A DNA stretch of 64,000 nt. Source: Podarcis gaigeae (Eukaryota). The stretch lies in NCBI GenBank assembly GCA_964106915.2, contig OZ066916.1; one strand, given 5' to 3'. Below the pieces are notes generated by a model, which saw only the letters and a list, made by a program, of their open reading frames with translations, made no database searches and was not told the DNA's origin. The translations under genes and the position numbers were made by a program. This document shows positions 1 through 64,000 of this stretch, piece after piece (position 1 is the stretch's first letter; every line of letters begins with the position of its first letter).

Positions 1-198
1 AGCGCACGCCCGTTTACCTTCCCACCAGAGCAGTACCTGTTTATCTACTTGCACTTTGACGTGCTTTTGAACTGCTAGGTTGGCAGGAGCAGGGACTGAG
101 CAATGGGAGCTCACTCCGTCGCTGGGATTCGAACTGCCGACCTTCTGATCGGCAAGCCCTAGGCCCTGTGGTTTAACCCACAGCGCCACCTGCGTCCC
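1..198 (-). mobile_element. Sauria SINE, 5' part (cut by the window edge)
   Basis: Reverse complement starts GGGACGCAGGTGGCGCTGTGGGTTAAACC with a tRNA-type B-box (GTTCGAATCCC); similar to the copies at 6230 and 49804. Confidence 0.88.
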
Positions 199-284
199 AA
201 TTAAGAATTAGAGATAGGTAAAAGAGGCTAAAACACACATCTACCTTTCTGGATAGGCTTGCCTAAACAAAAATGTTTTAAGGC

Positions 285-410
285 AGGCTTCCTTAAACTC
301 CAGGTGTTTTGAGACTACAATTCCCATCATCCCTGGCTACTGGTCCTGCTAGCTAAGGATCATGGGAGTTGTAGGCCAAAAACATCTGGGAGGGCAGAGT
401 TTGAGGAACT
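285..410. mobile_element. Palindromic MITE-like element; related copies at ~18960-19105, ~30975-31085, ~53106-53240
   Basis: gactacaattcccatcat...atgggagttgtag internal inverted arms recurring through the window. Confidence 0.65.
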
Positions 411-1351
411 CCGTTTTAAGGGATGGCAGAAAGAGTACAGTAAAGGTACCTGCCTGATGCAGACAGACAGGGAGTTCGAAAGTGTAGATGCTGCCACATG
501 GAAACAATGGTTTCTTACAAAAGGATCAAACCTCCTAACAAGAAGCACAGTGGAAGGCAAAACAACAACAACAACGACAAAAACTAGCAGTGGATGTGCA
601 AAGCAAACAAAGCATTAAGAAAGAGTGTTTTGTTTTTTTAAAATTTGATTGACAACCAAGATATTGAGAGTGCTAGGCAGACCAAAGTAACAGTAATTCT
701 TGAACTTCAGCATACAAGTAGTTTTGCGGAGCATATAATCCCTGTGCACAGCGTGTCCCTTTCCCTATCTCCATTCAGAAGAGGCCCAGGTTTTAAAGAT
801 TACTTTTCATCTGCACATCACCAGATTTATGTAAAGGCGCTTGACAGCTGTGGACCCTTAACAGAAAAACTCTCTTTTTTCCTTCTGCAACGTTCATTTG
901 TGTTGTTGATATTACTTTGCTTATTTTTTTGAGATAGGCTGGCTTGTTTTTTTGTTTTTGTTTTTTTAAAAAAAACATGTTACAAATGGTGATCCACACA
1001 ATCTCTGAGCCTGTCTTGAGTGTAGTTAAACTCTAGCAGATCCTATTGTCCTATAACATTGCACACAGAAAAAAATAGCATAGTGCCCTTTATCTTGTTC
1101 CTATGATTCTTTACTGTTGTGCTTTTCCTTTCCACATGTAGTTTCAGAAGATGGAACCCTGCAGAGAAACCTCCCAGCTTCTATTTATTTTACAAGCTGG
1201 AAAACTGCCAGCGTTTGAATTTGATGGTGGCAAACATTCCAACCTAGTGACCAATAAATCTCCCTCCTCCTGCTAATTACACAGTGCTTGGTTCACTGGC
1301 TTTCCTGCCATCTGATTGGACAGCCTCTACATTCCATTACCAGTGACTCAC

Positions 1352-1471
1352 CTTATGCTGGGCAAGCTGCATCTTAATTTTGTCTGGATCATTTGCAATT
1401 TCAAGCTCTGCATCCAGAGTCTTTTCTGAATCATCCAGCCATTCAGTAAGTTTGTTCCAGGCTTCATGGAA
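1352..1471 (-). CDS. DST: DST exon, 120 nt (FHEAWNKL...AQHK)
   Basis: tccacag| ... AAG|gtgagt, phase 0/0. Confidence 0.95.
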
Positions 1472-4400
1472 CTGTGGAAAAGCAAGATTTTCAATTACAT
1501 ACATTGATAGGCATAGATTATGCATTCAAAACATTCAATGCACATTTAGCTTTGAAAAAATATTAAGGGTTGCATTCAGTTAGGTTTCACTCAGAGTGTA
1601 TGCACTGAAATTAATGGGTCTAAGTCAGTCATGTCTACTAATTTAAATGGGGAGGATGCAGGGTAGGCGAGGACGGGAAACCAAGTTGCATTGGCAGAAC
1701 TCAGGGTGCTGGCTTCCACTGGTGCAACAACTTAGTTGAATCAGGCCCACAATATTAAAAGCCAGGCAATCCAGACTGGACTCACACAAATAAATGTTGG
1801 ACCAAAGGACTATTTCCCTTTTAGAGTGATGCAAATTATTTGAAATTTCTCTGGGATTGCTCAGTCAGCAGAGTATAAGGTTCAAGCCCCATGCTGGGAA
1901 AATCCAAGACTCCCAACCTCTATTGACATATCTACTTGACCAGGAGTGGCCCTTTCTGGCCCGAGGGCCACTCTGAGGGTTGCTGAACCCTTCAAGGGCC
2001 ACATACGCTCAGCGCAAATGCAAATAACATGCTGCCACCCATGCACCCACCACATGTAGAAACATACACTATACATACACACAACATACCTAGAGGTCAA
2101 TAGAACATGCATACTGTTTTTCTGCCAACATCAGTGCTGGACTAGGAAGAGGGGATCCTTTCCTCCTAGCCCAGGGCTGGAATGAGAACAAGAGGCCCCC
2201 AGTTACCCTGCCAATGTGCCTCTTCTCCCTTTGGCAAGGAAACATTGAAAGCAGGACCTGGAGCTCAGGAAACAGAAGGAAGTGCTTCTGTGTCTCTTGA
2301 GTTCAGTGTCCTACCTCTGGCATCACAGCAGAAGGGGAAGAGGCACCTTTGCTATTAAGTGGAGGAAGAGGTCCCAAATTTTCTGGGGGCAAGTAAGTTG
2401 CCTGACATAGCTTCATGGGTCCCATGTGATCCATGGGTTTGCCACTCTTTCCTTAGACATACTATCTTGTTGGGATGATTCACACATATGATAAAGTGTT
2501 GTTTTGAGGGTATTGCAATCATGTAGAGACAGTACTTCTTTATTTTTTATATGGGATGTTGTTTTGTTTAAAAATAGCCCACATGACAACTGAAGCCACA
2601 TGAAAAACTAACACACATAATCAAAAGTTTGAGTTGCCTGCCTCATGTAGCCATCTCTCTGTCCCACCAAAATATGGGCTCTGATTTTCATCCACCTCCT
2701 CTGCACATACATAAAACCCTGAAATGACATGATCCCTACACAGTCATATCCCTTTGATAATGAGCCTCAGCCTAAGTTGACACTACAAAAATGTTGAGAA
2801 GGCTAGAAGCACCCATGTAGAGAGGTTGCAATTTGTTTCAGAAAATGGTGGATTAATGGAGATGATTGTGAAAAATAAAATAAGGATGAACTTCCCATGC
2901 AAAACAGGAACACTACATCCATATACCACTCTGTTGCTTGGTTGGAAAGTAAAGATTCTACTTTCACTTTTGGTGTCTGGCCTGAAGAAACAGCCATTCT
3001 GGTTCCCACTACTTGCCAAACCTGTTGATCTAATATTCCAGTTTCCTTCAGATGACTTAAAGTCATCACACTGTTCATTTAAACATGGGTTTAGTTACAG
3101 CAAGGTTACGCTCAAATTGTTATGGAAGACTTGCCACATTACCTGCTTGGCACGCTTCCTTGCATCGTCCAAAGCTCTTCCTCTTTCCACTAAGCGCTGA
3201 ACTACTTTTTCCCATCTACTCTGGACACTGATCAGCAGATTTTTAATGAGGACAACGTCCTGTTTCTGGCTGAAGTATTTCAAATGTGTTCCAGTTTTGT
3301 CCAGCTCAATAATCTGGTCACGATGGGCATTCACTTCATTGGCAAATACCTTGTGAAAGAATGAAAAAAGATAGTATTTGAAAAGCTTCAGAGTCTTCTA
3401 GCATGCAGATATATACCTAAGAACTGATGGTGTTATGCACTGCTTTATTGGTCAGAGACACTATAAAATGTCACTTTAAAAAACTGTAAAACGTCTATGG
3501 ATTTTAATGGTGCTGGCTTGTTTTAAACATTAATACAAGCCAGCCAGCCTGTGGGTCCACAGAACAGGAAGAAGAAAGTTGCACATCTGTTTTTGTTTCT
3601 GTACATACCTTGTGTTCATCAATTTGAAATAAGACAGTATCCAAGATAAGACTTGGCCGAGAAGCTACTGTCAAGGTTTGCTCAGCTTGAGTAAGCCAGT
3701 TGATGAAGTCCTGCAGTGAGTTGTGGAACTCCATTGCCAAATTGAGAGCTTCTTCCAGTTTGATCTGTAAGAACACACCATAAATTAGCAGCAGTGGACA
3801 GTTTATACTAGAAACCATATAAACTTTATAGAGAAATAAACCAAATCATGTCTGAATGTAATTTGGAAAAAGGCCACTGTTGTCCTCTTGCCTCCCCCCC
3901 AGTTTAATACTGGTATGCTCTGAATATTTAAACGGCATACAAGGAAAGATATTTCTAAAAATATTTCAGCAGAAACTGACAAAACAAAGAACCTACAAGG
4001 ACTGAGCAGGCAGAAGAGCATCCAATGCCACATACAGATTCCTGCCACAGTGCTAAATGATGAGCCTTACAAGTATTCAGACAGTAATCCAGGAACATCA
4101 TTTCAGCTTTGATTCTGCTTGCATGAAAAGGGGATAATATGCAGTTGCATTGCATGAAGGATTAGGAAGATAAAGTTGGGAATTTGCACTGTGGAGACTA
4201 TCCTTTTTTGCCGAATGCAGGTCTAGTTCAGACAACTTTGGGGCTGGCAAGTCTTTGTGCAGAACAGAAGCTACCCCCCCTCTCTTCCACCATATAGACT
4301 ACTGCTGTTTCAGATGTTATGAGAGTAAGTCTTAAGCTCCTGTCCTCCCCACTATGGCACAGTCAGAAGGAGAAATTCAATAGCTTTCATTTTTATTTAT

Positions 4401-7400
4401 TAACTATAGCCTTTCATAGCATCCAAACCCATGTGTTTAATCTTAACTATGGCTTGCTGAAATGAAGGGGGGAAAAGCCATAGTTTAAGAAGCTGTCTTG
4501 TTTATGCAGTTTATGGTTCAGATGCAGTGCTAAACAGTAGTTTATCCAAAACAGAAGTGGAAGCTTTCGATCTTCCCCTCGGGGCTGCACTGGAGGAGAG
4601 GGGAGTGAACAAGGACTCAGCTAGATTGTATATGTGATATAACAGTGTCTACCAGATGGTGCTGTGGAGTCCCGTTTTTCTCTACCTGTTTCCCCTGTTT
4701 AAATTTACAACGCATTTAACTGAAACACTTCTTTGATGTGTCTAGAGGCTAGTCTGAGGCTAGCTGTGACTTATCCCCCAATGCTAAACAATGGTTTAGT
4801 GATATAATGTGAACTGAGCCCCTTTCTCACACAGCTGAAGAATATAATGTGTTGGGTGTCAACATGGTTTGTCCACAATATCATATGTAACCGTACTGAC
4901 TACCCAAAGGTTTTGCTGGCCCAGGCCATCTAATACAATTGAAGCAATCCTTTAAATTTACATTATATGAGACTGCAAATACTCCTTTTTCCAAGAATGG
5001 CTTCATTTGTTTGTTTAATCATTTCTGTTTCTTATGAACACATTTGTATTTCAGCTGTTTCAAGATGTAATTTATAGTCTGGCTCAGAGTAAACTGTTTA
5101 TCTATGTTTGGAGTATTTTTTATTTTTTATTTTTTTACAAAAGAATGTCCACCCCCATGGAAAACCATAGCTATGAGTAAGATGCTTATCCAGGAATATG
5201 AGGTCGCCTCCCAGAGGGCATGAGAGAGGCCTCATCACTTAAAACTTTTAAGAACTGCTATGTTCAAATGCCAGCAATAAAATTAAAGCATCAGTTCCAA
5301 GCTGACAGGATGATGGACTGGGTGGGTAGAAAGGATTTATTCATTCCTTAGGTCTGTGACCTATAGACTACAATAGGGGGTGTTTTCATTTACAAACATT
5401 GGTCTGCTGCCATGTAATTTATTGATCAGCTTTTCCAGATGAATCATGATGTGTGACATCATTTACAGGTTTAATTGCATGGATCCCTAGCGCCTGCTAA
5501 AAGGAAAATTCTGTATTTGCAATATTCTAATATTAAGACACATTTCAGAGAATTTCCCCATGTTCGATATGCAACATACTTTTCTTTCACTCAGCTTTGT
5601 TTCCACCGATTCCCATTTCTCTTTAAGATTATTTATGTCCTGCTCAACATTTGTTTCAATAGTCTCTAGGCATCTTGCAAGCATCTGTAGGCCCTTCTGC
5701 ATCAGACACTTGTATGTTTCTTCTTTAGCTTCAAAGGCAGCACAGAGTTCCTAAACAAAGAGGGAAAGTATTGCAAATCGTTAATGCATAAACATTTATT
5801 CGAAAATGTTACCCCCTTAAAAGTTTCACATATTACTTTAAACATGCTAGCTATATTTTGGGGAGTTAATGTGAGTTGAACAAAGGAGGTGCCACTGTGC
5901 ATTTCCAGACCTGGACAGTCTGCAGCCCACAACGTATTTCCAGGGGCATGGATATGCCACTTCTCCCTCCCCTCTCCAGGTTCAAAAGAGAGGCTAAAAC
6001 AAGGGCTGTTCAGAACACAAGAAATAGCCCAGTAAAATCTGATTTACTACTTGTGTGTGTGACAGTCATAAGCTTTGGCCTGTGCCCTTAAATTTCTGCG
6101 TGAAATGAACCATCTTACCAGGCCATGGTGATCAAAGCTGATCGAAAACAAAGGCATAACCACAGAAGATTGTGAAGCTGCTTACAGAAAAACCCATCAG
6201 CTACGCTTTGCACCTCCGTCAAATATGTAAGGTAAAGGTAAAGGTACCCCTGCCCGTACGGGCCAGTCTTGACAGACTCTGGGGTTGTGCGCCCATCTCA
6301 CTTAAGAGGCCAGGGGCCAGCGCTGTCCGGAGACACTTCCGGGTCACATGGCCAGCGTGACAAAGCTGCATCTGGCGAGCCAGAGCCGCACACGGAAACG
6401 CCGTTTACCTTCCCGCTGGTAAGTGGTCCCTATTTATCTACTTGCACCCGGAGGTGCTTTTGAACTGCTAGGTTGGCAGGCGCTGGGACCGAGCAGCGGG
6501 AGCGCACCCCGTCGCAGGGATTCGAACCGCCGACCTTTCGATCAGCAAGTCCTAGGTGCTGAGGCTTTAACCCACAGCGCCACCTGCGTCCCCCTGTCAA
6601 ATATGTACTTATCGTCTAAGTTAGCTTTTCTGAGAAATATACACCAAGGCTGGGGTGCAAAGAAAGGCAGTTTTGTGTGCCTTGTTTGCCTGGGGCTGGC
6701 TGTTCTATTTAAAAGCTGTTTCATTAAAAAAAGGAAGTAGAAAAGCTCTCTCCCACACGTGAGTGCCATTTCTTTACATTCCAAATCTTGGTTGCAATGC
6801 TGCACATGCTTGCAGCACCACTGAATGATAACCTAAATCTGAACCTAGTTGCAGTTAAGAACTTAATCTTATATTCTAAGTAGAAGAGGGCAGGCAACTG
6901 TTAATGAGGTTTTGGCTCTGAACTACTTCATTCAGACACTGAAAAGAAGAATACCATTGTGCTGTCTGGTAACTTTGCCTCTGTGTACTGGTAACATGAG
7001 TTGTATTGATGAGGCAGGAAATTATAAATGGAGAATGTTCTGCAATCATTGGCTAGCTTTTAAAAAAATGTTCTAACAAAAGCTAAGGAACAATAGAATA
7101 AGCTCTCAAATTTGAGACTGCAAGTAAATTCAAAAACAATCTGGTTTAAAGAAGAGGATATACAGAAAAGGAAAAAAGAAAAACTCAACTGTCTGAGCAG
7201 TACTCAGCATTATTTTACAGGGAAGAAAAAGACTTTAAGGGTATTCTTGATGACTCTAGTACTCAGCTAAACTTTATAGCTGAGTAACAGAGTCATCAAC
7301 GATACCCTTAAAGATCTTTTTCTTCCCCGTAAAATAATGCTGAGAACTGCTCAGACATACACATGTACTGCTCAATCAGTTTTGCTACTTAGTAAATTAC

Positions 7401-10400
7401 CAAAAAAATAAGAGAGTGTTCTCATTAAACCTTACAGGCATTTCACTTTGCAAATGTTTCACTACAAACGGCCACAAAAGTTTAGCTTCCAAATTGGGAC
7501 CATCTGCAATATTGAGATCCTTACCATATGGATATTAAGCTGTTCTCTTGCAGTCTCTGGTAAACCACCAACTGGTTTTGATGCCAAAAGCTGACGCTCC
7601 GTTTCTGTCAGCCATTGTTGCAGATCTTCAACTTCACCATGGAAACCTTGGGCCTAAGCGATACATCACCACAGCATTTCAGAACATATTTCAATAACCT
7701 AACATGCTACATCAGCTAAGGGGTTGTAAATGTTGAACCTATGAAATCAGACTTAAGAAAAAAAAACTCTAAAAAGAAATGCTACTAAACCAGAGATATC
7801 CTCTGGAGTAAAAACTGCAAATTGTTGTCTGTATAATGAAACAGGGTAAAATGTGAAAGAAAGAAGAAGGAAGGAAGGAAGGAAGGAAGGAAGGAAGGAA
7901 GGAAGGAAGGAAGGAAGGAAAGGCCCACAAACATTACATCAATTGTATGAAACTTTTATTGGAGATATATAGATGTGGGTGTTTGCTAATTATATTTTAT
8001 ATTTCAAATAATTCCAATTGGAAATGCATTTTTTAAAATCCATACAGTAAATATGACTGCAAATATTAATTACAGTACAGTTAGGCACAGACAGAGAAAA
8101 ACTGCTGTGCAAATGGGTACTTAAGCACACAAACTCAGGTTCAGTGATAGTTATGATCTATAGCTTGATACTTCAAATTATTGCTAGTTCTCCAAGGGCA
8201 CAATCCAGCCAAAGTTATCCATTTCTGAGTCCTACAATTTCAGTGACAGAGAGCTAACTAACTGGGTTCCCAATTTTCCTGTGGAAATCAGTAGGACTGT
8301 AAAAGAACCTAACATTGGCTGAAATGTGCTCAAATATATTAATTTGATGCAAGTTTATTTCCCTTTTGTTCAGTTTCTCATACACACCTGGATCAAAGCA
8401 CTGTCCAGCTGCAGCTTCCTCTTTTCTGTTTTTTCCAAGACATTTTGCCATCGCTGATTCAGAAGTTCCAGCTTGCTTTGCAGATTGCTCGCTTCTTCAA
8501 CAGCACTTGACTGAATAAGGTCATTTCCTGCTTTCTTAACTGTTTCCACAGTGGACTGGTGAGCCAAGACATCATTTTGCAGCACCTGCAGTTACAAACA
8601 TGTCACGCCTCGCCGTATTTTAAAAACGCTAATTTCACTCAGTTGTACTAAAGTGGCAACATAATAATATCAGTAAAAAACTTTGCGGACAGTATTTAAG
8701 AATAGCACATACAGGATTCAGAGTCTGCCTAAGGGAATGGGACTATCATTAATAGTTTACAATTATCCCTGACCTAACAGCATTATCTTTACTACCAAAA
8801 AATCATTACATATTTTAGTGTGCTCTATTTATAAAAGAAGCTATGACCATTTTTCTTTACTATCATGTTTTTCTTTACTATGATAACTGTTTATTCTCTC
8901 CTAATAGGAAAGTATTTCTTACAACATTACTGTAATGGTTGATACAAAGGGAATCCAGACATGATAGCATCCCATTAACTTAACTAGGAGGCATGGGCAT
9001 TCACAAGAATTATTTTTTTTGGGGGGTGGGCATCTAGTCCAGCATCCTGTTTTCACAGTGGCCAACCAAATGCTTCTGGGAAATGCAAAAGCAGGACTTG
9101 AGCACAAGAACACTCCCAATCTCCTGTGCTTTCCAGCAACTGGTATTCCGAAGCACTGATGACTCCAATTGTGCAGGCATATTGTTCATGGTTAGTAGCA
9201 ATCGATAGGCCTCTTCTCCATGCATTTTTTTCTAATCCTATTTTAAAGCCATCTTGGTTGGCAGCCAACAATGAAGGTGGGGGAGCAGCCTAATTTCTCT
9301 CCATGTAGTAGAATACTGTCCACATATTTCGTCTCCTATTATGCTCCTCCTATTATCCTATTCATTATAGAAACCTGCTATTTTTAAAAAATGAAAGCTC
9401 TGAGTTTGAGGATTATGGTTCAGTCAAGAGAGAGGTGCAATTGCCTGTCCCCATGGGTAGCTCCTCCTATTTAGGACTTCTAAGGATGGCTAAGTGGCCA
9501 AAGCATGGGGAGTGCATCAAGGCTCAAAGTATATGGGTTCAGGGGTGTTATGTAACATTCTGCTAATTTCTTCATAAAATTATGCCAAGCTATCCAAATC
9601 TTCCTATATGCCGAACCCTGTGAGAATGGACATTTGCATCCCAAATCAAGAGAAACATTTTTAGGGAGTTTGAAGAAAAAGGTATTTAAGTCAATGGGCA
9701 AATAAAGAGAATTTGCCATATGAAAATAACAGAAATGGATGTTTGTTGCAGGAATCATTAAGTGGATTGATCCTATGTGTAACATTCAGATTTGGGGTAA
9801 GAGAAATGAAATTATATCACCGTAATGGTCTTCATAGTGCAGGAAAGGGAAACTTACTGTGTATGATGTGATTTAGTGAAGTGAGAACTATGTTTGAATA
9901 CACTCTCACTTCTGTGTTACAAGTCGAACATGGAAAAAGATTTATTATTCATTGTTTTAAATAAATGTCCATCAATTTGAAAAAGTCAAACTTCTATTAC
10001 AGAAACAGGTGCCACTTTTTCTCCCCTCCACTCTTTTAGGACAATGGCAACTGCTTGCCAAGTTCCTGAATTTTTTGATGATCAAAGAGGAAGTACTCTC
10101 TAGCATGGAAGACTTAAATGAGCAGGAAGTACCTAAGAGTGAGTGTTTGCTGAACCCTTTCTGTACCTGCAATTCATTTATTAAGCCACGACAGGTATGT
10201 GATGCTTTGCCAAGAATACGTTGTTGTTTTTACCAATGAGATGTTCTGAACCATCCATGACTGGGAAACGTAAAAAAGGGAGGAAACAGCAATATCTGTA
10301 TGTTAGCAATTAAGTTTTGTAATACAAATTTATCTTTGGGCTTGCATCCTTTGAAATCATGATTTGGTGATGTACGAAAATGCTCTTTGCAAATGTTGCC

Positions 10401-13400
10401 ATAAAAAGGATCCAGATATATCTAAAACAGTGAATCTCAGAATTCTCAGTTACGTACATGATGTTTGGCCAGCTCAATTTCAATAGCCTTGGGGTCACCA
10501 CCCACAGGTTTCTGTTCATTCAGCAGGTCCTCTGTATGGGTGAGCCATGCGAGCAACTCATCCAGGGCATGTTGGAACTGCCCCAAAGCCAACAAAGCGC
10601 CTTCCAGCTTATGCTGTAAAAAAAGGGGGAATGGATGGAATTATTACTTTATGTTAAGGCCGCAAGCGACTTAAAATGTCCTTAGTTGCATCAAACCTCA
10701 AATGAATGATTGCAATAAGGCAAGAGTGGTCAGCAAGGAGGTGCGTCACAATGCACCTGGCCTCCTGGCAGTGGAGTCGCTGCCAACTATTGAGAGGTGA
10801 GGCAGCCAGCAGTTTGACACTGTGCAGGTTGAACAGCAGAGCCTATCTAGCACTCCCACCAACATGTCCACCCAACACTCAACCTCCCCACCACCTTGTC
10901 CTGCACCCTCTTGGTGAGCAGCAGCGACCCCACTCCCAGGATGCCAAAGGCAAAGCGCCGCCCCCTCCCCTTTGTCACCAACTGCTCCTGGAATAAGAGA
11001 TGCCATCTAAATTTTATGTAATGCGCTTGAATGCAGCAACATTATCTGCAAACAATTCTAGGCAGATGACACAAAGCTGAAGTTCTTTTGCAATTATTTA
11101 TTTTTAGAAATCCATCCCAGGATGAGCTGTGATATAAAAGGCATCATTTTATCATCCAAGGAACTTGGATAGTTAGTCAAAGAGACAGAGTTGATCAACA
11201 CCAACTACTGAGCTTCGTGTTTGGGTCAGAATTTGAAGATGGAGCTCCACCATCGAAACCCAACCATCTCTCCCCATGTACCTCATATGTCTGATGTAAT
11301 ATTGTGGTGTAGCAACTTACAATAAACCACTGACCCTAAACACACTGGAATATGTTCTCCTGCCATCTGCTTGGGGCAGGGACTAGCATATGTTTTGCTA
11401 ATGCACTTTGGTGAACCCATAGAAATAAATAAAAATAACTATGGGGTACAGCTTCTAGCTTCATAGCTACAACAACAACAGCCTGATTTGCAGGAAACAT
11501 CTGCTGCCCGGAAGCTTATTGGAAATTGCTCCGTGTGGCAGCTGTCTCCTTGTGTCAAATTGCTCTTCTGTAGTGGCTCAATTTGTGGATCTTAAGATTT
11601 TGACCATACTACCCTAAAATATAGCTCAATTTAAAGTTTGCATTGCATTTCCATAGCACTGCAGAAAATCCCCTAAGCTCAGGGTTTCCAAACCCCTTTT
11701 CCCCCCATGACCACTAAAAAATGTTGATGGTCTTGGTGGGCCATTCCATGATTTTTCTGTCTGTTGTAGCAACTGTAATGTAACATGCTAGATGCTTTAT
11801 GATTTTAAGTGATATTTTTATTGCTTTTTTATTGCTATAGAGGTGGAAGGGACCCTGAGGGTCATCTAGTCCAACCTCCTGCAAATCAGGAATCTCAGCT
11901 AAAGCATCCATGACAGAGGGCCATCCAACCTCTGCTTAAAAACCTCCAAGGAAGGAGAGTCCACCACCTTCTGAGGGAGTCCGTTTCACTGTCGAACAGC
12001 TCCTGCTGTCAGAAAGTTATTTCCAGTGTATTGTATTTTGCTGTAGCACAATTTGCATTCCAATCAATTCAAATTGTACTACACTAAAAATACGATGCAA
12101 TATGTTAACTGAAAATAATAAATAAAAAAACTGTTAAAAAGTAATAATATGAGTATTTGATGCCGACCTGCTATGGATTACCTGAATAAAAGGCCAGTTT
12201 TGAGAACTCCTTCCCTAGGTCCCGTAATAAACTTTGACACACAAGTGAGTTTCCATGTAGAAACTGTTGCTATTGAAATTTCAGAGCACGAGTGTCAGAG
12301 AACATGCATTTCATGGCAACATAAGGCAGAATATTACCCTTTCAGTTTCCATTTACCTGGCGGCTAACAATTTTATCCTCCAGACTTTCCCACAACAGCT
12401 TAAGTTCAGACAAGGGGTCTTGTACGGTGTGCTTATCACTCTCCTCTGTCACCTTCTTCAACAACAGCTCTGCTTGGTGGTTCAGCCGTTCCATTTCAAT
12501 CTGCTGCTGATAGGCTTCTTTCTTAAATTGCTGTGGAAACCAAGGAAGACAATAGTCAACAATGAATATCACCTAGAGAAGAGTGCTTAGTAGGATGCTC
12601 TGTCCTTATTTCAAAATTGCCAAATAGGTCACACCGGATATTTCTGCCCCTGGATTTCCAATAACCAAGGCATGTGTTTTCTCCAAATTAACACAGAAGG
12701 CACGCTTCACTCCTGCACCGGAAAAGAAAACGCATCCAGCATGCAAAAGCAGGAACTTTTAAAACAAATTTAAAAATCAGTTTGTGTGTGTGCGTGTGTG
12801 CACGTGAATGCAGTAGCATCTGCTGCACCTGAGTGTTTGTTTCCTGTCTTCCCAATGCCATCCATTGCTGCTGCTTACCAAGAGGGACAGTAGCAGAGCC
12901 AAGGCAACAGGTGTGGGTACAGAAGTGGGAGCATCTGTACCCACACCTGCACCACGTTGAGCTCTTGTTGCATTCACCCTGCCCCTCTTGGTAAGCAGCA
13001 TGGCAATGGAAAGAGAGGTGAGAAACATAGCTTGTTGGCTGTGACAATGCACACGCACACACAGAGAGATATTAATGTCTGCATTCATTGAGGGTTAGAA
13101 TATAGCTTTACCTGTACAACAATATTTTGTGGCTTTCTCTTGTTCGTTGTTATATTTCCATGACTGTTGACCCAGTCTGCTCTGACATGGCTGTTGTTTT
13201 CTACAATTTTTGGTGGTGTTATTTCATGTTTTATTGGATTTATACTTTAAATTCTTTTAATTGTTTGACACTCCTGTGGTTATGGAGTAACTAATCAATG
13301 TAATAAATAAATTAGCTGAATCCAGAAGAGCCTACCCCTTGTATTTTTACATGAGTCGCAGTTCTGGGCATGCCTTTTGTTAACATCTTTACATTTCTGA

Positions 13401-16400
13401 ATTAGATGTGATTATAAATAAATACAGAGATGTGGAAGAACGACACTTCAGCAACCAATCACCAATGTGAGAATATGCTCAAGGCTTTAGCGACATTAGT
13501 TTCCCCACCAACTGCATGACTTATGGGATTTCTGTTGCTAGAGGAATGTTGCTAGCCTTAGAGGAAATGGCAACAGCCATTCCAGGGGTCATATCCCAGT
13601 TTCCAAATGCACACAGCAGCATGGAGCTCAAGGCAGATGGCATGTGGATATGTCCATAATACATCCTTATTCAAAATATCCCTACAGTGTTTGCAAAAGG
13701 CATGGAGGAAGAAAAACCACCCAACGGAGAATTTTTTTCATCTGATATTAATTTTGGTTGTGGAAAAGACAAACTCTATATCATGAGTTTTGAATGTCAG
13801 TGGTTGATGTTAACAAATGCTTTCTCTTTTGTCAAAAGGCATTTCTTCAGAGCTTTAAAAACATGCTTATTGAGAAGGCTGTTAAACCTGTTAAGTACAG
13901 GGACCCACAGACCAAGAGCAGCTATGCAAAACCAGATGAGCCAGGCACAGAAGAGGAAGGGAATCCTTTGCACACCCGAAGCTTGTTGAAGATCCAAGGA
14001 AGAAGGTTTCATCAATGACTTCTTTCTGCCCTCAGCACTCTCTGCAAGTCATTGGGTGGCCAGCCAACACTCCCTGAAGCCTCCCTGCTGTGACCCATTC
14101 ACAAAATCCTATTCCTTATCCAGCCTAACATCTTTTACCAAAGATACACACTGATTCAATAAGAGAGAAGCTTCCCTCCACCCTCCTTTCTTTTTTTTTT
14201 CTTTTCTTTTTTCTTCTCCCCCTAATGCCTCAACAAATGAAATGGATTTGTAAAAATGTTACACGGGGGGGGGGGGGAAATACGAGGCATTATACTTACA
14301 CTGTAAAACAAGAAAACCCTTAATAAAATATATTTATAAAAAAAAAAGAGAGAGAGAAGCTTCCCCTTCACCCCTGTTACTATATACCCCTGGGTCAAGG
14401 TGATGCATCACTATCACCACTCTGCCCTGTTTTGATAATCTCTTAATCCCCGCTTTCATTTTTAGAAGTAATTTCTTAACCCTAATTTTCAGTCTTCAAC
14501 CCCTGCTGAGAGACAGGGCTTAAATATTGGCGGTTAAATTTCCTGTTTAATTTCCCAACATATTCAAGCCCTGCTTTGCACATACAATAATAACAGGGCT
14601 GGAGTGGATTCATCCAGTCTAATCTTGTGCCCTAAAACAGGATATCCTATACCATCTCTGCTTCCTGTGCAAAGCACACAGCAGCATCCAGGTATTATGA
14701 AAAGAATGAGTCATATTTCCATTCCAAATATTGCTTTTAGAGTTGGCTGGGGATTTTGCTTTATAGTCCAGTGGGCTGCGGTGGAAATGAAGAGATCTAT
14801 GAATGTTTAGGACTAATCCATGGTATGAAGAATGACAGGCTTTGCAGGAACTTGTGCACATTCTAAAAGGGAAGCTGGGTGTCATAAAAGTAATTGATGC
14901 AGTGATGAAAAAATAACCGCTCTTGAAAAAAATCCACAATTAACTCAGAGAGGAAACTGATGTCATATTACTTTCAGACTCAGAAAGGCTGTAGATTTTT
15001 AAACAACATGCCCATACGAAAATAATTTACTTTTTGTTACAGACTGAATGCAAAGCGATTTGGAACACTAACACTAACAGAAAGATGTACATTCATAAGA
15101 AGTTACTGTTTCATACCTTCATTTCTTCTGTCTGTTGTTTTACTGTTTCTAGGTCTGTTCCAACTGGTGACATCGCAGCTAATTTACTGCCAGCGATATC
15201 CACCCAGTCAAAGATGGCCTGTAAACATATTGAATAAGAATAAAAAAATCAGGTAAAATAGTAGTCCAAGCAATGCTATAGCATAGCCTCATAGTAGGTG
15301 CAACATAATAATAATTGATCTGTGAATGCCACTAAGTACTGTGTATTTCCTACTGAATAAAACTGTATTACAGGCAACAACTGTTTCATGCTTGTCTAAT
15401 ATGTGCATAACTGTGAACATGCGCATCACCACAACCTGGACATGACCTCAAAGGGGGGGGGGGCAGAGGCATAAAGGGGCAGAGTGGGCTTATGCACACT
15501 CCACTGATGCGCACGGGGGTCAGGAACATAAGCCCCCCCCCCCACAAAACAGTTGTTGCCTGTTCAAAGAATTTAGAATTTTCTTCTGGGTTTTTCCACT
15601 GTGACAACTTTTTGTGCACTTCTTTTCTGAATATAAGAGTTGCCAAATATTTTAATCCCCAGAAAACCTACAATTGGCACATCAATGGAGAATCTTGTGG
15701 CGTCTTATGAACCAACCAAATTATTGTCACGTATTTGTTGCAATCCTCTAATACCTACCTGCGAATAAGTTTCATTGGGTCATGCCTAGTATTGAACTTT
15801 AAAGTGCCACAAATCTCTTTGTTGGTTTTGAGGTAACAGATAGTGTGATGTAACAGATAGTGTGGCTGTCCTTCTGCAATGTATGAGTCAAATCATTTAT
15901 TAAAATTCTCAAGATATCTGAAGGTCTTTAGAGGAAGCTCAGAGGGTGATATTCTAGTTACAGATAGGTAGCCGTGTTGGTCTGCCATAGTCAAAACAAA
16001 AAAAATTCCTTCCAGTAGCACCTTAAAGACCAACTAAGTCAGTTCTTGGTATGAGCTTTCGTGTGCATGCACACTTCTTCAGATACCAAAGAGTGATATT
16101 CTAACACTCTCCCAGTGCCATATCTATGACTCAAGATGGGTAAAAATGCAGCAGAGGGAGCCAGATTTTCATAACATTCAAGGACATTGCATAACACTGG
16201 ATAGCAAAGGCCACTTCACTCCCCGTTAATGAGGTGTGAACTACTACCGGGGATCATGCATCAGCTGTGCCTGAGCAGTTGTGTTCACACTTCACCTCCA
16301 ACTTGGCAGCAGGTATTACATTTAAGAGCATGCATACATGTGCATGTCAATATATCAAAGAGCACCTCTCCTACCCCAATAAAATCTAGGAACTAGCCTG

Positions 16401-19400
16401 CTTAGTTCCATTTGGTGGGAAAGATCCACATCTTTTTGGAGTGTGCACTGCTTCTGCAAGTTTCTTCCAGACATAATGTCATACTGGAGACAATGCAGGA
16501 TAAACACTAAGAAACTGGTGGCTTTTAGGTTAGGAATTAAAGCCAAGTAATGAAAGCTGAAATATAGAAATAAGCATGTTGCTGGGACCCTCTGGTCAAA
16601 TACAGTCTTTTTAAAAAACAAAAAACAAAAACCAGAGTCTAAAAAGTAATTGGGCATAAGGTTACGATGTTCTCCTGCCTCTTAACATTTTACCATGGTC
16701 CAACGTGCAATGCAGTTTCTAATGCAGAGATGGGGAACCCTTTTTCCAGACTGTAGTCCACAATAGTGAGCAAGCCCAGAGGCAAAGTGGGTAAAGCAAC
16801 TAATCTACAGTTTACCTTCATATAGCAGACTTGATTCTACACACACTTACACACTCCACTCCATACTCTCATCCAGGTTACTAAGAGGCACTATCAGAGT
16901 TCAAGAACACAGTCCAGCCAGGCAAAAACACTCAAAGTGGGTATAAAGTAAGGTTGACTGTGACCTGGGGGAAGCAGGTGCAGTTGAAGGTGGGTGGCCT
17001 GGGGTGAGTGCAAAGGGCCAGGCAAAGAGGACTGGAGGGCTGCTTTGGTTTCCCCCACCCAGGACTGAGGGACCTCATCCTTGTTCCAACAGGTAGTTAG
17101 TTATTCTGTCTTTACAAGCAATGTATGTGATCCAAAGCAGTGAAACGGGAACCTCATTTACAATTTACAAATGATCCAAAGATCTGCTGAGCAGATAAAA
17201 TTTAGCAAGGCCAGTCATTAAATATGATAATTTTGGAATATGTGGGATGTTGCTCACTGAATAGAATCAAATCACCATTAGATGTTATGGATGGCAACAT
17301 GAGAACAGGCCTTCTCTGCAGTGGCACCACATCTGTGGAATGCTCTCCCCAGGAAGGTTTGCCTGGCGCCTTCATTATACACATTTTAGGTGCCAGGCAG
17401 AAACATTCCTTTTTAACCAGGCCTTTGGTTGATTTAATTAACATCCTATGCCCTTTTAAAATGTGGTTCTTTGGGGGGGTATTGGGTTGTTGTTTTTATT
17501 TTGATTATATATTTTGTGGTTTTATATTTTGATTTTGTTTTGTGAACTGTCCTGAGATCCACAGGTATGGGGTGGTACATAAATGCTAACAACAACAACA
17601 AATCAATAGGAATATGTTCAGATTAAAACCTAGTTATAGGATCAGTTACAATCACATAGGTAAATGCTATAAAATTGACCTTCAAACCTTGTGATATGGA
17701 AAAGCTATCTTTATTGAAATAAGCAATTAGTAATCTTTCTAGAATTGATCTGTTGATCAAAAAGCGACATGTAATGCTTATATTGTACAGTGGTGAGGGG
17801 AAAAAAAGAGATGTTAAAAATTGAGATAAACTACTTTTAACATTTCTGTTCTTAGCACTGTTTAACCAATTCTTTTTTAAAAAATGCGCTTGAAAAATCA
17901 TCAGCTAAGTTTAGCACTCCTATTACACACCCAGTGTACCTGAACTATAACCTGAACCTTATCAATAGATGGTTAGGAAGCTAGCAGCCATAAAATGTGA
18001 AGATATTCAATTATAGACATGCTTCTATTGGAGACAAATTTCATGTCAACTACCATGACATACCAGCAAATTAAAATGTATAGAATCTACCAAGTGAATC
18101 TTCTGTCCAAACTAAAAAAGGACCTTGCAAAAAAAAGCTTAGCCCCCCCCCCTTTGGTTTGAATGTCACCATCGCATATTTTGTCTGAGCTAAATGTATC
18201 ATAGTGACCAAACTCTTTCAGCGGAGGTTCTCTTGATCTACTGCTGCATCCTTATTTAACTGGCATATAGGTCTTGAACAGATGCAACAAAAAGTCATGG
18301 TTTTTCATTATGTGAATGATCAGCAGCAAGTCTCATGTGCTCCTCATCTCCTTTCCCCCACTTCAAACATGAAGTGGTATAAATGTGAAGCTTTCATTAC
18401 CGGTTTGTAACAAACCATGGTTTCCTGTTCCATCAAAATCTGAGAACGTGAGGCATCCAAACCAGCATTTGATAATTTGCTCTAACCCGTTTGTTACAAA
18501 CCACAACTAAAGCTTTACATTTGTTCCTCCAATGCATAAAGGGGAGGGAAATGGAAGAGGGGAAAACATGTGAGTTTGATGATTGTCCTGGTTTGCACAC
18601 ATAACAGCAAACCAAGATTTGTCGCTACATCTGAACTAGTCACAAGGAAAAATACCTATGCATAGGTCAGTATTGTGCCCATATGATTTTCCTTCTACAG
18701 CAGCTCAGGGTAGAAAGAAAAAAGGGGCGGGGTTTAATTTTAAAAATGCCCCCTGTGCTGTGGCGCTCTCTCTCTCTCTCTCTCTCACACACACCCCCCC
18801 CTTTTATGAGAAGAATATGCTAGAAGACCCAATCACACATCTCCAATGTAGCACACTGCATGACCCATAACATTCATTTAACTTTGTATGGTTCATGCCC
18901 TCATATACATATTTATTAATTGTTCATTTAGAAATTTAGCTGCCCCACCCTGTGTTTTAGGGGAGAGATGGAGAACCTGGGGCCCTCCAGGTGTTGCTGG
19001 GACTACAGTTCTCATAATTCTGGAGTGTTGGCTGTGTGGGCTAGCACTGATGAGAACTGAAGTTCAACAACATCTGGAGGACCACAGGTTCCCCCAACCT
19101 CTGTTTTAGGGGAATGCAACACTATTATAAAATCAGGATCAGTAAAACCAACAGAATATCCAATAACATCAAATTAAAATACTCAATTCCACCAAAAGCC
19201 AGCCCGAACAACCAGGTTGTCTTGTGCTGCCAGAAAGAAGAACATAGGCTTGCATTTTGCCTGAAAAGTCCTCATCATACAAACTTGGTATAGTAATAGA
19301 AAAATTTGGGGTGCTGTTCCCAAGCAAATTCAAAAGTTGACGATCTAAGAACTTGCAGGAGGATGAAGATGAGGTCACAATAGTATGCAACCATTAAGTG

Positions 19401-22400
19401 CTTTATAGGTTAAATGAAAACCAACATTTTCAATTGTTCTGAACCAACAATTCAGAATCAAATCAGGGTCTCTGGCTAATTAAAAATGTTACCCTTAAAA
19501 AAGAAAAAAATAATATTAGATAATGCTTGTAAATTTTAAAGATTAAAATAACCTTACCTGCAATCCATCTTGATACTGAACAGCCGCTTGCATTGCTTCC
19601 TCAAGCTTGTCAACACGTTCTTTCCATGCTTTATTTAAAGCATCCCAAGCAGAATTTAGCTGCATTTTAAATGGAGATTCAGTTGAATAAAGAACTGGAA
19701 GGTAATGTCTATAACCTATATATTAAAATTTAGGATTGACATTGGATTAAGGTTTCTCTATCTGCAATATAAAAATTATGCAAGAGCTTCCCTAATGCTA
19801 TAATAAGAGCAAGGAGCATCACTAAATCTAGGTGGATATGTCTCTATCAAGTACCAGGATTCCATCCACCCAAGTTTTTGGTGGCTTATTACCATACCAT
19901 AGTTACATATGTGGATGGTTCCACTTATCAGTGCAAGTTAACCTATGAGCTTCATAGGTTTATTTCAGTTCTGCAAAGTGCCTTGAAGGTTTCAAAATCA
20001 AACCAGAATCCAGTGTGGTGAATTTTACTTTTGACTCCCCAAAGAACCCTGTTTGTTTCCCAAGTATTTAAATTAGGCACCATACATCAATTTAAAAAAA
20101 GAAACACCATTCTATTCTATCCATTTCATATGGGCATAAAATGCCAAACAATTACATGACTCATACCTCATCTATGCTCTTGTTGACTAATGGTTTGTCA
20201 GGTTCTCCACATGCTGCTATCAGTTCAGAGCCAAGGCTTACCACTACATCTAAGTCTTCTTGTAACCCATCTATCTCTTCTTTAATAGTCTAAAAAAGAG
20301 AAACAAAATTTTAAACTTTCCATAATATTAAATTTATTATTTAAGATTCATTCAGAGTGGCAAACATTATTTGCTATCCATGAGTGTTTAACTAGCATAG
20401 CATAAGATCAAGCTGACCTTAAATTTTAAAAATATATTGCTTTATAAAGAAGATGACAACATGAAGGAGGGAGTTTAAGAGTAGGCTTTTCTTCACCCAT
20501 TGGGCAGATGGTTGTTGTGGCAGGGGCTTAACAATTCCTCTGTATCCAGAACATTACAGGGACCAACATATCCACCTGCTTAGAAAAACAGCTTTCAAAT
20601 TCAATAGGCTAACATTGTAGCCATACAGTATGGGAAAATGACACCATAATGCTAAGAAAATAAGGTGAATATTAGCCTCCTTTTAAACAAATTAGTAGGT
20701 CTTGCTTATGAATATTATCAAATAAAAGTGCAATGTCTCAATGTCACATGGTCCCAGGCTGCTATTATTTCCCTGTAATGAATGTTTATGACTTTTGTGA
20801 ATAAAGGTTGGAAACCAGAGCTGTTTTAGGCATGTCCAATGGCAGTGAGATTATTTTATTCCCTCTCTTCCACTTTATCCCACACACATCCTACCACAGC
20901 AAATCACAAGTGGCTTAGGAAAGTCCTCTCACTTCAACAGGCAATACTGGGGAGGGGAGGGGAGTGGCTATCAGAAACGTAACCAAAAGACCAAACTTGT
21001 GCAGTCATTTGAACACCAAGTTGGGAGGAAGATTGGCCTGGGTGAGAACGGATAGTCTTCTAAAGGTGATTAATGCATGAATTTTTCCCCACTCAGTGGG
21101 TGGAATTCAACATCACACTATGCCAATATTCCACCAGCAAAGGCATTTCTGCTTGTCAGATGCAACTATCTCCCTTTTCCTCCTTTTCCATGCTGTTCTG
21201 GGGGTTCCCCTGACCCTCCAGAGCAGATTTTTGGGAGGTGAAGGGGGAGAAGAGGGGTGAATCTCTATTGAGCGAGTAGAAGTTCTTGTGCTGGCTTCCA
21301 TTAGCAAACTGGGTTAACTGAATCCGGCCTAATGCTTGAATCATCATTAGATGCCTTATAAGGACACAATAGTCATCAGAAAGAACGCAGAGTCCTGCTG
21401 GGTTGAGGCCAAAGGCTTATCTAGTCCAGCATCATGTTCTCACAGTGGTCAACCAGATACCCACAAGCAGGACCTGTGCACAACAGCACTTGTGAATCCC
21501 AGGAGCTGATATTCAGAGGCAAACTGCCTTTGACATTGGAGGTAGAACACAGCCATCACCTTTCATTATTACTTCAAATGCATTTTCCCCCATGCAAGTC
21601 TTTTCATTCAGCAATGCATAGACTCTGAAGAGAAAAAAGGGCATTACTGACTAGTGCAGGAAGGCAAAAAAATGCAGGCCATGATTACCTGTAGCTATGC
21701 ATTTGTTACACACAGGGATTTTTGTTTCTTAAAGAAGCAAAATAAATCCACACAGATGGTGCTGGACTCTATATCTAGTCCTGTCCATATATAATGGGTA
21801 ATTAGTTCCCACAATGTGAATGAGCTGTGGAGAACCTTGCGCTGGAGACAAGGAGGAGGTGGTTCAGTGTGGCTCATTCACATAGCTGGAAACAATGGTT
21901 TCCTGTTACATCTGAACCAGCCATGATGATTTGTAAAGGAATTTCCACTAAACATAGCATAACAATATAGTCCAAACTACTAACACGCTTATACATGATT
22001 GCTAAGAAATATATGGGAACAGGACAGTAGTCTAAGCCCAACAGTTACATTTTACCTACCTCTGCTGCTTCTTGCTGTTGCTTTACCACTGAAGGATCAA
22101 TTCCAGCTCCTTCTAGTTCTCTGATAAAATCCTGCGTATCCTTAATAGTGGCTATGAGAGCCATGTGATCACACCAGAACTTCTCTGCTAATTCCATTGC
22201 ATCAAGCAATTTGGCCTCCCTTTCCTCAGCCAGGGTATGGATGTCTTCCCACATAAAGACCATTTGATCCAACTTATCCTGAACCACTAGGAAGCAAAAT
22301 ATACAGGGGCAGGTATATAAAGTTCTGCTTCTTAAACGGTGCTTGTGGAAAGTTGTTCATGCATTTATTTTGAAATGTAAAATTCTGAAGTCTACCTTTA

Positions 22401-25400
22401 GCAGAGATGTCCTTATCAGCGCCTTCTGAACGGGCAATCATCTCCTCCCCACGCTGCTTGAGGGTTTCATAGACTGGCTGAAGTTTTTCAAGGTCGACAG
22501 ACACATTCTTATTTTCACCGATCTGTTCTTTAATCTTCTCAACCTCAGCTGAGATGGAAGGCGGTTGCCTCAAACGTTCAACAATGCGTTCTAGGCTCTC
22601 AGTGGTCGAATCTATCTTGTCATGGAACTATGCAGACAAATGGGGTGGAGGGAGAGAAGACTGGGTGAGTGACAGATTATTAGCAACATTTAAAAGGAAT
22701 TGGGTCAAACCAGAAAAACCCCAGTTATAGCTGAATGAACATGCTTAAAGCATCCTTAACTATTTTTGTGACCTTTTTTTTTGTCTTTCTCAACAGATTT
22801 ATGATCTTAGTTTAAGCAAAATTTATGCTTCCCAATCAAGGTGTCCAAATCATATCTGCTTGTTAGTGAACTAGGCAACTTCACAGTACAGACCAATTGT
22901 TATCTGTCTCATCATCACCATGTATTAATACTATGTATTAACAGTTTCCTGAACATAGTTTTATAACACAGAGGGAATAACACATTTTTTCTTTTACCTA
23001 TCCTTAGCCACAATGTGTTGTGTCATTTAAAAAATGTCAGCAATTCACATCATTAATAAGTTTTATCTAATAAATATCTTACTGCATTGGTTAATTACTG
23101 TTAACATTATGTGGCAGTGATTAATAGACATGGTATGAACATAAGCATCTAGCTCCTAGGTAGGTAGGGTCAGAAAACTATAATGCAGTAGCATTACATT
23201 GGAAAGTTGCAAGTTGCTTCATGCCAAGTCTGACCAACAGTCAGTCACTGTCCCACCACCGCTATTTTTGACAAAGACACCAGGAGAAACCCTGGGCTGT
23301 CTTGACACCAATTAGCCTCTTTGATTGTGTGCATGCATGAACAAATCACTATTATGTAGGATACTGGCTTTATTATTCAGGGAAAAACAATTTTGTAGTT
23401 CCCAAATAGGATAAGAATATTTCCATTTTTTAATTATGCCTTTCCTTCAAGGAACTTGATGGCACATGGGGAAGATTTGATTCACCAAAATACAATGCCC
23501 TTAATTCTTTAACAGATAGGAAGAGCAAATTTATGTGCAATGATGGGAGTATTCACATATTTGGTGACGTAGTGTCTTGGCAAGTCCACTATGTACCTAA
23601 AGTCTATTGATTTAAGATAACAACATCCTGCAGATGGAATCTAATTGTTACCTGGGTAGACTGAGATATGGCTTCGTCCAATGTCTGAGCTCGCTTTTTG
23701 ACATCTTCTTTAATTTGACTATAAAGGGCATCAGCTGCTACATACTTCTCTTGGATTGAAAAACCTTCTCGTGGGCTCAGTTCCAGAAGCTGAGGTCCGG
23801 TTTTATTCATCTTATCTATATGAGGCTTGTGTTCAGCAATCAACTCTCGCAGTTGCTATAGCAAAGCAAAACACTTATCAGTATCTAACCCTTACATCGC
23901 CACATTCCAGCTGTCTGTGCGTCCAACACGTTCAGCTGGCAAGGTGGTCTAAATAAACAATCCCATCTGCATGCTAAGACAAAGTATAACTCATACTGGA
24001 TATATCCATTTAGCCTTATTGTTGTGTTTTCAGCTCTAAGCATATAATGTTTCCTTTATACTAGAAAAACAGCATTTTAGTCAACCAAGATATTTAAAAG
24101 TACAGAATCTGGGAAGCAAAACAATATAATTAGTCAAAAGTATTCAGCCAGTTGTCCGGCACTCTAAATGATTTATTAAGTAATGGCATTCCAGAAGATG
24201 CCAAATTGTTTAAATATGATTATAAATAGCTCGCTAGGGCTCTAGAGCTGTAACAAAAGCAAGCAAATCAAACCTCCAAGGTTACATCAAGGAATCATAT
24301 TAAGATCATCCAATATTTTTGAGACTCACAGAAAATGCTGTGCTTTAAAATGGAAGCAACACATTGTTGCACTTTGTTCAGCTCCTTTTAAAGCATAACT
24401 TAACGGAACAAACTGTTATAGTTTTAAAGTTCACTTTTAGAAAGTGCTTCTGGGTACTTTTTCTTTTGTTTGTCTCTAGTTTCTGTTGAATTCAGTGTGC
24501 CTTCACTACTACTCAATGAGGCTTTAGCTCATTTTTCTACCCAGAACACTCTCTATAATTAATCTCCAACTTTGCTAATATGAAGACAGCCATGTTTCTC
24601 GTTATGGCTGCACTCTGCCTAGTCAGGAACCTCTGTCTTTTGTTAAGGCTGACTGAGTAACTGCTGGACTTTCTGTTTCCAAAATTGGGGGTCAGCCATC
24701 ACTTCTTTCCCCAAAATCCTGGGTACAGACTGAGTCTGCAGCACCTAGTCCAATCCAGCCTGCAATCTCTCTTAAAACTGAATCTAAATGCAGAAGTAGT
24801 GGCCACAACCATTTTTGTTGTTTGTTGCTGTCCCCCACCCCCTTTTCCCTATCCTCTGCTTTGCATAACATCCTGACTAAGAGTTCTGGAGAACTCAAAA
24901 GATTGTGATACTTTGGCTGGTCCAAATTAAGGTGTTACCCAACTTTGGATTTTTGATTTTTTTTCCCTTAGGGAACACCACAGCTTGCTTTGCATTCCAA
25001 CTATTTTGGATACTGTTGAACATTTTTATTCCTTAAAAAAAATGTAAATAATTTGTTCAGAGTTAGGCCACTAATTCACTAATCCACTTTTCACAATGAT
25101 CGCTCTGCCTTGAGAATAATCTCAAACTTGTGGTTATATTAAAATAGAAAATTTTTATTTCATAAGAAAATGGATTTTGGGTTGTTGTTTTTAACAGAGA
25201 ATAAAAAATATGTAAAATCTGATAAGTATTGGTTGGTTTGGTAAATGCGACATGCTAAAGAGAGGGCTGCACTTGACCTTTGGAATTAACAGCATTTTGT
25301 AAGGCGACTTCAAACTTACCCGGTGCTCTTCTTGTTGTTGCTTTAGGGTTTCATATTCAAGAGCTGGTGCTGGAAGCTGTGATATTACTGTTTTTGTTTC

Positions 25401-28400
25401 CGTTAGCCATGGCCAAATCTCTTCATAAGTCTCCCAGAACTGACTGGCTAGAGACTGAGCTCTTTCTAGCTGCAGGTTCCTCTTAGAGTTCATTTGACAG
25501 AGTATATTATACTTCTGCAAGAGGTCTTCCAGCTTCTTCTATTAAAGAAATTACCAACAAACACCAGCATTTATATTTTGGTTGGAGACATTTACAAGAT
25601 TACCATTGTGGCAGGTGACTATTCTTGATATAACGGGGTGGGCAATCTTTTAGTCCTTTAGGAGGCAAGTAGGCAGGTGCTTAGGGGAGGCATATCCACC
25701 AAGGAGTTCTGGATTCAGCATTCTGGGTCCAATTCTATGGAACTCCCCCCGGTTGATATCAGGCAGGCCCTCTTTCCTGTTGAATTTCGAGTGTTTACTG
25801 AAGGCCTTTTAAAATTTCAACAGGCATTTCAAGTAAGTTTTAAGAACATAAGATGAACCTGCTGGATCAGGCCAATGGTTCATCTAGTCCCCCATCCTGT
25901 TCTCACAATGACCTGTGGAAAACCAGCATGCAAGATTCAAGCACAAGAGCACTTTCCCCTCCTCTGGTTTCCAGCAACTGGTATTCAGAAGCATCGCTGC
26001 CTACAACTGTGCAGAGAATAGCCATTATGGCTAAAAGCCATTGATAGCTTTATCCTCTATGAATTTGTCTAATCCTCTTTTAAAGCCATACAAGTTAGAG
26101 GCCTTCACTGCCTCCTGCAAGTTCCATAGTTTAACCACGCGCTGCATGATGCAGCCAACTTGAGGCAGCTTAAGCTTTCAAGGCACATTTCAGCCCCCCT
26201 TACATAATCTTAGTGGGCTCCAGCGACATGGCTTGGGAATCCTTTACGCATGCAGATTTTCAAAGTTATTGGTAAGGAAGTGCAAATCATGCTCCATTAC
26301 CTTCATGGTTTGTTTGTCCTCTTCCGTGCATGTCTTCATAATCTCATCCCCAGATGCAACAAGCTCTTCTATTGTATCCTTGTGTTTCAAAATCTCCATG
26401 GTAAATGCCTAATTACATAATACAATACTCTGGTATTAGGAATATGAGGACATAGAGCAAAAGCCTGCACTATAATGGTTTGAAAATTAAATCATGGCAG
26501 AAAAAGTAATGGCCATTAATTATTGCATTACAGATGGAATCACATTTGTTCACCTTTTGAACTTGTAGCTGAGCAATGGTCTGGTCACGTTCAAGCCTAA
26601 TGTCACCCAGAGACATCAGTTTATTTTCTGTTTCCTCGACCCAGGCTAATTCAGTGTCGGCTGCTTGATCAAACTAAAGAAAACACAAAAAAATAAAATA
26701 GCAATTCATAAAAAAAAACCTCCAACTTGATGGGTAGAGGGTTTAAATGGAAAAGATATTTCAGAAAAGACATTTGATAAGATTGAGAGGTGGGGATCAT
26801 AGCTCAGTGGTAAGACTGCACTGGTTACATTTACACAGCCTCAAGTTTATGAGAACCTGTTTATATTTTAGATATCAGAACCAGTAAAACCCTAAATTGC
26901 AAAGCTGCCTCTAGGCCAGTTCTAAAATAGTGGGTATTTTAAGCTGCAATTCTAAGGGAGTTGCACATAGCTAAGAAAGTGTGTCGCAACACCTTCGGGA
27001 GGGGATAGAGGATGAAGCGATCAAGGTGTCAATGGCAACAAGATAGTGCCTATTAACTTCCCTGCTAGACCATAAGCTTTCCACAGTTTGTGCATTTAGA
27101 CCTGGAAGAGGAGAAGTGGTCTCTTCACTTCAGAGATATGATGGAGGATGAGAGAAATCTGGGTATTTTTAAAGGGACAGGAAAGGCAAGGCAGAACAGT
27201 GCAACATGATTCAGTGGCATTTGTCAAACACATACAGAGTCAGAAAGGTAAAGATTGTAAGCAGTGGGCCAAATATCTTTGAAAGGCAAGTGTGATGTCT
27301 CTGTGCAAAGCTCAAAAGTATACGAAATAAACACAGTGATCATTCACACATTATATGCAACGATATAATTTTCCTCCCTATGCTGTGATAATTTAAGGTA
27401 ATAGGAGAAAAAAACTTGAAATTGAAACAAGTAGCTTCAAGCTTGCTGATGAATTTTTGTTCAGCAGCTGCTTGCTAAAGTTTCCCTTTGAAGTTATTTT
27501 GTTGAAGAATAATGACTTTCAGGTCAGCAGCACAGCATCCTGGAATCAGTGCTAGTGGTTAAGAGTGTGAGGCTAGGTGTCTCGTTGCTGTGATTGAATA
27601 TAATGCAGCTTCTTATAATACCCACACAGTTTATTCTTATTTTAATAAATTCTAGGGCTCTCTGTGACACTGAGGAGTATATCAAAATCAGCTTATTTCA
27701 GAAGTGTTTTACAAAGAGGAAGCAGGAAATGTCAGAGCCACATTATACTTTATACTTCAACCGGAATTTTCTGTCAAAATTCTCACAAACATCAAAGGTA
27801 ATATTAATACTTGCTTTTCTTTAAACATCTTTTGCTCTTGTCCATCTTTAAGATTATTTCCCTGCCTCAATAGAGAGATTATTTTTTAGTTAGGCTAGAT
27901 CAATGGCATTAAAATCAATGGGCAGCAAAATAGGAATTGCTTCTTGGTAGAAGTTGACAGTCCAGTTGTGCAAACGCAAGTCATGAGTATCTATAGCATA
28001 CACATATTCCCCCCCCCCCGAAAATCTTATCCTTTCAGAGACCACTAGTGGATTTCTTTCAAATGTCATTTTCCAAACATGCATGGGAAAAGAGAGCAAG
28101 TTTGTGCCCACTGAGCTTCCCCCCACCATGACAATACTACTGGCGGTACCCTGACTTCCACACTCTGGGGGAAGGTTCTAAAGAAGGGAGAGCCCGCTGT
28201 ATGAACCTAGATTAGCACCCTGATCACAAAGGGTTCTGACAGAGGCAGAGCCCTACACACAAAGCAGACTCCTCATTTCAGACCTTCCCCTTCAATATGT
28301 AGATGGCGCAGGGGAAGGCAAGCCAGGGTCTGTTATCCCACTAGACACTGCTGTCATATGCAAATGTTCCATCCTCAACTTTGTTTCTTCCCCTGGGCTC

Positions 28401-31400
28401 ACCAGACCAGTTCTCAACTGAACTTGAGAGCTTTGGAGAACTTTGAGAGCCTTCCCCATCCTGGTTCTTTCCAAATGCTTTGAAATACAGTTTCCATCAC
28501 TGGCCATACTGACTGGGGCTGCTGCGATCTGGAGTCCAAATTATATTGAGGGCACCAAGTTAGAGAAGTCTACTGTAGCACAATACCTGAATGGTCTAGT
28601 TTAAACAGACAAATAAATATACACAACAAGTTTCAATGTGAATCATGTTCCTAAAAGAAAGAGGTAGAGAAACTGATATGGTGGATAACTTTTATTGGAC
28701 CCACTCATGATGGTGGGAGCATATGTGACCTTTAGAGGCCATCAAAATTCTTCATTATGTCTGACGCTTTCAACATATGCTGGTTGAACAAGAAATAACC
28801 CTATTAAGCTGCTTGAGAAAGTTGATAATTTACATGTTTGTGTTGACAGAGTCACTTCCAACTGAAGGTGAAATTTAATGGATAAGCTGTCATATCTTAT
28901 TCTTTAATTATGAATCATGACTGAAAAGCAAGTTACGTGGGCTGAGGTTTCTCCATGTTTTTCATGAGTAATTCTTTATCACACTGTTTAATCTATTTGA
29001 AACAAGCCACAAACATTTGCTGTCATCTCACATTTATAATCAGAGAAGGTACTTTTGGCCTGAACATTCTGTTTTGAAAGAGAGGCATATAAACTGAGTC
29101 ATACTAAATTAAAGGGCCAACAAATTAGAAGCTCTAAAAAAGAAAAATAAAACCTTCGAACAAAACACTGATGTGTATATTAAGCCCATTTTAATGTTGC
29201 CCACAACTGCAAATAATGTTTATATTTCCTGCAAAACTGCATCCACTGGCTACTGTACACATCTTTACTTCAACCATTCATTTACACAAGCTGATATATG
29301 ACCTACATAGCAGCATAAATAATAAGTTACAGGGTTTGAGTTTACAATTCTTTCTGTACTGAAATTCCCACTGAGATCACTGCATGATGCCACTCGTAAT
29401 GCCTCTCAGTATGAGACTGATCTGTAATTTCTGTGTCAACTAGAAGACAGATGGCTACAACAATGACTGGATTTGCTTTGGTCTAGGACTCATGTCTGAC
29501 AGCTATGACCAAGCTCTTTTCAAGTTTGGCCCCAGTTCTTGCAAAGACGTAGCATGCATGTGCCAATAATAGGAACAGCAGCCTTTTCTTTTGGTAGGGA
29601 TTCCCAGATATATACCTGGATGTATTCCTAGAACAGATAAATATACATATTTTTTCCCCCTATCACACATAGACTGAAATGAGAATTAGGGACATTTTTA
29701 CCTGCTGCGATCTGAAAATGGCAGCATCAATTTCTTCCACCTTCTGAGTTATAGTGTCGCTCACTAATCTGTACCGTTCGTTGTCTTCTGTGATCATTTT
29801 GTCTATCCCTTCCCTTGCTCTCCATGGCACCAGTTCAAGCAAAGCACTGCTGACTTCGTTAAGAGTGTCCAGTAAACTTTTATTATCTTTTGCTTCTTTT
29901 TGCAGTGCCTAAAAAGGAATATTTAAGGTAAACAAATTAAAAATAACACATTGGCGCAGAAACAAAATCTGCACAGCTCAAAGGTTCCACCCATGGGGCT
30001 TTTTTGGTTTTATCCTTCTCCCATCTTCAGTTTTTTTTTATTTAGTTTAAAAGTACATAGTTGAAATGCTACAGCTGCAAGCCAAAGCTATAAATATCAC
30101 TCTTTTCAACTTGGCTACCTTTGCTTTTGTTACAATCACGCTTGGGACCCCCTAACCTCTCACACTATCAATATAAATAAATAAACAAAGGACCTACCTA
30201 CATGATGCTGACACAAACCTCTAAACTAATAAAAGGTGATAGTGCAAAAGAACAATACCCCATCTCTCTCTCTCCACCTCCCTCCCCTACTCTGAAATGC
30301 ATTCTTGAAATATGATAATGCTTCTTGCTTAGCTGGTGAAGGGATGTGCATGAGGTGTAAATATATGCAAAAATGTCCCAACTTCTGTGTAGCTTTACAA
30401 AGGGAAGTGTCACACTTGTTACTCCACCCACTGGCATGTGGCCCCCGGAAGGCTGTCCACAAGCAAACACAGCATTTTACGCTCACCTTTTGTCTTTCTT
30501 GCGCTTGACTTAACTCTTCACCTTTGGGGACCTGCGCTTCATACGACTGTAATTCCACCTCAACTTTATCCAGCCAAGTGCAGAGTTTCTCATGAGCTGA
30601 CTGCAGCTGACCAGAAAGCTGTAGAGCCTGTTCTAAAGTCTTGGACACATCAGAACTCAGCTTAGTTATGTCCTTGTACCTTGTTTTAATGCCTTCCAAT
30701 TTATCTTGAATTATGACAACTTCATCACCTGCAATGTGAGAAGGGTATTTAACACACTAATCATCTAAAGCGACAAGGATGTTTTTAGTGTTTAAGTCCA
30801 CAGGTGAAAATAGAACAAATATTTCATCCTGATCAAGCTAGTTTTCCTTCTAAGCATGGAAGCTTCGCTGTGCACATGCAACTTTAGCCCACCCCACCCC
30901 ATCCCTGTCTTATTTTAGATTGGGCTCCACCAAAATAAATCTAGGTCAAGCCTCAGCCAATCAGGATTCTCTAGGTCAGGAATGAGGAAACTGTTGTTGG
31001 ACCACAACTCCCATCTTTGCATGATTATTGGCTGGCTCTGATGGGAGATGGAGTCCAACAGCATCTGGACTCCCTATCCCTGTTCTATGCACTGGGTCAC
31101 GCCAATTAAGTCATCAGTACAAGCTGGGAGCCCTAATGACTTCTGAGTAGGTGACAGGCAGTATGGTAGGCAGAGCTCAGTATTCATGGCTCAGGGTTTT
31201 GCCTGCTCTGAAGTTCAGAATCGGTCTCTCTGAATATGGGAATAACGTGCTAGCATTCCAAGCTAAGGAGCAGATGGATGGCCTTTCCTTCTAACACCGC
31301 ATGGCAACTTTATTTGACTATATCTTTAAAAAAACAACCAACTATGTCTTTTCTCCAATATACATGAAATATTGAGATTTTGTTGTATGTACAGTAATTA

Positions 31401-34400
31401 AATTTAATCCATTAAAATAAGGCAGGTAATGAATCAACTGACAGCGCTAATTACAATTAAGAACATTTTCCTCTTTGAGTGGCTATGTCCATGCAATTTC
31501 CGTTATACAGAGAGTAAAAGTCAGAATTGAAACTGCACTGTTCGTTATACTATATGTTTACCTTTCAGTGAACAATTCAGGTTCTAATTCTGTAATTCAT
31601 CTCCTTCTCTCCTCCCTCCCTTCTTCCCAGCCCCAAACTATGTATATCTTGGAGAGTTCATGGAGTTAGAGACTGGAAAATTTAGAAGATGTTGGTCTAC
31701 AAGCCAGACATGCTGTGTGCAATTGGAATGCAACTTTCCCACAGTACTAGGTCCACTGTGGGGGAAGCAGCCTCTCTCACAGCAATAGGTAGACTAATTA
31801 CTCAGTCCATTTTTAAAAAAAAACTCCTTTTTTTGCATTTACTACAACATTCTTCTATATAGCTCTTTAAGCAGTCTATTTACTCCTTCCTTACATCTAC
31901 TGGCTGAAATCCAAATGGACATGCATCATGATACCACACATTGCAAACTGCTTTAAAATGCTGAAGTGCTACTCAAAAATCATAAAATAAAGAACTATTC
32001 AAACTATAATCAAATTCTTCCAGAACCATGCATATTCAAGTTACAGGTGAGTGATCACACTCTTGTTTGCTCCAAAACGTGTCCAAACTTTTCAAGAGTT
32101 TCAACTGAATACTGTACTATAAAAAAGTCTCAAGCCGCTTTTAGTATTAAGCTCAAAAATTTACGAAGCTTCTTTGTCACCCTCCACTGTACTTCATTTA
32201 CAAATCCCTGAACCCTAAGACTCCCCAAAATTTGGGGGTCTTGTCCCTAGCAGAACAACATTTCGTGATGAGACCTTTAATGCGAATAAGAGAAATAATT
32301 TCCAGAGGCAAAGAAATGATCTATATGCTATTTCTATAAAGGATAAGGCCTTCCCTCTCCCTGACAGAAACAACACATGGAAAGTTAGTTTCCTGTCAGG
32401 CATTCTGGGATTTGTAGTTACTATTTTCAGCAGGAAAATATGCTCTGTCAAGGGCTGGTAGCATTTTTTCACTGTCTCTCCCTTTCCCAAAATGAAGTCT
32501 CTGTTCAATGGGACAACAACTCTTACCTTCGCTGTGGGATCACTAGCCATAGTCCTGAGCTCATTCAAAGAAACACTGGGTCAGTACCTGCAGTATTGCC
32601 CCGGGATTTTGAATACGCTCCACTCCAGAACAGTAGCAGCTAACCACTTGTACTGGCTCATAAGATCACCTTACCCTATGGCCTCTTGGCTGATCAAGGA
32701 AGCAATGGACTAAGAGAGGAGAATGGGAAGGAGCAGAGGCCAAGTCTATTGTTCCCCACAACAATATTAAAGCTGGATCCAGTGTGTGCTCAAAATTCAC
32801 AGAGGGCGAAATCGAGAAGGCTATTTTACCATATATTCCCCAGCAGTAGAGTGAAATTTTCCAACTGTTCAAACATCTGTTAAGAAATTCTCTTCTGAGA
32901 AAATTCCTATCAGCCCTAAATTTTCCCAATAGCTCTGCACAGTAGACCAGTAGAATATTACAGCAGGAAGGCTGAGGCTGAGTTAATGGTTTGCCTAATG
33001 TCACCTAGGAAGTTCATGGCTGTGGTTAAATTTGAACTGAGGACTCCCAGCTCATGCTCTCAATCACTATGCTACACCAACTCTTATTACTGCTTTCTTA
33101 CCTGGGAGTAAGCTCTGATGATCTCAGTCATGCTTACCTCTGAGTGGACAGGTATAGTATTGCACTGTGAAACTTTATTACACACTGCAACCATAATTTT
33201 AAACTTATCCCATTACTTATTAACAAAAAGGTTTTTTTTTAAAATGAGCTTTAAAAAGGTTCCAGTAGGAGTCAGTGAGCACCCAAAAGTTTCTACTTTA
33301 CTTGTCTTCGTTGTCATAAATCATTAATTTCCTCATGGCTTTCTCACCTGTTGTTTGTTTGAGAAGTTCCAAACCATTTTGTATAGCCTGATCAACATTT
33401 TGCTTTCTGAGCAAAATCTCTTCTTGGAGAGCCTAGAAAATTTTAGAATGCTTTTATCATCAGAGAAGTCATCATTTAAAATCTATAAAACTGTAAGTCT
33501 ATAAGCAGCCACTTATTCTCTCAGAGGGAGAATTGGAGCAGGGTGCGGGGAGGATAAAGGCTTAAAAATAAATGAATAGGATACAGAATTAAACGACTAT
33601 AACAATACAAAAAAATGAGAAGTAATATGAAATAGTGCTTAAAATGGTAAAATAAAATCAACAGAAAATAAATGGAAATACCAGCATTTCAGTTTGTTGT
33701 TTCACAAGCAAGTCAGTATTGTAGTCTTGGACTGCCAGTTTGCTCAGTTTCTCATGTACTTCATTCAGCCAATTCATCAATTCAACTTCATCCTCTCCAA
33801 AAATCTGAGCATTGCAATAGGCTTGCTGTAGAAGCTGAGCCCTACTGCCACTTTTCTCTCGAATCTCAATGTATTGGGCTTCTGAAGAATCTAGTTTCTC
33901 CTGTACCATTTCCTTGTCTTCCTTGGAGCTCAATGCCTTTAATGCCTGACCAATATAAATAGCTTGCTCCAAATTTTTGTTGCGAGTGGCGATGTCTTCC
34001 TCAAAGGCCTAAATGAAGTTTTCAAAGTAGTAAGAAAAAGAAAAGAAAAACAAGCAAACAAAAGAAACCATAAAACCAAATATGAAAACAACTCAAGAAC
34101 AACCAAAAGAATATAACTTTGATGGTAAAAGAAGAATATAAACAAAGTAATAAAAAAATGTGTTGGGGGGAATACTCCATTTTTGGTTTACAAATCATAA
34201 AATAATTGCCGCAATGAAAGGCACATTAAGATCTTACTTTATGTTGAGAAATCTGCTGTTGTAGTTTGGAAGCCTGTGTTCCAATGGGTTCTGAATTTGA
34301 AAGCCTCTTTTCAGTGATGGTTAGCCACTCAACCAGTGGTTCTAAAGTTTCATGGAATTGCTGTGCTACAACTGAGATACCTTCCAACTGACGATTCCTA

Positions 34401-37400
34401 CAATATGTGAAAACAAAGCACATTTTGTGGGATGAGGGATGTATGAAATGCTAAAAATTTAAAACCAGCGCTTGGAAAGAACTACTTTGGTTTAATTACG
34501 TTCAATGAATTACTTTGAAAATCTCTGAACTACACCTAAAAGTAGTTCCCATAATTGGAAGATTATGGGAGACATCCACTTTACTACAAGAACGGGTGAT
34601 TATGTGATACTGATTTCCCCATACTATTTCACTGAAATTTCTAAAAATAAAACTTATAATATACTCAGAGATATTTTCTCATTTAGCTTCAAATGTGAAT
34701 CTTACAGTTAACTGGATGAAAATGTTGCTATAGTTTCAAATTAGTTTCTAATGCTGTATCACGGAGTACACCCTACAGTACCCCTAAGTGAATGCAAACA
34801 TTTCAGGTACCTTGTTTCTGCTTTATCAAGCAGTGCATCCCATCTGCTATCCAGGAGGCTCAGCTGTTTCAAGATCTTCTCTTTATCAGCGGGCTCTGCT
34901 GACTCTGCAATTTTCTCCCCTTCACGCTTGATTAGTTCAACAGTGGGTCTGCGGTCATCCAGCAATCTCTGGAGAAGCTGGAGACAAAATAATCAAAAAT
35001 CAAATTGCCAGGAAATGACTGTTCACTACAAGGCTGTAAAAAGATTAAGAGGCAGATTCTTCAAGGTCTTGTTTACTGGCAAAAAAAGGCAGGCTTAAGG
35101 GAACAATTTTCTGAGATGGCAGGAAATTGTGAGGGTGCCAGCAGTCTTACAATGCAAGTGCCATAAATTGCATAAATAAGTAATTTCATTATGAGAGCGA
35201 GCAAACTGTGCCAATCTTAGCATCGGTTGTAAAGGTCTAGCATCTTTCATTCAGATTTCTTTTCAATGCTATCCTGGAAGCCTCTGGAAGGGCTACAGAT
35301 ATATATGCCTTATATGAGGTATGATGTTGACATGTGCAGGAAGAGGGGGGAATCACAGTGGGACATTTTATAACACATGACAGTGCTGGGAACTTTTGGG
35401 GAAGCTTTTCCATTTTGGAAAGAGAAAAGATGGGAAATTTTCCACTTCACATAAGAACCCTCCCCATCTTTTCAATACGCTGGTGATGTTTGCAACTATC
35501 CACTGCAATCCAGAGAAATATCTGTTTGTTTATATAGTGCTCACCTTTCGAAACACTTGTGGCCGCATTCAATAAGATGAACACAATTCAGGGCTTAATG
35601 ATGCGCCTAAGACCAAATTATTTTAACAGAGAATCAAACATGTTATAACATTCTCTGGATTCTGTCCCAAATTTTCAGTACAAACATATGATCATTTTGG
35701 AGATTATTATGTTGCGCGCAGCTGCAACTTTGGATACTCACTTTGGCCAGACAACCTGAGGACTTGATTCACTAAGCTTCATGCAGTGCTCTTCCCTGAG
35801 GGTTGCCTTCTATGTTTCAGCCAAAAATCCCCCCTTCTCTCTCCTACTGCCTTTTGTTAAGACTGCTCAGAGAGCACAACTTCTCTCTGATGCTGTGCAT
35901 GCTGCGACCTGCTCTTCCCTTGCTCATACGTTTATTTTGAACAGGAAAGTAATTATGGATCTGGTTACAGAGTTTGATGTGCTGTATTTACGCCACAACT
36001 GCCAATTCAATATTTAATATGAACCTTCTCTTCCCCCCCTTTTTAAGTGAGGGTCTAACAATCCATCAGCAACTGTGTTACAAACAATTGTTGAACAATC
36101 TGAAGCAGGGGTGTTTGACATTATTAACTGAAGATACAGGCACACCAAGATGTTACCCTAAATCAAAACAGATTCTACAAAACTCTAGAGACAGAAGTCA
36201 GGAAGTAAGGGGTGGAGCAGAAGCTGACACCAGGCACAGATTTCATCCCTTGCTAACCCATATGTATAGGCAACTCATGTAAGTGCACACTGAATGGCAT
36301 ATATGGGAAAAAGAGATTAGCTGAGAAGGGGTGGGGTGGAGGGTTGTCAAAATGATGAAGGAGGATTGAAGCCCTGACAAAATTTTGAACTTTATTTCAA
36401 CTTAAGGGAGTAGCTCTACAATGTTCTTCCCCCTGCCCCTTTTCACAATATCAGTGATGTCTTTTCAAACATCAGATTGCTTTTGATCCTTGAAATAATT
36501 GTTTTTGATGTGCATCCAGTGAAATGTACACGTGCATGAAATGATGCCAAGAACCAGCACAGATATTCCAGAGTTTTCCTTGCAATATATACAGAAAACT
36601 GGTCCAATGAAATGATTGTTTGTGCTATACATGGCCTCTGTCCCTCCCAGTCTGCACCAGCTCCCCGCATTTCCCAAAGAAGTGAAGAAAACCACATTTC
36701 CCCGGACAAAGGATGCAATCAATGCCTGGATGGGAGGCTGCCTGGGAACGCCATTGAGTTCCATGGTGAAAGAAGAGCGGGATATAAATTTACATACCAA
36801 CTATTTATTATATTTCTTGGTCACTTTTCTCATTGAATGAACCAAAGCAATTGAGGGCTCATCCCACACTTTCGCTTGCCTAGCCACTTTTCCCCAGGAA
36901 AACCCGCTGTCTACCACTGAATCTGAGCCATACAAGTAAAAGGCAGGACTAACAGATCCTGTCCCACTACTATGCTACAGTCTGGATGCCTCTGTTAAAA
37001 TGAGTGGAGAATTCCAAAATGAAAGTATCAAAGGGCAAATCTTTAAAGAGAATTTCAGAGATTGGGTTGAGAAAATTTGCCCTTCCCCTGAAAAAAGCCA
37101 AACACATCCCCCACAGAAGCATCCATGACAACCATCCTAAGTGATGGGATGACAGAGACTATGGAAAGGTATTTTTTTCAGGTTCTTTTGCAACTGCACC
37201 TCTTATAGCACACGTCTAATACACACTCAGCCACACTGTTATCCAGGCCGTCACATGTTATTACTGTTATTAATTACCCACTAATCATCCTAAGGCCCCG
37301 GGTGGGTTACAACATTAACACACAGCTTTAAAAACAGTTTAAAATACCCCACTGAGCAGGTGACAGAGAAAATATAATTAATCTAAAGATAGATAAATAA

Positions 37401-38628
37401 CTTCCACTCACTTTCTGTTCCTGTATTTGGGCCTTCACAACTTTGAACTCAGCAGATGGAGGCTTTTGATTAGCCACAAGGTCTTCTGTGTCAATAAGCC
37501 AGCTAAGGATAGATTCGACAGCATCTTGAAACCTCCCACAGTGGAGCAGTGCCTCTTGCAACTGGGCTGCTCTTTGAGCAACCTGACAAACAAAACAAAA
37601 CAAAACAAAACAAAACAAAACAAAACAAAACAAAACAAAACAAAACAAAACATTGTAAATATTATCCTCTTCCCACAATACCTCTTTCCATCTTTCAAGT
37701 CAATCAAACAACCCCTAGGGAAAATAAGAACAATTTAAGGCTAGCAACTCCTAAACTATGAAGCTCTTCACTGACTTGAGTGACATTCTGTGCACTTCGG
37801 CAAATAATTAAAATTGTCTTAATACAGGTATGAACAATACAACATTTTGTAGCAGTAGGTCATAGGTGAACAAAGTGTGAGGTAGACCTGCCTAGGGATA
37901 ATCCCCAGGGAAGCCTAAGTACTTCATGTGCCTTTTGAATGCATGCATCTTTATTTGGACTAATATAATATAATATAATATAATTTTTTATTTATACCCC
38001 GCCCATCTGGCTGGGTTTCCCCAGCCACTCTGGGCAGCTTCCAACGAAAGATTAAAAATACATTAAAACATCAGTTATTAAAAACTTCCCTAAACAGGGC
38101 TGAAGACAGTTGAGTAGGCATTTTGCTTCAATCAGCATGACACAGAAAGCACCATGAATTATGTTTTGCAATCCTCTATTTCCTTTAGGCTTTTGACTTT
38201 CTACAGGTTTCTTTCCATGGACATTAAAATGACAGGGTATCCATGTGACAAAGGGTAGTCTGCTTCTGTAGGAGCTCTACATAAGCACCAGAGCACACAT
38301 GGAGTTCTGGACTGGGGATTTTGTGCATTTTATTAGGCAGTCTACTACAATAATGTATAGTACTACTTTGTAGTGAAAATCAGAAATAAGAGCAAAACAA
38401 AAACAGCAAACTAAAAAGGTAAACAACAGTGCAAATACAACTAACAAACCTTTTTGTTGAGAGTTTTCCATCTTGTGTTAACATCCTCAAGATCACGCTC
38501 AAGGTTATCAGTACTAGCATTTTTAGCAGCACTCTGAATAAGGCCTTGACCCAACCAATTTACCTCCTGTTGCTTAACCTGCAGTGGTTCAATCTTTTCC
38601 TTCTCGAATACCTTCAGATCAAAAGGAA

Positions 38629-38659
<31 letters not shown>

Positions 38660-40742
38660 GAAGGAAGGAAGGAAGGAAGGAAGGAAGGAAGGAAGGCAAA
38701 GGCACATTTAGATTATTAAGTCTGGAACATGCTGAGCATAAGTAACGACCAGAGCAGATATCAGTAGTAAAATCACACAGCATGTCATGAACATAGTGTT
38801 GAAAGACAGTATTTAGCTACAGAGTGTACATGTCAAATTAAATTATATACACATTAACCCAAACAGGAGTTAAGAAACTGCTATTACATAAAAAATAAGC
38901 ACTGTATTTAAAAGGAAGAGACAAACATAGTGCCCCATACTGAATCTTCCTAATATAGATGCTCAAACAATATTTAAAGCAAAAGGTACACGTTGTGGAC
39001 ACCTATGTCAAACTAAAGAGGATGACATATTGTAGGTAGTAATTGTTCAGATATCTGTTCACAATAGCCCATTCTTCTTGGGGCTATGCAACTCTGTGCA
39101 AACAGTTATCCTTTGCGTATGGCCAGCAGACACAAGTAGCCCATAAAAACATAAGAGCCCTGATGGATCATGCCAAATGCCAATCTAGACCAACATCTTG
39201 TTCTCACAGTGGCCAACCAGATGCCTATGGGAAGCTTGAAAGCAGGACTTGAGTGCAAAAAGGACTTGTGACTCTGGTGTACAGAAGCATACTTCCTCCA
39301 ACAGAGAGCATAGCCATCATAGCTAGCAGCCTTTGACAGCTCTATCTTCGGTGAATTTGTCTAATTCTTTTTTGAAGCCAGTCACTGTAATGGTCACCAC
39401 TACTTCTTTGTCAAAGTTAAAACTATTCACTGGGAGGAGCTGGAGTTGGACAGTGTGGCCCCTACAGACCAAGTGAGCAATGAGATGCTGGGCACATGCA
39501 GGAAGGGACCTGCCCTAGTCCTAACTGAACAGTGGAGAAATGCAAGCGCTATCCAATGATTTGGGGACCACTATAGCATGGTGAGCCTGGACCTCAGGAA
39601 TGGCCTGGGAGAATGAGCTGATCATGTGACTAAGGAACTACACCAGCATTCACCTTCTAGATAAGACTAGTAATGATCATATTGTTTTAGAAGTTACTGA
39701 AAACAGTGGGGACCATGTCCCTTTATTTCCCAGATGGTCTTCACTGGCAAGAAATTCAGGGACGCTTCACACAATGATATCCTAATGCAGGTTAACTCAA
39801 CCCACCAACCTAAGTGATGTTCATTTGAGGACTTGCAATGGCTAGTGACAGAAAATATTCCACAGGCATCAAATGCTGTTGGTGATATTATGAACCCAGG
39901 CCATACAAACTGTGGTCTTAAAGCTTCTTACCTTTTTAGTAGTCCCTCCCCCCACAATCTTCTTTTTCTTTTTCTTCTTCTTCTTCTACTACTACAGACA
40001 CTGTCCCTTGGCAGCAATTTCACTATAGTCAGCAAAATATTGTGAAGACATTGTATTGCAATACTGTACTGAGCTTTATTATTATAGCTTTACTAGCAAA
40101 TATAGCTCACATCCTGAATATATATTTCAGCTGCCACTAGTAACATCATTCCCTGAATATAAGCAATGTTATGGGGACACTACAAGTGTACCTCAGTATG
40201 GCTAAAGTTATTTCTCAGAACCTATGAAGCTAGACTCTCAGGTAGCCCAGGACACCCAAATTCCTAGAACAGTCTGAAAATAAAGCATGTTTACAGTAGA
40301 TGTACTTTAATATCAGTCCTAAGTATTTTTTATGCTCACATAATTGAAAACAAAAATAATAAGAAACCTCCCCAAGATGGGATACATAAATTGTACACCA
40401 AAATGGTCAAGCACGATACTAGTAGGAAAGCAGAAACTTGCTATGTACATAGTATAAGAAACCCAGATTTTCTAGGATAGTCTGCAAACAGCACATTTTC
40501 ACACCTAAGTTTACGTCATAACAGCAGCCAGCACTTCAACACACAGCAAGCACATTTGACACACAGGACAGTGTGTGACCCATCTCTCCTCAAGGCCTTG
40601 AATCCACACAAATAACCGGGAGAATGGGGCTTTGCAGAGGCAGCGAGGAAGTTACGTCCGAACATGGACAGCTCACACACGTTTGAGACTACATGCAATA
40701 ATCCTCAGACACGGTGGTGTGTTACATAGTAGCAACCAGGAA

Positions 40743-40813
<71 letters not shown>

Positions 40814-43800
40814 ATAAGGCTGTTTTTGCTGCACTCAACAGCACTATCTATTTGCAGGACACTGTGGGATTTGTTAAGGGGGGGCATTATAAAGCAGAGT
40901 TCTGAGGAAGCAAGTAGTTGAAAACAGCAAACAGGTCTTACCTTTCCCACAAAAAAAATATATAATATGGGCAAGTTCTCTTTACTTTAGAGAAATAAAC
41001 AAGGGCTGGGATGCAAAAGCTAATTTACACATACCCAAGTGTTAGCTCAGTAGTATCTTTGGCAATCAAACAGGCAGGCACATGTACACACCCCAGTTCC
41101 ATAAACTACTTTTGAAATTCCCCTCTCTTTCAAAAGAAGCTTCCTGTATTTGAGGTTGCTGTGTGAGAAACACAAGTCCTGCTCCAGTTTAGGCCCATGG
41201 AACTAGTAACACAGTCCTTCAATCCAACTCTCTTCTATTTCAGATGTTCATATATTTTTAAGACAATTCCATAACAATCCAAACCGAATTGTTCCCCTTG
41301 ATTTGTTGTTTAGATATACATACCCACTCACAAAAGTAGGACTTGAGGCTAGAGTTTGCCAGAACAGCTTAGCAACAAGTCCTAAAATAACTCAAGACAC
41401 AACCAGATCAGAGTGACCAAAAACAAAAAGAACAAAATTAAATTAAAGACTTCACAAGCTCCCCATGTTTATTACAAAGCTGTTTTCTACTTCCTTACTT
41501 CATTCACCGCTCAGTAAATGTTACAAGATCTCTTGTAAAAAATCCCCTACAACTTTAGGACTACTTTTTGGCATGAAGATGCAAGGAAATAATTTCAGTA
41601 CGTGCAACAAGCCTTTAATCTGTGTACTTTGGAAACCGCAGCAATCTGAGCATCATTGTGTATACCTTTATGATGAACAGTGCAATCCTATACGTGCCAG
41701 CTCAGAAGAAGCATGCCCATTGGGTTTAATGGGCCTTACTCCCATGAAAGTGTGTACAGTATATGTCTGCAGCTGAAATCTGGTTAAATCTGAATAGGGA
41801 AGGCCTATCTGCCCTTGAATGGCATTGCCTGCTTGAAACATAATTTGAGGGGAGGGGAGGAGGGGTGCTGAACATCAATGCCTAGTGGACGCATTCCAAA
41901 TAAAGGGTAACAGGCACCATCTGGACAATAAATAGCCATGCAACCAAACAGCTGGAAGCAATCAACCCTGTCACAAACTGCCCTTAATCAATTTACTGAA
42001 GTGACCATCTCGCCAATTTCTGCCTTCTAATAACTTGTTGGGCAAATGATTCTAAAGGAACTATTTGGGTAGATTAGCAAAATCTAAATATAAGCATTCA
42101 TGATGCAATTACAGAAGAAAAATAAAAATAAAATAAAAATAAAATAAAAAATAACCCACCCTGCAGCATGAAAAGAATGCATTTAAGTTTGGAATTACCT
42201 TATAAGACAACATGCCATTGCACACTGTATCCAAGGTTTGTTCTATTTGCATGCCTGTAGTCCAAAAGCTGAATTCAGCGCTGATTGGATTTGCTTTTTG
42301 ACAGCATGTGGTATTATTAGCCTCTAAAGCCTGACAGGACAATTCTATTGCACTTGTATGGGCCATATTACTTTCCTCAGTTTCATGCAAAATCACATAT
42401 TTTACTAAGTCCTTATTACTAGCATGTAAAGCTGCATCATCATCATAAATATCTATATCCTGAGTTGAAATATCCAGGAGGTCCTTTTCAATCATCCTGT
42501 CTTGGGTGTCTAATGGCTCATTAACTTCAGCGCTGTTCCTCACTTCCTCTTCGTCTAAAGTGAAATCATATTCCCTCTCACCATCCTGGAGCCATTGGGG
42601 ATGTGCTAAGAGGTCTTCTTTCAAATATGTCAGTGGAATGCAATGTCCATCTCCTTCCCCTTGGTTGCCCTCATAGTTCCAGAAAGGTTCTTGCTCTGTA
42701 TGTGAAGCATTCTGCAATTTTACTCGACAGTGTCCACTGGTAGGGGCACTTCTGGAGGTAAGCAATGAAATTTGATGTTCACTACTAGAAATGGTAGGAG
42801 AAAATGATCCAAATTTACCCACAAACTGATTATCGTCTATGGAAGATATGCTCCTAAATTGAGTTTGTTCCCCTTCTAGCACATCTTGTTTTTCTTCTCT
42901 TTCTGCTGGAGGACTGCACAGACCAGAGTCGTCTTCTTCGGAAGTTAGAGAACTAGTCCCACATTTGACCTGGCCTGTTGCTGCTAAGTCGGACACATCA
43001 ACAGTCCCAGCAAGTGAGCACTCACTTTTATTTGCATAGTCTGCAAAATTTGGTGGGACAAGCATCCTCCAGGATCTCCTATGTTCTTTCTTTTCTGTGT
43101 GATACTTTGCTTTGGGCAAGCCAGCTGTTCGAATGATGTCACTGTTCAGCTTAAGGGCATCAAAGATCATTTTTTCATCTAGCTTATTGGCTTCCCGTCC
43201 TCTGAGTTCAAAGACACTAGAAGAGGAGAGGGCACCATTGGAGCACAATGTACTAAGGTCCAGTGTTCTATGACTATACGGCAAAGTCCGATCTGAGAAA
43301 TGCCTGGAGGAGAGGCTGCCTTTAGAACCTGAGTCAATCTGTTCATTCAGCCGCACTGTGTCATAGATTGACCTCTGGGGAACATAACAGTCTTCAATAT
43401 TTATATCCTCTTCTTCTTCATCACCTTTTCCTACACAAGGAGGATTCTGGCGTAAACAGTCTGGCCTGCTCAGCGGCTTCCCCATTTCTGCAGGAATTAA
43501 CAGGTCTAGCACTGCTGCTAGGCTATCTTATTGGAGACACGCAACACACATAAAGTAAAAATTAAAATAAAGTAATAGAAAAGCAGTTTTTAAAAAGTAC
43601 AGTAAACTTGCCCTCAGCAGAAAGATGCTTACATACTAAAACACAGGAAATAATTTATGAGGCGGTTAAGGTCGTAATCAGTGCATCTGTGTAAGTTTAC
43701 CTGGCTGTGATTTAAAACATTTCTCCCCCTGCCCCTAAAATATAAAGTGCTTGAGCTTAAGAGGGGAAACAACCCCCCCCCACCTTTTAATATTTTAAAA

Positions 43801-46800
43801 TACTAACTCAATGCACAAAGACACCAACAAAATGTACAAACCCCCAAACCCCAGGAAAATCTTTAAGTGGCTCAAAAGACTCAGAACTTCCCACATAGCA
43901 TTCCATTTCAATTTTTAGGTCAAAATGTGTGTCTTAAATCTCCAGATTAAGTCTTCAAAATGAATCAGCATTATAGCAGGCAGCACGCTATATTCAGGAG
44001 GTGACAGATTAACTGTAATCCATTTAAATGGCTTGCAGAATTCCATCTCCTTTATAAATAAGCCATGTTGTGGACGCTTTTGAAGAAAAAGAAACCAGAA
44101 GAGCTGTGGACTGTGGAGACCAAGGCACAGAGAAAGGCTTCAGGAAAAACAAAGGTATATCCAGAGTTGTAATAATAATAATAATAATAATAAAAGAAGA
44201 AGCTTTCTCCCCCTTTTTTGGCAGCAGCTGTAAATAACCTCGATTCAAAAGGCAGTTTATTCCTTGCTTCCTTAAAGCTTCTCTGTGGCGCGTTCAGAAG
44301 TTCCATGGGAAACACAACAGTTTTCTGAGGAGCCAGACCAATGAAATAATAATAATACAAAAAAGCAACGGAACAGAATTAGTAGAAAAAGAAACTTTCC
44401 CCCCAGTTTCACTCGCAGAACACATTCCTTGAAAGTTGTTGTCCTGTTTTAAGGCAACACAGCAGTAAACTAGAGCGTTTCTTCCTCCACTCCGGCACAA
44501 AGGCACAACAGATTCACATTCTGTTTAAATTCAGCAGGACTTTTTTTTTTTTTTTTTTTGCATAAACGGTGGCTACAAGAGCGTGGTCACTGTTTTCATC
44601 TCTGTCTTGAAGCGCAGCTGTAGCGAAGAAGGCATTAAACAGAGCTCACAACAATAAACGCTCACATGTCCTGCCCAGCGCAGCTGATAAGCTTTCCGGC
44701 TCTCCCTGGTTTCTTATGGTCTGACAGGCATCCCTCCCAATAGTGAGCTTAAAAGAAACGCCCTTTGCTATTCTTTAGGCAACATCTGCTCCTATCGCAT
44801 TCGTTCCCTGAGTATTATTCCAACCGAGCATTAGGAGGTGCCTGACCTCTTAGCTCTTCCCCCTTACGCTTCCTGCCCCACATGACTTTACTTAGCCATC
44901 TTTCACTTTTACTGTTTGTCTTGTCTCTGAACGAGGCTGAGCCTTTTCAGGGGGAGGTGCACAAAGGAGCAAGTTCCTGTCTGCAGCACTCCTGCATATC
45001 GGAGTCTGTGCTCTGTAATTCTGGAGGAAAAGAGGGTGGGTGGGTGGTGGCTCACAAGCAGAATGGAAAAACCGGTGCTAATTAGTTCAAAATGTCAAAA
45101 ATTTACTACATATTGCTTAACCGGGTAACCTGACACCATACAAATATGGACCAGACTACCCAGGACCCTTCTAAAACACTGACAAACTGCACTTATTCTG
45201 CTTCATAACAAAAATAATAATCCAGTACTTACAAATTATGCAGATTCACAGGAATCTGAATATAGTGGATGGTCACTTTTAATGGTATGTAGCATTATAA
45301 ACTAAACTAACCAGCTGCATAAGAAGAATTCAATCAAATTGAATTACTTTCCACCATCACCATAAATCAATTTTAATTAACAGCCAGATCTTACTTCTGA
45401 GCAAGCCCCATGAAAAATCTCCATAGGATTGCATCCTTTGCTCTATATTTGTAACACATGTACATTATATTCTATAATTAGGGATTTAGCCGGCAAATTG
45501 GTCTCTCTGAATGACTACAGAATGCATTCTTCATTCACAATCCAGTTAATCCAATGAAAAGGGATTTGCTTGATATTTTTTTACACTTCCTGGCTCTCAG
45601 ACAACTGCAAATCCCAACATGCAAAGAAGTGCTGAAACTTTTCAAAAATCTCACCCAGTACAGTACTCCTAAAAACCACACTATATTGAGGTAATAGCAT
45701 GAGTAGTTTTACTTATTTGTTTCTGGATCTATTTAGATGGAAGGCACATTATATTTTTAATAAAATAAATAGCTAAAGCACTAAAAAGAGTAAAAATAAT
45801 ACAGAGCAAGAGAGCAGCTCATTTCTTAAAGCTGGTGTATTGTTAATTTATTTGCCATATGTATACCAGCATATCTACATATAAAAATGCCCACGTTGTT
45901 AACAACCATCATGTCCCACTAAAAAGACAATGTTTCATACCACAAGATGCAGTCACAACAAACCATATACAAAAACTACAGCAGAAAAGGATCCACTCCC
46001 TTGGGAAGGCAGCACTATAAGAAGGGATAGTCGAAGATAGGAATGAAGTTTCTGACAGTCCACTGTCATACATATTCACTACTCCAAACTAAATCTTATT
46101 GTGTGCCACAGAGGATATTCCCAAATAAAGTGCAGCAAGTGTTTTCAAAGCAGTGGCCCTGGATGGAGGGCAGGAGACACTATCTGGGCTCTGCTTCAAG
46201 CAGCAAAATGGGTCAGTACTGGAATGACAATGAACCTTAAGACCCTCCTTTGAAGGAAGTCTGTCACTCCCAACCCAGAATGTATTTATAGTCAGCTGAG
46301 CATGGATTTGTTGAACAGGCACTGTACATGTCCAAGGCAGCACCTGAACACGCAGCTACTCCTTCCATTTAAAAGAATGGGGAAGACCATCTGTAAAGGA
46401 GCTCCATGTGAGCATTAGAATATACAGAGGGCTCTGGACAAAGGATAAGGTCTGTATGCAGGTAGCCACCCCAAATGTATGTTGAGTTTTTTCTTTAATG
46501 TAGTGATAATAAATTATTATTCTTTTTTAATTTTATATTTAAGCTGCAAAACAGATGCAAATATTGAAGTTGATGCAGCAACAAAATATAATTTTACTTT
46601 TGAAGGCGCCTGTGAAGAAACCACATACTTCAGGGAAGACTTAACACATTGCACTGATTCAATCAACAAGGTAAGAGGCCACCATCTACGACACCAACCT
46701 AAACCAATTTAAATATTAGTTCAAGCTCATCAACTGGAATATTCATCCGGGCCCAGAGCTCCTATGAAGCGCAATTAGAAGGAACCTCTTGACATATATC

Positions 46801-49800
46801 TGAACACTGGAAATATACTGAAACGACCCTTTCCGCATCTAGTAATGGTCTAAATGGGGGAGGGGATTTAATGAGCCATTGAGTGATAGAAACTGACATA
46901 AATTCCATGTGCTTTAATAAATAAAAGAATAAATAAAGAGTGTAGCAGGTTTATGGCTGAAATATTTTGCAGACATTTCAAGGATTGTAATTACGTGGCA
47001 GAGATTGAATGCTGCGTCCCCACAACCCCACCCTAGCATGAAGTAGCTCATTAAAATGTTCAGCAAAATACAAACTAAACAAGGGCTTTTGTTTTTCAGG
47101 ATCATCTTAGCTGGTTGGCTCTTTGTGAGGAAATGGGCATGGTGTAACCCAAGTAAAGCAAGTTCATCTGCTGAATTTTTCTTTTGCCCACGTTCATTCA
47201 ATGCGTACTTTCTTTAAAGCACAAAGGTCTACAATAAAACTGAATGAAAGTGAGAGAATGAAAGAGAAACACAATGAAATACAATATGCCAGCTACTGTA
47301 AGTAACTGAAAATGGAGCTTTGATTGGAAACACTGAAGATTTGTTCTTGGGTAGGATTTCTGAATACAAAACAAAATCCTCTTTTCTCTATGTAAATACG
47401 GATAGATAAGATATAAGAACTACAAGCAGACAATCTTCTTCTCAGCTACCCAAAAGCAATACTCGTTAAAAGTGGACTGACTACTGTTAATTGTAAAAAT
47501 ATATGCCTATGGACCACCGTTCTTGGTAATGATTTCAAAGCAGAGTCACTAGTCGCAATTCCAATTTGCTATTCCCTTCCTCCAATAAGCTTGGGACTAC
47601 CACTTGACCTTTATTACCTTACTATTACTTAGTGGTCTGCTTTGCACGTCATGTATATTCGTTTCTTTATTTCACAACATTTATATACCACTGATTATAA
47701 TAAAACCTCAGAGCGGTTTACGAAAAGAATAAACCAGTAACAATAACAGTAAAAAAAATCACTAAAAACAAGTATTTATAACATTCAAAACAAGTAAAGA
47801 CATCAATAAGCTAAAACTGGGTCCAGGCACTGTTCCAAGGCATGCACAACTGCTCCTAATTCAGATGTTATGGCTGAGTGACACCAGCATACTTATGGTA
47901 CCTGGCCGCAAAACTTCTAATGGCAACTCCCAGTCAGGAAATTGTTGCTACCAATCTAAACTATACCAGGAAATGATCGGACCATGACAAAGCAGTGCAC
48001 TTCCACACCCAACCTCAGTCCATCCCTCAGGTCATTTGGGGCAAAGACTACCATCAAGGGTGTCTCCTAAATTATGTGTTGGACCAATGACCATTTGAGA
48101 TAGCTGCATAGTTGTAATGAAGGCCTTAAGTCTTGAGCTCAGCCAATACAGTGGCAGCCTCTAATGGATATTGAAGTAGTCCAGAGACTACCTTGACTAG
48201 CTTGATCAAGCATGCTGCTGGGCAACAGGGTAGTTGATAGACCAGCAGCATCCCCAGTCTGCTTCTTTGGCCAAGCACCAGGTACAGACCCTCTGATAGC
48301 GTGTCCCAGGAGATGGTGCATTTATGGACAACAGCAATACTCATACCCTCAACCCCTCACTGGAAACTACTGCTAAAACAAGGAATGGAGACCAAAAAGC
48401 TAGGTCTCTGCCTCAAATGGTGGTCGTCCACAGGAAACACCTTGGTTACAGATCATGATTATGCCGCAGAGAGACTTGCCACAAGCCCAAATTAAGATGA
48501 CAGGCTAAGTCAAACCATGGCTTAGCTCAGTCTGGTGCAGCAGCAAAACAACTGTGGAGCAGCAAGATGACCATTATCTCCTCTTCGGGAGCTGCACACT
48601 TGCACTAAGACGTGGTTCGTCTTAGTGTGGCGTGAAAACCAGGTCACTGTCTGAAAGAAGCCCGCACTTTTGTGGTTGACTGTTGGCTTATTAATGGATA
48701 AAGTGGATAATATGAACCACTTTTCATATTCTTATTTGTAAATGAAGCATGGTTTAAAACTCATTTAAATATATAAAAATAGATAATACAGATTATTAGG
48801 AATAATATAATTAATTAAACCAACGCCCTATACCCACAGGTCTCAGGGCGGTTCACAGGATAAAATCACAATATAAAAACACAAAATACATAATCAAAAT
48901 AAACACAAGAACAACCCAATAACCCCCCCCCCCAAATAATCAGAGAGGGAAAACAAAATTTAAAACACAAAGTATTTGTAATAAAACATATAAAAATACC
49001 CATCAGGTATCGTCAAGGAGTGGATTAAAAGATCAATTTAGCTATCTTTCAAATCAAAACATTTTAGCCCTTGGTCGTGTCTCCCCCCCCCCCCCCCATT
49101 GTACCCATTCATAGAATGGTTCATAGAAATAATAATACAAAGCTCTGTTTTTCTTCTTTTTGCAAACATAGGTGCATATCTTCAAGAAATAGAGAGGTCC
49201 TTCTGAAACGACCTTCAGAAGTGTGCTATTAAACCCATTCAAGTTGCCCTCACATAACCTGAATCAGATGCTAAAGACAAAGAAAGAGACTAATCTTTGT
49301 AGTCCAACAACAGGGATTTGTGAAGCTCTGTGTGCAACTGTTGCCAAAATGCATTGTTGCATGTGATGAACACATTCTGCCAAGCAAATTGGATCCAGAC
49401 TTAGTCGTGCTTACGAGTAGATCCATTGAAATCAACAGGGCTTTAGAACTGATTTAAGTCCCGTTCGTTTCCAGTGGGTCTACTCTAAGCATGTCTAAGT
49501 GAATACAACCCAAAGATGTTCTAGATAAAATGTACATGGAATGAACATGCTGAGTGTTTTCATAAATAAACAAATAAATCAGAGTGTCATGCTAGGCCAT
49601 GGGAGAACAAGGTTCAAATCCCCACTTGGTCATGAAGCTCACTGGGTGACCTTGGGCTAGTCACCAATTCTCAGGCTAGCCTACAGGACTGTTGTGAGGG
49701 TAATGGAGAGGGGGGGAGCTTTATGCTGCCTTGATCTCTTTGGAGGCAAGGGGGGATATACAATGTAATAAATAATAAATAAATATACAGTACCCCAATA

Positions 49801-52800
49801 CAAGGGATGCGGGTGGCACTGTGGGTTAAACCACAGAGCCTAGGACTTGCCGATCAGAAGGTTGGCGGTTCGAATCCCCGCGGCAGGGTGAGCTCCCATT
49901 GCTCGGTCCCTGCTCCTGCCAACTTAGTAGTTCGAAAGCACGTCAAAAATGCAAGTAGATAAATAGGTAACACTCCGGTGGGAAGGTAAACGGTGTTTCC
50001 GTGCGCTGCTCTGGTTTGCCAGAAGTGGCTTAGTCATGCTGGCCACATGTCCCAGAAGCTGTACGCCGGCTCCCTCGGCCAATAAAGTGAGATGAGCGCC
50101 GCAACCCCAGAGTCGGCCACAACTGGACCTAATTGTCAGGGGTCCCTTTACCTTAAACTTTATCCCAATACACACGCACGTATTGAAACACCAGTTCTCC
50201 AAGTCAGAAGTTTCCAAAACACAATCAGACACAGAAAGAGCTTGTTGCAGTCTAAACCCAAAAAGTGCAGCGTTTACTTGCGATATTAAGAAAAAATTGT
50301 GAAAACTGTCAGAGAGAAAGAAGGCTTAACTTAACACAAATTGAATTTATTTTAATTAAATTCAGTGTTTTAATTTTAAAAGAACATGTAAAAACACAAG
50401 CTCTAAGAGGGGAGAAAGGATTAGTTTCTAAACTGTACTCTACGTTGCTCAATGTAACTTATGGATCTATGCCACCTCTTAACAAGATATGGGAACTGGA
50501 TATTGGCACACAAATTATTCCCAAGGACTGGAATAAAACCTGGGCATCATGACCCTAAAAATCTGTTTCTGGTTTCCTTAGGGAAAACTTAAAAATGTTA
50601 CACAGATGGTGTTGCAAGCCTTTGCAAATGTCAAAAATATTTTATTCTATATCACCTGACTGTTAGAGGGTTTGCAATAAACTTGGCACATATTATCATT
50701 TATAGCGGGAATGTCAGTTGGTGCAAAATTTAATTTAATTTTGAGAGAAATGATAAATATCACTAAAGAAAATATTGTTTGTTGTCCAAAATTAATATTA
50801 CTGAATATTTTTGATGATACCAATGTAAATATATATTGTCAAGAACTAGTCTTATATATACAGTTACAGATAGGTAGCCGTGTTGGTCTGCCATAGTCAA
50901 AACAAAAAAAATTCCTTCCAGTAGCACCTTAAAGACCAACTAAGTTAGTTCTTGGTATGAGCTTTCGTGTGCATGCACTAACTTAGTTGGTCTTTAAGGT
51001 GCTACTGGAAGGAATTTTTTTTGTTTAGTCTTATATATGATCTTGACAGCATGAATAGTAATTGCAACTCAATAGAAAACAGCCCAAATATTACACTTTT
51101 GATATGATTTGGCATTGCTTTATGACATATACCATACTTTTCAAGACAACCTTTGTCACATGCCTGGCAAATCTACAACTATAGATGATCTGGTAAAGTT
51201 GAAAGTCTTTACTTTGTTATTTTAACTCATTCTACATTCCTATTTTATAGTTTTGTTTTTCATCTTTTATTTTTTGTCTCTTGTTCTAACAGTTCCATAT
51301 ACATTATAAAATGAAGTAATAATTACAAACTTTACCCAAAGAGGTAACATAATTGTTCCAATTCTTACTGCAAATTACAAAAAGAAAGCCTGAACAGGCC
51401 AGTAGATTGCATAGACTACAGCTCCTCAGGGATATCATTGATCCCCTTTCAAGGATGTGGTGGAGAAAGGCAGGGGAAATTCTCAAACGTCTGCTCATCC
51501 CATATTTATCTGGGGGATGCCTTGCATTGTTATATGGCAAGGAAAGCCATAAAAGAAAAGAAAAGCCAGTAAAACAATACAGAAAAACAAATGGTAGTAG
51601 CACAACCACTATCATCACAGTAGCAGAGAGATCTGCTAAGAGCCATCAAAGGGTTTGCAAAAGAGCTCTTAAAGAGCTTGTGAAATGTACGCAATGGTGG
51701 GTCCAGACATGCTTTCCTGGGGAGGGCAGTCCAGAGCACTGGTGCCATAACTGATATTGCCCTGTTCATTGTTCTCACCCACTGCATATCTGCTGTTGGG
51801 GAGATGCAAAGCAAGACCTCTGACGTTGCTTGGTCACACTGAAGGAAATACATAGGAAAAAGCAATCCTTTAAGTACTTTTTATGACTTTCAAGTTTAAA
51901 AAACCCATCTTGGAAGCAAGTGTACCTTAAAAAGTGCTTTCTTCCACTGCCCACTGTTATATCTCTTCAGGTCCTATTGTCTGATAACCTGAAAGAGGGC
52001 TTTTTCATCAGGGGAGCCCTATCTTTGGCTCAGAAGGGCTCCTTCTGTTATTTTTTGTATGCCAGGTAAATGATGCCTCATTTGCTCAGGCCTTTATATG
52101 CCTTTATTCTACTGATTCTGGTGTTGAGCAGGCAAGAGGACCTAGTGTTGTGCTTCCCTTCTGTGCCATCTTAGGAAATGAAAGTTCATTATGGCATGGA
52201 AGTTAACACCTAGTGCCCAAGGCAGGGTTGTTGTTTTTTTTGCTTTCAGCCACTGAGTTTATCTTAGGCACACTGGATATTAAAATAAATTCTGCCAGAC
52301 AGCTTTCTTGGATGAGGGCCGGGGTTACAAGACAGAAACCAGAACTATGCTTCAGCAGAACAAATGCACAGCCAGTGGCCTGTTGCCCTTGCCTTAGCTC
52401 ACCTCCACGCCTCTTTGTTTTGCCCTGACTGATTGATCAGTACTTTTCTTGATCCTGGGAACCAGGTTTGGATGAAACCTCTTGACTGCATAATGCCTGG
52501 CATGATCCCAGGTCATGACTCTTGGGACAACCCCCAGGAATGAAAGCTAATCTCAGCCTTTTTGGACCTCGCCCAGGACTCTGCTTGACCTCACCTTCAC
52601 TCTGTCACAGGAGGGCTGGCTCTTCATATGGTGCACATAGTAAATGAAATAAATATCTGCCGCTAATACATATATAAGCACCAGCTGTCAGAGAAGACAG
52701 TTGAATTGCAGCTTCTTCAGTTCCTCTCCCCATTGTCTTTTATTTGGAATTGTTTGATATAAACACACTACTCAGAGCAGGATCTTTTTCTTCCTGCATG

Positions 52801-55800
52801 CCTGTGCAATGCCTCTGGGGCGTGGGATGCTGGAGGCTGTGTTCATTGTGCTTTGTCTTGCTCTCTGGGAAAGATTATGGCTATATTCTGAATGGGTGTG
52901 GAGGTGGGGAAAGTTCAGGGCTGCTCCTGCCCTCATTCTATCCCATCATTCAGCAATCTGTTCATGAGAAGACTCTCCTGCCACAGAAGCACTGAGCCTC
53001 CTCAGCCGGGCAGTATAGTAACAATGGGAAGCAAAGGAAATATAAAGATTCTTAAAGAATCCCAACTTTTAAAGTAAATTGAACTGTGTTAGTTAAGCTC
53101 TAGGGCAGTGTTTCCCAAACTTGGGTCTCTAGCTGTTGCTGGACTAAAATTCCCATCATCTCTAGCTAGCAGGATTGGTGGTCAGGGATGAGAGGATTTG
53201 TAGTTTAACAATAGCTGGAGATCCAAGTTTGGGAAAGTTTGTTCTGAATAACAAAAGCTGCAGTTGACAACCCTTCTGTGTGCTTGAGTGGAACCACAAT
53301 TTAGTGTATTTGCACCCAGCCAGTTTTAAAATTACCATTAATCATGTCAGCTGTGTGAGAGGGGAGGAGAGGAAAACCCAAGAAGCTCAGCTTTGCTGGA
53401 GATCTTCAAAGCAAAATGCAGGACATTCTGTTTTAAAACAACTTAAGAATGCTTCTCTAATAACTTTTGACCAAAGAGAAGACCATCTTCTCAGTTTCTA
53501 AATTGCTTCATGAGAACACTGAGCTGAGAACACTTCATACAACTTCAGACCACAATCCTCAAATTACTTGAAAATTCCAAGGACCCCCAAACCAAAGGAG
53601 CATGTGATATCACTTCCTGTTGGACAACTTAAGTCTTATTCATTACAAGGCAAATAAAAATGTTATGATGTAACTATTTTGCAGCAATTATGTTTATCCA
53701 TTGAAATTAGAGGAAGCATTTGAATTCATAAACAAACAAACAAAACTTGCTTATTAATAAAGCTTTAGATCTCAAGATGGGAATGCATTGGGTGGGATGT
53801 ATGTTATGTTAGATCTCACTCGTCTTAAAATAGGCAAAAAGCACCCTCTGTTGGGAAACATGAAAAATGACTTTGAACGCAATTCTTAAGAAACTGACTG
53901 GCTTACAACACATGATCTATAAGCTGAAAAAGGAGGGCCAACCCAATCACTTTTCCTTGGGGGTCTAGACTACTAAGGAGCTTGCGTCACAATATTCTTA
54001 CAGTTAGTTTTCATTTTACAATACAGAATTCTAAAAACTCAGAAAGGTCCTTCTTACCTTAAATACGTTCAGCTGCTGATTTATCGTCTCAATTTCCATT
54101 CCAACAGAACCCTGGGACTCTTCATGCTCTTCAACTTCCCCAAGCAGTTTAGAAAACCCCTTTAGTTTACTGTAGAACTCTTCAACGCGGCTAATAGTCC
54201 CTTCAATCTGTTCATCTCTGGCTTTTGCTCTGTCTAGCAACTTGTTGCACTGCTTATTTAAAGCCTCCAAGTCCCTTTTTATACCTGCAAGATCTGGAGA
54301 AGCTTCAGCTTCATTTGCTAGCATCATTTTGCAGGTATTATTTGCATTTTCATTACTGGTTATGAGTTCCTCCAACTTTTTCAGGAAAGTTTTTATATCC
54401 TTTCGCTGTGACTGCAGTGTGACAAGATCCCTACCCACAGAATCCATGCTGTCCAATTCATCATCGAACTCTGCAAACTGAGAAAACATCTCTCGGATGC
54501 TGTTTTGGAAATGGCCAATTCCCTGGAGTTTAGTCTCCAGGAATGAACATTTATCTTCAACCTGCTGACTGATGGTGCTGAATTCTTCTTCTAATGTTTC
54601 TGCCTGCAACAAGAGGTCAGAGACACCTGATGAATCTGAAGCATCTGCCACCAGTTCTTGGGCCAGCTTTTTTGTAAGGTCCACTTGAGCCTTCAAGGCC
54701 TGGAGTGTTTTCTGCTGAGCCTGCATAATCGTCAAGTGTTTGTTACTGTAAGTCTGGGGTTTGAGAGAATCGTGTGTTTGCAGCTGTTCTCTGGCATTCT
54801 TCAGCTGCTCTTCAACGTCCTTTGATGACTCTTGAAACTCTTTCAGTCTCTGAGACATCTTTTCCAGACCATCTCTCTTAGCATGCAGTTGTTCTGTGAC
54901 TATATCCATGTTCTGGATCAGCAGTGTCTTCTCCTCTTCAATAATGTCTTTGTCTGTCTGACAGGCACTGAGTAATGTCTCAGCTGCATTACTTAATAGC
55001 TCCACCAACCCTTGGTGTTTGTCTAGGTCCTTCTGCCAGCTCTTCACCTGAGCGATGGAATTCTCTAGCCGAACAGGATCTATGCTCATTTCTATTTGAG
55101 AGGTATTGCTTTGGCATTTCGCTATCCAGGGTTGTAGGTTTTCTACATGCTCTCTGTATCTAAGGGCTTTTTCCAAACAATCATTTAATTTATCTTGCCT
55201 TTCTTTAACTTGCTTGTTCATTTCATCCCAGCTACCTCTGAGCAAGTTCAGCTGGGCCTGCAGCTCAGCCTTCTCTGCTCCCTGAGTCTTTTGGAGTAAA
55301 CTTTCGCCTTCTGTGATGATTTTTTCATAAGAACCAGTCTGGTCAGACAAGACAGCCTTGAACTCTTTCTGATCATCAATTAATGTCCACAGAGACTCCA
55401 GCTTGGTAGAGATGGGACAAGGCTGATTCTGTTCTTCCTTCTTTTTGTCCAACCAGGCCTGAAAGTCCTTAGACATTTGCTGGAACTGATGAGAACTAAC
55501 GTAAGTTGACTGAAGTTGCTCAATGTGATTGCCTGCAGAAGACAAATAAACAAACAAACAAACAGAAGTTCCTAAATTCCGTGTCTTTGAGTGGCTTCTA
55601 ACTAGGATTTTGGTTGATGTTATTTCAATCAAGGAGAAACATTATGTTATAGGAAAATGCACCCTATTGCAATTTGAGATGTTTTATTAAACATTATTCT
55701 TCATTGGAGCTTGTTAGCTGATGTGTTTATTGAAGACCACCAGCTTGGAAAATAATAGTATTGCAGCCTAAATTATAACCCCTTGATAATAATAATCATC

Positions 55801-58800
55801 CCTTGATTCTTGAGGATGGGGAACTAATCAGGTAACCAGGATAGTATGATCACTAGTGCCACTATAAACATCACAAACATAAACGACATGCACTATGAAC
55901 AGTAAAGCTTGAAGTAATCCCTCAACAGTCATTGAGATAAAATGCTTCCAAAGATCACTGCCAGTCCTGTTGCAACTTTACAGAACTCCTGTTGAGACTC
56001 CCTTGTTGAGTCTGAAACACCCCCTCCCCAAAGTAAGAGCTCATCCATACTTGTCCTGTGCCTAGAAAGCACAGGTCCAAGCAGTTTTCTGCTTGCCTAG
56101 CTAATTCAGTTTCCATGCCTGGAAAGCATGGATCCAAGCAGCTTTGCCCTGTCACATTCCCCTGGAAAACCCGCCCTTTAGTGCTAAACGGAACAAATGG
56201 CAATCAGGTTTTGCTGTTTGTTCTGTTTCAGCACTAAACCGCCAATTTCTCCAGAGGAAAGCAGCAGGGCATATAGAAGTGTGGATGAACCCTAAGCCTG
56301 TCTGAAACTGTGGCACAGTCAAGAAAAATACACAAAGGTTGGAGAAATATATGTACTTTCCCTACATAAATTTCACACAGAAGCATTAATTTACAATGTG
56401 TGAATCACTCACTGGTAAACACATACAATCTACTGTCAATCACATGGCATTTGATATCTTAAAAGATTCTAATAACTGGCATAGTCTAGAAATATGCAGC
56501 TATTCTCACCCACCCATTCATAGAATCTAGGCCCTCAATATCATCTAATCTCATTTGATGTGGTTTATTTATTGTTTATGACTTTTGTAATTATGTAAAT
56601 CTTGTCATGCTGTAAGCCACCTTGAGCATTGGTTTTTTAACTGTGGAAAGGTGGCATACAAATAAAAAATGATGATGACGATGATGATGAAGTTAACGAA
56701 CCTGCTTTTTGTTCCATATCGTGAAAGGGTTTTAAGATGCCATCCAATTGCCTAGCTAGTTCAGCTTTCAAGTAATCTTCTGCCACCAGTGCGGACAATT
56801 CCTCACACAGAGCTTGAGCAGCCTTTCTCTTTGGCATTTCCCGTTCAATTTCTTCTTTCACTTCTCTGGCCACTTCCAGTTGCCGTTTCACAGAATCAGG
56901 GTCTGTACTTATAGCCAGGCTGCTGTTGAGTTTATCATCCAAGACACTAAGCTTCTCAGAAAGGCTTTTCAGGCAGCTTTGATATTCTGTGCTTTTCACA
57001 ATGGCTTGATCGATTCGGTTGCATCGGTCACTCAGCTGTCCGGTTAAGCCATCCCATTTCTGCGCCACAGCAGCCAGTTGCTGCTTCACCATTTCGTGAG
57101 AAGGTGGGTGTTCACCTGGTCTCTTCATTATCGCTTGTCCTGCTGTATTCAGCTGCTCATATTGGGGTTTTCGAGTGTCAAACTCATTGAGCAGAATCTG
57201 ATGAGAGAAAGTAATTTCAGGAAAGTGTAAGGAAAAACAGATATCACAAACTGTACTAGCCGTTTACCTAGTGTAGCATCCTGAGCTGATGAGTACATGA
57301 AATAGCTCTTGGTCGTAAAAATAAAATGCATTCTGCCAGTATCGCTTTAAGGTAGGTTAATATATTCATATTTATCCCTTACGTCTGGTTCAGACAACCT
57401 GCTGATCCAGTACTGCAACCCATGATGTGGAAGAGCAGGTGCACCCTGCGTCAACTCCACCATGCATGTACTATCACTAAGGATAAAGAGGCACCTTGGA
57501 AAACACCTGATTTGCATGACCTAGTCTCCTGCTTTGAGACACGTGTTAAATGAATCAACCTGAGCATTGACCCGTGTGGATGAAGCAGTCACCACAGATC
57601 AAATACTGTGGTTTTTATCTCATCGGACATCACTCACTCCTGATTTTGGAAGCCAGTGTGTGTGCTGAAGGGGGAAATTATACACTTACATGGGAGTATT
57701 TGGAAGGAAGGATCAGTGAGTGGGCAAGAGATTAAGCACCTCCTTCTGCACTTCCAAGTGTCATCACATACCATGCAACAGCATTAGGAGGGAAAGAAGA
57801 CAGTGAGACGCCATATTTCTTTTCCAATATCTATACTGGTTGTGAGTGTGGAATATTTTGTAATTCACGTGTGATTGATACCTGCTTATGTATGCACAGG
57901 GTCATAGAAGAAAGGCGCTGCCATTTATTTTCCCTTGCTCAAAACTTTAACCTCTAGCTGCACTTCTCTCGCCACATAGAAGCCCTTTTTTGTCATTATT
58001 AACATTATTAGTTCCATATATTTTTTTAGAAAACTGATTGTTGTTTGGTGCCTTCATATTTGTTTTCAGAACTACACTCCGCCAAAAAAAAGGATAAACC
58101 ACATTGGTCATGGGTCCACAATAGCAGTGTTTTCAATCCAGGAAGCACAAGCATCTTTCTACAAATAATATGCAGTGAGACCAAATGCTCACCTGAACTT
58201 GCTGCCTCTGCGTGTTCAACATATTTGGGTCAATTGACAGTGGTCCAAGCACGCTGACCATTAATTCTTTTTCTACCAGCCACTGTTTTAACTGAGCCTC
58301 GGTTGCCTGGAACTGGGTCAGGTAATTTGATGACTCTTCCAGTTTTTTCTGTCTGTCAGCTGTTACCTGGCTGAGCTCCCTCCATTTGGAATCTGTGAAA
58401 AAATGAATGGAATATTTCGTAAAATTGCATGATAATTGTAGTAATTTCATATGAAATAGTCAAACAAATAAACAATGGCAGTGGTTTGCTGTGGACATGC
58501 AGATGGTTCCCGCTGCACTTCTCTACTAGAACAAGGGGGAGGAACAAACCATGACCCCTGGGCTTAGCTTTACATCCACCCTGGGGGTCTTGGTTTGGTT
58601 TGCTCACACAGGCAACAATCAAGAAACCAAGAACAAGCTTTGGCAAACGAAAAGCGGGGCTTGTTTTCAAATGCCAAGCTGAGGATTCTGATTTTGCAAG
58701 TGAGAGGAACAAACCACAAGCCCTGGCTTAGTATTATATAAAAACCAGGGACGGTGCGTTTGTTTCAGTCCAAACAAACCACAATGAAAAGCCAAGGTTT

Positions 58801-61178
58801 ATGCTTGACTTCCGAATTGTGGTTTGTTTGAGTTAAGCAAACCAAGATCCCTGGTTTGGACGCAACATTAAGCCATGGATGATAGTTTACAGTTCCCATG
58901 AGCTGTTTTATCCTGACATGTGGCTGTGGCCAGTGCCTTTTAAAATATAAGATCTGATAGGCTAGACCAAACCTCATAAGCCAGTAGTCATGTATGAACA
59001 AAAGCATGTCCAGAAGAGGTTTCTAGTATGTCATGTGGATGAGGTGCAATCCTTCTCTCCAAAGCTCACAGACATTCAATCTGTGGTTTGTTTTGCCAAA
59101 TGTTAGATCGTTGTCCTTCTCCTACACTGCAAAATAAAACTTGCCATACCTATTTTATCCAACATCTGTTTCCATTTCGGTGCCTCAGGAGAGTCTGGGT
59201 TCTTCTCCAATAGCTCTGTCACTCTATCCTTCAGTTCTTGCACTTTATTCTCATTCTGTTTCAATTCTGTTTCAAATAGCTATGAAGAATGAACATGTTA
59301 GGCTTGAGAATACATAAAAGTGTTTGGCAGAAGCGGTAATTCATTGAGATGATCTCTTAATCTGTTTAGGCAGCTCTGATACATTTTATCACAGGTATGC
59401 AATCTGACCTCTGATCCTATGCCTGATAAGACGTTTTTTATGGGATTTCCATAAGGTGTCAGTACAAAGTGCTAATATATGGTTGTACTGTTACATACAT
59501 TATTAAACAGACCCTGTCCATTAATATGAACAGGAAGCTCATTTTAAAAATTAATTATGCTTAATTGATAGTTTTGAACAGAGGGGGAGACAGAAACTAC
59601 CTTGTGTTGATCGACTTGCTCTTTAACAGCCTCACTGTCAATAAGAGTTGCTTCCCATTTGGCTGCAGCAGTGTCCATATTCTGTAACCATTCCATCATT
59701 GAATTTGATTCTCTTTGAATGTTTTGCATATTTGAAAGAGTGGATTCCAGTTCTGATCTTTTTTCCTTCAGTACAGCTCCCAAATCATCATAACTATGGC
59801 TTACAGTTGACATGTTGTGTTGGACAGTGGTCACTTCTGCAAGAGAGGTGGACATACATTATTATTTTTATTCTAGTCATGACAGCAAGAAAGGATGCAA
59901 ATATTATATATTAAAAGTTTTTAATCCTTCCATAAAATAATAACTAGAATAATTGGTTACAGTCATTTCTTTCCTACAAAGTTGATACCCCAATATTAGT
60001 AGATTAAGAAAGAATGAACCAATCACCAGGCTGATCACAGTGGATTTTTTTATTTTTTTGTACAGAAATATTGTATTGTGTAAGGACTTCTGAAAGAAAA
60101 TCTTGCATGAAGACAAGCATTATTTTGGTTTCTAATTTAAGGGTTTTGGAACACAGCTAGTTATCACCATCCTAATTTCAACATCTGATTTCTTAGGAAA
60201 ACTGAGGTGTTCCAGAGCCTGTTATAGTACGATGTGTGCATGCTAATTTTTGATTAAAACAAACCTTAAAAACCATGCCTGTTAATTTAAAATATATACT
60301 TCCGCTGTTTTCTGTTAACACATACAAAAGATTCAAGAATGAGGCTCAGGATGATAACAGCTAGGCAGGCCAAACACAATAATATAAGAGGATAGTCTGT
60401 CTGGGGCCTTTCTGAATTCCACCCCTATTTAGATGGTTCCAATGTTCTAACTCAAGGCCAAAGTAGAGGCAAAATGGGAGATACATGGAGTGTCTTCTGA
60501 TTATATTTTCCCCTTGAGGGCAGCTGTGGAACTCCAAATTGGATTGGAATAGTTAGTGGGAAAGGGGGAATCTGTCCTTTTTCAATGAACATCATCCCCC
60601 CGCCCCAGTTGCTTCCCTCCTCCCTTTACTTCAACTGTTCAAATGAATGGTGTGAGAGACTCCACGTATCTCCAATGTCACATCTACTTGGGCTCTCCAG
60701 TATAAGCAGCTTCTTATATTCATATGTTATCTTGGGTCACTTGATAGTCAAGTCACTTCTTAAAAACAGTGAACTCCACCTGCTAGAGATAACAACCTTG
60801 CTACTGTTGCTACTCATGATTACTTCTTAATGGATTAAAAAGCCAGGAAATAACTCCTTATCTTGTCTTGGCTCTCAATTAACCACAATCATTGGTTCAC
60901 CCACTGAAACCAGACAGAAGTTGAATTAACCGGATGCATGCAGATACATAGACATAGACATATACATATATATGTCGAAGTGTAGAAGACCCCAGCTAAA
61001 TAGGGGGTCTTGACTGTTATTTAGAAAATTCTATTAAAATGGGACAAATTATAAACATCTTATGCTTGCTTATAAGATTTATGTATTTAAGTGAGCCATT
61101 ATTAGTCACCTTTGTTTGTTAGGAATCCCTGGGTACCTGTAGCTGCTCCTTCACCATTTAATACTGTTCCGCTTACAG
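1352..61178 (-). CDS. DST: Dystonin (BPAG1), partial gene: 31 exons encoding the spectrin-repeat rod
   Basis: Spliced translation matches recalled vertebrate DST (e.g. [56 protein letters not shown]) more closely than MACF1. All introns are GT-AG and phases are consistent. Confidence 0.97.
3143..3349 (-). CDS. DST: DST exon, 207 nt (VFANEVNA...RAKQ)
   Basis: ttcacaag| ... CAG|gtaatg, phase 0/0. Confidence 0.95.
3609..3764 (-). CDS. DST: DST exon, 156 nt (IKLEEALN...DEHK)
   Basis: cttacag| ... AAG|gtatgt, phase 0/0. Confidence 0.95.
5580..5750 (-). CDS. DST: DST exon, 171 nt (ELCAAFEAK...SERK)
   Basis: tgtttag| ... AAA|gtatgt, phase 0/0. Confidence 0.94.
6230..6592 (-). mobile_element. Full-length Sauria SINE with 12-bp TSD
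   Basis: tRNA-derived head and (TTTACC)n tail; TSD gtcaaatatgta at 6218-6229 and 6596-6607. Confidence 0.92.
7190..7357. repeat. ~168-bp near-perfect inverted repeat (foldback, MITE-like)
   Basis: tgtctgagcagt...ctcagcta / 7-nt loop / tagctgag...actgctcagaca, with a few mismatches. Confidence 0.9.
7525..7653 (-). CDS. DST: DST exon, 129 nt (AQGFHGEV...NIHM)
   Basis: cgcttag| ... ATG|gtaagg, phase 0/0. Confidence 0.94.
7866..7923. repeat. (GAAG)n microsatellite
   Basis: Direct read. Confidence 0.97.
8388..8585 (-). CDS. DST: DST exon, 198 nt (VLQNDVLA...ALIQ)
   Basis: actgcag| ... CAG|gtgtgt, phase 0/0. Confidence 0.95.
10458..10613 (-). CDS. DST: DST exon, 156 nt (HKLEGALL...AKHH)
   Basis: tttacag| ... 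CAT|gtacgt, phase 0/0. Confidence 0.94.
11835..12030 (-). mobile_element. CR1 LINE 3' fragment
   Basis: ggaagggaccctgagggtcatctagtccaacc...ctctgcttaaaaacctcc, typical CR1 3' end in antisense. Confidence 0.7.
12357..12530 (-). CDS. DST: DST exon, 174 nt (QFKKEAYQ...VSRQ)
   Basis: tccacag| ... CAG|gtaaat, phase 0/0. Confidence 0.95.
14177..14350 (+). mobile_element. 5'-truncated poly(A) retro-insertion (L1-type 3' end)
   Basis: AATAAA at 14322, A-tract 14338-14347, 15-bp TSD agagagaagcttccc at 14162-14176 and 14351-14365. Confidence 0.75.
15117..15218 (-). CDS. DST: DST exon, 102 nt (AIFDWVDIA...EEMK)
   Basis: tttacag| ... AAG|gtatga, phase 0/0. Confidence 0.94.
15957..16086 (-). mobile_element. 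Penelope-like element (PLE) terminal-repeat fragment with TSD
   Basis: gtagccgtgttggtc...gcaccttaaagaccaac...gctttcg motif typical of reptile PLE ends; TSD gtgatattcta at 15946-15956 and 16093-16103; near-identical to the copy at 50860. Confidence 0.75.
16046..16089 (-). ncRNA. Minimal type I hammerhead ribozyme motif
   Basis: Minus strand reads UUGGUAU-CUGAAGA-A-GUGUG(CAUG)CACAC-GAAA-GC-UC^AUACCAA: 7-bp stem I, intact core, 5-bp stem II, minimal palindromic stem III. Confidence 0.78.
17290..17600 (+). mobile_element. L2 LINE 3' fragment; related pieces at ~37985-38100, ~48820-48920 and ~51650-51800 (minus)
   Basis: gccttctctgcagtggcaccacatctgtggaatgctctcccc (AFS..AP.LWN.LP) followed by an L2-like 3' tail. 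Confidence 0.6.
19558..19659 (-). CDS. DST: DST exon, 102 nt (LNSAWDAL...DGLQ)
   Basis: aatgcag| ... CAG|gtaagg, phase 0/0. Confidence 0.94.
20167..20289 (-). CDS. DST: DST exon, 123 nt (TIKEEIDG...KSIDE)
   Basis: tttttag| ... GAG|gtatga, phase 0/0. Confidence 0.94.
22060..22286 (-). CDS. DST: DST exon, 227 nt (VQDKLDQM...EAAE)
   Basis: ttcctag| ... GAG|gtaggt, phase 1 to 0. Confidence 0.94.
22396..22627 (-). CDS. DST: DST exon, 232 nt (FHDKIDST...DISAK)
   Basis: tgcatag| ... AAAG|gtagac, phase 0 to 1. Confidence 0.94.
23652..23855 (-). CDS. DST: DST exon, 204 nt ([10 protein letters not shown]...SQSTQ)
   Basis: gctatag| ... CAG|gtaaca, phase 0/0. Confidence 0.94.
25320..25538 (-). CDS. 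DST: DST exon, 219 nt (KKLEDLLQK...EEHR)
   Basis: ttaatag| ... CGG|gtaagt, phase 0/0. Confidence 0.93.
25843..26150 (-). mobile_element. CR1-type LINE 3' fragment; related copies at ~9030-9270, ~21380-21560, ~39148-39410
   Basis: Shared aagaacataag..ctgctggatcaggcc..catctagtcc..ctgttctcacagtggccaaccag motif in four places. Confidence 0.65.
26301..26408 (-). CDS. DST: DST exon, 108 nt (AFTMEILK...QTMK)
   Basis: taattag| ... AAG|gtaatg, phase 0/0. Confidence 0.93.
26554..26673 (-). CDS. DST: DST exon, 120 nt (FDQAADTEL...QVQK)
   Basis: tctttag| ... AAG|gtgaac, phase 0/0. Confidence 0.94.
29702..29908 (-). CDS. DST: DST exon, 207 nt (ALQKEAK...FRSQQ)
   Basis: tttttag| ... CAG|gtaaaa, phase 0/0. 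Confidence 0.94.
30487..30728 (-). CDS. DST: DST exon, 242 nt (DEVVIIQDK...ERQK)
   Basis: attgcag| ... AAG|gtgagc, phase 1 to 0. Confidence 0.94.
33348..33432 (-). CDS. DST: DST exon, 85 nt ([10 protein letters not shown]...KQTT)
   Basis: tttctag| ... CAG|gtgaga, phase 0 to 1. Confidence 0.93.
33682..34008 (-). CDS. DST: DST exon, 327 nt (AFEEDIATR...QTEML)
   Basis: catttag| ... CTG|gtattt, phase 0/0, 109 aa. Confidence 0.92.
34238..34397 (-). CDS. DST: DST exon, 160 nt (NRQLEGIS...SQHK)
   Basis: attgtag| ... AAA|gtaaga, phase 2 to 0. Confidence 0.94.
34811..34977 (-). CDS. DST: DST exon, 167 nt ([10 protein letters not shown]...KAET)
   Basis: tctccag| ... AAG|gtacct, phase 0 to 2. Confidence 0.94.
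37412..37582 (-). CDS. DST: DST exon, 171 nt (VAQRAAQ...IQEQK)
   Basis: ttgtcag| ... AAA|gtgagt, phase 0/0. Confidence 0.95.
37587..37650. repeat. (AAAAC)n microsatellite
   Basis: Direct read; abuts the acceptor at 37582. Confidence 0.97.
38450..38611 (-). CDS. DST: DST exon, 162 nt ([11 protein letters not shown]...LNKK)
   Basis: gatctgaag| ... AAG|gtttgt, phase 0/0. Confidence 0.94.
38625..38696. repeat. (AAAG)n(AAGG)n compound microsatellite
   Basis: Direct read; abuts the acceptor at 38611. Confidence 0.97.
40745..40810. repeat. (CT)n(CA)n compound microsatellite
   Basis: Direct read. Confidence 0.97.
42199..43485 (-). CDS. Intronic KIAA0754-like coding exon (429 aa); putative internal first coding exon of a short DST isoform
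   Basis: Open 1287 nt from gaaATGG to AAG|gtaatt (phase 0). N-terminus [38 protein letters not shown], plus KLDE..IFDALKL and RRSW...PPNF, matches recalled KIAA0754 / MACF1 internal first exon. Confidence 0.85.
43700..44900 (-). promoter_or_regulatory. Putative internal promoter / 5'UTR region of the nested exon
   Basis: Locally raised CpG density (~44240-44870); CAGCTG E-boxes at 44225, 44615, 44681; TATA/MEF2-like element 44050-44061; CCAAT at 44737; candidate UTR donor CAG|gtaaac at 43701. Confidence 0.45.
48120..48400 (-). mobile_element. Degenerate L2-type LINE endonuclease fragment
   Basis: [28 protein letters not shown] resembles the squamate L2 endonuclease motif LLVYRPP. Confidence 0.55.
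49580..49785 (+). mobile_element. Second tRNA-derived squamate SINE family (Squam3/CORE-like), degenerate
   Basis: GGTTCAAATCCCCAC B-box, gtgaccttgggc core, (TAAA)n tail. Confidence 0.6.
49804..50163 (+). mobile_element. Full-length Sauria SINE with TSD
   Basis: GGGATGCGGGTGGCACTGTGGGTTAAACC head, GGTTCGAATCC B-box, tttacc tail; TSD cccaataca at 49794-49802 and 50164-50172. Confidence 0.92.
50290..51200 (+). mobile_element. Degenerate LINE-1 ORF2 C-terminal fragment, interrupted by the PLE insert
   Basis: Broken translation ..[32 protein letters not shown] resembles the L1 cysteine-rich C-terminus; multiple stops. Confidence 0.65.
50860..51025 (-). mobile_element. PLE terminal fragment with inverted duplication and 13-bp TSD
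   Basis: Same sequence as the 15957 copy; arms ~50900-50948 and 50978-51026 are reverse complements; TSD tagtcttatatat at 50847-50859 and 51026-51038. Confidence 0.78.
54058..55532 (-). CDS. DST: DST large exon, 1475 nt (NHIEQLQ...LNVFK)
   Basis: ttctgcag| ... AAG|gtaaga; lies within ORF 54031-55632; spectrin-repeat pattern; phase 1 to 0. Confidence 0.96.
56702..57197 (-). CDS. DST: DST exon, 496 nt ([10 protein letters not shown]...MEQKA)
   Basis: ctcatcag| ... GCAG|gttcgt, phase 0 to 1. Confidence 0.92.
58193..58392 (-). CDS. DST: DST exon, 200 nt (SKWRELSQ...RQQVQ)
   Basis: ttcacag| ... CAG|gtgagc, phase 1 to 0. Confidence 0.94.
59150..59279 (-). CDS. DST: DST exon, 130 nt ([10 protein letters not shown]...MLDKI)
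   Basis: ttcatag| ... ATAG|gtatgg, phase 0 to 1. Confidence 0.92.
59601..59836 (-). CDS. DST: DST exon, 236 nt (EVTTVQHNM...VDQHK)
   Basis: cttgcag| ... AAG|gtagtt, phase 1 to 0. Confidence 0.92.
61110..61178 (-). CDS. DST: DST exon, 69 nt, phase 1/1, linker ([22 protein letters not shown])
   Basis: ctctttcag| ... AAAG|gtgact; resembles the recalled DST segment LNGEGTAT; phase fits the next exon. Confidence 0.82.
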
Positions 61179-63539
61179 CTGAAAGAGAGATTAGAGATTT
61201 AGAGCAAGATTCAACTAATGAATTCAGTCAGCAGAAGCCCTGAGCAAGGACTTCCACTTGTACTATGGAGTCTCCCCTACACATGTTCCCCAACTGGCTC
61301 AGGGCAGGTCAAGAGTACCCCTGGAACAGCAAGCAGGGGAGAGGAGGGATCATTCCATCTGGCAAGCTTGCCCTGATGGAACAATCATCATAATGCAATG
61401 TTGGGTTCTTCCCTCATTGTTCAGACACTATGGAAGTATTTGATCCCTTTTCAAACCAATTTAAGGGCCAAACTAGATGTGGCATAGGCAGGTGAACAGC
61501 TCTCCCACTGCATTTTAGAAGAACAGCCTTGGAGATGTGTGTGTCTGACTGGAATCATGGCGCTACGAAGTAATGGTTTAACCCTTTTCCCAGTGCCATT
61601 TCCCCCATGAAAATCACCCCCATTGAAGCTGCTATTTGCTCCATGTGGGGTAATGTTCAGATACCATCACCCATAGTTAATGCTAACCAAATGTTTTGGT
61701 TCAGACAATACAATAAATTGTGGGGAAAGGGGAGCATGTGAGAACAAGGCTCACCTAGGCTCATTTATGTTATGGTAAATTATGGTTTAGTGTGACATGT
61801 GAATGCAGTCACACCATGACTTGCCTAAAGCACCCAGTGAGTCAATGGATGAGCAGTGTGTTGAAGCCAATTCTTTCTTTTATTCTTATTTATAAAAATA
61901 TTTGTATACTGCATATTGAGAGAGAGAGATTTTCAACAATAATGTAAAACCAAGGTCTAAGACTATTATGTGCGTCACACTGGTTTTAGTGGTTTAAGAG
62001 TAGACTAGTTGTAAGTGGGATCTTCATAACAACCAAATTTTTAGGATATTTTTACAAAATCAGTCCCAAATCAGCTCAGCCCAAGTGCTGTCATAACTGT
62101 AAACACAAAGATACATGCTAATATCATCATGACATTATAACTTTGGCAGAAATACTTGTGTACAAAGCTTTCTGTGAGAAGCTGCCCTAAGCATAAAATA
62201 ACACTGCTGCAGACTAACTATGAAAGGCACATATATCCATTATTAGCAGCTTGGAATTTGGAGCCCGATCACTCTCTGATTGCAGATTGCCCGTACTAAA
62301 CATTTTAAAGCAAAATATAATGCATATTTGTGCCCAGCATAACTGAATTGGTATATACAGAACTTGTTCTGAGCTGTTATCAGTACCTATGTCTAAAATC
62401 TTGAATGAAACATGCCTTAAGTCAGCAGCTCAAAATATTCCATGTAGTTGCAGTTCTGTGATTCCATGCATTGTGGAACAAAGACCCCAAAACATTTGCG
62501 GTACACTGATTTAGAACAGACAAAATGCAGAATGAGAGGGTTCCCAAAGTTAAATTTTGGTGTAAAACTTTGTTTTGTGTTTACAGATTTTCCACACTGT
62601 GAAATCAACTTCAGAAACCCTGCCCCCCTTTTAGCTGTTCCACAGGCAAATTCATGAGTACCCATTATTTATGAAGGGAATAAGAGCGCTAAGTAGAATC
62701 TACTGTATGTCTATGTAAGTAGAGAGCCTGAAGATGATTATTTAATGGAGTAGAATTAATGGTTGCCTTGGAGAAGGCCAAGCATTCACCCCTCACCACC
62801 AGCTGGAAAGTGAGTGCTAGCCTAATGGCAGCTGGGAAATGGTGAGAGCAAGTAAGTCAGCCAAGTAAGTGAGATGTTCACATACTAAGATATTGAGACT
62901 TTTCTATATTTCCCATGAGGGAAACATTTATCATTGGCACAAAACTCAGGGTACTTGCACTCACTCATAATGAAACCAATAAAGAAATGATTAACACATT
63001 TAGTAAGCAAATTCTGAACAGATATTTCACCCTTTTAAAATAACATTATTTCAAGTACACAAAGTTCTGTTGGTACGAATACTAAAAATTATTGTCTGCG
63101 GCTTAACAACTTCGGACCAGTATACTTAAAGAATTGCCCTATCCCAAATGTGCCTATTTGCTTACTTCACATTTACAAGTGCCACACAATGTTCATTTGA
63201 CATTTGAGAGAAGTCATTCCTTTTGCACAGCAGCACCTGTCTTCTGAAACTCCCTGTCTGCTGGCATTAAGGAGGTTTCTTCACAGTACTGTTTTATATA
63301 CCTACTGAAAACTTTTCTGTTGTAGCAAGGCTCTCCAGACACATGATTTGCTTTTTTATTTCTTTGAACAAGCAGCATATAAATTTTCTAAATTAGAGCA
63401 GTACTTGCTCTGAAGTTACTTGCCCTTTACTGCTGAATTCATTAGTCCATACTAAAAATGGAAATTGCTCTGATTTAGGAGGATAAGCTACACTTCTTTT
63501 TGAAAAAGAGGATCTGATCTCCAAAGTGCACACAAACTG

Positions 63540-63960
63540 AGGTTTTCAGTCTACGTTGTTCCGATAACCCATACAGCTAGCAGGAAGTGGCACAACCTGC
63601 ATGGGTCATATGGTACTCATGCTACCTGCATTTTCACAGGACACTGCCTGAACTCTGAACTGTGCATTGAGACCTGAGTCAGGAGCATGGAAAGCTAGCA
63701 TCTGGGAACACTCCAAGAAGGGATTGGAGGCAGAATTTTAATCATAAGATGAAGAGGTTTGGAAATTCTCAGCCAGAGGAGCAAGTACAGTGGTTGCAGA
63801 CCTCAGAACACACTGAGGTGGTAGTAGAAGTTACAGCGTACAAAACAATTCATGCTCCTCCCCAAAGAAGAGGGAGATGTGTGGTGGTAGCAGGTGACTC
63901 TCTACAGAGGACAGAGGCAGCAGTGTGCCAAAAAATGGCTCATGGTTTCAGATGTCTCTA
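63540..63960 (+). mobile_element. Degenerate CR1 ORF1 fragment
   Basis: ..VVVAGDSLQRTEAAVC resembles the CR1 ORF1 esterase motif VVVGDSLLRGTE. Confidence 0.55.
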
Positions 63961-64000
63961 TACAAATGCACAGAGTACGGAAACAAGCAAGAAAAACTTG

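Follow-up and report, generated by a model that had tools for sequence, protein, structure and literature searches.

Genomic organization of the nested exon

The window, a stretch of 64,000 nucleotides from Podarcis gaigeae (GenBank assembly GCA_964106915.2, contig OZ066916.1), carries part of a spectraplakin gene on its minus strand, and its closest protein matches come from lizards. The exons match a Dystonin-named record at 72–98% per exon over the rod and the C-terminus, with one match, spanning an intron, at 58%; against a MACF1-named record the range is 45–95%. The closer match to Dystonin, together with an end made of EF-hand, GAR and KPSKIP, identifies the host gene as DST. An additional coding exon is nested in a rod-domain intron of 15.4 kb, between the exon ending at 54058 and the exon starting at 38611, and the exons around it encode spectrin repeats. 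The features of the locus, in the order of transcription, are as follows.

54050..54066, minus strand: donor of the upstream rod exon (...NVFK followed by GTAAGA; exon end 54058, phase 0)
43486..44530, minus strand: putative 5' leader (about 1 kb; 13 upstream ATGs), crossed without splicing by two probable-RNA contigs
43530-43528, minus strand: in-frame stop TAA, 14 codons 5' of the nested-exon ATG
42199..43485, minus strand: the 429 codons of the nested exon, an alternative first exon of DST with no Pfam family
43485-43435, minus strand: start motif, codons 1-17, predicted N-myristoylation (Gly2) and S-acylation (Cys10, Cys17) signal
43482-43480, minus strand: Gly2
43470-43468, minus strand: Ser6
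43458-43456, minus strand: Cys10
43437-43435, minus strand: Cys17
43387..43389, minus strand: Cys33, within the invariant block EDCY(V/I)PQRSIYDT, missing from a divergent teleost copy
42913-42930, minus strand: DSGLCS, residues 186-191, fitting DSGxxS
42193..42198, minus strand: splice donor GTAATT after ...LSYK, phase 0; homologue models join here to the same spectrin exon
38600..38625, minus strand: acceptor of the next spectrin-repeat exon (exon starts at 38611 with VFEKEK..., phase 0)
1352..37582, minus strand: downstream DST spectrin-repeat exons

The rod, EF-hands, GAR and SxIP of DST are thus encoded downstream of the nested exon on the same strand, the last three by exons past the window start (G000:C3, about 33,016,000-33,033,000; tail KPSKIP). 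The nested exon itself lies 3' of rod exons, and homologue models that start at it have neither the CH actin-binding nor the plakin domain. High-copy interspersed repeats occupy the host intron at 49,800-50,160, 50,770-51,100, 48,820-48,920 and 53,100-53,200, and these stretches draw thousands of partly fitting reads and contigs.

A sequence-only reading of this DNA had described an MGKPLSR start with Gly2, Ser6, Cys10 and Cys17, and exactly these residues were found within codons 1-17. Gly2 does follow the initiating position, since the Met at 43485 is the first in frame (there is no ATG between it and the upstream stop) and its context, GCAGAA-ATG-G with G at -3 and +4, is strong. As a pattern, MGxxxS is common, being present at 11 of the 2,613 ATG triplets of the window, five of which stay open for 20 codons with a Cys. 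Judged from the homologues, the placement of the motif is nevertheless not chance, for it stands at the head of an exon, and residues 1-11 of that exon are the same in 240/240 listed homologues. Cys33, which that reading did not contain, is a third invariant Cys.

The leader encoded by the nested exon is conserved to about residue 200 and variable beyond. A Pfam scan of the leader returned no family and an ESM Atlas search gave no usable match. AlphaFold2 modelling of residues 1-200 with 53 sequences likewise produced no domain (pLDDT 55, pTM 0.18) and only two short helices, 40-51 and 104-111, with no predicted secondary structure in residues 1-29. It follows from this model that the N-terminus would be accessible. 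A folded or metal-binding domain based on Cys was considered and is not supported, as the prediction places the three Cys residues in no fold. The motif DSGLCS fits DSGxxS, the beta-TrCP phosphodegron pattern; DSGxxS was found in 118/120 DST-type matches (best 120 of 193) and in 0/117 MACF1-type matches (first 400 aa), which suggests regulated turnover of the DST form. The nested exon is unlikely to serve as a cassette inside the long form, because the candidate acceptor shifts the frame after the phase-0 upstream exon. Spectrin-like sequence was found in none of the 40 N-terminal extensions among the listed matches.

Conservation of the leader in DST and MACF1

Conservation was assessed in 240 matches (the best 120 of 193 and the best 120 of 216), of which 123 are DST-type, 116 MACF1-type and one unassigned. 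Residues 1-11, Cys10 and Cys33 are identical in all 240, and Cys17 in 238, being shifted by one residue in the other two. The first 11 residues are unchanged from sharks to humans, and one gene model places the origin of the exon before hagfishes branched off. When 1.84 billion representatives were searched, 51 matches were returned; those with names come from vertebrates, and three weak matches appear to be unrelated. The start at the nested-exon Met is also the usual one, called in 200 of the 240 listed matches. The other 40 call an upstream in-frame Met, and 16 of them, mammal-like sequences, share one 38-residue extension. This 38-codon extension, present in many mammal-like records, is hydrophobic; if used, it would mask Gly2 and make the form non-myristoylatable.

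Conservation of G2, S6, C10 and C17 had been proposed as a check on lipidation. All four are conserved, although this is weak evidence alone, since residues 27-58 and also Pro4, Pro8 and Asp9 are about as invariant in the listed matches and the conservation of G2, S6 and C10 is therefore not specific; invariance of residues 27-58 is more than a lipid signal calls for. The changes that do occur in the leader appear more telling than its invariance. Position 7 changes from Arg to Lys only, in three records, one of them hagfish, and position 16 takes ten different residues while Cys17 stays fixed. In addition, eight divergent records, the named ones from teleosts, keep the 10-residue N-terminal stretch, lose Cys33 and gain a Cys16-Cys17 pair. 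In two of these teleost copies that were scanned (the group includes si:ch73-305o9.3 in salmonids) no spectrin repeats were detected, and such copies may be stand-alone lipidated derivatives.

A diverged counterpart at the start of MACF1CTL

MACF1CTL has been described as a gene of spectrin repeats, EF-hand and GAS2 located behind PLEC in non-placental vertebrates, for which gene fission was proposed (PMC8782857, in the text available). The main text of that paper contains none of the terms 'myrist', 'first exon', 'promoter' or 'KIAA'. In the present genome MACF1CTL lies behind plectin at about 304-340 kb of C16, and the first of its spectrin exons to match corresponds by homology to exon two past the nested-exon acceptor. 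About 1.9 kb upstream of that spectrin exon lies an exon which starts MGNAGGRPSCLGEK:

L015:4249-4887 (G000:C16:339,887; gene to about C16:303,000), minus strand: first coding exon of MACF1CTL, starting MGNAGGRPSCL

This exon also carries a conserved TEVTEVTETVVTEIVEVTEYP stretch. In most vertebrates MACF1CTL starts with MGN-x-x-S-R-P-S-C-L, a canonical myristoylation motif, the commonest versions being MGNLISRPSCL and MGNSVSRPSCL, and several gene models continue from the motif exon into the spectrin exon. The start motif is present in 110/120 MACF1CTL matches (best 120 of 121); of the exceptions, one lungfish record has a variant shifted by one residue and nine have no such start. Among the 110 motif-bearing matches, Asn3, Arg7, Pro8 and Cys10 are found in all and Ser6 in 103.

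Searching with the leader profile failed to recover the reading frame of the MACF1CTL leader at a significant level (best E 6.4); it was located by position and then compared profile to profile. The N-terminal profiles of DST/MACF1 and MACF1CTL aligned over 34 columns with a probability of 91.9% and an E-value of 7e-7, and none of 100 column shuffles with Met-Gly held fixed reached the profile score (30.2, against a shuffled maximum of 21.4). The three paralogues share G2, a hydrophobic residue 5, S6, a basic residue 7, P8, C10 and L11, a common core that includes known NMT determinants. Such likeness among paralogues is stronger evidence than the invariance among the 240 listed matches. The leaders differ in that MACF1CTL has Asn3, basic residues after Cys10 and no Cys17, whereas DST has Lys3 and Cys17.

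Predicted lipidation of the N-terminus

The PROSITE pattern PS00008 allows no Lys after Gly. Lys3, present in 240/240 listed matches, indeed departs from it, as the sequence-only reading had noticed, and MACF1CTL conforms with Asn3. A precedent for Lys3 had been sought in NCS proteins, and this stood in part: Lys3 is compatible with Gly-myristoylation, but NCS proteins have Lys7 and no Pro4. The known substrates of NMT starting with GK (the HPCA/NCS1 family, ARF6, GLIPR2 and TMEM106A/B) resemble the leader in Gly2-Lys3 and Ser6, and Leu5 is common to the leader, ARF6 and TMEM106B. Most of these substrates have Lys7 and none of those compared has Pro4, whereas the leader has Arg7 and Pro4. According to the available text of one study, peptides starting with GK are Gly-myristoylated, Lys3 is less favourable and S6-K7 'even more crucial', and TMEM106A/B act without Lys7 through a hydrophobic residue 5, giving a GKxxSx rule (bioRxiv 2021.06.22.449375). 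With invariant Leu5 and Ser6 and with Arg7, the leader fits this rule, which asks for Lys7 or a hydrophobic residue 5. TMEM106B is reported, in the part of the source at hand, to be acylated on both Gly2 and Lys3 in cells (PMC12268641). This protein (K3, L5, S6, no K7) is a closer precedent for the leader than NCS proteins.

GK peptides of the NCS family, ARF6 and GLIPR2 were directly identified in myristoylome tables (PMC10696250), in which all three GK-starting sites have Lys7 and six G-x-P patterns that were tried yielded one Pro4 site (Acox2). The leader peptide or protein was absent from the searched supplements of PMC4200515, PMC10696250, PMC7048800 and PMC6593224, an absence that may reflect its expression in those samples or the content of their search databases. 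The myristoylation of MACF1 in PMC4200515 is unrelated, as it concerns a caspase-generated internal site, G5087.

Taken from its sequence, Gly2 of the leader is quite probably N-myristoylated. S-acylation of the Cys residues is plausible and slightly favoured. Two accessible Cys, Cys10 (240/240 listed matches) and Cys17 (238/240), stand near Gly2 in a region modelled as unstructured.

The putative 5' leader and its expression

The proposed 5' leader would extend about 1 kb upstream of the nested ATG, and CpG is mildly raised at 44001-45000, a putative internal promoter. In two sets of probable-RNA contigs (two studies, related organism), a single contig per set spans 43440 to about 44,450 without splicing. 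The word depth over the leader in these contigs is 10-11, compared with 0-4 in unique intron bins farther up. Two raw RNA runs, of which 12% of the reads were scanned, gave 0 and 2 reads over the leader, and among the listed runs with matching sequence none is on record as RNA. This coverage fits a tissue-restricted transcript having an unspliced leader of about 1 kb; the contigs by their nature cannot show a transcription start, and the reads examined did not span the joint from exon to rod. A 5'-UTR intron, with a donor-like site at 43701/43700 and an acceptor-like site 2 bases before the ATG, was rejected, for both probable-RNA contigs, judged by the stronger joints, cross these sites unspliced. 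Several of the 13 upstream ATGs are in strong context and may restrain translation.

The MACF1 paralogue of the same genome has the same two next exons as the DST nested exon, and a CpG island (CpG o/e 0.76-0.97) lies 0.3-2.3 kb upstream of its ATG. This island in the MACF1 intron (L023, G000:C17:57,824,500-57,826,500), just 5' of the KIAA0754 exon, is likely an internal promoter.

A predicted short and headless form

The phase-0 donor of the nested exon matches the next spectrin exon, from which a protein of about 2,600 aa is predicted. It would contain about 17 spectrin repeats, EF-hands, GAR and SxIP and lack the actin-binding and plakin domains, and the acceptor at 38600..38625 is common to the long form and this predicted short form. 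The length is based on a full-length fish MACF1 model with about 2,170 aa past the junction, of which about 1,860 aa are rod; applied to the lizard, these lengths lead to the estimate of about 2,600 aa and roughly 17 repeats. Donor and phase fit between the nested exon and the rod, a joint that falls outside the read coverage.

Homologous gene models are consistent with this structure. For instance, models from gecko, turtle, catfish, mole-rat, shark, human MACF1 and hagfish begin at the Met and continue into the homologous spectrin exon, and a human cDNA record begins at the MGK Met of the nested exon. Of eight homologue records scanned, three extend as far as EF-hand and GAS2, and CH and plakin domains are absent from all eight. 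Reading frames that run through the donor show Val (GT) there in 68 of 71 junction-matched cases, followed by unrelated tails of 1-166 aa; this count was made on 120 listed near-length matches, 49 of which were not matched by the junction pattern.

It had been proposed that a lipid anchor replaces the actin-binding head and makes a direct tether from membrane to microtubule. The predicted form would lack the head as proposed, and with it the plakin domain and the initial portion of the rod. The microtubule end of the proposed tether is supported, as the exons 3' of the nested exon run to EF-hand, GAR and SxIP.

Relation to described isoforms

The closest annotated relatives are MACF1 isoforms 6 and 7, which database annotation assigns to the KIAA0754 exon; this is a paralogous exon with the first 11 residues identical and with the same rod position and acceptor exon. 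Its leader is longer (about 1,100-1,400 aa, without DSGxxS) than that of DST (429 aa, with DSGxxS). No function or lipidation of MACF1 isoforms 6/7 or of the DST nested exon was found in print. A putative myristoylation/palmitoylation motif has been attributed to the alternative N-terminus of dystonin-a3/b3, or BPAG1a3, in the available portions of PMC3352950, PMC6975176 and bioRxiv 122010. Dystonin-a3 is thus similar to the nested form in being a DST alternative N-terminus with a putative lipid motif. It differs in extent, beginning at the gene's 5' end and retaining CH2, the plakin domain and a complete rod (the class of ~615 kDa), whereas the nested form starts inside the rod and is headless. 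In its composition of spectrin repeats, EF-hand and GAS2 only, and in its homologous MG motif start, MACF1CTL is like the short DST form; unlike the latter, it is a separate gene behind PLEC and was lost in placental mammals.

If the rod has about 28 repeats, the short form would keep all the sites for Rab21, CAMSAP3, ELMO, golgin A4 and EB1, the MACF1 binding of which has been mapped to repeats 18 and 19, the last repeat, the EF-hands and SxIP (PMC8012552, available text). In the accessible parts of the reviews PMC3352950, PMC8012552 and PMC6975176, isoforms are either of the 300 kDa epithelial type or of 600 kDa and above only, no rod-internal start is named and the myristoylation motif is given to dystonin-a3 only. 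PMC5462735 and PMC13518942 contain nothing on the nested exon, which appears to have been mentioned once before, in a review legend. Within the literature searched, outside which most subscription papers fall, no report was found of lipidation of the exon or of its homology to the MACF1CTL start.

Proposed mechanism and alternative explanations

On the whole, it is likely that with this motif an alternative first coding exon of DST begins a short spectraplakin without a head, predicted to be myristoylated at Gly2 and probably S-acylated at Cys10 and/or Cys17, which would tie microtubules to a membrane. An internal promoter would give a transcript in which the nested exon is joined to the exons for the last ~17 spectrin repeats, the EF-hands, GAR and the SxIP tail, coding for about 2,600 aa, as gene models of other species suggest. 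After removal of Met, NMT would acylate Gly2, aided by Leu5, Ser6 and Arg7, and GAR and SxIP would bind microtubules at the membrane without actin. Myristate alone is a weak membrane anchor and a second signal is needed; this, and the acidic run after residue 21, point to acylation of Cys as a second, reversible anchor. MACF1 'isoform 6' begins with the same leader, and a diverged version of it opens the stand-alone gene MACF1CTL.

The N-terminus of a real short isoform could instead be a protein-binding motif, with MGxxxS incidental or acylation inefficient via Lys3-Pro4. This is unlikely, even though it accounts for the near-total invariance of residues 1-58 in the listed matches, Pro4, Pro8 and Asp9 included, for two short predicted helices (40-51 and 104-111) of a kind typical of binding motifs and for the silence of the myristoylome tables searched. 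What it leaves unexplained is that MACF1CTL altered residues 3, 4 and 9, taking Asn3, yet kept G2, hydrophobic 5, S6, R7 and C10, that conservation starts exactly at Met1 and that the divergent copies gain a Cys; moreover, binding and lipidation may coexist. Still less probable is that Gly2 is myristoylated and the Cys residues are not acylated, serving a binding or redox/metal role while myristate and partners hold the protein at the membrane. Cys10 and Cys17 are farther from Gly2 than in classic SH4 signals, which have Cys at positions 3-6, Cys33 is equally invariant in DST and MACF1, and MACF1CTL has no Cys17. Against these points, acylation of eNOS occurs as far out as Cys15/Cys26, all three paralogues retain Cys10, the three Cys lie in no predicted fold, and the divergent copies lose Cys33 but add Cys16.

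The main product might also be the exon alone, through read-through and intronic polyadenylation, which would yield a lipidated, disordered protein of ~450 aa having no microtubule-binding end, like MACF1 'isoform 7'/KIAA0754. Databases do hold single-exon KIAA0754 proteins, one of them named isoform 7, and an earlier text, in its accessible part, leaves open 'its own isoform or ... alternative start site' (bioRxiv 122010). In the same direction, the eight divergent records have no spectrin junction by pattern, two that were scanned gave no Pfam match, and no joint was seen in the reads. The donor position is conserved, however, while the read-through tails are not, and spliced models extend from hagfish to human, so that an exon-alone main product is very improbable. 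The short, lipid-anchored and headless DST form is retained as the preferred reading.

Implications for spectraplakin biology

The predicted short form would anchor microtubules to the membrane without actin, under reversible acylation and possibly under control of a phosphodegron. DST and MACF1 are both disease genes (sensory neuropathy, myopathy, brain malformation), and the phenotype of an allele is explained by which isoforms it removes. With a conserved internal start, there would be one more isoform, spared by 5' alleles and hit by C-terminal ones. The Glu4955 frameshift, described with severe HSAN-VI in the available text of PMC6975176, may be an example of a C-terminal allele that hits the short form.

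For the family as a whole, a tentative proposal, to which slightly less than even confidence is given, is that the ancestral vertebrate spectraplakin had an internal promoter for a lipid-anchored, actin-independent microtubule tether which was kept in all three paralogues, MACF1CTL being the short isoform left when plectin split off at that promoter. On this proposal, isoform catalogues would lack a whole class of ~290-370 kDa linkers between membrane and microtubules, and these linkers would persist with alleles confined to the 5' part of DST or MACF1. With the nested start, the proposed plectin/MACF1CTL gene fission would gain a concrete breakpoint as well as a reason.
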